Shown: in pieces, positions 1 to 36,536 of the stretch | Layout of the letters: each line of letters opens with the position of its first letter | Numbering within the stretch: position 1 is the first letter of the stretch | Assembly (NCBI GenBank): GCA_023819605.1 | Contig: JAMWCB010000003.1 | Location: 1 to 36,536, forward strand | Source: Candidatus Omnitrophota bacterium | Lineage (GTDB): Bacteria > Omnitrophota > Gorgyraeia > B26-G9 | Direction of reading: 5' to 3' | DNA length: 36,536 bases | Notes under the pieces: generated by a model | The model's input: only the letters and a program-made list of their open reading frames with translations | Told to the model about the DNA's origin: nothing | Database searches by the model: none | Program-made: the position numbers and the translations under genes

Positions 1-730
1 CTGCCGCTGTTTTCCATCGCCGCATGGTTGGTCCAATTATTGATCAATTGTTTGCCGTTGACCCATAACCGCACCCCGTCGTCGCTGAGCGTATAAAACG
101 TATACTTCTGGCTAAACTGCGCCTGCAGCGTGCCCTGCCAGCGCACGCTGAACCCGTCGGCAGGCACCCCCGCACAGGGCGCCGCGCTGCCCCACGCGAA
201 ATCCACCGTGCCGTCAAGGCGTACCAGCGGCGTACCGCTAAGGTCAGCGGCGCGGTAATACCGCCCGGTCAAGCCGGTGCCGCTGCCGATTACCGGCGCC
301 GGATAAAGTTGCGACCGCGGGATAACCTGCTTATCCGTGCCCGGACAACTCCACAGCAACTGCAAGGTGGCATTGCCGACATTGTCGTAATATTCCAACA
401 CCAGCGCATATTCCTCTCCGGCGGTTAAAGTTATACTGCCGCTGTTTTCCATCGCCGCATGGTTGGTCCAATTATTGATCAATTGTTTGCCGTTGACCCA
501 TAACCGCACCCCGTCGTCGCTGAGCGTATAAAACGTATACTTCTGGCTAAACTGCGCCTGCACCGTGCCCTGCCAGCGCGCGCTGAACCTGTCGGCAGGC
601 ACCCCCGCACCGGGCGCAGCGCTGCCCCACGCGAAATCCACCGTGCCGTCAATACGAATCAACGGCGTACCGCTCAGGCCGGTGCCGCCGTAGTACTGCC
701 CGGTCAAACCGGTGCCGCTGCCGATTACCG
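1..730. repeat. Intragenic tandem duplication of the PA14-coding unit, period 435 bp (145 aa)
   Basis: 1..295 is near-identical to 436..730. Both start CTGCCGCTGTTTTCCATCGCCGCATGGTTGGTCCAATTATTGATC and end CCGGTGCCGCTGCCGATTACCG. Confidence 0.95.
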
Positions 731-3359
731 CTTGTTCCGGCGTACGAATCTGATACGTAGCCGCTGCGGAAACATTTCCTACCGTATCGACGGCAAAAAC
801 GGTATATGTATAGAGTGTGTTTGCGGCAAGGCCGCTGTCGGTATACTGCGGCGCGCTGACCGCGGCGATCTGTACGCCGTTGCGGGAAATCCGATATTCA
901 GCGATACCGACCACATCGACGGACGGCTGCCAGGACAAGTGCACTTCCTTCGCCGAGACGGCGACACCGGTCACCTCTGCCGGCGTTGTCGGCGCGGAGG
1001 TATCCGCGGAACACGGACGGCCGTAGATACTCACCTCCTGAAATGCGCATTCCGTACCGGCGTAGTTTGCCGCGCCGCTCACCCGGAACCATACATACCG
1101 CGCTTTGATTTCCGGAAATTCATCGACTAAGGGATTCTCCGCCGTGCCGCCGGCCGTGTTCGCCTGGCGGTCCACGACTGTTCGGTACACATTATCCTCG
1201 GTCTTGACCTGCACGGCATATCGATACGCGCGCGCGCCGTACGGGATGATTTCCGCGCGGCTGACCAGATAATAATCCCCTAAATCGATTTTTACCCATT
1301 GCGGAAATCCGGCAGCCTTCCAGAGATCCGCCGGATTATCGCCGATCCCGTCAACCAGATTCGCTACGGCGCCGGTGGTTTCATTGTCCTGCGCGGAACA
1401 AACAACATTTTTTTTCAACGCCAGATTACTCCGTCCGTGAATATCCGAAGCGGAGGTTAGGTCAACGAGTTCCCCGGCGCTGAGCGCGTTATCCCAGAGG
1501 ATGCACCGGCGCGCTTTATTACTGGCACAGCGCAAACCCAAAAAAGGCCGGGAAAAATTCAACGTCTTGCCGGAAAGCGTCTGATATGCGCCGCAATCCG
1601 GGCTGGTGGCATGCGGCACATAATTAATCCCGATCCAACTCTGCGGCTCGTTCAGAGCGCGCACGTCCGCGCTCGCGGCGCCGATCGCCGGAGAACCGCT
1701 GCTCAACCGATAATTGCGATTCCGCCAGAGCGCGTCGAACGGGTCGACAAACAGCGGGTTTTTTCCCGCGACGCTGTTGAGGTCATACCCCAATGCCTGC
1801 CACTGCGCAAAGGTATAATTCACGTTAGTGCGCGAAAACCCGCTCAAGCCGGAATCATAATATACGTTGTAATCGTAACGCGCGGAAACCGGCGTTTGCC
1901 GTTGCTCGATAAAATTTGTCCGGACACGCGAAATAATATTATTCACCGCTTCGATTTTCAGCCGGGCGCCGTCATCGCAACGTATACCGCTGCCGGCCGC
2001 GCCGTTATCGCCGGCAATCTGATCTATCGTATTATTCCAATAATACAATTCCCACGCGCCGCCGCTGATTTCATTTTTATCGATGCCTTCTTCGGAAAAC
2101 CCGTAACGGCCGGCTTGCAGAACATTATGGTGCGCGCTGATCACCACGGTCCGGCCATTGGGCTGGCTGCAATGGTGGGCGGCATAGCTGGCGCCATAAC
2201 ACCGGTTACGGTAACTCATCGACGAACTGCGCGTTCTGAGGGCAGAGAGACTGCCGGCGCCGCTGATCACGTTATCATGGATACGGAATGCCGTCGCTGC
2301 CCCTCCCTGCCGTTCATAACCGATAATCGTATCTTTGCCGGTATTCAACGAACAACCGTACAGCTCTCCCGATTCCGCCGCCGACTCGCTGTACCAACCG
2401 GCATCGGCGGCGCGGGCGTCGGCCGCCCGGGCGTTACCGTCAAAATAACTGTACGCGCAGATAAAATAATAGTGTTGTCCGGCCAGGCGGAATCCGGACA
2501 AAGCAACGCCGGACCAGCCATTATTGCGGAATAAGCAATAGCGGAAACGCACGCCGGTACTGACGCCGTCGACCGCGCATCCGTTGCCCCGCGAATCGTT
2601 AAACACGCAATCGGTAAACGTAATATCTGTAGGATCGCCCTGCAGCCATACCGTTCCTTCGCCGGGAACAGCAGCCGCGCCGCGGCTGAATGCGAAACCG
2701 TCGAACCACAGATAATTTTGATTATTGGTGCGGCAGGCGTGCGGGAATATATATGCGGCATCGATCTGCGGACGTACGCCGGTGCCATAGGTTCCAAATT
2801 TGATTACTTGCGCGGCGTTGCCGGAACTTGAAACGACCAATTCTTCCTGCCAGACGCCGCTGCGCGCGAATAAGATTGTATCGCCGGGATTAAACAGCGT
2901 CGCATTGACCTTGGCGATTGTCCGCCAGGCCTGCGCTTGCGTCAAACCGCTGCGGGAATCGTTTCCGGACATGCTGTCCACATAAAAAATTCTTCCCCCG
3001 CCGCTGCGCGGCAGCGGAAATTCCGACGGATAGCGGTCAATAATCCGTCCATTTTCCGCCAGGACATATCCGGAACCGGTCCAGGCCATCGCGCGCAACG
3101 TTCCTTTGCCGTCATCCAGATACACCGTGCCGCGCGCATCATCCCAGAGCGGCAGACGTAATTGACTTACTGCCGACTGGTCACACAAAAGAGTCGTGGT
3201 TGCCGGAATAACCGCAAACGACCACGTTTCAATCATCTTATTTGTCCCGGCCGCCGCGCCGGCCGGCCGAGAAACGATAATCAGTCCAAACGCCGCCGAA
3301 AACAGCAGTAGTTGAACCATCCAACGCCACATTCTCCATTTTGTCCAAAGAAAACGCAT
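1..3359 (-). CDS. Large secreted carbohydrate-active/adhesin-like protein, 3' end outside window: signal peptide, right-handed parallel beta-helix, F5/8 type C (CBM32), FN3, at least 2 PA14 domains
   Basis: Missing from the ORF track because its stop lies outside the window. Hand translation from ATG 3359: MRFLWTKWRMWRWMVQLLLFSAAFGLIIVSRPAGAA; beta-helix start FYVDSMSGNDSRSGLTQAQAWRTIAKVNATLFNPGDTILFARSGVW; discoidin NLALKKNVVCS..NLVDG..FPQWVKIDLG; FN3 DTSAPTTP..LSWQPS..YTYTVFAVDTVGNVS; PA14 GLTGQYY..FSARWQG..YTFYTLSDDGVRLWVNGKQLINNW. All translated segments share one frame down to base 3. Confidence 0.92.
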   Translation of the reverse strand, partial: MRFLWTKWRMWRWMVQLLLFSAAFGLIIVSRPAGAAAGTNKMIETWSFAVIPATTTLLCDQSAVSQLRLPLWDDARGTVYLDDGKGTLRAMAWTGSGYVLAENGRIIDRYPSEFPLPRSGGGRIFYVDSMSGNDSRSGLTQAQAWRTIAKVNATLFNPGDTILFARSGVWQEELVVSSSGNAAQVIKFGTYGTGVRPQIDAAYIFPHACRTNNQNYLWFDGFAFSRGAAAVPGEGTVWLQGDPTDITFTDCVFNDSRGNGCAVDGVSTGVRFRYCLFRNNGWSGVALSGFRLAGQHYYFICAYSYFDGNARAADARAADAGWYSESAAESGELYGCSLNTGKDTIIGYERQGGAATAFRIHDNVISGAGSLSALRTRSSSMSYRNRCYGASYAAHHCSQPNGRTVVISAHHNVLQAGRYGFSEEGIDKNEISGGAWELYYWNNTIDQIAGDNGAAGSGIRCDDGARLKIEAVNNIISRVRTNFIEQRQTPVSARYDYNVYYDSGLSGFSRTNVNYTFAQWQALGYDLNSVAGKNPLFVDPFDALWRNRNYRLSSGSPAIGAASADVRALNEPQSWIGINYVPHATSPDCGAYQTLSGKTLNFSRPFLGLRCASNKARRCILWDNALSAGELVDLTSASDIHGRSNLALKKNVVCSAQDNETTGAVANLVDGIGDNPADLWKAAGFPQWVKIDLGDYYLVSRAEIIPYGARAYRYAVQVKTEDNVYRTVVDRQANTAGGTAENPLVDEFPEIKARYVWFRVSGAANYAGTECAFQEVSIYGRPCSADTSAPTTPAEVTGVAVSAKEVHLSWQPSVDVVGIAEYRISRNGVQIAAVSAPQYTDSGLAANTLYTYTVFAVDTVGNVSAAATYQIRTPEQAVIGSGTGLTGQYYGGTGLSGTPLIRIDGTVDFAWGSAAPGAGVPADRFSARWQGTVQAQFSQKYTFYTLSDDGVRLWVNGKQLINNWTNHAAMENSGSITLTAGEEYALVLEYYDNVGNATLQLLWSCPGTDKQVIPRSQLYPAPVIGSGTGLTGRYYRAADLSGTPLVRLDGTVDFAWGSAAPCAGVPADGFSVRWQGTLQAQFSQKYTFYTLSDDGVRLWVNGKQLINNWTNHAAMENSG

Positions 3360-3429
3360 CCTAAGCCATAATACTTTCCCCCCTGTTTTCCCCCTGGTTA
3401 TGCTTTCCGACAGCCGGAACACCGCAGAG

Positions 3430-3491
3430 AAAAATAAAACCTCCCCCCCAGCCATCCGGACATCACCTGTTCCAGATGCTGAGATGAGAGG
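3430..3491 (-). terminator. Intrinsic terminator/attenuator in the 5' leader of the PA14 protein gene
   Basis: Minus strand CCTCTCATCTCAGCATCTGGA-loop-TCCGGATGGCTGGGGGGGAGG followed by TTTTATTTTT, between the promoter and the start codon. Confidence 0.65.
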
Positions 3492-3675
3492 ATCCATCCT
3501 CACGGCGCACTTCGGGCACCCCCGGCAATACCCGCTTTCCCCATCAAGCGGGATTAACCGTTGTTCAGCTCATCCGTGCATGAACCTAATCAGTTTTCGC
3601 GCGCGCCGAACCGATACCTGCCGTACGGCACGCGACCATTTTCCCCAACCCGCACCTCTCGGTACAAGCGGGCAA

Positions 3676-3704
3676 ATTATACTTTCCGAGACGGAAAATG
3701 TCAA
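3676..3704 (-). promoter_or_regulatory. Consensus sigma70 promoter with a palindrome in the spacer
   Basis: TTGACA-17 nt-TATAAT on the minus strand; the spacer contains TTTCCG-TCT-CGGAAA. Confidence 0.85.
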
Positions 3705-3755
3705 GCCTGAAAAATTTATCGACAGTAAAAATCCTGATCCGATATACGTGCACAC

Positions 3756-5021
3756 TCATTCAACGGCGCCGGCGGTCGTTTTGGCCAGCAGCGGATCAGT
3801 CCGAAAAACCGGCAGATGATAAAAAAAGAACGCCGCCGCAATCATGCAGCCCATGCCGCAAATCGTCAAGGTTGCCGCCGCGCCGACCTGCGCGGCCAAT
3901 GCCCCGGCCAACAAACTGCCGAACGGCGCCATGCCCATAAACGCCATCGTATACAAACTCATCACCCGTCCCCGCATCCGTTCGGAAACGATCGTCTGCA
4001 ACATAATATTCCCGGCGCTGAATAAAACCATCATCACAAATCCGCTGGCCAGGAGAGTTACCAGGGAAAACCAGAGCCGGTGTGAATGAGCAAACACGGC
4101 CATCCCGATCCCAAAAACAAACGCCGCAACGGCAACCCGCGTCTCCAAACCGCGCATTGATGACCGGCCGGCCAAATAAAACGCGCCGCCCAACGCCCCG
4201 ATTCCGGAAACGGACATCAACAAACCTAATAATTGCGGGCCGCCGCTAAAAATTTCCCGCACAAACACCGGCATCAAGACCGGATAGGCAACGCCCAGCA
4301 TGCTGACCAACGCCATCAAAGTCAGCAAGGCGCGGATTGAAACACTCCGATACGCGTAGTGCATGCCGTCGCGCATCTGGCGGATAAAATGCCGCGGTGA
4401 TTCGGCTACCGGACGCACGGAAATCTTCATGCGCAGCAGCGACGCAAGCACCGCGGTGTAGCTGAGCGCATTAAGCAAAAAACAAATTCCTTCTCCGGCA
4501 ACCGTAATGAGGATCCCGGCAAGGGCCGGCCCGACCAAGCGTGCCGCATTGACGATCGAAGAATTCAACGCGATCGCATTACTTAAATCTTCGCGATCTT
4601 CGATCATATCGATGGTAAACGCCTGGCGAACCGGAATATCAAAGGCGTTAATCAAACCCAGAAAAATACTCAAAACAATAACATGCCATATTTTCAGCAT
4701 TCCGGAAAAAAAAAGCACGGCCAGAGCCAACGATTGCAGCAGCGCTAACGTTTGCGTCAAAATGATCATATGATGCCGGTGGCAGCGGTCCGCGGCGACG
4801 CCGGCGAACGGCGCTACCAAAAATGTCGGGATTTGCCCGGAAAAACCGACCACCCCGAGCAAAAAAGGAGACTGGGTCAGGCGATACACCAGCCACCCCA
4901 GCGCCACCTGCTGCATCCACGTGCCGGTCAATGAAATACTTTGGCCGCAGACAAATAACCGATAATTACGGGACCGCAACGCCCGGAAAAACCGTTGGGA
5001 CATTCCATTAAAAAAACGCAT
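3756..5021 (-). CDS. MFS transporter (MFS_3/DUF894-like)
   Basis: FRALRSRNYRLFVCGQSISLTGTWMQQVALGWL start, GVAADR loop motif, about 12 hydrophobic segments. Start trimmed to ATG 5021 (or 5003) because the longer ORF overlaps the GH38 gene. Confidence 0.92.
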   Translation of the reverse strand: MRFFNGMSQRFFRALRSRNYRLFVCGQSISLTGTWMQQVALGWLVYRLTQSPFLLGVVGFSGQIPTFLVAPFAGVAADRCHRHHMIILTQTLALLQSLALAVLFFSGMLKIWHVIVLSIFLGLINAFDIPVRQAFTIDMIEDREDLSNAIALNSSIVNAARLVGPALAGILITVAGEGICFLLNALSYTAVLASLLRMKISVRPVAESPRHFIRQMRDGMHYAYRSVSIRALLTLMALVSMLGVAYPVLMPVFVREIFSGGPQLLGLLMSVSGIGALGGAFYLAGRSSMRGLETRVAVAAFVFGIGMAVFAHSHRLWFSLVTLLASGFVMMVLFSAGNIMLQTIVSERMRGRVMSLYTMAFMGMAPFGSLLAGALAAQVGAAATLTICGMGCMIAAAFFFYHLPVFRTDPLLAKTTAGAVE

Positions 5022-5082
5022 GCCAGTTAGTATACCGCAAAAACCGCCGGCGCACCGTATTTTTTTCGCACGGGCGGATCCT

Positions 5083-7689
5083 TCAGTCCCGCGCTTTTTC
5101 CCGCAGATACAGTGTTTCAATGCCCCCCGGAGCAAAGGGTAGCGTAACCGTCCGAAATCCCAGAGCGGTGCGCGATGGCCGTTCGAGCATATCCGCCGAA
5201 AAACACCCCGCATGCGCTGGTGAAAACTCGATTCTGCCGAGCGTCTGCCGGCCGGCCGCTTCATAACAACGCAGCACGATTCCTTGCGCGTCCTCGGCGC
5301 GCTTCAGCGCCGTCACAATAAGCGATTCCGGCTGCGTCGCGCAAAAACTATAGGTTTCCGGCAATAAAAATCCGCGCGCGCTTTCCGTTCCGGCAGCCGC
5401 GATTAACGGGCTGTGCTGCTCCCAGCCGGCGCGCACCGCCGCGCTGCGATTAAAACCACCGGCGTAGGGACGGATGCTCCACTCATATACATGTGTCCCG
5501 GCCGTATCGAAAAAATACGGCTCCCCATAAAAATTCTGATCGGTGATCAACAGCGGCGCCGTAATCACCGTCATCGCCTCTTTTGCCTGGTTAACGTCAA
5601 AATATCCCCAACGACTGAGCACCGTGCAGCCGGAATCCGCGCTGGCCACATCCAGCCAGCTCTTTGCGAACAATCCGTACCTGCAGTGCGCCGCCGGCCG
5701 GGGCACCGCTTGACCGGCGCAGGTATGCGCGGATCCCCGGTAGGTTGCGACGGTGTATGGAATATCGTACCGCACTGCCGCTGCACTATCGGTGCGCAGG
5801 GCAAAAACACTCCCGACCCGCAACTTTGCCGCCCCGGCCCGCTTTTTCCAATTCGACAAAATTATCCGCACGTCAATCCGTTTTAATTGCGGATAGACGG
5901 TCACTTCCCGAATAAGCGCGCTGCCCTCCACAAATGCCGAAGTCATGCGCACGGTAGAACTAACCGGGCCGCAGTCTACCCGTTCGGTTTTCGTGTCATA
6001 ACGGGAACTGCGCTGCCATGCTCCCGTCATCGATGCCGGAGCTAAAATATGTTTAGAACGGAACGCCTGCGCGATAACTTCGGAAAAATCGAGAGCGTAA
6101 TCAGCGAGCAGCTGACGGCCGGTCTGTTTATCGATAATGCTCGACACGGCGCCGCGTTCCGGCTGGAACTCAATTTGAAAAAATTGATTTTCCAAACGAC
6201 GGCACGGTGTCGCGTCAACTGCTGTGGAATTCGGCGCGTCCACCGCGCGCACATAATACGTGGCGTACCCTAATGCCGGCACGCGCGCGACAAAACGAAC
6301 TTCCACGGTGCCGCCGCTGCCGCGGCGCTGCTGCGAATCAAGGATGGCGCCATCGGCGTCAACGATCTGCCAGCGCTGCCCTTCCCGCAACGGAAAAGCC
6401 GCCGGAATCGAAACCGTCGCTAAATCGACACGTTCCCAATTCATCGGATTAAATACTGCCACCGGAATTCCGGCATGCCGTTTATGAATATGCCGCAGCA
6501 GCGATTGCAACGCGGTATCGATCATCTGCCGCAGGTTTTGATTCAGCTGCCGGGCACGCCGGAATTTGACCGCATCGCTGCGCCTGCCCCCCTTGCCTCC
6601 CCAATTATGTTCGCGGTTCAACAGCCATCCTTTCCAAGCATCGCGGATTTCATTTGCCGGATACGCATACTCCGCCACCAATGCCGCCGTTATCGCCGCC
6701 AATTTTTCCCCATCCAGCAGCAACGATTCCACCTGCCGGCTCTCCCAGCCATAACGAGGCACATACAAATCCATCGCGTCCCACGCCGAAGGGATATCCC
6801 CCGTGCATCGCGGCAGCTCTTGCTTTTCCGCCTGTAAAAAAAATTCGGAACTATTCACTAATCGCAGCGAAATTCCGCTCGCGGGCTTCGTGCGATTGTA
6901 GGCGCGTATACGTGCCGGTATATTCGGATCCGGCAAGCGGCAATCCCCCCCTACGGCGGCGGCTAATAACGGCAGCGGTTGATCGTGCGCGCGCATGCGT
7001 TCGAACCGCTGAAAAAAAACGTCCGGCTCCCGATACGCCTGCCGGTTATTATAGCCGCCGGGCAATTCCAAGCGAAGCACCGCAGACCCATCCGGAGCTG
7101 CCCAACGCGACAGCCAGGGGCCGGAATAATCACGCCACGTCACGACGTAGTAAATGCCGGATTTTGCAAGAATCTGCGGCAATTGCGCTGTATGACCTGG
7201 AATATCGATATTCCAGGCAAAATCCGTATCATACGCAAAGGTATCCGCCAGCCATTTCTTTCCGAAATAGACATTGCGGATTAACCCTTCCGGCCCCGCT
7301 AAAGCTTCCGCGCACGCGGCGTACAGGCCGCCGCAGTCGATAATTCCCCGCCGCAGCAAATCCCGGATCGTTTCTTTGTAGTGTGGATAGTATTCCAGGA
7401 ATGCCTCAAGCGCCGCCGTAGTTTCAATCGTATAGCGAAAATCCGGATCGCGCCGGATTATGTTCAATACCTGCCGGATGATCTGCGCGTTTTTTTTCCG
7501 GCAATACCGCGGCGTTCCCACCCAACTCAAATCCGCATGCGTATGCGGGATAATATATAGTGTCCGGGGTGCCGCCGGCTCAGCATGACCGGGGCCTGCG
7601 TTGCCGAAGGCCGCCAGACACACAAACACCGCGCGCACCACGCCCGCCCAGAAACTTTCATTCCCAAAACACGTTGCGCGGATTTTCAT
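5083..7689 (-). CDS. Glycoside hydrolase family 38 (alpha-mannosidase-like), probably exported
   Basis: IIPHTHADLSW metal motif, AWNIDIPGHTAQLPQIL nucleophile region, AVFNPMNWER, LENQF, ALKRAED..IVLRCYE; hydrophobic N-terminus ending PGHA. Start uncertain (7689 or 7755). Confidence 0.88.
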   Translation of the reverse strand: MKIRATCFGNESFWAGVVRAVFVCLAAFGNAGPGHAEPAAPRTLYIIPHTHADLSWVGTPRYCRKKNAQIIRQVLNIIRRDPDFRYTIETTAALEAFLEYYPHYKETIRDLLRRGIIDCGGLYAACAEALAGPEGLIRNVYFGKKWLADTFAYDTDFAWNIDIPGHTAQLPQILAKSGIYYVVTWRDYSGPWLSRWAAPDGSAVLRLELPGGYNNRQAYREPDVFFQRFERMRAHDQPLPLLAAAVGGDCRLPDPNIPARIRAYNRTKPASGISLRLVNSSEFFLQAEKQELPRCTGDIPSAWDAMDLYVPRYGWESRQVESLLLDGEKLAAITAALVAEYAYPANEIRDAWKGWLLNREHNWGGKGGRRSDAVKFRRARQLNQNLRQMIDTALQSLLRHIHKRHAGIPVAVFNPMNWERVDLATVSIPAAFPLREGQRWQIVDADGAILDSQQRRGSGGTVEVRFVARVPALGYATYYVRAVDAPNSTAVDATPCRRLENQFFQIEFQPERGAVSSIIDKQTGRQLLADYALDFSEVIAQAFRSKHILAPASMTGAWQRSSRYDTKTERVDCGPVSSTVRMTSAFVEGSALIREVTVYPQLKRIDVRIILSNWKKRAGAAKLRVGSVFALRTDSAAAVRYDIPYTVATYRGSAHTCAGQAVPRPAAHCRYGLFAKSWLDVASADSGCTVLSRWGYFDVNQAKEAMTVITAPLLITDQNFYGEPYFFDTAGTHVYEWSIRPYAGGFNRSAAVRAGWEQHSPLIAAAGTESARGFLLPETYSFCATQPESLIVTALKRAEDAQGIVLRCYEAAGRQTLGRIEFSPAHAGCFSADMLERPSRTALGFRTVTLPFAPGGIETLYLREKARD

Positions 7690-7760
7690 GCCCCTGCCAA
7701 CGTTCCTTACCTCCTTGACACTGCCGCCGGCTCCATCCTCGGGCCGTTGCGGCACCCCCG

Positions 7761-8390
7761 TTATCCGGCACCCAACAACACACCGATACCGCCATAGATC
7801 AGCTGCTCCATAATACCGATCACCGGATTGAGCGCGCCGGTAAACAGCAAAAACGCAAGAATAAAAAAACCATACGGTTCCACACGCGCCAGGCGTTCCT
7901 GCGCCGGCGGAGAAAGAACACTCATTAAAATACGGGAACCGTCGAGCGGCGGAATAGGTATCAGGTTAAAGGCGGCTAAAATAATATTGATCCGCACCAG
8001 CAGCACAAGACCTGCGGTCAATCCCGGATTCATCTCCGCCAGCGGACTGCGCAGCACGATTATCCCGCACACCGCGATCAAAACATTTGCCAGGCACCCG
8101 GCTAAAGAAACGCAGAACAAAGCCAGGCGCGCATACCGCAAGCGGCCGTAATTGACCGGCACCGGACGCGCCCAGCCGAATCCGGCAACAAACAGCATCA
8201 ACGTTCCCACCGGGTCAATGTGATTGAACGGGTTCAGGGTCAAGCGTCCCTGCCGGCGCGCCGTATCGTCGCCGAAGCGCAGCGCCACCCAGCCATGCGC
8301 CACCTCATGGACGATCACCGAATACAGCAACAGCGCCGCCAGAACAAAAAAATACACGGGGTTCTGAATCAATAAAGATAAAAAACTCAT
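7761..8390 (-). CDS. Site-2 protease (peptidase M50)
   Basis: [29 protein letters not shown] and [11 protein letters not shown] motifs; start at ATG 8390. Confidence 0.93.
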
Positions 8391-8560
8391 ACGCCATAGT
8401 CTCCGATCGCGCCGCAGCCGCGTTCCTCCGTGCGGATGCGCACACATTCCCGCACACCGAGCGCAAAGATTTTCCCGTCGCCGGTCTTTCCGCTTTTCGC
8501 GCCGGCGCCGCGCATCGACCACATTGAAACAAGACTGTTTGCGTTGCCGCCGGCGCGCCG

Positions 8561-9838
8561 TTACTCCCGAAGGATCGATTCCGCGCGCCGGGCATACGCC
8601 TGATACAATGCGCGCTCAGCCGCCGTCAACGCCGGATCCGGCGCGGCCGCGGTCCACCGGTCTAAAAATAAGCGATAATAACGCCGCGCCGGCGACGGCA
8701 TATTTTGCTTTTCCAAAAGCACTGCCGCCTGATACAAATCATAGGGTTCCTGAAATAAAATCACCGCCCGGCATACCCAGCGGAACGCCTGGAAATAATC
8801 CTGTTCTTCCCGCCAGAGGCCGTATGCCTGCCGCACTGCGCGCAACGCAATCGGATGCCGGGCGTCTTCGCCGGCCCGCGCCCATCCCTGGCTGAAATAA
8901 TCCAGCGCTTCCCGGCGCAAAAGGCGCGCGTGCGCAGGGTCAGCCACGGCGGCGGCCTGCGCCGCCGTGGTCAGTCCCAATCCGTACCAGGATTGGAAAT
9001 TCTCCGGCGCTTCCTGCCGCAGCGCGCTGAACAGCGATCCGGCCGGCGGCAGGCATTCGCCGCCGGCCATATACAACGCGTAGGCCAGCGAAAAACGAAT
9101 CTCCGGATCAGCCGGCGCCAGCTGCGCCGCGCGCAAATACTCGATAATTGCCGCCGGATATTCCCGACGGCCGGCATATTCGGCTCCCCGCGCCGCATAC
9201 GCCTGGCTGCCGGCTGCCGCATCCGCGCCATACAGCGCGGCCCGCTGCGCCAATTGATAACCGGCATACCGTTCATGCTCAAAAACACCGGGATGAGCGA
9301 GCAGCCACCGCGCAAACGCGGCCAGCGCATCGGCGTACTGCTGCACTGCTTCCGGAAAATAAAAAAAATGTTCTCTCTGTTCGCGCAGGGTTGTTCCGTC
9401 CGGCAAACGTTTTTGCTCCAGCACCGCCGCCACATTCGCCAAGGACCGTTCCAGACGCGCAGCGGCCTGCCCGAACGCGTCCCGCAATCCCTGCGCCGCC
9501 GGATCGTCGACGGAAATTTTCGCAACTTCCGCGGCAAACTGCCGGATCCATTTCTGCGCGTCGGCAACGCGCGACACCTTTTTATACGCGGCAATAAATT
9601 CACGCTCGGCGGTCGTTTCACGCAATTGCCTAACGGCCTCGAAATCCAAAAAAATTATACGCAAGCCGTTCTCTGCGCAGGAAAGCGAACGCCATAAATT
9701 TTGCAACGGTTCAACCACGCCCGCCTGCCGCGCGTCCCGGCCGGGCTCCAACGGCTGCAATTGCCCCGAAGCGATCCGTTCGCCACCGCACAACATTAAT
9801 CCACTCAGCACCAGCGGGACACAGTATTTCCGCAGCAC
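8561..9838 (-). CDS. Exported TPR-like helical repeat protein
   Basis: GTG start after GAGGG, N-terminal hydrophobic segment, TPR-like units (YPAAIIEYLRAAQLAPADPEIRFSLAYAL; APENFQSWYGLG). Confidence 0.75.
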   Translation of the reverse strand: MLRKYCVPLVLSGLMLCGGERIASGQLQPLEPGRDARQAGVVEPLQNLWRSLSCAENGLRIIFLDFEAVRQLRETTAEREFIAAYKKVSRVADAQKWIRQFAAEVAKISVDDPAAQGLRDAFGQAAARLERSLANVAAVLEQKRLPDGTTLREQREHFFYFPEAVQQYADALAAFARWLLAHPGVFEHERYAGYQLAQRAALYGADAAAGSQAYAARGAEYAGRREYPAAIIEYLRAAQLAPADPEIRFSLAYALYMAGGECLPPAGSLFSALRQEAPENFQSWYGLGLTTAAQAAAVADPAHARLLRREALDYFSQGWARAGEDARHPIALRAVRQAYGLWREEQDYFQAFRWVCRAVILFQEPYDLYQAAVLLEKQNMPSPARRYYRLFLDRWTAAAPDPALTAAERALYQAYARRAESILRE

Positions 9839-9934
9839 AAAACCCTCGTTAACAAAAGAGCAATCCGTCCACCGAATTTCCGGATTGCTCCCCTGCTTGG
9901 TTGGCTTATTGCAACGCTCGTCTCCGACCGCCGC

Positions 9935-10429
9935 TTAGTCTTCCTGTTTTCTTTGCCGGCGGCTGCGCGGCGTTGTCCGATCCGGTACCGCCGGGAGGTT
10001 TGGAGACGATTCGGCGATTTCGACATCTTCCGGATGAAAGACAATACCCTGTTCCCGCTCCAAACGCTCCAGTTCCGCTTTTCCCGGCCCGAATTTATAA
10101 AAATACAATGTTTCTTTCTGGTTGATCACTTCCGCATCGGCATAAGCCTGCGGAATTCCCCAAACAATCGAAACCGGCCAGAACAGCAAATTCACGACAA
10201 AGATACCCCACTGCCCTAAATACGCGTTGCCGATGCCCGGCAGAATATTCAACGCACCGGCAGTTGTCGGATTTTTTTCTTTTTCCGGCTCCAGGCCGAC
10301 CGTGGTGAGACGGGATTCCAATTGACGGTATTCGTACTTCTCATAGGTACGCAGCGATTCACATCCGCTGATGACCACACCGAAAAATACTGCCGTCACG
10401 ACCGAAATTAAACGAGCATGCTTCTTCAT
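9935..10429 (-). CDS. Lipoprotein with a TM2-like membrane segment
   Basis: MKKHARLISVVTAVFFGVVISGC lipobox; KNPTTAGALNILPGIGNAYLGQW; GGAGG RBS before ATG 10429. Confidence 0.8.
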   Translation of the reverse strand: MKKHARLISVVTAVFFGVVISGCESLRTYEKYEYRQLESRLTTVGLEPEKEKNPTTAGALNILPGIGNAYLGQWGIFVVNLLFWPVSIVWGIPQAYADAEVINQKETLYFYKFGPGKAELERLEREQGIVFHPEDVEIAESSPNLPAVPDRTTPRSRRQRKQED

Positions 10430-10493
10430 GGTCCCTCCGCATCGAAACATAGTTTACACGATACGATTTCTCCGAACCGCTGTAAATTACTCC

Positions 10494-10711
10494 TTATTTT
10501 TTACCGGACGACCGACGCGCATCAACATGAAGACGCGTCGACTTCATCGCAGGACTAAAATGTCGTACCTCGACCAACGTGCCGCTCAGAAATTTGTGGA
10601 TTATGCCGGCAACGTATGTTTGATACGGCAAGCCCTCAGTTACTGCCCGTTTTTGCAATTCCGACAAATCTCTTTTTGCTTTTTTTCAGCATTCCAACGA
10701 AGGTGCTTCAT
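10494..10711 (-). pseudogene. Collapsed type II toxin-antitoxin relic (BrnT-like N-terminus joined to a CopG/RHH-like antitoxin C-terminus)
   Basis: ATG 10711 gives MKHLRWNAEKK. The -1 frame continues AKRDLSELQKRAVTEGLPYQTYVAGIIHKFLSGTLVE to TAA at 10494. Confidence 0.7.
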
Positions 10712-10854
10712 TATCCGACCTACAGCACAATATTAACCCATTGTCGGCATTCTGGCAATATAATCTTCCCTTACAATTCCCCTGTATCAAAACGTATCAA
10801 AACTAAAAAAACTTTAGGGAACTTCTAAAAATTAATTTTGTTATGAGGTTCCCG

Positions 10855-11154
10855 TTACTTATGCAGAAACTGCATCACATGAATCGTGATAATACTCACG
10901 CCGATCGCGACCCGGATGCAGCGCAGGAATTGCCGCCGGGGCGGCAGATCTTTCTGCCGGAAAATCTCCGCCAACGCCTCGCCGCTGAGGAAAAACCCAA
11001 TCAAAAACGCGACAATATCTATGGTGATCGGATCAAGATAGCTAGCGCATTGCACGGTTTTATTCGCCTGGCTCTGAATCATATATGCGCACGCCGCCCC
11101 GCCTGCCGATAAACCGCCGGTCAACCAGAGTGTTTTTTTCAGATTATCCATCAT
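10855..11154 (-). CDS. Small hypothetical membrane protein, possibly the last gene of the KamA operon
   Basis: 99 aa with three hydrophobic segments; GAAGGGGGG RBS; 28 bp downstream of the GNAT gene. Confidence 0.7.
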   Translation of the reverse strand: MMDNLKKTLWLTGGLSAGGAACAYMIQSQANKTVQCASYLDPITIDIVAFLIGFFLSGEALAEIFRQKDLPPRRQFLRCIRVAIGVSIITIHVMQFLHK

Positions 11155-11182
11155 CCCCCCTTCGCGATAGCGATCCGCCGCC

Positions 11183-11653
11183 TCAGATTATTTTTTTTGA
11201 AAAAATCAACAAATCATCGTGCGCGCTGTAAAAACCGGAAATGCGGCCGACCAGCGCATAACCGTTTTTCTCGTAGAGCTTACAAGCCGGACCATATTCC
11301 GCGCGCGAAGACGTTTCAATGCGCACCACGGATTGCTGCGCGAAGAGTTGTTCGCGCATATGCGCTTCCGCCTGAGCGATCAAGCGCGTACCGATACCGC
11401 GGCTCTGGATTTTTTTATCGACAACCACCCAATAAATATCCCAGGCTGCCGCCGTCAAGGGAGTGCGGCCATAAAGAATAAATCCGGCCGTGCGGCCGTC
11501 CACCGCTTCTTCCCGGTAAAAATATTTTTTTTCGCCGTTATTCCGGTAATCTTCCAGGATTTCCCGCAATATATCCGTCTCATGCGCGCCGAAGACGCCG
11601 GTTTCCTGCGCCATTTTTACCAAAGCAAAAATTTTCGCTTCATCGATGAGCAC
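11183..11653 (-). CDS. GNAT family N-acetyltransferase
   Basis: YWVVVDKKIQSRGIGTRL acetyl-CoA motif, IETSSRAEY, LYEKNGY; likely GTG start at 11653 overlapping the upstream stop. Confidence 0.88.
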   Translation of the reverse strand: MLIDEAKIFALVKMAQETGVFGAHETDILREILEDYRNNGEKKYFYREEAVDGRTAGFILYGRTPLTAAAWDIYWVVVDKKIQSRGIGTRLIAQAEAHMREQLFAQQSVVRIETSSRAEYGPACKLYEKNGYALVGRISGFYSAHDDLLIFSKKII

Positions 11654-12641
11654 CGCACACCGCCTGTTCAATAATTTTTTGAATGACCTCCGTAAATAAC
11701 CATCCCCGCGCGGCCGCCTGCCGCATAAAACCGCTGTCGTCGTTGATATCCGGATTGGGATTGACGTCGATGACCGCCAGCTCGCCGCCCCGCGCGCGCA
11801 GATCAACCCGGCAATACCCGCGGCAGCCCAACGCCTGCGCCGCCGCAGCGGCAAACCGCCCGATACGCTGCCGCGCCGCCGTTGGGATATCCGCCTGCGG
11901 CGAAGGCGTCAGCTTTCGATATTCCACACTGGCCGTATCCCATTTCGCGGCGTAGGTAAAAAACGGCCGGCATTGCGGCGCCGCCGCGAAATCCATCACC
12001 GAAATTCCCACCTGCTCGTACGGCGCGCTGCCGAGCAACCCGACGTTATACTCCACCCCGTCAAAAAATTCCTCCACGATCAAGCCGGCCGGGTGATTTT
12101 TTAATTTTTTTTCGATGCCGGCGCGGGCGGATTGCCGGTCGCCGGCCCATGATTCCGCGTCAATCCCGACGCTGCCGTCTTCGGCGCCGGGTTTGATAAA
12201 TAACGGGTACCGTAATTGCGTATCGCTAAACTCATCCAACCGCCGGACCAGCACGCCGGCGGGAACCGGGATACCCTGCCGGCGAAGCTCCTCTTTTGCC
12301 TGATGTTTCTGCAGGCACACTGCTAATGCGGCGGAACCGTTGCCGGTAAACGGAATCCGTGTTTCTTCCAGGAGGCGCGCAAAAACGACTTCCTGGCCGG
12401 AATCATCGCAAAACCCTTCAAAGAGATTAAAAATACACAGCGGCGAATTTTGCCGCAACCGAGCAACCAGCGACGCGCCGTTTTCTTTCAGATCATGCAC
12501 GCGCACGGCAAACAGCTCGGCGGCATACCCGCGCTGCCGCGCGGCGTCCAGCACATTGCGGGCGCAGCGCAGCGCGTCCGCCGTATCCGGACGAAATGCT
12601 TGCTCTTCGGCAACCGTGACTAAAAGCTTTTTCTTGTTCAT
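11640..12641 (-). CDS. ATP-grasp ligase, D-Ala-D-Ala ligase-like (copy 2)
   Basis: FNLFEG, IPFTG, YPLFIKPGAEDGSVGI, IVEEF, YCRVDLR, IDVNPNP; lacks the canonical Ddl GGxSxEH and LHGxxGEDG motifs. Confidence 0.9.
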   Translation of the reverse strand: MNKKKLLVTVAEEQAFRPDTADALRCARNVLDAARQRGYAAELFAVRVHDLKENGASLVARLRQNSPLCIFNLFEGFCDDSGQEVVFARLLEETRIPFTGNGSAALAVCLQKHQAKEELRRQGIPVPAGVLVRRLDEFSDTQLRYPLFIKPGAEDGSVGIDAESWAGDRQSARAGIEKKLKNHPAGLIVEEFFDGVEYNVGLLGSAPYEQVGISVMDFAAAPQCRPFFTYAAKWDTASVEYRKLTPSPQADIPTAARQRIGRFAAAAAQALGCRGYCRVDLRARGGELAVIDVNPNPDINDDSGFMRQAAARGWLFTEVIQKIIEQAVCGAHR

Positions 12642-13648
12642 GACCGCGCACAGCCGCAGCGAGCCAAGGAAAGCGCGAGCAATTCCTGCACAAAAACGCT
12701 GAAATCACGCCGGTGCAAGCCGCACATAAGCATCAAATCGCTATAGTTGGGGGAAAGCCCGGGCAACGGATTGATGTCGATAATTTTCGGAACGCCGGCG
12801 GCATCCAGACGAAAATCGATCCGGGCGATATCCTTAAGTTCCAACGCGCGGAACGCTGCCTGCGCGAACGCCTTGATCATCTGCGTTGTTTCGCGGGGCA
12901 AAATTTCCTCGGCCTTTTCATATTTTATTTTTTCCTGCCACGCGCGTTTATGTTCCAACGAATAGACAAAAAATGCGTTCGCGGTATGCCGCGGCGAAAT
13001 CCGCATCATGCCCACAATCATCGGCTCGGCATTGCCATACACCCCGACCGTCACTTCATCGCCGGGAAGAAATTCCTCGATCAGCGCCGGCTGGCCGTAC
13101 TGCTCCCGGATAAACGCCGTTTTTTTTTCGATGGCGGAATAGTCTGCCGCGACCGAATCCGAAAAAATCCCTTTCGACGATCCCTCCCAGCGGGGCTTGA
13201 CGATAAACCGTCTGCCGTCAAAACCGGCGGCCTGCCGTTTAAGATCGGCCGGCCCGGCAGCCATAACCATATCCGGCACCGGCACACCGGCGTGCTTAAG
13301 CATGACATTGGCCAGATATTTATCGAGGGCTATTCCCAAGGCAATCGCGTCGGAACCGAAGTAAGGTATCTGCAGCCATTCCAGAAGACAGGGGATTTGC
13401 GACTCCCGGCCGCGCGTTTTTCCGCGGCCTTCGGCAATATTCAAAACGAATTCCGGCTTTTCGCTGCGCAGGCGCGCGAACACCGTTTCATCCTGTTCCA
13501 GCCGGACCGCGGTATATCCCATTTTTTCAATTTGCCGCTGGAGGAATTCTATGGTTTCTATTTCGTCGTATTCCTCGTCGCAATCGCCGCCGGAATGTTC
13601 GCGGCGCAAATTATAGGTGATCCCGATACGGCGGATCTGTTTATTCAC
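12638..13648 (-). CDS. ATP-grasp ligase, D-Ala-D-Ala ligase-like (copy 1)
   Basis: IGITYNLR..EEYD, LNIAEG..RESQIP, IVKPRWEGSSKGI, LIEEFLPG, ARIDFRLD, IDINPLPGL; ATGA overlap with the next gene. Confidence 0.9.
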   Translation of the reverse strand: MNKQIRRIGITYNLRREHSGGDCDEEYDEIETIEFLQRQIEKMGYTAVRLEQDETVFARLRSEKPEFVLNIAEGRGKTRGRESQIPCLLEWLQIPYFGSDAIALGIALDKYLANVMLKHAGVPVPDMVMAAGPADLKRQAAGFDGRRFIVKPRWEGSSKGIFSDSVAADYSAIEKKTAFIREQYGQPALIEEFLPGDEVTVGVYGNAEPMIVGMMRISPRHTANAFFVYSLEHKRAWQEKIKYEKAEEILPRETTQMIKAFAQAAFRALELKDIARIDFRLDAAGVPKIIDINPLPGLSPNYSDLMLMCGLHRRDFSVFVQELLALSLARCGCARS

Positions 13649-13671
13649 CGGCTGCCTCCCTGATTCAGATG

Positions 13672-13700
13672 AAAGGGGAATGTCTCAGACATTCCCCTTT
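13672..13700. terminator. Perfect inverted repeat between kamA and the first ligase (stabiliser or partial terminator)
   Basis: AAAGGGGAATGTCT-C-AGACATTCCCCTTT; only a short U-run on the coding strand. Confidence 0.6.
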
Positions 13701-13729
13701 ACCTGCACACGAATCCTCATACGGCGTTC

Positions 13730-14899
13730 TTATCCCTGAGGATTATAGTACTGGATCACCTCATTTTTATAATTACGCAGGGTAACCTGATCTTTGGCCA
13801 GGGAGATCAGATAATTCGGCCCCAGCGGAATCTTGCCTTTGCCTTCGGTGCCGTCAACCACGAACGTCGGGATGCACATACCGCTGGTATGCCCGCGCAG
13901 CTTTTCGATAATCTCAATGCCCTGGTACACGGACGTGCGGAAGTGATTGGCCCCGACCACCGGGTCGCACTGATACAAATAATACGGCCGCACGCGAATG
14001 GCCTGCAGCTTCTGCATGAGCTGTTTCATGACGTCCGGATTGTCGTTGACGCCTTTAAGCAGCACCGCCTGGTTGCTCAACGGAATACCGCAACGCTGCA
14101 GTTTCCGGCAGGCTTCCGCCGCCTGCGGCGTGACTTCCGCCGGATGGTTAAACTGCACATTGATCCAGAGATTTTCATATTTTTCCAGGATACGGCAGAG
14201 CATGGCATCGATCCGCTGCGGATTGACCACCGGCGTGCGCGTGCCGATGCGCATGACTTCTACGCTTTTAATCTGCCGGATTGCCGAAAGAATATAATCC
14301 AAGCGTTCCGAATGCAGCGTCAACGGATCTCCGCCGGAGACAATAATTTCCCGGATCTGCGGCTTATCTTTGACATAGCGCAGCGCCTGATCGATTTCGC
14401 GCAGCGACGGCTCGGCATTTTTCGCTTTCCACAAACGCTTGCGGGTGCAATGCCGGCAATACATGAAACACCGCCCGGTAACCAAAAGCAGCGCCCGATC
14501 CGGATAACGATGGACCAGAAACGGCGTCACCGATGTTTTCTCTTCCGCCAACGGATCCATCGTTTCATGCTCGTTCTCCCGGATTTCCTCCAGGGACGGA
14601 ACGCATTGCCGGCGAATCGGGTCATGCGGATCCATAACATCTTTGATCAACGACAGATAATACGGCGTAATCAGCATTTGGTACGATTTTATCACCTGCT
14701 TGAGCGCGATTTTTACCTGTTCATTTAACGGGAGATACTTGGCAAGTGCTTCGATACTGGCGATAGGATGCCGAACTTCTTGGGTGGACGAAGGTATTTC
14801 TTTTAGGCAAAGCTTCGTACTCGGAGGCTCTTCAAAGTTAGGCTCCGGAGGTTCCTCTGACTTCTGTTCTGTTTTTTTCACCAACTTTTCATTTTCCAC
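13730..14899 (-). CDS. kamA: KamA-family radical SAM aminomutase (lysine 2,3-aminomutase-like)
   Basis: HRYPDR, CFMYCRHCTRKR (CxxxCxxC), SGGDPL, RIGTRTPV, PYYLYQCD, RGHTSG, VVDGTEGKGKIP (PLP lysine); AAGGAG RBS and GTG start. Confidence 0.93.
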   Translation of the reverse strand: MENEKLVKKTEQKSEEPPEPNFEEPPSTKLCLKEIPSSTQEVRHPIASIEALAKYLPLNEQVKIALKQVIKSYQMLITPYYLSLIKDVMDPHDPIRRQCVPSLEEIRENEHETMDPLAEEKTSVTPFLVHRYPDRALLLVTGRCFMYCRHCTRKRLWKAKNAEPSLREIDQALRYVKDKPQIREIIVSGGDPLTLHSERLDYILSAIRQIKSVEVMRIGTRTPVVNPQRIDAMLCRILEKYENLWINVQFNHPAEVTPQAAEACRKLQRCGIPLSNQAVLLKGVNDNPDVMKQLMQKLQAIRVRPYYLYQCDPVVGANHFRTSVYQGIEIIEKLRGHTSGMCIPTFVVDGTEGKGKIPLGPNYLISLAKDQVTLRNYKNEVIQYYNPQG

Positions 14900-14954
14900 A
14901 GTTTGCTCCTTGGTTAGTTGCTTTCCCTGCGCACTTCCTGTGCGCTCAAGAATA

Positions 14955-14983
14955 GATATTAATTATTTTTAATTAATTGTCAA
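14955..14983 (-). promoter_or_regulatory. Promoter of the kamA cassette with an AT-rich palindromic operator
   Basis: TTGACA followed directly by ATTAATT-AAAAAT-AATTAAT covering the spacer and a TAATAT -10 candidate. Confidence 0.6.
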
Positions 14984-15017
14984 GCATTTCAAAAATTTTT
15001 TCCGTCCGGCTGCCGCA

Positions 15018-16748
15018 TCAACGCGCCGGCCGATCCCGGCTAACCGTGGGAACGAACGGTTCCGGCATCGCCGCCGCCGGCAGGCCGAGTATTTCGCGCG
15101 CCCGGTGCAACGCATGATCGATATGGCTGGTAATATTTTCCTGTCCGATGGTATCCAGCAATCCCGCTTTGGTCATCGCGAACAACGGCTGGGTATGCAC
15201 ACCGGAAAGGACCAGCGCCGTTCCATCCCGCCGCGCAGTATCATATAAATCCTCCAGCGCTTTCAAACCCGAGGCATCGATGGACAAAACATCGCGCATG
15301 CGCAAAATAAAAACCTTGGGTTTTTCCCGGTCAAACCGCACCATGCTCTTAAACGTATCGACCACCCCGAAGAAAAACGCGCCGTAGATTTCAAATACTT
15401 CCACCCCCGCCGGAATCACTCGTTTATCCACGGCATTGGGGTCTTCGGCGTCATCCTCTTCCTGCAACGACTTCGTGATATACCCGGCTTGCGTGACCTC
15501 CGACATGCGGTACATGAACAGGAACGCCGCCAGCACCACGCCGGTTTGAATCGCCACGGTCAGATCAATGAGCACGGTCAGAAAAAATGTCAGCAGCAAC
15601 AGCACAATATCGCTGCGCGGGCAACGGAACAACTTAATAAATAAATGCAGTTCGCTCATGTTGTAGGCAACGATGATCAGGATAGCGGCAAGCGCCGGCA
15701 TCGGAATAAGTCCGGCCAACCGCCCCAAAAAAACCATGATCAACAGCAACGTCACGGCATGCACGATACCGGCCACCGGGGTCTGAGCGCCGTTTTTAAT
15801 ATTCGTCGCCGTACGCGCGATCGCGCCGGTAGCGGGAATCCCCCCGAAAAACACCGACGCGATATTCGCAATCCCCTGCGCGAGAATTTCCGCATTGGAA
15901 CGATGCCGGCGGCCGGTCATCCCGTCAGCCACCACGGCGGAAAGCAAGGATTCAATGCCGGCAAGCAAAGCGATCGTCACCGCCGGATGAAACATTTTCC
16001 GGATCAATTCCCCGGTGATGACCGGCAGCTGCGGCACCGGCAGGGAATTCGGCACGCCACCGAAACGCGACGCAATGGTTTCCACCGGCAAATGAAAAAC
16101 CTGCACGACGAGGGTAGTCAAGACAATTGCCGCCAAAGAACCGGGCAGTTTCGGAACAAAACGCGGCCAGTAAATAATCACACCCAGGGCCAGCGCACCG
16201 ATAACCAGCGCCCAGGGATTGGCTGTGTGGCTGTATTCAAGATACACGGTAATTTTGTCGAGAAACTCAGCCGGAACCTGCTCGATCCGCAAGCCAAAAA
16301 AATCTTTCACCTGGGAAGTAAATATGATCAACGCGATACCGCTGGTAAACCCGATGGTCACCGGATACGGGATAAATTTAATGAACGAACCGACGCGCAT
16401 CATGCCCATAATGATCAATATCATGCCGGCGAGCAATGTCGCCACCGCCAATCCCGCATAACCGTACTGCGCAACAATGCCGTACACAATCACGATAAAC
16501 GCGCCGGTCGGACCGCCGATTTGGAACCGGCTGCCGCCGAGCGCCGAGATAATAAAACCCGCGACGATCGCCGTATAAAGCCCCTGCTCCGGCCGCACGC
16601 CGGAGGCGATCGCAAACGCGATCGCCAGCGGCAGCGCGACAATCCCGACAATAACGCCGGCGCCCAAATCCGCGATGAATGTTTTTAACGAATAGCCTTC
16701 CCGGATAACCGTAACCAATTTCGGCAATAACGATGAATGGTATTGCAT
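15018..16748 (-). CDS. sulP: SulP/SLC26 anion transporter with STAS domain
   Basis: DLGAGVIVGIVALPLAIAFAIASG, QIGGPTGAF, PATGAIARTATN, C-terminal STAS (GAFFFG..IDASG). Confidence 0.96.
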   Translation of the reverse strand: MQYHSSLLPKLVTVIREGYSLKTFIADLGAGVIVGIVALPLAIAFAIASGVRPEQGLYTAIVAGFIISALGGSRFQIGGPTGAFIVIVYGIVAQYGYAGLAVATLLAGMILIIMGMMRVGSFIKFIPYPVTIGFTSGIALIIFTSQVKDFFGLRIEQVPAEFLDKITVYLEYSHTANPWALVIGALALGVIIYWPRFVPKLPGSLAAIVLTTLVVQVFHLPVETIASRFGGVPNSLPVPQLPVITGELIRKMFHPAVTIALLAGIESLLSAVVADGMTGRRHRSNAEILAQGIANIASVFFGGIPATGAIARTATNIKNGAQTPVAGIVHAVTLLLIMVFLGRLAGLIPMPALAAILIIVAYNMSELHLFIKLFRCPRSDIVLLLLTFFLTVLIDLTVAIQTGVVLAAFLFMYRMSEVTQAGYITKSLQEEDDAEDPNAVDKRVIPAGVEVFEIYGAFFFGVVDTFKSMVRFDREKPKVFILRMRDVLSIDASGLKALEDLYDTARRDGTALVLSGVHTQPLFAMTKAGLLDTIGQENITSHIDHALHRAREILGLPAAAMPEPFVPTVSRDRPAR

Positions 16749-16769
16749 AACCTGTTCCGCTCCTTCCTC

Positions 16770-16803
16770 AAAAAAACACCTCGCAGCATACCAGCTGCGA
16801 GGT
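16770..16803 (-). terminator. Terminator-like hairpin directly upstream of the sulP RBS
   Basis: ACCTCGCAGC-TGGTAT-GCTGCGAGGT-GTTTTTTT, then GAGGAAGGAG. Confidence 0.6.
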
Positions 16804-16867
16804 AAGAATAGTTTATCGCATCACGTTTTATTTTTCCAGTATTTTTTGTGTTTTTTTTGTATTTCCC

Positions 16868-16896
16868 TTGCGCTACCCCCGGCTCTACTATATACT
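16868..16896 (+). promoter_or_regulatory. Putative sigma70 promoter of the plus-strand secreted protein gene
   Basis: TTGCGC-17 nt-TATACT. Confidence 0.5.
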
Positions 16897-16945
16897 TTTA
16901 ACGTCGATTGCCTGAAGCATGTTACGTAACAGACGCCATCGGATT

Positions 16946-17782
16946 ATGAAACGCTGCGCAATTATCCTCATCGGTGGTTTATTCTATGCGGCGGCCGCGC
17001 CGGCCGCCCAAGCGCCGACAACAGCGAAAGAGCCGCTGCCGTCCGGCGAATGTGCAACCCTTGCGCCACAATTGACCATCCAGCCGATCGCAACAACGTT
17101 CACACGTTCTGCCCGGCGCGGCCGTCCGGCGCCGGAATTTCAAAACCCCTCCGTTTCAAAAACTTACCGCAGAATTCTCAGCGCGCAAGAAAGCAAGATT
17201 TTGCGCCAGGTGGAAAAAATGTTGATCGATTGGTTCAACACTGCGGCAGAAAAAGAATCGCTCGCGGCGCTAACAGATAGTTTCGAGAATGCGCGCGCCG
17301 GTAAACGCAGAGAGTCGTTATTCAACGAACTTGCCGACACGACCCGGCATTATTATCAAACAATTTTTCAAAAAATATTTTATTACCATGCGCAGCGCAT
17401 TTTGCATCGCTACGGCACCGTACGCACTCTACCCGCGGACGCCACGGAACTCGCCCGCCTGCTCGACCGAGAAGACCAAACGCCTCTATCCGATCTTGCC
17501 AAAGAAGCCCCGGAACAACTCATTCGCGAAACACTTACCCAGCGCATCGATTATTCCCGTTCGCAGCCAGGCAAAGTTCAGAGCAAAAAACTACAATCGA
17601 TCGTAAAAACCATTACCATCGACCCTAACGCATCTTTTGACCTATTGCTCGCGCTGCTGCCGGCGGACGAAGCCGCACGATTACGCCGGGAGCGTGACCA
17701 CGGGAACGGCACCAACAAAAAAATTTCTCCGCAAGTACTATCCCCTCTCCAGGCGAACCACGTTGTGGAAAAATCTCTATAA
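16946..17782 (+). CDS. Hypothetical secreted helical protein
   Basis: MKRCAIILIGGLFYAAAAPAA signal peptide (alternative start 16919); fills the gap between sulP and treT; no recognisable domain. Confidence 0.8.
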   Translation: MKRCAIILIGGLFYAAAAPAAQAPTTAKEPLPSGECATLAPQLTIQPIATTFTRSARRGRPAPEFQNPSVSKTYRRILSAQESKILRQVEKMLIDWFNTAAEKESLAALTDSFENARAGKRRESLFNELADTTRHYYQTIFQKIFYYHAQRILHRYGTVRTLPADATELARLLDREDQTPLSDLAKEAPEQLIRETLTQRIDYSRSQPGKVQSKKLQSIVKTITIDPNASFDLLLALLPADEAARLRRERDHGNGTNKKISPQVLSPLQANHVVEKSL

Positions 17783-17793
17783 CCAAAAAAATA

Positions 17794-19005
17794 TCACAAC
17801 CGTACTACGTCGTTTTCATAATACATGGACAAGAACAGCAAGAGGTAATCCCGCACATGACGGGTCAAGAGAAAATTATTCCGCACATGCTCGCGCCCGT
17901 TTTTTCCCAACTGTTGCGCATAGGCCGGACTATTCAGCAACTGCTTTACGGCAAACGCCGCGCCTTCGATGGAATGGCAGAGCAGCCCGGAATATTTATG
18001 GGTAATCTGCAAGGGAATACCGCCGACCGCCGATGCGACGACCGGCTTGCCTTTCCAGAGGGCTTCCGAAACGGTAAGCCCGAAACCTTCCTTGAGGGAT
18101 TTTTGCATAATCACATCCGAAGCCCGCTGCAGCGCGTTAATTAATAAATCATCCTGCGGCAACAGGAGAATATGTATATCCGGATCCTTGCCCGCCTGTT
18201 CGCGGACTTCCGCCAAGACTTCCAATCCTTCCGGATCGTCGGCGGCAGTGCCGCCGGCCAAAATCAATTGACAGTCGATATGCTTTTTTACCAACTGATA
18301 AACCTTGAGGACTCCCAGCGGATCTTTTAACCGGTCGAAGCGGGAAATTTGGGTAATGATCGGTTTGTCCCGCACAAGACCGTGCTGCCGGATCATCCGT
18401 TCGACGGTTTCTTCCGGCAACTCACGATTTTTATCGCTCAACGGGTCTATGGACGGCGTAATCAAAAACTGCCGGATCGGCAGCGGCCGGGAAAACGACG
18501 GCGAAGAAAACACGCAGCCGTCGTACCGGCGGATAAATCCCATGAGAAACTGCCATACCCCGTCGTCCGGATGCGACACGTCCACATGGCAGCGCCAAAT
18601 CCATTTATTCGACTGTTTTTTTTCAACGAGCATGATCGGCTGGGGATCGTGGATAAACACCACATCGCCGTAAATATTCAACGCGGCGTTATTTTTTCTG
18701 CCGGTATCCAGAAAAATATCGAAATCATCGCGCGTGATCACTTCCGCGCGCCCGTGCAGCGCGTTATGAAATTTCTTCGTCACGCCGAAAAACTGCTCGC
18801 CGCCTTTAATCACGTCCCAACCCGCGCGCACACCCAATTCCTGCAGCAACGGCACCATGCGGTTTAAAATCTCCGCTACGCCGCCGCCCACGGCGGTCGA
18901 ATTGACATTCTGAACCGCCTTGCCGTCGAGCCGTTCGCCCAACCGGCGCAAATCATCGATCACCGCCTGCCCGACAATCGGGACATATTCCGTTAAGTGC
19001 GCCAT
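17794..19005 (-). CDS. treT: Trehalose glycosyltransferring synthase (GT4)
   Basis: VNSTAVGGGVAEIL, TKKFHNALHG, IHDPQP, WRCHVD, PSIDPLSDKN, QISRFDRLKDP, EGFGLTVSEALWK. Confidence 0.93.
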   Translation of the reverse strand: MAHLTEYVPIVGQAVIDDLRRLGERLDGKAVQNVNSTAVGGGVAEILNRMVPLLQELGVRAGWDVIKGGEQFFGVTKKFHNALHGRAEVITRDDFDIFLDTGRKNNAALNIYGDVVFIHDPQPIMLVEKKQSNKWIWRCHVDVSHPDDGVWQFLMGFIRRYDGCVFSSPSFSRPLPIRQFLITPSIDPLSDKNRELPEETVERMIRQHGLVRDKPIITQISRFDRLKDPLGVLKVYQLVKKHIDCQLILAGGTAADDPEGLEVLAEVREQAGKDPDIHILLLPQDDLLINALQRASDVIMQKSLKEGFGLTVSEALWKGKPVVASAVGGIPLQITHKYSGLLCHSIEGAAFAVKQLLNSPAYAQQLGKNGREHVRNNFLLTRHVRDYLLLFLSMYYENDVVRL

Positions 19006-19008
19006 CGG

Positions 19009-19671
19009 TCACCTCGCCGTTGTCTTTTGGATTATCTGAAGAATCGCCGCGCGCAACCCGTCCAGCGTGAACGTGTACGGATCTATCCGCGCTATTTTTT
19101 CCGCCGCCTCCGTCTGCCCCAAAGAATCGGCCAGCCAGTTTGAAAAATCGTTATTTCCTTTTTCAAGGCGCAGGCGCGCTTCAAACATATGGAAATAAAT
19201 CACCGGCAGGCTGACCGCCGCCAGTGCCGCGGTAAACTCCGCGAGCGTGCGCGCGAAAATTCCGGTCGGGACAATGAAACTTACGGATTTAATCACCTGA
19301 AACTCTTCCCCGCCGCGGCAGGCGCGCTCGCGAGCCGCCGGATTGCGCCCCAGATAATCTTCCAGGAGAAAAATAAACCGTTCGCGCACCGCGCGAATCG
19401 TCGGATAATCGATAATATTGACGCTGGCCAACTGCTCGGCCAATTCGTCTTCGCCCAACGCTTCCCGCACCCAGTACGCGAAATCATTCGGCGGCTCGGG
19501 CGAAACAAAGAGATGCTGCTGCAAAAACCGGTGCGTGTGATGATACATACACGCGCCCGGAACTTCCCGCAACAGGGCCAACAATTCTCCGGCGGTCGAC
19601 GCTTTCAAGCCGGTCAGTTCCGACAAATTAAACCGCGTGTAAAATTGAAACGGTTCCCGCTCCATATTCAC
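19009..19671 (-). CDS. DUF5752-like protein, a common TreT partner
   Basis: Duplicated motif YHH..NDFAYW / YFH..NDFSNW; adjacent to treT. Confidence 0.8.
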   Translation of the reverse strand: MNMEREPFQFYTRFNLSELTGLKASTAGELLALLREVPGACMYHHTHRFLQQHLFVSPEPPNDFAYWVREALGEDELAEQLASVNIIDYPTIRAVRERFIFLLEDYLGRNPAARERACRGGEEFQVIKSVSFIVPTGIFARTLAEFTAALAAVSLPVIYFHMFEARLRLEKGNNDFSNWLADSLGQTEAAEKIARIDPYTFTLDGLRAAILQIIQKTTAR

Positions 19672-20468
19672 CTCCGCATCGTTTCGCGCGCAAACATACG
19701 CAGCACTTCGATAACCTCCGCCTGCGTCTCAACGCAATACTGCGCCCCGGATCTTTTCTGCCGGCCGACGACAATTCCGACATCGCTTTCCCGCAAAATC
19801 CGGAACACGTCCTCGTCGGTGCGATCATCGCCGATATAGACCGCCACCCGCTCCCGCGGCGGTATCCCGCTCTGCCGCCACAGCCATCGCACCGCGTGCC
19901 CTTTATTCCAGGGGCGCGCCGGCCGCGCCTCCCGGACCAACGCGCCTTCGAGCGTTTCCAGCATTCCCTGTTCCCGCCACGGCCGAATACAGTGCTGGAA
20001 ACAGGATCTCACCGTACGCCGCCGCTGTGCCGCAACCGCGCGGTAGTGGAGCGCCACGGAAAACAGCTTGCCCTCGATCAACACGCCGGGAATATCGGCG
20101 CACACCCGCCGCAAACACCGTTCTACCGCAACCAGCGCCTGCGCGATTGCCGGCGATAATTTCCGCGTATAAGCGCCCTGCGGGGTCTGAATACACCAGC
20201 CGTGATCGCCGGCATAGGAAATATCCGGGATCGCCACCCGGCGGCGCAAATCCGCCAATGGCCGGCCGCTGACCACCGCGAGGCGGACGCGCGGCAACGC
20301 CGCGCACTGCCGCAGCACGCGACGCACCGCCGGCGCTAACCGCGCCTGTTCCGGCCGCGCGGCAAACGGCGCCAGCGTGCCGTCATAATCCACACCAAGC
20401 ATCACCTGCCGCCCGGCCAGTTTCCGACAAATCTCCGCTTGCGCGCGCCGGAAATCTTGAGGCATCAT
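19668..20468 (-). CDS. otsB: Trehalose-6-phosphate phosphatase (HAD)
   Basis: DYDGTL, VSGR, ALHYR, WNKG, YIGDDRTDED. Confidence 0.94.
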   Translation of the reverse strand: MMPQDFRRAQAEICRKLAGRQVMLGVDYDGTLAPFAARPEQARLAPAVRRVLRQCAALPRVRLAVVSGRPLADLRRRVAIPDISYAGDHGWCIQTPQGAYTRKLSPAIAQALVAVERCLRRVCADIPGVLIEGKLFSVALHYRAVAAQRRRTVRSCFQHCIRPWREQGMLETLEGALVREARPARPWNKGHAVRWLWRQSGIPPRERVAVYIGDDRTDEDVFRILRESDVGIVVGRQKRSGAQYCVETQAEVIEVLRMFARETMRR

Positions 20469-22735
20469 GCGTCCCGTTTCAAAGCCATTAATTCATTAAA
20501 AATCGTCCCGGCCCAGCGGAAAATATTATTCTCTTTGACCAGCGCGCGCATCCGTTCCATACGGCGCTGTTTTTCCTCCACCGGCATCACGATCGCCTGG
20601 TGCACCCCCTGCGCAAATTCTTCGATCGAATAGGGGTTGATCTGCACCGCATCGGTCAATTCACGCGCCGCGCCGGTAAACTTACTGAGCACGAGCATAC
20701 CGTTCAAATCATCTTTTGCCGTCACGTATTCTTTAGCCACCAAATTCATGCCGTCATGCAGCGAACTGACGATGCAGATATCGCCAACCTGATAATAAGG
20801 CAATATCTCGTCCTGGGAAAAATGATGTTTAAGATAGATGATCGGTTTCCACGTTCCGTCGGAATAATTCCAGTTTATTTTCTCGACCAGCTCATCCAGT
20901 TCGCCGAGCAGGTCGTGATAGCGTTTAATATGGGTGCGGCTGGGCGCCGCCAACTGCAACAATACGAATTTTCCCCGGTACTCCGGATAGCGGGTCAATA
21001 AACGGTCAACGGCAAGCATTCGTTCGTTCAATCCTTTCGTATAATCGATACGGTCGACGCCGACCGCGACAATTTTACCCTCCAGCGAAAATTCTTCGCG
21101 CAGCCGGCGTACGCCGCCGCTCACCGCCGGCTGCCCACGTTCGGAACCGGCAACGGCCACGCTGATCGGAAACGGACGGACAAGGGTTTCGTGCCCGGCG
21201 CAATGCACGCTGAATTTTTCCGTATCGATCCGCGATTCTAAAAAACGGTTGGCGGTTTCCAAAAAATTATTACAATGGAACTGCAAATGAAATCCGATCA
21301 AATCGCAGCCGAGCATGCCGTCTAATATTTCCTGCTGATAGGGGCAAATCGCGAACACTTCCGGATTCGGCCAGGGGATATGCCAAAACAGAGCGACCGT
21401 CACGTCCGGCCGCCGCGCTTTAATCATCCGCGGCAAGAGCGTGAAATGATAATCCTGAATAAACACGAACGCATGCCCATCCTGCGGCAGTTCTTCGAGC
21501 AGAGCGTCGGCAAAACGCTGGTTAACTTTTTGATACATCTGCCAATCGGCACTGCGGAACAGCGGCCGCGTATGCGTAATATGACAGAGCGGCCACAGCC
21601 CTTCATTGGCAAATCCGTAGTAATATCCCTGCTCTTCCGCTTTCGAAAGCCAGACGCGTTTGAGCACGTAGCGGATATCTTCCGGCGGCACGCCCACCTT
21701 ATCTTTGGCATTGACAAAAGCGCGATCCGCGCTGCCGCTGCCGTGCGCCAGCCACATACCGCCGCAGGCGCGCAAAATCGGGTCAAGCGCGGTCACGACC
21801 CCGCTGGCCGGACGCACGCATACCGGACGGTTCGTCTGCTGATTCACGATATGCATATAAGGCTCGCGGTTGGACACCGCGAAAAACCCGTGGTCGCCGA
21901 GTTTAGCCACGACGATATCCCGCAATTTTTTCTCCGTCCATAATTCCGTGTTTTCCAGCCGCGCCGACGCGGTGTCCGCAACCGCCCGCCGCGCGACCCG
22001 CAAACTCAGCGCAACCTGTTCCACTTCTCCGGCCAACGCCCGCATCTCATCAGCGCCTTTAATCGACGAAAACGCGCTGGTTTCTCCGCGATGAAACCGG
22101 CGGAACCAATCGGTCAGCTGCCGCAGCGGAAAAATAAACAGCCGCCACTGCATGAGCACGCTCACGCAAAACAGCAGAATAACCAGCACGATTACCGGCA
22201 TACCGATGCGCTCCCAGAGCTGCGCTAAACGAAAAAAGACATAGGAGGTATCATAGACTACTTCCACCATGCCTAAGCGGCGGCCGGCAGCATCACTGAC
22301 CGGTAGGCGGTATCGGTACAGCACATACTCCTGATACCGTTCCAGCGAAGTAGCCGCGCCTGACTCCACCGATTCCGGAAGAGGCATGGCCGGCGAAAAT
22401 TGTTCCTGGAGGAAAGCAATCCGCCGAGTTATGGCGAAAATCTTGCCGGCTTCATCATACAGAACGCAGCCCTGAAAATTTTTCCGCGTTTCAAACCGCT
22501 CGACCAGCCGCTGCGCTGCCGGAACATCCCGCTGCGCCAGCACATACTGCGCGGACACTTCCAGGCTTTCCGCCACCGCGCGCGCTTTCCGCTGCAACTC
22601 GTCGAGCAGGCGGTTTTCTTCCCGGCGGACGTTCCAAATCCCGTAACCGATCAGAACCGCGCACACCACGATGAGAATGGGCAAAAAGAAAAGAATTAAG
22701 CGTTTCAAAAAGCCTCCCCTGAATCTCCCCGACAC
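20465..22735 (-). CDS. otsA: Trehalose-6-phosphate synthase (GT20) with an N-terminal TM-periplasmic-TM-HAMP-like module
   Basis: [67 protein letters not shown]; about 260 extra N-terminal residues with two hydrophobic helices. Confidence 0.94.
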
Positions 22736-22798
22736 TATCCGTTACGGCCGTCTGAAAATACCGTGAGAAGAACACTACTGGCGCACATCCGGAGTGAT

Positions 22799-22831
22799 AA
22801 AAAAACGCCATCCGGATAATTACGGATGGCG
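22799..22831 (-). terminator. Leader terminator (expression platform) upstream of otsA
   Basis: CGCCATCCG-TAATTATC-CGGATGGCG-TTTTTTT. Confidence 0.85.
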
Positions 22832-22880
22832 GCCCGACCATCGACAATGCCTCCGAAGCGGTTGCTTCGGACCCTTAATT
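22826..22880 (-). ncRNA. Candidate Na+-sensing (DUF1646-type) riboswitch aptamer
   Basis: AAGGG-TCCGAAGC-AACC-GCTTCGGA-GGCATTGTCGATGGTCGGGCCGCC between promoter and terminator; the 3' end overlaps the terminator stem. Family match recalled from memory, not searched. Confidence 0.6.
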
Positions 22881-22883
22881 TTT

Positions 22884-22911
22884 AGTATAACGCCGCTCAA
22901 CAAGATGTCAA
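22884..22911 (-). promoter_or_regulatory. Sigma70 promoter of the trehalose operon
   Basis: TTGACA-16 nt-TATACT; the -35 overlaps the suhB stop codon. Confidence 0.75.
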
Positions 22912-23726
22912 GAAGTAATCCCGGTTTTTCCGCTTGTTAATGCCGGCGGACGGCGGTGCAGCACCGCCCGCATCGCCCGGTGCAGCCGCCCATTGGACGC
23001 CAGCATATTTCCCGCCGCATGGTCATAAGGTTTGCCGTCGAAACCGCTTATTTTTCCGCCGGCGCACTCGATAATCAAACCGGCCGCCGCCGTGTCCCAG
23101 GGCTTCAAATCCAGTTCCCAAAACCCGTCGAACCGGCCGCCGGCGACATAGCATAAATCCAGCGCCGCCGCGCCGGCGCGGCGCACGGCCATGCTGCGCA
23201 TGATAAACGCCGCGAAATGATCGAGATTATTTTCCTTTTTTTCCCGCACCTGGTAGGAAAAGCCGGTCGCCAAAAACGCGCGGTCCAAGCGCGCCTGGCG
23301 GGAAACCGCAATCCGCTGCCGGTTCAAACGCGCCGCTTCACCGGCAGCCGCGGTAAACAGTTCATCGCGCACCGGATCATAGACCACCCCCACCACCATG
23401 CGCCCGTCCTGTTCCAAGGCGATGGATACGCAAAAAAACGGGAACTGGTGGGCGAAATTCGTCGTGCCGTCCAGCGGATCGATAATCCAGCGTGCCGACC
23501 GGCCGGCCTCTGCCGGGCGCTCCTCCGCCAGTATCCCGTACGCGGGAAAATCTTTTTTCAACCTGCGCACAATCATTTCTTCCGCGCGCACATCGACATT
23601 CGTCACGATATTTATCGCGCCTTTATATTCAACCTGTTTTGGCCGGCGAAGATTTTTCCGGATAAACGAACCGGCATTTAAAGCCGCGGCGACCGCGGCT
23701 TTTTTTTCCTTCTGAAATTTCATCAT
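22908..23726 (-). CDS. suhB: Inositol monophosphatase family protein
   Basis: WIIDPLDGTTNFAH, RRAGAAALDL, LKPWDTAA. Confidence 0.93.
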   Translation of the reverse strand: MMKFQKEKKAAVAAALNAGSFIRKNLRRPKQVEYKGAINIVTNVDVRAEEMIVRRLKKDFPAYGILAEERPAEAGRSARWIIDPLDGTTNFAHQFPFFCVSIALEQDGRMVVGVVYDPVRDELFTAAAGEAARLNRQRIAVSRQARLDRAFLATGFSYQVREKKENNLDHFAAFIMRSMAVRRAGAAALDLCYVAGGRFDGFWELDLKPWDTAAAGLIIECAGGKISGFDGKPYDHAAGNMLASNGRLHRAMRAVLHRRPPALTSGKTGITS

Positions 23727-24961
23727 CGTTTAAGCCGTTGAATATCCGCCGTGAGCCGCTCCCCAATATCCGGGTGCAATCCCACATACACCGCGGCAAT
23801 CACCCCGTCCCGCCCGACCACGACCACCTGCGGAATCGACTCCACGCCTAATTGCCGGGCAAACGCCGCGCCGCCGTCGAAAAAAACCGGTAATTGATAA
23901 CCGTTCTGCGCGATAAATTCCGCGACCACGTCTTTTTCTTCCGCGCTCACCGCTAAAAATTGCACCTGCGCATCGGTTTTCCATTCCTGGTACCATTGAT
24001 CGAGCAACGGCAGTTCTTTCTGACAGGGCGGGCACCAGCTTGCCCAAAAATCGATGACCGCGATCTTATTTTTAATCTGCGCGCGCTTAAACAGCTGACC
24101 CCGCGCGTCGAGGAGCGTAAAATCCGGACAGGGTTTGCCGACCAGCGGATGCTCCGCGCCCTGCGGCGATTCCCCCGCGTCCGGCGCGCCGACCGCTGCG
24201 CTCATATCCATTACTTCCACGCCTTCCGGCGGCGTATAGGAAAACAGCTCGTCCGGCAATTCTTTATTTTGCGCGACCTCCGTATACACAACCTGCGATA
24301 ACCGCCGCTGCTGCGCATTATACACTTCGATTTTTTCGCAATACGCGCCGGCCGTATTCCAATAGTAACTCATCTTTTCCGGAATGGTCTCCGCGCCTGC
24401 CGGATTGCCTTCCGCCTGCAAACGCTGCTCTATTTTTTTCCGCGCGGCCTCGGTCATCTGCAGCCGCACAATCTGAACGCGATACCCGTCGGACTGCGAC
24501 TCCTCAACCTGCACCGGCGCGTAGGTCTCGAGCACTCCCCGAAACTGCGCGGCGGGACTGAACTGCGCCAGCAGCATTTTTCCCTGCTCGCTGTCCGGCG
24601 CGGTGAGCACCTTCATCGCCCGCACGGACTTTCCTTCCGGCGTGCGCTGTTCCTGCCAAAACGTCGCGCCGTCGTACACGGACAAACTGTGCACGGTTTG
24701 GCCGTCGGGCAAGCCGCTGACCGCAAGCTCGGCGCGGAATTTATCCGGGTATTTCTGGCGCACCGGGCCGCTGACCGTTATTTCCATGCCGCTCATCGAA
24801 TTCGTCTGGCGGATAGTCGCGGAAAAATTCCGCACTGTTTCATACCGGGCCTGTATTTCTTTGACCAACATCGCGGGGCTGATTTCTTCAGCGGCCGCCG
24901 CGTACCCGGTCCAGACCCCGACGACGATCACCGCGCTCACGCACAATTTCCGTATCTGCAC
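23723..24961 (-). CDS. Exported LolA-like fold fused to a TlpA/ResA thioredoxin
   Basis: AAAGGAG RBS and GTG at 24961, signal peptide, KYPDKFRAE..VYDGATFW..LPDELFSYTPPEGVEV, then PDFTL..IDFWASWCPPCQKELP. Confidence 0.85.
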   Translation of the reverse strand: MQIRKLCVSAVIVVGVWTGYAAAAEEISPAMLVKEIQARYETVRNFSATIRQTNSMSGMEITVSGPVRQKYPDKFRAELAVSGLPDGQTVHSLSVYDGATFWQEQRTPEGKSVRAMKVLTAPDSEQGKMLLAQFSPAAQFRGVLETYAPVQVEESQSDGYRVQIVRLQMTEAARKKIEQRLQAEGNPAGAETIPEKMSYYWNTAGAYCEKIEVYNAQQRRLSQVVYTEVAQNKELPDELFSYTPPEGVEVMDMSAAVGAPDAGESPQGAEHPLVGKPCPDFTLLDARGQLFKRAQIKNKIAVIDFWASWCPPCQKELPLLDQWYQEWKTDAQVQFLAVSAEEKDVVAEFIAQNGYQLPVFFDGGAAFARQLGVESIPQVVVVGRDGVIAAVYVGLHPDIGERLTADIQRLKR

Positions 24962-24992
24962 ACATACTCCTTTCTGCTTCCGTTCGCCGGCT

Positions 24993-25748
24993 TCACACGC
25001 ATATCCGCAACCCGTCGCGGGCCACCCGCGCCTGCGGAAAAACCTGCCGCGCCTGCGCCTGCGCCTGCGCCCGCTGCGCGGTCGTGCGATAAACCTGCGC
25101 GTCAAAATGCGTCAACATCAGTTGTTTGGCCCCGGCCTGCCGCGCCAATCCCGCCGCCTTATGCGGATCCAGGTGCGGCCACCCGCCGTCATCCTGCCCC
25201 AATTGCAGCGCGCATTCCGTAATTAAAATATCCGCGGCGCGCGCCAATTTCACCGCGTTTGCACAGATACCGGTATCCGTGCAATAGGCCAGCGTCCTGC
25301 CGGAGAGTTCGAAACGATAACCGAAACAGACGGACGAATGCACCAGCGGCAGCGCGATACCGCCGCCGCCCGGCAAGGAAAACCGCCGCGGCACCGAACG
25401 CAACTCCACGGGAAACGGCAACTGCGCCAGCGGCACCGTCAACGGCTGCGCGCACAAACGCCGCACCGCCGCGCGCAATGCCGGCGGCGTAAAAATCGTC
25501 AGCCCGCGCGCAAACGAAAATTTCGCCAACACGTGCAAACCGACGGTATGATCCAGATGGGCGTGGCTTAAAAACAAATACACCGGCTTCTGTTGATCGA
25601 TAACGCTGTCCAGCTTATGCAAGCCATAGCCGGCGTCGAGAATCACCACGCATTCCGGCGTATCGGCCACCGCGCAGACCGTACTGCCGGTGGGTGAATC
25701 AAACCAGCCGTTCGTCCCTAAAAACGTAATCTGTATCGCTTTTTTCAT
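24993..25748 (-). CDS. Metallo-beta-lactamase fold hydrolase, RNase Z/BN-like
   Basis: ITFLGTNG, LDAG, SHAHLDH, YCTDTG, WPH, LTHF. Confidence 0.88.
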   Translation of the reverse strand: MKKAIQITFLGTNGWFDSPTGSTVCAVADTPECVVILDAGYGLHKLDSVIDQQKPVYLFLSHAHLDHTVGLHVLAKFSFARGLTIFTPPALRAAVRRLCAQPLTVPLAQLPFPVELRSVPRRFSLPGGGGIALPLVHSSVCFGYRFELSGRTLAYCTDTGICANAVKLARAADILITECALQLGQDDGGWPHLDPHKAAGLARQAGAKQLMLTHFDAQVYRTTAQRAQAQAQARQVFPQARVARDGLRICV

Positions 25749-25769
25749 TGCCTACCTTGCCGGACATCG

Positions 25770-26144
25770 TCAGCGCAAATCATCGGACAGGTCGTAGCGG
25801 ATCAGCGCCAGTATCGCCGCGTGCGGCACAATCACATATTTTACATTTTCGAATTCGAATTCCACCGCGGCGCTGCGCAGGAAAATCGCCCGGTCATGCT
25901 CGCGCGCCTGCAAAGGCACATAATGCGGCGTCGCCGCCTCGCGGGCTTCGGCCCACGGTTCTTTGTGCAAATCCTGAGGATCGGCCACCGGCGTACCCGG
26001 CCCGACGCTGACCACCTTGCCGCTATGGACTTTTTCCTTCTCGTACGTTCCCTGGGGAAGATAGAGCCCGGAATTGGTCATTTCCTTTTGATCATCGGGC
26101 TTGATCAGCACCCGATCGCCGACGATTATCAATTCGCGCTTCAT
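25770..26144 (-). CDS. GroES-family co-chaperonin, stand-alone
   Basis: IVGDRVLIKPD..TNSGLYLP..GKVVSVGPG..AILALI. Confidence 0.88.
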   Translation of the reverse strand: MKRELIIVGDRVLIKPDDQKEMTNSGLYLPQGTYEKEKVHSGKVVSVGPGTPVADPQDLHKEPWAEAREAATPHYVPLQAREHDRAIFLRSAAVEFEFENVKYVIVPHAAILALIRYDLSDDLR

Positions 26145-26459
26145 GGTAGAGCGTATTATAACACACAATCATGGCAAGAAAAAAATTTTTTGGGCACTGT
26201 CTAAGCGGAAAGCAGGAATAATTTTCTGTGCGCCGACAGAGAAAGTTATCTTTGAAATGGCAATGCTAATGGTGGCCATACGCCAAACTGAGCAACCAGC
26301 AAAAAATAATCAACAAAAATGAGCAAAAATGTACTCTATCCGGTATAATTATTGCTGAAACTTGGATAACAATCGTGCCTAAAAGCGTACCCGTGAAATT
26401 ACGGGATCAACACATGTATTCACGTTAAACGAAATTATAAACACAACCATCGGTAACCA

Positions 26460-27299
26460 ATGAAAAAAAATACGTTAACAATTTTTACCTGCCTGCTTTT
26501 TACGGCCACCATTCCCCATCAAGCTCTTTGTGCGTCATTTCTTTCGCCTCGCCTATCAATTAATCAAAAAAATTTTAATAATACCATTGCCGCGCCTTAT
26601 CCAGATCGTGCGATAATAAATCCATCCTCTCTCCCTACCATGGTTGATCTGGATATTTTAGAAGACACGGTTTTTTCCGGAAAAACAGAAGAAGTTTATT
26701 TAATGATCCAGCAGGCGACCGCAGCCAATGATCATTTCCTATGGTTTATTCCGGAAGAAGATGACGACGATAGCTTTTTAAAGTATCAACCGGAATATAA
26801 TAATGTCGCTCTTTCCGTAAAGGGACAAATTTTTGCTGATAAAATAACCGCGCAGATACAACAATTCGCCGATCGGTATGATTTTTCTTAGGATATCTAT
26901 GAACATCCCTTCGCACAGATCGCGGAAGAACTGCTTTCCAACCTCTGGCGGCACTCTAACGCGTGGGGCATATTTGCCGTTCGGCTAATCCCCAAACCCG
27001 GACAAAGTGAAATAATTCTCGAAATCAGCCTTATTGACCATGGCGATGGCATTGATGATATCGATGCGATATTAGAAGGCGAATTTGAAAGGAAAGACAG
27101 TCCGGGAGAAGGGATTGCCAATTTAAAAAAAATATATAAAAATTTCGGAATACCCAGCGAGTTCATATTCAACAGCGAAACTCAAAAAAACTATCACGGC
27201 ACCGCCGTAACCATAAAACTATTTTCTCGACAAAAGATTAATACTCCTTTACTCAAAAAAGAAATAAACTATTCACATTTTTTTTCTTCTGCCGTTTAA
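26460..27299 (+). pseudogene. Signal-peptide protein with an RsbT/RsbW-like GHKL ATPase domain, interrupted by an in-frame TAG at 26889-26891
   Basis: The frame stays open for 135 codons after the TAG: EELLSNLWRH (N box), DHGDGI (G1), PGEGI (G2), HGTAVTI, ending in TAA at 27297-27299. Region is visibly AT-rich. Confidence 0.75.
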
Positions 27300-27310
27300 T
27301 CTTCTGCTCA

Positions 27311-27541
27311 TCATTTCCCGGTCAACACATCAATGCGTTTTTTATCAAATCCGACAATGACTTCCCCGTCGATCACCACCACCGGCACGCCCATCTGTCC
27401 GGAAACTTCTACCATTTTCTGCGCTTCCGCCTCATCCTGGGAAACATCCACTTCGGTATACGCAAACCCCTTGGCGGAAAGGTACTGTTTGGCAAGTTTG
27501 CAATACGGACAGGTCGGCGTCGAATAGACGGTAATATCCAT
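27311..27541 (-). CDS. Glutaredoxin-like protein (NrdH/YruB type)
   Basis: VYSTPTCPYC, SGQMGVPV, IVGFD. Confidence 0.93.
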   Translation of the reverse strand: MDITVYSTPTCPYCKLAKQYLSAKGFAYTEVDVSQDEAEAQKMVEVSGQMGVPVVVIDGEVIVGFDKKRIDVLTGK

Positions 27542-27542
27542 G

Positions 27543-28040
27543 CTATCGCTCCTTGTTAAAATAACTTTTCAACTGGCACAATTTCACCAAATGTTTCTTT
27601 TCTTCGCGGATAATCCGGTCAATCACCGGCTGTTGTGCGTTCACGATACGATCGCGCAGCGCGCCATAAGCTAAAATGGAATCCTTTTCCAGCGCGATGC
27701 CGAACTCTACCGCGGCAATTTCCGTAGGAAAATGCTCTTTAATTTTTTGCGCAATCAGCTGCGGCGTGACGATAAACTCCGCGGCGATCGCCTGCATATA
27801 GAGCTCCCACTCCTGCGGACTGTTATCCACCACGACGTATTCCGTCAAATTATCAAGGATCTCTTCAAAAATCTCGCGGTGCCGCACTTCCTCGGCGCGC
27901 AAAAAATGCCAAATACTCCGCACCCGTTCGTCCATGGCGCGATGTTCCAGCGCCGCGTACAGCTGCTCGCCATTGTGTTCGACGTCCACGGCGATTTTCA
28001 GCAACTCCGCCGGACTGATACCCGCGGGAATCTTCTCCAT
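27543..28040 (-). CDS. Ferritin-like (rubrerythrin-family) diiron protein
   Basis: IAVDVE, EEVRH, IALEKDS, EEKKH. Confidence 0.88.
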   Translation of the reverse strand: MEKIPAGISPAELLKIAVDVEHNGEQLYAALEHRAMDERVRSIWHFLRAEEVRHREIFEEILDNLTEYVVVDNSPQEWELYMQAIAAEFIVTPQLIAQKIKEHFPTEIAAVEFGIALEKDSILAYGALRDRIVNAQQPVIDRIIREEKKHLVKLCQLKSYFNKER

Positions 28041-28055
28041 AGCTCCCTTCCTGCG

Positions 28056-29234
28056 TTACGTCGTTAAACGTTTTTTCACTTCCGCCGCCACGGCGCATAG
28101 TTGCGCCAACTCCGCGGCGTCGGGAATATAGCGCACATAGTGGCCGTCATCCATCGGCTCAATCCCGGCTTCGCGCAAAAAATCCGTCAACATTTTAAAA
28201 CCCACGGTTGACCAACCGTACGAACCGAATGTCACCCCATAGCGATTGCGCGGCTTAAGGCCGCGCACATAAGTCAGGAACGCGCCCACCGTCGGCAACA
28301 CATTATTATTCAAAATAGAACTGCCCACCAACACGCATTTGCTGCGCATCACCTCGGTTATCACATCGGACAAACCGCTGGTCTGCAGGCTCAGCAAAGA
28401 AACCGGGATATTCTCTTTTTCTATCGCGTAAAACAATGCCTGCGCCATTTTTTCCGTGGAATGCCACATCGAATCATAAATGATCACCGCGCGGTTTTCC
28501 GCTTCATAGCGCGCCCAGCGGCCGTACAAATCGACGATCCGGCGAATATCTTCCGGCCGGCGCCAGAACAAACCGTGCGACGGCAAAATCATCTCCAGCG
28601 GCAACGCTTGGAGCGCCTCCAACACTTTTACCACCTGGTTGCCGTAAGGCATGACGATATTCGCGTAATACTTCGCCGCCTGCTCGCAGACACGGTCAAT
28701 GCCGTATTCGTCGGCGAAACGTTCCGGCGAAGCGATATGCTGGCCGAACGCGTCATTGGGAAACAAAATGCGGTCTGCCGGCGAATAGGTGGCCATCGAA
28801 TCCGGCCAATGCACCATCGGCATCAGGAAAAACTGCAGGCTGCGGCGTCCGATGGACAGCGTGTCGCCGGTATTGACCACTTTAAATTTCCAATTTTTCT
28901 TAAAATGGCGCCGCAAGCCTTCTTCGCCTTTCGGCGAACAGACGACCTCCGCCTGCGGGCAATAGGCCAGCAGTTGCTCGATGGTTCCGGAATGGTCCAT
29001 TTCCGTGTGATTGGAAATAATATAGCGGATATTTGCCGGGTCAATGACCGCGCGGATCCGCGCGAGCATCTCGTCGAATCCGTAGGATTTTACGGTGTCA
29101 ATCAACGTCGGCTTTTCGTCGAGCACGATAAACGCATTATACGTCGAGCCGGCCGGCGTCGCGTAACCGTGAAAATTCCGCAAATTCCCGTCGATAAAAC
29201 CGACCCAATGGATCTCGTTTTTAATCAGACTCAT
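28056..29234 (-). CDS. fprA: Flavodiiron protein (O2/NO reductase)
   Basis: GSTYNA, NHTEMDHSG, HWPDSM, NDAFGQH, PSHG, flavodoxin YDSMWHST..FGSYGWS. Confidence 0.95.
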   Translation of the reverse strand: MSLIKNEIHWVGFIDGNLRNFHGYATPAGSTYNAFIVLDEKPTLIDTVKSYGFDEMLARIRAVIDPANIRYIISNHTEMDHSGTIEQLLAYCPQAEVVCSPKGEEGLRRHFKKNWKFKVVNTGDTLSIGRRSLQFFLMPMVHWPDSMATYSPADRILFPNDAFGQHIASPERFADEYGIDRVCEQAAKYYANIVMPYGNQVVKVLEALQALPLEMILPSHGLFWRRPEDIRRIVDLYGRWARYEAENRAVIIYDSMWHSTEKMAQALFYAIEKENIPVSLLSLQTSGLSDVITEVMRSKCVLVGSSILNNNVLPTVGAFLTYVRGLKPRNRYGVTFGSYGWSTVGFKMLTDFLREAGIEPMDDGHYVRYIPDAAELAQLCAVAAEVKKRLTT

Positions 29235-29266
29235 CTGCTCTGCCTCTGCGCCCGTACTGCCGCGTC

Positions 29267-29779
29267 TTAACGTTTTTTATCGCCGATCGTCAGCCGAATA
29301 TCGTCGCGAATCGCTTCCAAATCCTCTTCATGCATAATCTCATCCTGGAGGATCTGCAACACCACATCATACGTCACCGGGTCGCGATCTTTCGTATAAT
29401 CGATCAATTTTTTATACACGCCGATCGCGCACTGTTCGCCTTTAATATTTTGCTCCAGCAACAGGCGCACATCCGGATCATTCGGGCGGTCGTAGCCGCA
29501 ATTCGTATACTTCATCCACTCCGCCGGCTCAAGCAAGGGCGTGCCGCCTAATTGAATAATCCGGGTCGCGACCATACCGGCATGGCGCAACTCGTCCGCG
29601 GCGTGCTGCGTCAATTCCGCGACGACCGCTTCCCGCGGAATACCGCGCGCGACCTGCGCGCCGATCCAATATTGATAGTATGCCAGCCATTCATCGGCAA
29701 ACGCCCGGTTCAACAACGCAATCAATTCTTCGACATTGACGCCAAGACTTTCCAACAACGCTCTTCCTTTGGTACCCAT
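29267..29779 (-). CDS. DPS-like (DpsL-type) ferritin-family protein
   Basis: AFADEWLAYYQYW, DELRHA, RIIQLGG, GEQCAI, DEIMHE. Confidence 0.88.
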   Translation of the reverse strand: MGTKGRALLESLGVNVEELIALLNRAFADEWLAYYQYWIGAQVARGIPREAVVAELTQHAADELRHAGMVATRIIQLGGTPLLEPAEWMKYTNCGYDRPNDPDVRLLLEQNIKGEQCAIGVYKKLIDYTKDRDPVTYDVVLQILQDEIMHEEDLEAIRDDIRLTIGDKKR

Positions 29780-29793
29780 GGCCTCTTCCTCCG

Positions 29794-29931
29794 TTATACC
29801 GGTTCAAACTGATCTTTGCCGACGCCGCATTCCGGACATACCCAGTCCGCCGGCAGATCGGCAAACGCGACGTTGTTGTTTTCCGCCGGATCATACACGT
29901 ACCCGCATACCACGCATCGATACTTCTTCAT
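29794..29931 (-). CDS. Rubredoxin, short 45-aa form
   Basis: [32 protein letters not shown]; GAGGAGG RBS. Confidence 0.95.
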
Positions 29932-29959
29932 CCGTTGATTCCTCCTCTTCAGCGTCCGC

Positions 29960-30283
29960 TCATTTCGGCAAATACGGCCGGACGATCTGCGCCAGCTTAT
30001 CCTTCGACTGCGCGCCGACGTTCTGGGTAACCACGTTCCCTTTATCAAAAACCATCAGCGTCGGGATGCTCATCACGCCGTACTGCGAAGCGATCTCCGC
30101 CGCCTCGTCGACATTTAACTTGCCCACTTTCAATTTTCCCGCGTATTCCCGGGAAAGTTCGTCGATGGTCGGCGAGAGCATACGGCAGGGGCCGCACCAT
30201 TCCGCCCAAAAATCGACCAGCACCGGCAGAGATGATTGAATCACTTCTTTTTCAAAATTTTCCGTCGTCAGCGTAACTGCCAT
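29960..30283 (-). CDS. trxA: Thioredoxin
   Basis: [18 protein letters not shown]. Confidence 0.96.
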
Positions 30284-30338
30284 ACCCGACTCCTTTCTCT
30301 ACAAAACAGCGCGTTTCCGGCGCTGTTCGCGGTCAATG

Positions 30339-30833
30339 TCAATCGTCTTCGCCTCGCTTCGCCAATTGCCGGTCAATCATCAACAGCGCCGCCGAATCCG
30401 GTTTAACGCGCTTGAGCATCGCCACAATATCCGCGGCATTTTTCTCCTCTTCCACCTGCTCGCTGACAAACCATTGCAGAAAGACTTCTGCCGCCGGATC
30501 CGCGGTTTCCCGCGCCAATGCGTATAATTTATGAATTAAGGACGTTACTTTCGCTTCATGCGCCCGCACCTGTTCAAACAATTCCAAAGCCGAGCCGAAT
30601 TCCGCCGGCGGCTCGCCGATAGCTTTCAGCGCCACCGCCTGGCCGCAATCGTTAAGATAGGCAAATAATTTCATACCGTGTTCCGTCTCTTCTTTTGCCT
30701 GCGCTTGCAGCCAATGCGCCATGCCCGGCAAATCCTGGGTTTCCGCCCAGGCGGACATCGCTAAATAAAGATACGCGGAGTAAAACTCATGATTGATCTG
30801 CTCGTTAAACGCTTTCGCTAATTTTTTTTCCAT
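30339..30833 (-). CDS. ftnA: Non-heme ferritin
   Basis: NEQINHEFYSAYLYLAMS, EETEH, FLQWFVSEQVEEE. Confidence 0.94.
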   Translation of the reverse strand: MEKKLAKAFNEQINHEFYSAYLYLAMSAWAETQDLPGMAHWLQAQAKEETEHGMKLFAYLNDCGQAVALKAIGEPPAEFGSALELFEQVRAHEAKVTSLIHKLYALARETADPAAEVFLQWFVSEQVEEEKNAADIVAMLKRVKPDSAALLMIDRQLAKRGEDD

Positions 30834-30859
30834 ATGCTCCGACTCCTGTGTTGAACTGG

Positions 30860-31255
30860 TTATACAACGGTAATTTCTTTCGCATTCTCCCACGCCCCGT
30901 GAATATTGCAATACCCGCCGGCCAGCAAGACCCCGGATTTTTCCGTTTTCAGAGAAAAGACGGCGACGGGCTGCGTGAACACCGTACTCGTATCCGGCCC
31001 CTGGATCGATGCGCCGTGGCTGGAAAATTCACAACGGCCGATCTGATACGGAAACTTCTCCCCGTTCGGTAAAAAATACAATTCTACCGCCGCGATGTGA
31101 TGCGCGGCAGTGTTCGGATGCGCGATCTGTTTGCCGACGCTGACCGTTACCGTTACTGCCTCGCCTTTTTTCAGCGTATCCGCGCACTCGATGACCGGAA
31201 CGTGTTTTTCCGCTTTCCAATCCGCCGACTGATAAAGATCTTTCATCATTGCCAT
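30860..31255 (-). CDS. Superoxide reductase, 1Fe neelaredoxin type
   Basis: EKHVP, HPNTAAHHI, CNIHG; no desulforedoxin domain. Confidence 0.94.
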   Translation of the reverse strand: MAMMKDLYQSADWKAEKHVPVIECADTLKKGEAVTVTVSVGKQIAHPNTAAHHIAAVELYFLPNGEKFPYQIGRCEFSSHGASIQGPDTSTVFTQPVAVFSLKTEKSGVLLAGGYCNIHGAWENAKEITVV

Positions 31256-31279
31256 GGAACGACCTCCTCGCCTCATCGG

Positions 31280-31792
31280 TTAAAACGATTTAAACACCGC
31301 CCGTTTCGCGCCGCATACCGGACAAAATTCCGGCGCTTCGCCCTCCACGGTGAACCCGCAGACCGGGCAAATATACATTGCGTTGAGCTTGATATCTTTG
31401 CCGTCGGCGGCGGCCTGCTTTGCCTGCTGATACATTTCCCGATGGATTTTTTCCGCCTCCAAGGCATAATGCGTTGATTTTTCCGCTTCTTTTTCCTGCT
31501 GGAACTGCGCGGCGTTTTTATACACCGGATACATTTCCTGCACCTCGAAATCTTCGCCGCCGATAGCCACTTCAAGATTTTCCACCGTCTTCTTGATGCC
31601 GGCTAAAACGCGCAAATGGTTCGTAGCGTGCACCTGCTCGGCATACGCGATCGCCCGGAACATGCGGGCGATGTTCGGCTTGCCTTCGCGCTCGGCGGCG
31701 TCGGCAAAAATCTGATATTTCATGTGCGCCTGCGATTCACCGGCAAACGCATTTTTTAAAAACTCCTCGGTCATTTTGTGCAGATGGTGCAT
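31280..31792 (-). CDS. rbr: Rubrerythrin
   Basis: AFAGESQA, EQVHA, EKIH, C-terminal CPVCG..CPVCG. Confidence 0.95.
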   Translation of the reverse strand: MHHLHKMTEEFLKNAFAGESQAHMKYQIFADAAEREGKPNIARMFRAIAYAEQVHATNHLRVLAGIKKTVENLEVAIGGEDFEVQEMYPVYKNAAQFQQEKEAEKSTHYALEAEKIHREMYQQAKQAAADGKDIKLNAMYICPVCGFTVEGEAPEFCPVCGAKRAVFKSF

Positions 31793-31839
31793 GCCTTCCT
31801 CCTTTGTTCTTTCCCTGCCTGCCCAGCGGCCGCGCCGGT

Positions 31840-32556
31840 TCATTCATAACCGGTAAACATTTCGGTTTTGAGCAAATCCGCCGGACAGCCGGCTTCCTGA
31901 CAAATGCTCTTCATCGCCGCGACCATCGTCGGCGGCCCGAAAATAAACACCTGCCGCCGGCGGCAATCGGCAACTTCTTTTTGCAGCACCGCCAAATCCA
32001 AATAGCCGTGAATACAGGCAAAATCACGCGGCCGGCACTGCGTCATCATATGGACGACGCGCAGATTTTCCCATTGCGCGTCCCAGGCGGTCAATTCCGC
32101 GCGAAAGGCTATTTCTTCGACGAAACGGTTGGAATAAAGCAGCACTGCGTCCGGCTTCAAGTTCCGGTCGCCGAGGTATTCGAGCATCGAAATCACCGGC
32201 GTAATACCGATGCCGCCGACGATAAACGCGATTTCGCGAAACTCATCCTGAAACACGCACGTGCCGAACGGCCCGTCGAACTGAACACAGCCGCCGGGCT
32301 GTAACTGCCGCAGCCGCCCGGAAAAGGAACTTTCGCTCAACCGCTTGGTAACGTCAAAATAATCCCGTTGCGGCGAAGACGAAAACGACAGATATTTGTT
32401 CAAATCACGATTTTTCCGGTTTTCCGGATCAAATAAGGCCGCGGTAAACTGGCCGGGACGAAACGCCACGCGTCCGCGTTCCGGAAGAAAACGGAACGTT
32501 TCCACCGAGGGCGTGCGCGGAATCCGCTCAATCAGTTTTGCGGTAAAGTACGGCAT
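31840..32556 (-). CDS. FNR-family FAD/NAD(P)H oxidoreductase
   Basis: FRPGQF, KYLSFSSSP, DGPFG, GGIGITP, LYSNR, FGPP. Confidence 0.88.
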   Translation of the reverse strand: MPYFTAKLIERIPRTPSVETFRFLPERGRVAFRPGQFTAALFDPENRKNRDLNKYLSFSSSPQRDYFDVTKRLSESSFSGRLRQLQPGGCVQFDGPFGTCVFQDEFREIAFIVGGIGITPVISMLEYLGDRNLKPDAVLLYSNRFVEEIAFRAELTAWDAQWENLRVVHMMTQCRPRDFACIHGYLDLAVLQKEVADCRRRQVFIFGPPTMVAAMKSICQEAGCPADLLKTEMFTGYE

Positions 32557-33011
32557 TATTTTCTCCTCACACCCGTTCTATCCGGTTTTTTTAATTCCCC
32601 GGAGACCGACTCGCGACAGCGGCGGCAGATGCCGTAAAAACAGCTGGAAAATTGTTCGATCCGGTGGCCTTCGATTTCACGGTCGCGCAGCGGCGGACAC
32701 GGATGCATCATTACATCAAAAATAGAATCACACGCGCGACAATAAAAATGATGGTGGGAATCCGTTCCAAGCTCAAACCGTGCCGTCAACGCGGCTGTCC
32801 GTAACTCGCGCACGACACCCTGCTTTTTCAGCAATTCCAACGTTGTATATACCGTCGCAAAGGACATGTGCGGCAACGACTGTTTTATTCTGCCATAGAT
32901 TTCTTCCGCCGTCAAATGCTTCTTCGCCGCGGCCAATACTGCATATACGGCTAAGCGCTGGGGCGTGATGCGCAAGCGTTTTTCTTGAAATACATCCACT
33001 GCTTCCCGCAT
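32556..33011 (-). CDS. Fur-family regulator, PerR-like
   Basis: RITPQR, HLTAEEIY, SFATVYTTL, HHHFYCRAC, GICRRC; first gene of the oxidative-stress operon. Confidence 0.92.
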   Translation of the reverse strand: MREAVDVFQEKRLRITPQRLAVYAVLAAAKKHLTAEEIYGRIKQSLPHMSFATVYTTLELLKKQGVVRELRTAALTARFELGTDSHHHFYCRACDSIFDVMMHPCPPLRDREIEGHRIEQFSSCFYGICRRCRESVSGELKKPDRTGVRRK

Positions 33012-33070
33012 CTGCTCCTCATGCTCCGCACATTTTCCCCTTGATCATCGATTCGGGATATCACCGGTGT

Positions 33071-33129
33071 ATCATAACACCACCGGATGTCATTGTCAAT
33101 AATAATTATTACAAAATAATTATTATTGA
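33071..33129 (-). promoter_or_regulatory. Promoter and Fur/Per-like double operator of the oxidative-stress operon
   Basis: TTGACA-17 nt-TATGAT (with extended TG); perfect inverted repeat TCAATAATAATTATT-ACAA-AATAATTATTATTGA at 33096-33129 overlapping the -35. Confidence 0.8.
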
Positions 33130-33146
33130 TTTAATTCGGCCTATTG

Positions 33147-33180
33147 CTGCCGTGCTTTTTCAGCACGGCAGTTTTTTTTT
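33147..33180 (+). terminator. Intrinsic terminator, plus-strand polarity
   Basis: CTGCCGTGCT-TTTTC-AGCACGGCAG-TTTTTTTTT. Confidence 0.7.
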
Positions 33181-33352
33181 GTCCGTATGACCGTTTCCAC
33201 AATGCGGGATTGTGGAAACGGTCGCGCTCTTGCTCTTCGCGTCTTTCGTCCGTCATCCTTTGGTCTTTGCAGTATTCAGTTTTTTGTTTTTTCGTCCGTC
33301 GTCTCTCATCCATCGGTTTTTGCGGCCTGTAACTTGCAGCTGGCAGCGATTC

Positions 33353-34834
33353 TTATGCGGGAATCGTGCGCTCGGCCGCCCACTGGCGCAACGCCAAAAT
33401 TTCTTCGGCTTTAAGTATCGACAGCGGTTTCGTTTGGTTCATTTGATTTAAAATATGCGCCGGTGTTAAATCTTGCTTATCCGCGTGCGTGCGATACAGC
33501 GCCGCAATAATCACCTGTTCGATTTCCGCGCCGCTGAAGCCATCGGCAGCCCGCGCCAGCGCCGCGCAATTAAACGCTGCCGCGTGATAGCCGCGCTTAG
33601 CCAAATGAATGCGAAAGAGCTCTTCCCGGACCAGGGGATCCGGCAAATCGACAAAAAATATTTCATCAAAACGCCCCTTGCGTAAAAATTCCGGAGGCAG
33701 CCGAGAAATGTCGTTGGCCGTGGCCGCCACGAAACACCGTACCGTACGTTCCTGCATCCACGTCAAAAAAGTGCCCAGCAGCCGCTGGGATACGCCGCCA
33801 TCCTGTTCCGCGTTGGAAGCGGCAAAGGCTTTTTCAATTTCATCAATCCACAAACACAGCGGCGCGAGTTTTTCCATAACGGACAAGGCCTTGCGCAAAT
33901 TCTGTTCCGTTTCGCCGATATATTTACTGTACAATCTCCCTAAATCCAAACGGTACAACGGCACATGAAGCTGAGCGGCAATACACCGCACCGCCAGGCT
34001 TTTCCCGCACCCCTGCACCCCCATCAGTAACACACCTTTGGGGGCTGGCAGGCCGGGGGCGTTCTGCTTACCGACAAAAATCGCCTGTCGTTCCGCCACC
34101 CACCGCTTCAGGCGGGAAAAGCCGGCCAACGTATCTTCCTGGGCCATGCAAAATTCAAGCAAGCCCTCCTGATCGAAAAGAGTTTTCTTGCGTTCGATGA
34201 TTTTTGTAAAATCATGACCATCAAACATTCCGTCATCGAGCAGGCAATACGTGACCACGGAACGAACCTGCTGTACCGTCAAACCGCGCAGCAACGCCGC
34301 GGCTGAGGCTAAATCCGAATCCTTTACTCCCAGCCTGCCGCCGCGCGGCGATTCCCGCAACGTCTGCCGGATAAGCTCGCCGATCTCCGCTTCCGCCGGG
34401 TAACCGCCGACAATGCGCGCCGTATCCGCTTCAATTTCCCGCGGAATCACGGCGTCCGTACCGAGCAAAACCACGGTATCGCGCCGGCCTTTCACGGCGC
34501 TGATAAGATCTTTAAATAACCGCAACACCAACCCATCGGTCAGGTAACGCGCCAAATCCTTTAAAACATACAACCCCGGGGCGCCGGAAGCCTCGCCGCG
34601 CAACAGATAGATCAGCATATTTAACATCCGGGCCGGTTCTTTCGTTTGATAAAAAACCCCTTCCTGCCCGCTGCGCCGCAACCCCTCCGTCACTGACCAC
34701 TGAAAAAAAATCAAGCCTAACTGCGCCGCCACGCCTGCCAACTGGCGCAGCGAATAATCTTCATCCGGCGAATCCACAACCACAACCGGATAGTTCGATT
34801 GTATCAATAGCGCGATATCTTCCTCACAACGCAT
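33353..34834 (-). CDS. AAA+ ATPase, Ycf46-like
   Basis: PAPKGVLLMGVQGCGKS, LWIDEIEK, FLTWMQE, LPPEFLRKGRFDEIFFVDLP; GAGGAGG RBS before ATG 34834. Confidence 0.92.
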   Translation of the reverse strand: MRCEEDIALLIQSNYPVVVVDSPDEDYSLRQLAGVAAQLGLIFFQWSVTEGLRRSGQEGVFYQTKEPARMLNMLIYLLRGEASGAPGLYVLKDLARYLTDGLVLRLFKDLISAVKGRRDTVVLLGTDAVIPREIEADTARIVGGYPAEAEIGELIRQTLRESPRGGRLGVKDSDLASAAALLRGLTVQQVRSVVTYCLLDDGMFDGHDFTKIIERKKTLFDQEGLLEFCMAQEDTLAGFSRLKRWVAERQAIFVGKQNAPGLPAPKGVLLMGVQGCGKSLAVRCIAAQLHVPLYRLDLGRLYSKYIGETEQNLRKALSVMEKLAPLCLWIDEIEKAFAASNAEQDGGVSQRLLGTFLTWMQERTVRCFVAATANDISRLPPEFLRKGRFDEIFFVDLPDPLVREELFRIHLAKRGYHAAAFNCAALARAADGFSGAEIEQVIIAALYRTHADKQDLTPAHILNQMNQTKPLSILKAEEILALRQWAAERTIPA

Positions 34835-34867
34835 CCTCGCCTCCTCGCCGCGCACTGCCGCACATCC

Positions 34868-36475
34868 TTATGACTCTGACGCACCTGCCGGTAAAACGAG
34901 CGTAACCGTTGTTCCCTGGCCCGGCAGCGATTCCACCTCTACCGTACCCCGGTGCAATTGCGCGATTTCTTTCACAATCGACAACCCCAAACCGGCCCCC
35001 TGCGGATTTTTCCGGCGGACAGACGCGCTGCCGACTCTTTTAAACGGAATAAACAAAGCGTCTAAATCTTCGGCGGCAATACCACAGCCGGTATCCTGCA
35101 CACTGATCCGAATCATCTGCTCCCGGCAACGCGTTCGCAACGTAATCCTTCCGGTTTCAGTGAATTTGAACGCATTATTCACCAGATTAGTCACCGCTTC
35201 CACGATACGATCATGATCGAATGACAATAACGGCAGCGATTCCGCCAAATCCAAAACAAAATTGACCCGCGTGGCCAACGGCACCATTACCGTATACACT
35301 TCCCGCACGGCTTCATTAATGTTCGCCTGCTGCGCGGACAACAAATTCTCACCGCGGTGTATTTTTTGCAGCGACAAAACTTCATGGGCCAAGCGTTGCA
35401 GCCGGTCGGCATTCTTTACCGCAATCAAGAGGAATTCCTTCTGTTCCGGGGACAAAACTGTCGCGGACTCTTCGATCACCAGGGCAATACCCTCGCGCAA
35501 CGCGGTCAGCGGCGTACGCAGTTCGTGGGAGATGAACGCATTCAACTGCGCTTTCAACGCAATCGCCTCCTGCATTTTTTTCTCTGCCTGCCGGCGCGCG
35601 GTAATATCGACAACGCTGCCGCGGGTATTGATTAGCCGCCCCTGCTCATCATAACGCGCCGAAGCGTTTAACAGCACCTCCACCCGCGCTCCCTGCCGGG
35701 TAGCCACGGTATATTCCAAATTATGCACAACCCCGTGCCGCAGAATTTGCTGCCAATGCGCTTCAAACTGAGCGCGCTGCTCCGGCACGATCAAATCCGG
35801 CCACATTTTTTTGCCGACAATTTCTTCCCGCGCATACCCGAGCATCTGCAATTCCGCTTCATTAATATCAATGATCACCCGATCCGGGCCGAAAATATGA
35901 AACCCGACGGCGGCATGCATAAAAAAATCGCGAAAATATTCCTCGCTGCGGCGCAACGCCGCTTCCATACGCATGCGTTCGGTAATATCCCGGCTTACAT
36001 GTACAAACCGCGCGATCTCCCCCGTTTCCTCACGCAACGGATAAACTTTAATTTCAACATAATGCTCGTTGCCCTGCAAATCAATATGACGGTGCGTCGC
36101 GCTTGCCGGTTCGCCACGGCTCAACGCGGCTTGCACCGGGCAGCGATCGTCCGGAGATGAGCACGGTTCCGATAAATGGTGGGTTGTCGCATAACAATAC
36201 CGGCCGAGCAGTTCCGTCAACGGAACACCGGCCTCGGCGGCCGCTACCGGATTTGCCCAAATAATCTTGAAATTGCGGTCAATAAGCAAGACTCCTTCGG
36301 CAATGCCTTCCGCCACCGCCCGCAACAGGTGCGTCGAATCGCGCAACAGCGCCTGATCCTCCTCGCAGAGCTGATGTTTCCTTTCCAATTCCGCAAGCTG
36401 CCGGCGTAAGGCCGCCGCCTCTGCCTGCAATTCTGCCGTTTTCTGATTGCGCACCCGAACCTCCTCGCCACGCAT
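34868..36475 (-). CDS. Soluble PAS-PAS sensor histidine kinase
   Basis: N-terminal coiled coil, two PAS/PAC domains (RDITER, VDITAR), SHELRTPL, NLVNNAFKFT, DTGCGI, GAGLGL; no membrane segment. Confidence 0.94.
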   Translation of the reverse strand: MRGEEVRVRNQKTAELQAEAAALRRQLAELERKHQLCEEDQALLRDSTHLLRAVAEGIAEGVLLIDRNFKIIWANPVAAAEAGVPLTELLGRYCYATTHHLSEPCSSPDDRCPVQAALSRGEPASATHRHIDLQGNEHYVEIKVYPLREETGEIARFVHVSRDITERMRMEAALRRSEEYFRDFFMHAAVGFHIFGPDRVIIDINEAELQMLGYAREEIVGKKMWPDLIVPEQRAQFEAHWQQILRHGVVHNLEYTVATRQGARVEVLLNASARYDEQGRLINTRGSVVDITARRQAEKKMQEAIALKAQLNAFISHELRTPLTALREGIALVIEESATVLSPEQKEFLLIAVKNADRLQRLAHEVLSLQKIHRGENLLSAQQANINEAVREVYTVMVPLATRVNFVLDLAESLPLLSFDHDRIVEAVTNLVNNAFKFTETGRITLRTRCREQMIRISVQDTGCGIAAEDLDALFIPFKRVGSASVRRKNPQGAGLGLSIVKEIAQLHRGTVEVESLPGQGTTVTLVLPAGASES

Positions 36476-36536
36476 CGTTTTATAACGCAGTGCACCTCTT
36501 TCTGCATTATAATAATTTTTTCGGCAAAAAACTATA

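Follow-up and report, generated by a model that had tools for sequence, protein, structure and literature searches.

A conserved cassette of a KamA-family aminomutase and Ddl-fold ATP-grasp ligases in Omnitrophota, with a predicted beta-lysine-containing amide as product

The AblA/AblB operon, in the passages of PMC1224877 and PMC3543383 that deal with it, makes N-epsilon-acetyl-beta-lysine in methanogens, is salt-induced in Methanosarcina and is also annotated in Pelobacter carbinolicus. As it is described there, a lysine 2,3-aminomutase and a GNAT protein are encoded in the same operon and acylation caps the amine of beta-lysine, an arrangement that resembles the one predicted for the cassette reported here. 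The cassette lies in a window of 36,536 nucleotides, the whole stretch of DNA that was analysed. It differs from AblA/AblB in having two ATP-grasp ligases between aminomutase and GNAT, a truncated KamA and, in place of AblB, a 156-aa RimI-like GNAT. Moreover, the conserved core is here KamA with a ligase and not KamA with GNAT.

In the PylB/PylC system, a lysine mutase of the radical-SAM type yields an unusual amino acid, which an ATP-grasp ligase amide-bonds to another. The cassette has a comparable succession of predicted lysine mutase and amide ligase, but PylB does not belong to the KamA-type PLP aminomutases and no PylD-like gene was seen at the cassette. The osmolyte NAGGN, an N-acetylated dipeptide, is synthesized by Ngg (a GNAT fused to an ATP-grasp domain) and AsnO. 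GNAT and ATP-grasp amide ligation also come together in our cassette; however, it holds no amidotransferase gene and, in the window, no GNAT-ligase fusion, and the amino-acid input is glutamine in one case and, by prediction, beta-lysine in the other. An earlier note on this DNA had proposed a NAGGN-like logic, but no tie was found between the cassette and the Ngg/NAGGN family. EpmA and EpmB carry out beta-lysylation of EF-P, EpmA being a LysRS paralogue that acts on protein. Here too, a short KamA-family aminomutase is predicted to feed beta-lysine to a dedicated ligase, but this ligase is an ATP-grasp enzyme and efp is not linked to the cassette. No description of a KamA/ATP-grasp cassette was found in the searchable literature.

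Gene organization and the aminomutase

Four co-oriented genes, KamA, AG1, AG2 and GNAT, form one operon on the minus strand. The features are as follows, with their basis between brackets.

14956..14983, minus strand: promoter-like site TTGACA-16-TAATAT with an internal palindrome at 14959-14976 (hexamer score)
13730..14899, minus strand: KamA, short-form KamA-family radical-SAM/PLP aminomutase, predicted lysine 2,3-aminomutase, 389 aa (Pfam, TIGR00238, 2A5H)
13672..13700, minus strand: hairpin with a 13-bp stem in the KamA-AG1 spacer (folding energy against shuffles)
12638..13648, minus strand: AG1, Ddl-fold ATP-grasp, predicted beta-lysine-using amide ligase, 336 aa (Pfam, AF2 model, linkage)
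11640..12641, minus strand: AG2, second Ddl-fold ATP-grasp ligase of a distinct subfamily, 333 aa (Pfam, catalytic residues)
11183..11653, minus strand: small GNAT N-acyltransferase, 156 aa, GTG start (acetyltransferase models, 2R7H)
10855..11154, minus strand: downstream hydrophobic ORF, 99 aa, probably outside the system (ORF only, no family match)

Gene order and orientation agree with the earlier note, as does the overlap of the last three genes: AG1 and AG2 overlap by ATGA, and AG2 and GNAT by 14 nt. A gap of 81 nt separates KamA from AG1. The GNAT ORF as listed starts at 11854; the operon-compatible start is the GTG at 11653, and the protein collection holds a 156-aa GNAT record with exactly the 11183-11653 extent. 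The small membrane gene downstream had been counted with the cassette. This 99-aa ORF is an orphan: it matched no Pfam or NCBIfam family, gave no match of at least 45 bits in 80 related loci and was not found in 20/20 relatives. Therefore, it was placed outside the conserved unit.

The cassette had also been credited with its own promoter and operator. Upstream of KamA, TTGACA-16-TAATAT (14983-14956) scores 10/12 and ranks first among 8 promoter-like sites in 10300-15150 (shuffles: mean 4.5). Between its hexamers lies a perfect 7-4-7 palindrome, which is unique in the window and was matched in 0/100 shuffles. It was not found at related loci, so that "operator" stays a guess. Neither a riboswitch nor a shared operator was found ahead of the cassette. 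The spacer hairpin has a folding energy of -25.4 kcal/mol (z -5.5; 0/200 shuffles fold as well) and is not followed by a T-run.

KamA, encoded once in the genome, matched LAM_C (2.7e-20) and Radical_SAM (2.4e-12) in Pfam, scored 311 bits against TIGR00238 (cut-off 199) and aligned to residues 23-368 of structure 2A5H (E 8.4e-118). All lysine-2,3-aminomutase substrate and cofactor residues mapped on 2A5H are retained, including the CxxxCxxC motif: C144/C148/C151, R153, D312, D349 and K356 correspond to C125/129/132, R134, D293, D330 and K337. The mapped active-site residues are invariant in 30 relatives. The HRYPDR, YQCD and VVDG motifs, from which a lysine-type signature had been read, are all present and fall on lysine-type positions of 2A5H, and the alignment bears out that signature. 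From its sequence, KamA is predicted to be a lysine 2,3-aminomutase. It scored 456 bits against the AblA equivalog model, under the 525 cut-off, and 247 bits against the EpmB model, under the 369 cut-off; it also lacks the C-terminal Cys-rich tail of the solved enzyme. Given the AblA score and the missing tail, its substrate and its oligomeric state are predictions.

The ligases and the acetyltransferase

AG1 and AG2 share the fold, the Pfam family Dala_Dala_lig_C (1.8e-21 and 7.8e-21) and the catalytic residues of Ddl/VanA, but reach 131 and 127 bits where the Ddl cut-off is 243 bits. Source annotations call both "D-alanine-D-alanine ligase". The nearest folds to the AF2 model of AG1 (pLDDT 92) in Foldseek were Ddl enzymes, with TM 0.74-0.85 and 19-24% identity. 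At E <= 0.01, the AG1 profile matched 39 solved sequences, all Ddl/Van ligases except two weak matches, GshAB and an L-amino-acid ligase; PylC chains were absent from this set.

The absence of the Ddl D-Ala motifs claimed by the earlier note is real in part. In both ligases, the GGxSxE and HGxxGEDG motifs of the N-terminal part are replaced and the KY pair of the omega loop has lost its Tyr. Both retain the catalytic residues (Lys, Glu, Arg-Asp and the metal ligands), together with an acidic residue in the Glu15-like place and a Ser in the S281-like one (in what we take to be Ddl numbering). The N-terminal domain of AG1 carries many invariant acidic residues. A separate true Ddl is encoded in the genome (184 bits), with a MurB-like ORF in the same locus, and AG1 and AG2 are extra paralogues, distinct from the cell's Ddl as had been supposed. 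Their linkage is to KamA and not to mur genes.

The GNAT protein matched several acetyltransferase models (best 3.3e-10), those in NCBIfam being five generic GNAT models and no others. Its best solved relative is 2R7H, a "putative D-alanine N-acetyltransferase" (2.5e-17). The AblB model TIGR03827 matched neither this protein nor anything else in the genome; GNAT is therefore not an AblB.

Linkage of KamA with the ligases

Among 80 related loci, AG2 was found in 74, GNAT in 65 and KamA in 63; 6 loci lack AG2 and 15 lack GNAT, a few of them being cut by contig ends. KamA is directly adjacent and co-oriented in 56 loci (41 upstream, 15 downstream), distal in 7 and absent from 17. When 8 of these 17 were checked, all 8 genomes encoded KamA elsewhere. 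A single fused KamA-AG1 protein occurs in 8 of the 80 loci, and 9 KamA+Ddl-domain fusions are found among the 120 longer homologues listed. Both fusion orders exist, since the 10 long representatives scanned comprised four KamA-AG proteins and one AG-KamA protein. Divergent AG pairs (31-37% identical) adjoin KamA in 11 of 12 regions.

Of 61 Omnitrophota genomes, 31 carry KamA and AG1, 3 KamA only, none AG1 only and 27 neither; read from coordinates, KamA and AG1 share a contig in every one of the 31. A second phylum, that of a Thermodesulfobacteriota-labelled MAG, was sampled with 151 genomes: KamA is present in 98, including all 49 that are AG1-positive. By coordinates, 35 of these 49 have KamA and AG1 on one contig at a distance of about 5 kb or less. 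All such co-occurrence counts overstate significance, since genomes of one clade are no independent samples. The KamA-AG1 linkage exceeds chance by far. Co-conservation of the four genes, which the earlier note had proposed as a check, is thus strong, but AG2 and GNAT are dispensable in some lineages and the invariant core is therefore KamA and AG1. These data support reading the four genes as one conserved unit of biosynthesis.

Proposed pathway and alternative readings

We give slightly better than even chances to the reading that the operon is a conditionally expressed pathway from L-lysine to a beta-lysine-containing amide or short pseudopeptide, with AG1 ligating beta-lysine. That a beta-lysine-containing amide is made is, taken separately, likely. 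KamA would convert L-lysine to beta-lysine, as its conserved residues suggest. AG1 would join the beta-lysine by acyl-phosphate-mediated amide ligation; linkage points to this substrate, the AG1 family being found almost only with KamA and sometimes fused to it, and a beta-lysine ligase is the best reading of AG1. AG2 may add a second amide bond or residue, and GNAT may cap the leftover free amine with an acyl group, probably acetyl, both steps being optional in some lineages. The amide or peptide produced would often be N-acetylated, a di- or tripeptide being among the candidates.

Regulators, AG2 and GNAT differ from lineage to lineage. An ArsR-type regulator lies upstream of the cassette in 9 related loci. 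In 3 of 12 fetched loci, it encloses genes for a PAS histidine kinase and for a sigma-54 activator; a fourth, L117, retains only the latter. Within one family the cassette is patchy (8/17 genomes). On the best reading, these neighbours and the patchy presence count in favour of conditional expression.

The role of the product is the least secure step. As the most likely role we propose, only tentatively and with some doubt, a cytoplasmic stress or compatible solute, following a logic like that behind N-epsilon-acetyl-beta-lysine. The trehalose operon invoked for an osmotic role does adjoin the cassette in the window, with an nhaA-I cation riboswitch ahead of its otsA, and 6 of 12 divergent loci have a mechanosensitive-channel-like membrane gene immediately upstream. 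However, TreT adjoins the cassette at 3 places out of 81: the window, L016 and L041, each time with DUF5752 but on different sides; two of these three come from closer relatives. Record titles place carriers in groundwater, lakes, subsurface sites and digesters, not specifically saline. In 7 loci, a PIG-L deacetylase with a signal peptide lies between AG1 and AG2; GNAT is lacking in six of these, and L029, the seventh, breaks off within the PIG-L gene. With PIG-L in place of GNAT in some loci, the end product would differ by lineage and may reach the envelope.

Many cassettes have two AG1-type ligases in tandem or fused, both halves being AG1-like in Myxococcus P0147. The ligases might then build a short polyamine-like polycation from beta-lysine, either by itself or in alternation with a second residue, with GNAT and deacetylases setting its charge and level. 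ATP-grasp polymerases such as cyanophycin synthetase and RimK are known, and the invariant acidic residues of AG1 fit a cationic substrate. Locus L007 has a downstream GNAT-HDAC fusion gene of the acetylpolyamine-amidohydrolase type, enzymes that deacetylate acetylpolyamines; this gene also counts among the hints at a stress or osmolyte role. We nevertheless consider a polymer unlikely: one-ligase minimal cassettes exist (L025, L034, L036), and the HDAC neighbour occurs in one locus only, among the handful of neighbours scanned with Pfam.

A shade less likely still, the product could leave the cell as an antibiotic or a signal, or be attached to peptidoglycan or a surface polymer, and not be a cytoplasmic solute. 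The secreted PIG-L would suit such a fate, as would a secreted acidic-tail protein upstream in 11 loci, an LD-carboxypeptidase after the fusion gene of L038, an MFS transporter beside KamA in 10 Synergistota loci, SulP adjoining the cassette both in the window and in L009, the Ddl fold of the ligases and a weak match of GNAT to a putative streptothricin acetyltransferase (E 1.5e-4). However, no mur, fem, NRPS or other tailoring genes occur among the annotated neighbours, every accessory gene is lineage-specific, the genome retains its own Ddl, and patchiness within one family speaks against a core wall function.

It is quite improbable that the cassette modifies a protein, for instance by beta-lysylating the Lys of EF-P at its KPGKG loop, with the ATP-grasp ligases standing in for EpmA. 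The EF-P of this genome carries that loop, and no EpmA was found above cut-off in the genome (best match 232 bits against 287, in a 486-aa open frame that is probably LysRS). KamA, without the C-terminal tail, is short and so is EpmB; the translation-related genes BipA, RlmN, RlmI-like and YchF lie near cassettes in several lineages. Against this, KamA scores far better on AblA than on EpmB, efp lies within 0/80 loci, and the translation-related neighbours are of a kind expected by chance. The cassette is present in just 31 of 61 relatives, whereas EF-P is, to our knowledge, expected in every genome; dedicated regulators, GNAT and a second ligase would also be ill-suited to constitutive protein modification. 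Finally, a canonical AblA/AblB operon or a lysine-fermentation KamA lying by chance beside spare D-Ala-D-Ala ligases is barely credible, despite the shared KamA and GNAT content and the ligase annotations, given the unmatched AblB model, ligase scores of about half the Ddl cut-off, KamA-ligase fusions in both orders, no AG1-only genome in 61 + 151 and no kamDE-type fermentation genes among the window genes scanned.

The pathway from L-lysine to a beta-lysine-containing amide thus remains our preferred reading. The KamA-ligase pairing on which it is built recurs across several bacterial phyla, at times as one fused protein.

Layout and candidate control signals of the cassette

The cassette occupies the minus strand at 10855-14983, in the gene order KamA, AG1, AG2, GNAT and a 99-aa open reading frame (ORF). 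The four enzyme genes were delineated from ORFs combined with Pfam and NCBIfam matches, and the last one from its ORF.

13730-14899, minus strand: KamA-family protein, 389 aa
13672-13700, minus strand: hairpin with a 13-bp stem in the KamA-AG1 spacer, without a T-run (-25.4 kcal/mol, z -5.5)
12638-13648, minus strand: AG1, ATP-grasp ligase, 336 aa
11640-12641, minus strand: AG2, ATP-grasp ligase, 333 aa
GTG start at 11653, minus strand: GNAT, 156 aa
10855-11154, minus strand: hydrophobic ORF, 99 aa

As described in the earlier note, the four genes are co-oriented and the last three overlap, AG1 and AG2 being joined by an ATGA overlap and AG2 and GNAT by one of 14 nt. GTG 11653 is most plausibly the start of GNAT; a recorded database protein of 156 aa has exactly the extent predicted from this codon. 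The KamA-AG1 spacer measures 81 nt, and the hairpin within it could determine how abundant KamA transcripts are relative to ligase transcripts.

The same note had assigned to the cassette its own promoter and operator. A candidate promoter is present: the top sigma-70-like site of the region, TTGACA-16-TAATAT, lies 5' of KamA. Between its hexamers lies a 7-4-7 palindrome that occurs only once in the window, but when palindromes 5' of KamA were compared across related loci, the best ones differed from locus to locus and none resembled that of the window. Its operator role is therefore still putative. The Rfam search 5' of the window KamA (E up to 5) revealed no family at threshold and one chance-level match of 15.7 bits; Rfam analysis of 9 of 80 related loci gave nothing relevant. 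The 99-aa membrane ORF, noted earlier as lying downstream of the four genes, had no relative in the 80 loci or in 20 genomes and was rejected as a cassette member.

Family assignment of the four enzymes

KamA passed only the general model for KamA-family radical SAM proteins (TIGR00238, 311 bits against a cut-off of 199.2). Among the curated models its best score was on the AblA/KamA equivalog (TIGR03820, 456.4 bits against 525.4), with lower scores on the arginine, glutamate 2,3-aminomutase (TIGR04368, 418.7 bits against 650) and EpmB (TIGR03821, 246.8 bits against 369.3) models. The TIGR03820 match spans model positions 13-362 of 417, and ends there because the C-terminal part of KamA is absent. 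The alignment to 2A5H, a solved Clostridium lysine 2,3-aminomutase, covers residues 23-368 (E 8.4e-118). It places C144/C148/C151, the CxxxCxxC cluster, on C125/129/132 of 2A5H, which we take to be the Fe-S cysteines, and K356 on K337, presumably the PLP lysine. The lysine-type residues noted earlier could also be mapped: D312 and D349 align with D293 and D330, assumed to bind the epsilon-ammonium group, and R153 with R134, assumed to bind the carboxylate. The window protein hence carries the functional signature of lysine 2,3-aminomutase (two Asp and one Arg), including the Asp pair that is replaced in glutamate 2,3-aminomutase. The Cys triad, R153, D312, D349 and K356 are all invariant in 30 cassette KamAs. 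These residues indicate beta-lysine as the predicted KamA product.

The window KamA stops at about position 370 of 416 in 2A5H, leaving out a Cys-rich C-terminal tail of about 46 residues. The tail is likewise missing from 42 of the 63 in-locus KamAs, all 57-71% identical, of which 34 stop within 18 residues and 8 continue into AG1. The remaining 21, which are 46-51% identical and Synergistota-labelled, end in a tail of 49-67 residues; most of these tails, but not all, are Cys-rich. No second KamA was found in the organism's own 2.26-Mb, 92.7%-complete genome.

Both ligases have an ATP-grasp domain (Dala_Dala_lig_C in Pfam, 77 bits for AG1 and 75 for AG2 against a cut-off of 24), and neither reaches the two Ddl models (NF002378, 131.2 and 127.3 bits against 243; TIGR01205, 110 and 101 bits against 245.65). 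The true Ddl of the genome scores 184 bits and is encoded on another contig, at a locus that also has a MurB-like ORF. The AlphaFold2 (AF2) model of AG1 (pLDDT 92) has a Ddl-like fold, in keeping with the domain and the catalytic residues; its nearest solved folds in Foldseek are all Ddl (TM 0.74-0.85, 19-24% identity). All PDB matches of the profile of AG1 relatives were Ddl or Van enzymes, apart from two weak others.

The residue comparison used an alignment of 65 AG1 and 66 AG2 sequences to the Ddl of this genome. The ATP-grasp catalytic Lys, Glu and Arg-Asp and the metal ligands are kept in both families. The claim that the ligases lack the Ddl motifs proved partly right. In both, other residues stand where Ddl has its glycine-rich N-terminal motif and HGxxGEDG, and the omega-loop KY has become KR in AG1 and KW in AG2; yet both still have an acidic residue at the counterpart of Glu15 and a Ser at that of S281 (which we take to be Ddl numbering). 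AG1 has, in addition, a distinctive set of invariant charged residues. Since the catalytic set is kept and the Ddl motifs are replaced, AG1 and AG2 probably, on this alignment, still catalyse amide ligation, but with something other than D-Ala as substrate.

The small acetyltransferase belongs to the GNAT superfamily (Acetyltransf_7, 40.7 against 27; Acetyltransf_1, 39.3 against 20.7 in Pfam) and matches 2R7H, a 'putative D-alanine N-acetyltransferase' (E 2.5e-17). AblB (TIGR03827) was absent from its 5 NCBIfam matches (E up to 0.01) and had no match in the genome (E up to 0.001). Thus, according to the curated models, the cassette proteins fall outside the AblB, Ddl, EpmB and glutamate aminomutase families. 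Ngg is a single protein with GNAT and ATP-grasp domains encoded beside an AsnO-type amidotransferase; in the window GNAT and ligase are separate genes, and no amidotransferase was found among the neighbours scanned. A GNAT protein with an unknown N-domain from a related locus (L121) was considered as a hidden Ngg-like fusion and dismissed, its hhalign probability against the AG2 profile being 0.4%.

Linkage of AG1 to KamA and spread of the module

An AG1 profile was built from 25 of 120 listed AG1 homologues, and the best 80 of 134 confirmed related loci were analyzed. These loci include some from the Synergistota genera Acetomicrobium, Aminivibrio and Aminiphilus, and one on CP159918.1 (L048). 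Within these best 80, AG2 was present in 74, GNAT in 65 and KamA in 63. KamA is the co-oriented gene next to AG1 on the upstream side in 41 and on the downstream side in 15; it lies 0.4-6 kb away in 7 and falls outside the fetched stretch in 17. It was found elsewhere in all 8 genomes checked for the latter. In 8 of the 80, KamA and AG1 form a single protein of 718-814 aa, an architecture also seen in 9 of a further list of 120 longer homologues. Ten long representatives taken from 150 listed matches included 4 KamA-AG and 1 AG-KamA proteins, so the fusion arose in both orders. The survey of gene neighbourhoods suggested in the earlier note thus gave strong co-conservation of KamA with AG1, but all four genes together in only 46 of these 80 loci.

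The linkage extends to twelve divergent class-level Omnitrophota regions with AG genes 29-39% identical. KamA lies beside the AG gene in 11 of the 12, and 9 have two tandem ligases, mostly both AG1-like; GNAT occurs in only 1.

At the genome level, 31 of 61 Omnitrophota genomes had AG1 and KamA, 3 had KamA only, none had AG1 only and 27 had neither. As read from the coordinates, AG1 and KamA share a contig in every one of these 31 and are separated by about 2.5 kb at most. The second sample comprised 151 genomes from the phylum of a Thermodesulfobacteriota-labelled MAG. An AG1-type gene was found in 49, and KamA in 49 of these 49 carriers versus 98 of the 151 overall, related genomes not being independent in such co-occurrence counts. 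According to the coordinates, 35 of the 49 have both genes on one contig, no more than about 5 kb apart; counting a 38%-identical KamA-family gene of genome G130 makes this 36. The AG1-KamA pattern repeats in two phyla, with different gene orders. More broadly, 340 clusters at 50% identity match AG1 (E up to 1e-30). In Myxococcus, the 748-aa protein P0147 consists of two AG1-like halves; together with about 110 proteins among the matches listed, it represents double AG1-like ligases of about 700 aa in Myxococcota (Myxococcus, Corallococcus, Hyalangium, Archangium).

For KamA and AG1 as a pair, the predicted complex (both given as alignments) scored 0.00 against a mark of 0.32, which speaks neither for nor against binding. 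When a naturally fused KamA-AG1 protein (from L043, alignment of 21) was modelled with AF2, both domains folded, with a mean pLDDT of 81.5; with a pTM of 0.59 and a linker pLDDT below 50, the model is uninformative on a fixed domain arrangement. Taken together, the fusions, the adjacency and the lack of AG1-only genomes say that AG1 would act on the KamA product.

The rest of the cassette varies between lineages. Three loci consist of KamA-AG1-GNAT, lacking AG2. In 7 loci a PIG-L-family deacetylase with a signal peptide lies between AG1 and AG2; 6 of them lack GNAT, and in the seventh, L029, the sequence stops within PIG-L, leaving AG2 and GNAT not assessable. A secreted protein with an acidic tail is encoded upstream in 11 Omnitrophota loci. 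In an Omnitrophota group with 6 to 10 similar loci, exemplified by L021 (8013-9320 and 5013-5486), the PIG-L deacetylase has a C-terminal part of 230 aa that is unknown, and the secreted protein upstream of KamA has an acidic tail and an aromatic end. Single loci have a fusion of GNAT with a histone-deacetylase-type domain (L007) or an LD-carboxypeptidase (L038) downstream.

Regulatory genes are also found. An ArsR-type regulator gene precedes the cassette in nine Omnitrophota loci; CXC and His-rich motifs mark the metal-sensing ArsR members, and a metal-sensing reading was discarded as these motifs were absent by eye. In 3 of 12 fetched loci of the Thermodesulfobacteriota phylum, a PAS histidine kinase, a sigma-54 activator and a receiver protein lie inside the cassette, and a fourth keeps the sigma-54 activator alone. 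In three others of these 12, the gene after a KamA-AG1 fusion encodes a C-terminal GNAT preceded by an unknown N-domain; in one of the three (L126), a larger protein with a C-terminal AG1 domain replaces the plain fusion. This 1463-aa protein (L126 959-5350) has its AG1-type domain only at residues 1146-1456, and no Pfam family in its first ~1140 residues. One of the 12 has a YbdK/GCS2-like ligase. The dedicated regulators and the patchiness of the cassette within one family (8 of 17 genomes) fit a conditional, accessory function.

Proposed pathway, product and genomic context

In the pathway we propose, KamA would form beta-lysine, as predicted from its residues, and AG1 would join it by ATP-grasp chemistry to a second substrate through an amide. 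AG2 may then add a further bond and GNAT may cap an amine. Because these last two steps are optional, different lineages probably make related, not identical, compounds. The scheme resembles AblAB, the aminomutase-GNAT pair making N-epsilon-acetyl-beta-lysine, extended by ligation steps. It is alike in logic to PylB/PylC, in which a radical-SAM lysine mutase is followed by an ATP-grasp ligase. Iyer et al. reportedly surveyed ATP-grasp/GNAT systems in 2009 (Mol Biosyst). No description of the cassette was found in the literature searched, which omits most subscription journals.

The surroundings bear on the nature of the product. The strand of the cassette carries, upstream of it, a gene for a SulP/DauA-like transporter and, past a divergent ORF, an otsA-otsB-DUF5752-treT trehalose operon.

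22824-22874, minus strand: nhaA-I RNA (Rfam RF03057), 88 nt upstream of otsA (47.4 bits against a gathering score of 37)
20465-22735, minus strand: trehalose-6-phosphate synthase OtsA (GT20), 756 aa, with an N-terminal sCache_3_2 match (Pfam 23, below the gathering score of 28.4)
19009-19671, minus strand: DUF5752 gene, adjoining treT

The N-terminal single-Cache domain of OtsA is sensor-like. Passages of one study describe nhaA-I as a Li+-sensing class with rare Na+-sensing variants, and trehalose-6-phosphate synthase as an occasional associated gene, possibly in an osmotic response (PMC9646797). No nhaA-I RNA was found upstream of otsA in the related locus L016. DUF5752 also adjoins treT in L016 (3698-4333) and in L041 (10870-11514), which suggests that it is a partner of the trehalose synthase TreT. 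The trehalose operon, taken earlier as an osmotic hint, is indeed present upstream, but TreT and DUF5752 adjoin the cassette in only 3 of 81 places (the window, L016 upstream and L041 downstream). SulP is a neighbour of the cassette in L009 as well as in the window. A co-oriented gene directly upstream encodes a 225-aa membrane protein in 6 of the 12 divergent Omnitrophota regions; this protein contains two 'mechanosensitive channel conserved TM helix' repeats (PF05552) and scores 72 bits on NF033912 against a cut-off of 100. Each of the three contexts (trehalose, riboswitch, channel) weakly favours a stress solute. As a separate feature of the window, GC at 26001-28000 is 0.42-0.46 versus 0.53-0.61 around it, and no ORF of at least 150 aa lies between 25749 and 27542; this stretch could be an island or non-coding.

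Rivals to a stress solute are an oligo-beta-lysine polycation and a product that is exported or bound to the envelope. Protein modification, such as beta-lysylation of EF-P, is less likely: the EF-P loop of the organism's own genome is KPGKG, and its genX/EpmA is lacking (no match above cut-off in the 92.7%-complete genome), but efp is unlinked (0 of 80 related loci) and the cassette is patchy. The organism's contig C100 (locus L101, 359-2324) also encodes a second, divergent EF-P-like protein with an Arg-containing loop, SARGAS, whose ORF overlaps that of a same-strand radical-SAM protein.

Altogether, the cassette is real and strongly conserved, and combines known enzyme families in a new, recurrent way. 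We see about an even chance that AG1-type proteins are an unrecognised family of dedicated beta-lysine ligases which, paired with the short KamA, constitute a two-gene module of ancient origin that some genomes encode as a fusion. Its range would take in Omnitrophota, Synergistota and Thermodesulfobacteriota at least, and Myxococcota have AG1-like double ligases too. The module would make undescribed beta-lysine amides, for instance an N-acetyl-beta-lysyl dipeptide stress solute or an oligo-beta-lysine polycation.

To our knowledge, few fates of beta-lysine are known: it is fermented, acetylated to N-epsilon-acetyl-beta-lysine, used to modify EF-P or built into a few actinomycete antibiotics. 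A module that couples KamA to an ATP-grasp ligase, found in a third to a half of the genomes sampled in two phyla, would extend this list and would mean that little-studied anaerobes, the ultra-small Omnitrophota among them, make a new small molecule or polymer. If true, hundreds of clusters whose present label is 'D-alanine--D-alanine ligase family' would gain a function, and the cassette ligases would be new enzymes for the synthesis of beta-amino-acid amides.

Follow-up and report, generated by a model that had tools for sequence, protein, structure and literature searches.

LPXTG, PEP-CTERM and GlyGly-CTERM are lineage-specific C-terminal sorting signals carried by unrelated exported proteins and first found by genome statistics. 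The peroxisomal PTS1 and PTS2 are terminal peptides that alone address folded enzymes, and PDZ proteases read free C termini ending small-then-aliphatic; PDZ-read tails include the Y-x-F of outer-membrane proteins (by DegS) and non-polar tails (by Prc/Tsp). The Bacteroidota LES is a short motif directly after the cleavage site that settles whether a protein is sorted further, to the cell surface. RxLR and PEXEL proteins form large lineage-specific repertoires, as do the proteins described here. For type II secretion, where Sec or Tat export precedes secretin-dependent release, we know of no linear signal in the substrates.

We describe a class of Omnitrophota proteins that bear a tag at each end, defined by a signal peptide, L-[SA]-P-x-[LIV]-x-[IL] within about 70 residues (the N-motif) and a C-terminal [AS]-[ILV]. 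The LES follows a lipidated Cys and is acidic, unlike the N-motif, which has no lipobox and is joined by a C-terminal tag. Sortase, exosortase and rhombosortase signals comprise a motif, a transmembrane helix and a basic tail, whereas tagged proteins end at the motif with no hydrophobic helix. As in DegS/Prc ligands and PTS1/PTS2, a few free C-terminal residues make up the whole C-terminal signal; those systems use different sequences, and in none of them does a Sec signal occur with both an N-proximal motif and a C-tail. Type I substrates have no N-terminal signal peptide and a C-terminal signal of tens of residues, whereas every tagged member has an N-terminal hydrophobic signal.

Like T9SS cargo of the Bacteroidota, the tagged set pairs a Sec signal peptide with a C-terminal signal on many unrelated cargos, is lineage-restricted and runs to dozens per genome; in two relatives, tagged genes adjoin an outer-membrane barrel that weakly resembles PorP/SprF. 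In the cited accounts the T9SS signal is a folded β-sandwich domain of about 70–100 residues (PMC11285876, PMC4804311), whereas here only about 6–9 terminal residues are conserved, and these are predicted to be disordered. No CTD model occurs among the Pfam/NCBIfam matches of 35–36 members, and an N-proximal motif is not a feature of T9SS cargos. The RxLR proteins of oomycetes and the PEXEL proteins of Plasmodium, as the cited account presents them, share with the tagged set a signal peptide, a short motif within tens of residues and a fast-evolving, unrelated effector domain (PMC5908963), but they belong to eukaryotic pathogens, use another motif sequence and have no C-terminal partner motif.

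Terminal signatures of genes A and B

The window, the whole 36,536-nt stretch analysed, belongs to an Omnitrophota MAG of 2.26 Mb (G000). Its sole non-overlapped plus-strand ORFs of at least 100 residues are genes A and B (Table 1), which the first-pass annotation of this DNA had singled out as the only plus-strand genes, more AT-rich than their neighbours and alike at both ends. The observation holds: GC content is 53.3% in gene A and 39.3% in gene B against 55.0% in the window, and both frames carry a signal peptide, the N-motif and an [AS]-[ILV] end, around middles that, as claimed, have no mutual likeness.

Table 1. Positions of the tagged genes and their parts in the window.
Feature	Position	Strand	Basis or remark
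Gene A	16946..17782	+	intact 278-codon ORF; tagged protein of 278 aa
Gene A signal-peptide-like N terminus, MKRCAIILIGGLFYAAAAPAAQA	16946..17014	+	read from sequence
Gene A N-motif LAPQLTI, residues 39–45	17060..17080	+	pattern scan and HMM
Gene A C-terminal tag VVEKSL, then TAA	17762..17779	+	sequence and C-terminal logo
Low-GC island holding gene B	26101..27600		39–41% GC vs about 55%
Gene B	26460..27299	+	279 codons with in-frame TAG; in low-GC island
Gene B N-motif LSPRLSI, residues 28–34	26541..26561	+	after signal-peptide-like MKKNTLTIFTCLLFTATIPHQALCA
In-frame TAG splitting gene B after codon 143	26889..26891	+	sequence/ORF reading
Gene B GHKL (HATPase_c)-like cargo	26907..27221	+	below Pfam threshold
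Gene B C-terminal tag FFSSAV, then TAA	27279..27296	+	sequence and C-terminal logo

Gene A has all three class features. Its N terminus shows a basic n-region, a hydrophobic core and an A-Q-A end, an HMM of the N-motif matches at 17039–17107 (E 0.0016) and the protein closes on HVVEKSL; an upstream ATG at 16919 offers a second possible start, giving 287 residues. The public gene call is a truncated 187-residue form starting at M92, and thus lacks the signal peptide and N-motif within the first 91 residues. Its helical cargo could be assigned to no known family in a Pfam/NCBIfam search. A search of 5.8 billion proteins returned only gene A itself, an ESM Atlas search gave no usable match, and a single-sequence AF2 model (mean pLDDT 38) is not interpretable.

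Gene B had been taken for one continuous 279-codon gene, its in-frame TAG having been missed. The intact ORF is 143 residues only, and the 135 codons beyond the TAG stay open in the same frame, to an end in HFFSSAV. TAG is an ordinary stop in this genome, closing 164 of the 981 complete ORFs of at least 300 residues, and gene B shows all three class features only if it is read through. The N-motif HMM matches at 26514–26597 (E 2.2e-6). Gene B is probably a family member that was inactivated recently or gained by horizontal transfer. The GHKL ATPase proposed for its cargo is weak but plausible from sequence: HATPase_c scores 22.4 bits (E 1.7e-4), under the 26.4 cut-off, and gene B aligns with a strong HATPase_c member of the class, C27, at 35% identity over 69 residues of the N-box/G1-box region, with the N-box and DxGxG in register. 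Gene B has no match in the PDB by sequence, and a homologue search of 5.8 billion proteins found nothing.

Tagged proteins in one Omnitrophota family

With short motifs and only two examples at first, chance resemblance, which the first-pass annotation itself allowed, compositional bias or a DNA-level repeat were to be weighed; these explanations are refuted. The pattern that the annotation had proposed, L[AS]P[QR]L[ST]I, gives in the six-frame translation five matches against 0.2 expected (0–1 in each of 20 shuffles), all five directly after an N-terminal hydrophobic stretch. Among 1,888 ORFs the class N-motif occurs in 96 and the C-motif in 98, with both in 39 (odds ratio 20, Fisher p 3e-28), of which 37 are credible. 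The early doubt falls because dozens more proteins, in G000 and in every family genome searched, carry both motifs, well beyond random expectation. In a signal-peptide-like subset, crudely drawn, an [AS][ILV] end is found on 24 of the 44 ORFs that have the N-motif, compared with 5 of the 372 that lack it; most exported proteins in this subset are untagged. The class makes up about 2% of ORFs and, with 27,639 of 692,430 residues, about 4% of coding capacity. Its lengths run from 141 to 3,082 residues, and the near-equal length that had been read as a shared trait of A and B is therefore coincidence; nor is being solitary a trait, since members often lie in tandem arrays.

The tags have a consistent form. 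Signal peptides, judged by eye and a hydrophobicity rule, have a basic n-region, a hydrophobic core (in many members ..V-Q-A-F/L-L..D..W-A) and an A-x-A-like end (AWA, AQA). Some 5–25 residues further on lies L-[SA]-P-[RQx]-[LVI]-x-[IL], a strand-like alternating pattern followed by xxxx-Phi-xx-A-F. Although a Cys often precedes the motif, it is not conserved, so a lipobox reading was rejected. The C-terminal logo is Phi-[EQDS]-[QNR]-[AS]-[ILV], or more fully Phi-Phi-[E/x]-[Q/x]-[AS]-[I>L,V]-COOH; conservation is confined to the last 6–9 residues, and proteins stop directly after [AS][ILV]. The tags are conserved as protein, not DNA: they use six Leu codons, TCN/AGC/GCN, ATT/ATA/ATC and all three stop codons, and with 3′ flanks also unrelated, origin from a DNA repeat or cassette was rejected. 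They match no Pfam or NCBIfam model, and the portions of the Omnitrophota literature consulted make no mention of them. In the 150 nt upstream of 34 members no 7-mer survives multiple testing as a shared promoter, the best ones reflecting the C termini of tandem upstream genes; sigma-70 and terminator scans around genes A and B stayed at shuffle level.

The N-motif HMM matched all 17 genomes searched in the taxonomic family of G000, the one sister-family genome (marginally) and 1 of 22 other families of the taxonomic class (also marginally). No match at E ≤ 1e-3 came from any of the 397 Omnitrophota genomes that represent other families in a phylum sample, a result that could miss diverged N-motifs because the HMM was built from G000. 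Among 36 N-motif ORFs taken from 12 further genera, 31 close with [AS][ILV] (consensus Phi-Phi-E-Q-A-I-COOH), and among 107 ORFs at relatives’ loci the N-motif is present in 10 of the 11 that end in [AS][ILV]. Homologues of C27 from other genera (33–36% identity) keep both tags, as does a 509-residue Omnitrophota homologue of the methyltransferase C96; a related-locus search with C27 gave 39 pattern matches, none confirmed. One genome (G010) has an array of ten consecutive tagged genes, and giant tagged ORFs reach 7,423 residues in G004 and 3,082 in G000. The tags thus exist, co-occur and are conserved as protein over at least 13 genera of one Omnitrophota family, which has some forty to fifty tagged exported proteins per genome. 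This conservation across genera, with differing codons and flanks and the absence from the 397 other genomes, also argues against chance.

Cargo domains and competing readings

The cargos are mutually unrelated, mostly enzyme-like and often of cytoplasmic type: SAM methyltransferases, GHKL ATPase, PPDK/PEP-utiliser pieces, HD plus deaminase, radical SAM, GNAT, FHA and HTH. Others are ordinary periplasmic types (LysM+YkuD, LysM, the solute-binding SBP_bac_3). Untagged homologues of the cargo domains are simply enzymes of the cytoplasm; that radical-SAM and other cofactor enzymes are odd Sec substrates weighs against the address reading favoured below. Untagged methyltransferase homologues have about 250 residues and no extensions, and a UPF0146 core is common to member C104 and to stand-alone proteins, mostly under 180 residues. 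AF2 modelled the core of one member with confidence but gave residues 1–88 and 351–372 a pLDDT below 50; by this prediction the tags sit on flexible, disordered extensions around the cargo.

That both tags always occur together on flexible tethers, that the N-motif looks strand-like and that tagged genes often stand in tandem would suit head-to-tail assembly, in which the N-motif of one protein binds the C-tail of another so that the many tagged enzymes join outside the cytoplasm into chains or into a layer held on a scaffold. Other Omnitrophota have giant multi-domain proteins, of which this would be a 'split' version. Methyltransferase, histidine-kinase ATPase and radical SAM cargos match types listed for those giants in the cited account (10.64898/2026.06.07.730766), and a UPF0146 domain like that of C104 also lies inside a 5,552-residue protein. 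We nevertheless consider assembly improbable, in either form: the AF2 model leaves the two ends disordered and apart, and giants of the family are themselves tagged, so the tags do not replace size. Complex prediction from N-motif and C-tail alignments scored 0.00 against a mark of 0.32, without controls, and is evidence neither way.

The signal peptides bear on a second reading, that an uncleaved N-terminal anchor, or the tags themselves, fix the proteins to the producer’s own envelope (peptidoglycan, surface layer), where the cargos would act rather than in another cell. Several hydrophobic cores contain polar Q and D, LysM and L,D-transpeptidase cargos are envelope proteins, and most long Omnitrophota proteins are predicted to be membrane-anchored in the account cited (10.64898/2026.06.07.730766). 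Such retention is quite unlikely, because the core is preceded by basic residues and followed by A-x-A-like ends (AWA, AQA), the pattern of Sec signals that are cleaved, and because cargos needing ATP, SAM or Fe–S have no obvious role in the producer’s periplasm.

The C-terminal tag is of the type that PDZ proteases take as ligand, a likeness in sequence (terminal I, L or V in 37 of 37 members of G000). It could then be a degron, or a dock for a periplasmic protease of the Ctp/Prc or HtrA kind, with the N-motif as propeptide or site of cleavage; together they would set maturation or lifetime and not destination. G000 encodes five PDZ proteins, one sharing a locus with a secretin and a matrixin-like metalloprotease, and the AF2 model has the tags disordered and accessible. 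Yet a degron needs no strictly co-occurring N-motif, PDZ proteases are universal in the control genomes while the tags are confined to one family, and marking about 4% of coding capacity for degradation is hard to see; processing or turnover is thus an unlikely account.

A proposed two-ended address and its possible routes

We favour, at a probability of about 0.5, the reading that genes A and B belong to a lineage-specific, Sec-exported class whose two-ended peptide tag acts as an address for sorting or secretion beyond the Sec step. Once Sec has exported the protein and its signal peptide has been removed, a receptor in the periplasm or outer membrane would read the N-proximal motif and the free C-terminal tail, a PDZ- or TPR-type domain that binds C-terminal peptides being the obvious kind of reader. 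The receptor would then send the protein on, whether through the outer membrane, onto the cell surface or into another cell that is host or prey, and at that destination ATP- or SAM-needing cargos could work.

A receptor/translocon search by phyletic pattern and gene neighbourhood identified no dedicated machinery, and among the loci examined tagged genes show no consistent linkage to any secretion locus. G000 has 8 secretins, and counts are modestly higher in the family (5–11 vs 2–7). An ExeA/GspC-like/double-secretin locus beside one member is class-wide (35 of 41 genomes), and the PDZ protein beside a secretin (C102) is patchy (6 of 17 family genomes); both were rejected as the dedicated machinery. 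The best lead is a candidate, a lineage-restricted outer-membrane barrel of TraF_2 type, which stands beside tagged genes in 2 of 11 loci examined and was detected neither in 6 of the 17 family genomes nor in G000.

Omnitrophota are described, in the parts of the literature consulted, as host-dependent or predatory, and the first-pass annotation had read the ends as a bipartite signal on interchangeable effector cargo. The signature is strongly supported; the label 'effector' does not fit every member because some cargos (LysM+YkuD, solute-binding) are normal periplasmic proteins. An effector address, by which these ultra-small, host-dependent bacteria would send out kinase-like ATPases, methyltransferases, deaminases, radical-SAM enzymes and up to a 7,423-residue giant, is a tentative reading. 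So is the specific route in which more than 40 cytoplasm-type enzymes per genome would be addressed by the tag through Sec and a dedicated outer-membrane passage into another cell, the TraF_2/PorP-like barrel being a possible shuttle. Such an address might, speculatively, play in prokaryotes the part that RxLR/PEXEL targeting plays in eukaryotic pathogens.

Widespread and ultra-small, the uncultured Omnitrophota are thought to draw their living from other cells, and the two-ended tag has the look of an address label for proteins that has not been described before. It can be masked by public gene calls, as happens with gene A. The tag offers a rare linear, peptide-sized bait for receptor and translocon, something lacking so far for secretin-based secretion. 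If it is an address, it would explain the signal peptides on cytoplasmic-type enzymes in Omnitrophota and give a searchable list of candidate secreted or delivered proteins for the whole family.

A two-ended peptide tag on interchangeable cargo

From two plus-strand genes of the window, gene A and gene B, the first-pass annotation had inferred a bipartite sorting signal on interchangeable cargo domains, suited to effector delivery. The shared signature itself is borne out: what emerges is a two-ended peptide tag, specific to one lineage and composed of an N-motif (L-[SA]-P-x-[LIV]-x-[IL]) after the signal peptide and a C-terminal [AS]-[ILV]. Even the pattern first drawn from two examples, L[AS]P[QR]L[ST]I, surpasses chance, with 5 matches in the six-frame translation of the window's genome (G000, an Omnitrophota MAG) against 0.2 expected and 0–1 per shuffle (20 shuffles); each of the five comes just after a hydrophobic segment near the N-terminus. 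In a greedily chosen set of 1888 stop-terminated ORFs from G000, a relaxed form of the N-motif downstream of a hydrophobic segment is present in 96, an [AS][ILV] end in 98 and both in 39 (odds ratio 20, Fisher p = 3e-28). Chance is excluded as the source of the tags. Among 416 crudely defined signal-peptide-like ORFs, 24/44 with the N-motif have the [AS][ILV] end versus 5/372 without it; the tags thus distinguish a subclass rather than exported proteins in general.

Removing from the 39 two ORFs judged by eye to be membrane proteins left a 37-member set. Its N-motif has L in 37/37, S/A in 34/37 and P in 30/37, then R/Q/x, L/V/I, x and I/L, with a hydrophobic position four residues on, followed by A-F. 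The C-terminus is hydrophobic at −4, continuing with E/Q/D/S, Q/N/R, S or A, and a last residue that is I (31), L (5) or V (1). Many members have a common signal-peptide core, ..(I/V)(L/I)(I/V)-Q-A-(F/L)-L..D..W-A (for example on G000 contigs C117, C13 and C176, and in an array in the relative G010); this core, absent from genes A and B, is unusual in that polar Q and D interrupt its hydrophobic stretch. The motifs are written in freely varying codons (six Leu codons; TCN, AGC and GCN; ATT, ATA and ATC; all three stops) and the 3' flanks of members are unrelated to one another. Conservation therefore acts on protein, and a DNA repeat or cassette boundary is ruled out as the source of the tags.

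An [AS]-I end is found in 54/1888 ORFs, where composition predicts 1.0%. The 37-member set holds 31 of them, and the remaining 23 include 10 whose N-terminus lies beyond the contig end, so that membership cannot be judged; the true number of members in G000 (2.26 Mb, 181 contigs, GC 53.8%, completeness 92.7%) is probably 45–55. Many members adjoin contig ends, and the ten truncated ORFs (at ends of, for example, C55, C104, C138, C62, C96 and C16) indicate that the assembly tends to break in or beside tagged genes, for which paralogy or strain variation may be responsible. Contig C62 of G000 and C220 of the relative G017 (contamination 8%) are both 36,843 bases long and may be one sequence placed in two bins. 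Tandem placing is common (C104, C13, C98, C117, C44, C130). Members account for 4.0% of coded residues and have a median GC of 50.7% versus 54.5% (p = 9e-8); no upstream motif common to them was seen.

Genes A and B in their setting

The window is contig C64 of G000; all its long genes except genes A and B lie on the minus strand. Both encode a basic, then hydrophobic, signal-peptide-like N-terminus, with the L-[SA]-P-[QR]-L-[ST]-I match at residues 39–45 in gene A and 28–34 in gene B. Gene A (53.3% GC, against 55.0% for the window) ends in K-S-L, has no domain-family match in profile scans and is the sole match to itself in a search of 5.8 billion proteins. Its public annotation (P0002) is a 187-aa protein starting at internal M92, which lacks the signal peptide and N-motif, so proteome-based scans would overlook this member.

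Gene B (39.3% GC, within an island of 39–41%) reaches its S-A-V end only beyond an in-frame TAG. Because TAG is a normal stop in G000, ending 164/981 complete ORFs of at least 300 aa, gene B is either a pseudogene, a polymorphism or an assembly error. Homologue searches of protein databases gave none. Gene B may encode a GHKL ATPase: the second half is weakly HATPase_c-like, at 22.4 bits, short of the 26.4 cut-off. It shares 35% identity across 69 aa with the N/G1 boxes of the member on C27.

Coordinates of the tagged genes and of associated features
Feature	Location	Strand	Description or basis
Gene A	window 16946-17782	+	intact ORF, 278 codons
Gene B	window 26460-27299	+	279 codons with internal TAG; intact ORF 143 aa
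In-frame TAG of gene B	window 26889-26891	+	sequence
Aminomutase/ligase set and, separately, trehalose set	window 11183-14899 and 17794-22735		
Oxidative-stress cluster	window 27543-33011	-	
Matrixin-like (M10) metalloprotease	G000:C102:2357-3613		signal peptide
TraF_2-type barrel	G010:C3:54012-55481 (L072:4012-5478)		Pfam model
Tagged array	G010:C3:55,680-83,386		ten genes in a row

Elsewhere in the window, PerR-like regulator, flavin reductase-like, rubrerythrin/nigerythrin-like, desulfoferrodoxin-domain, ferritin, Dps-like and flavorubredoxin-like FprA genes are clustered, a pattern typical of strict anaerobes. A KamA-family lysine-2,3-aminomutase-like gene adjoins two tandem D-Ala-D-Ala-ligase-like ATP-grasp genes and a GNAT gene, and a separate set comprises TreT-like, trehalose-phosphatase and OtsA-like genes, the last with a long N-extension; this looks like compatible-solute synthesis. 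The best database matches to one housekeeping protein of the window are nearly all from 'Candidatus Omnitrophota bacterium' MAGs.

Phyletic range and cargo domains

An HMM built from 36 N-motif windows (A1) matches 39 times in G000 and in 17/17 further genomes of its taxonomic family (2–16 matches each), with marginal matches in the one sister-family genome and in 1/22 genomes from other families of the class. Across the phylum (an even sample of 401 genomes, E<=1e-3), A1 matched only G000 and 3/3 genomes of the family, and gave 0/397 in genomes of >70 other families. The 40 best relatives' ORFs, one of them 7423 aa long, include 36 with a stop inside the fetched stretch, and 31/36 of these have the [AS][ILV] end (consensus L-V-E-Q-A-I, I-I-E-Q-A-I or L-I-G-Q-A-I). 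The G010 array has a signal peptide and N-motif in 10/10 genes and [AS][ILV] ends in 9/10, the other ending in G-V. In nine loci of relatives (107 ORFs), the N-motif occurs in 11, the C-terminal tag in 11 and both in 10. The C27 member has two homologues in other genera (33–36% identity) that retain both tags.

A Pfam scan of 35 members or candidates left 18 without a match. Domains matched in the others are HATPase_c, several SAM-methyltransferase folds (including UPF0146), HPr+PPDK_N and PPDK_N, B12-binding and radical SAM (both weak), HD + cytidine-deaminase, GNAT, FHA (twice), HTH, LysM+YkuD, LysM and a solute-binding domain; relatives add arginine-deiminase-like, PEP-utiliser, DHH, TPR and Kdo-transferase-N+HD cargos, and HATPase_c recurs. 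The tags are add-ons to these domains. The methyltransferase member on C96 (372 aa) has a 509-aa Omnitrophota homologue that retains the signal peptide, C-L-A-P-V-L-Q-I and ...V-D-Q-S-I; the remaining 13 matches are 242–273 aa long, and the two inspected begin with the enzyme core itself and lack the C-terminal tag. Only residues ~105–232 of the UPF0146 member are common to 90 other proteins, mostly stand-alone and <180 aa, with one of 5552 aa. AF2 modelling of the C96 protein gave a confident enzyme core (~88–350), with pLDDT <50 for residues 1–9, 11–88 and 351–372; the tags thus sit on flexible extensions.

Candidate machinery and a possible role

G000 encodes 8 secretins and 5 PDZ proteins. 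The member on C76 adjoins an ExeA-like ATPase, a GspC-like protein and a secretin, part of a conserved double-secretin locus. Fetched loci of this type (L171–L176) comprise a small HTH protein, the ATPase, the GspC-like protein, a secretin, a 700–1000-aa protein, a second secretin and several coiled-coil/TPR proteins; in G000 the locus is divided between C76 and C8, and among genomes with loci fetched the secretins are paired ~4 kb apart in 6 of the family. The ATPase is present in 35/41 genomes across the class, so the double-secretin locus is not specific to the tags. A membrane-anchored PDZ protein next to another secretin and a matrixin-like protease was found in only 6/17 family genomes. 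The metalloprotease on C102 has a secretin on one side and a small barrel and a PDZ protein on the other; this locus may serve a secreted protease.

Immediately upstream of tagged genes in two relatives, the array in G010 and one gene in G002, lies a TraF_2-type outer-membrane barrel that weakly resembles PorP/SprF. Such barrels (L177–L186) are ~490–580 aa long and end in ...I-G-F or ...M-A-F. Searching 41 genomes, the Pfam model detected them in 11/17 of the family, 1/1 of the sister family and 0/22 of other families, and not in G000; only 2/11 loci (G010 and G002) place them next to tagged genes. As machinery for the tags, the barrel is a lead and no more.

Full-text literature searches brought up no description of a motif pair of this kind, nor do passages of three Omnitrophota papers (10.64898/2026.06.07.730766, 10.1101/2023.11.21.568195 and PMC10066038) refer to one. 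Those passages do describe signal peptides on long proteins whose domains are regulatory or metabolic, as well as T2SS-like loci close to giant genes. The two-ended tag may serve assembly, processing or retention instead of delivery. The most economical inference, to which we assign a probability of about one half, is that it constitutes a post-Sec sorting or delivery address.
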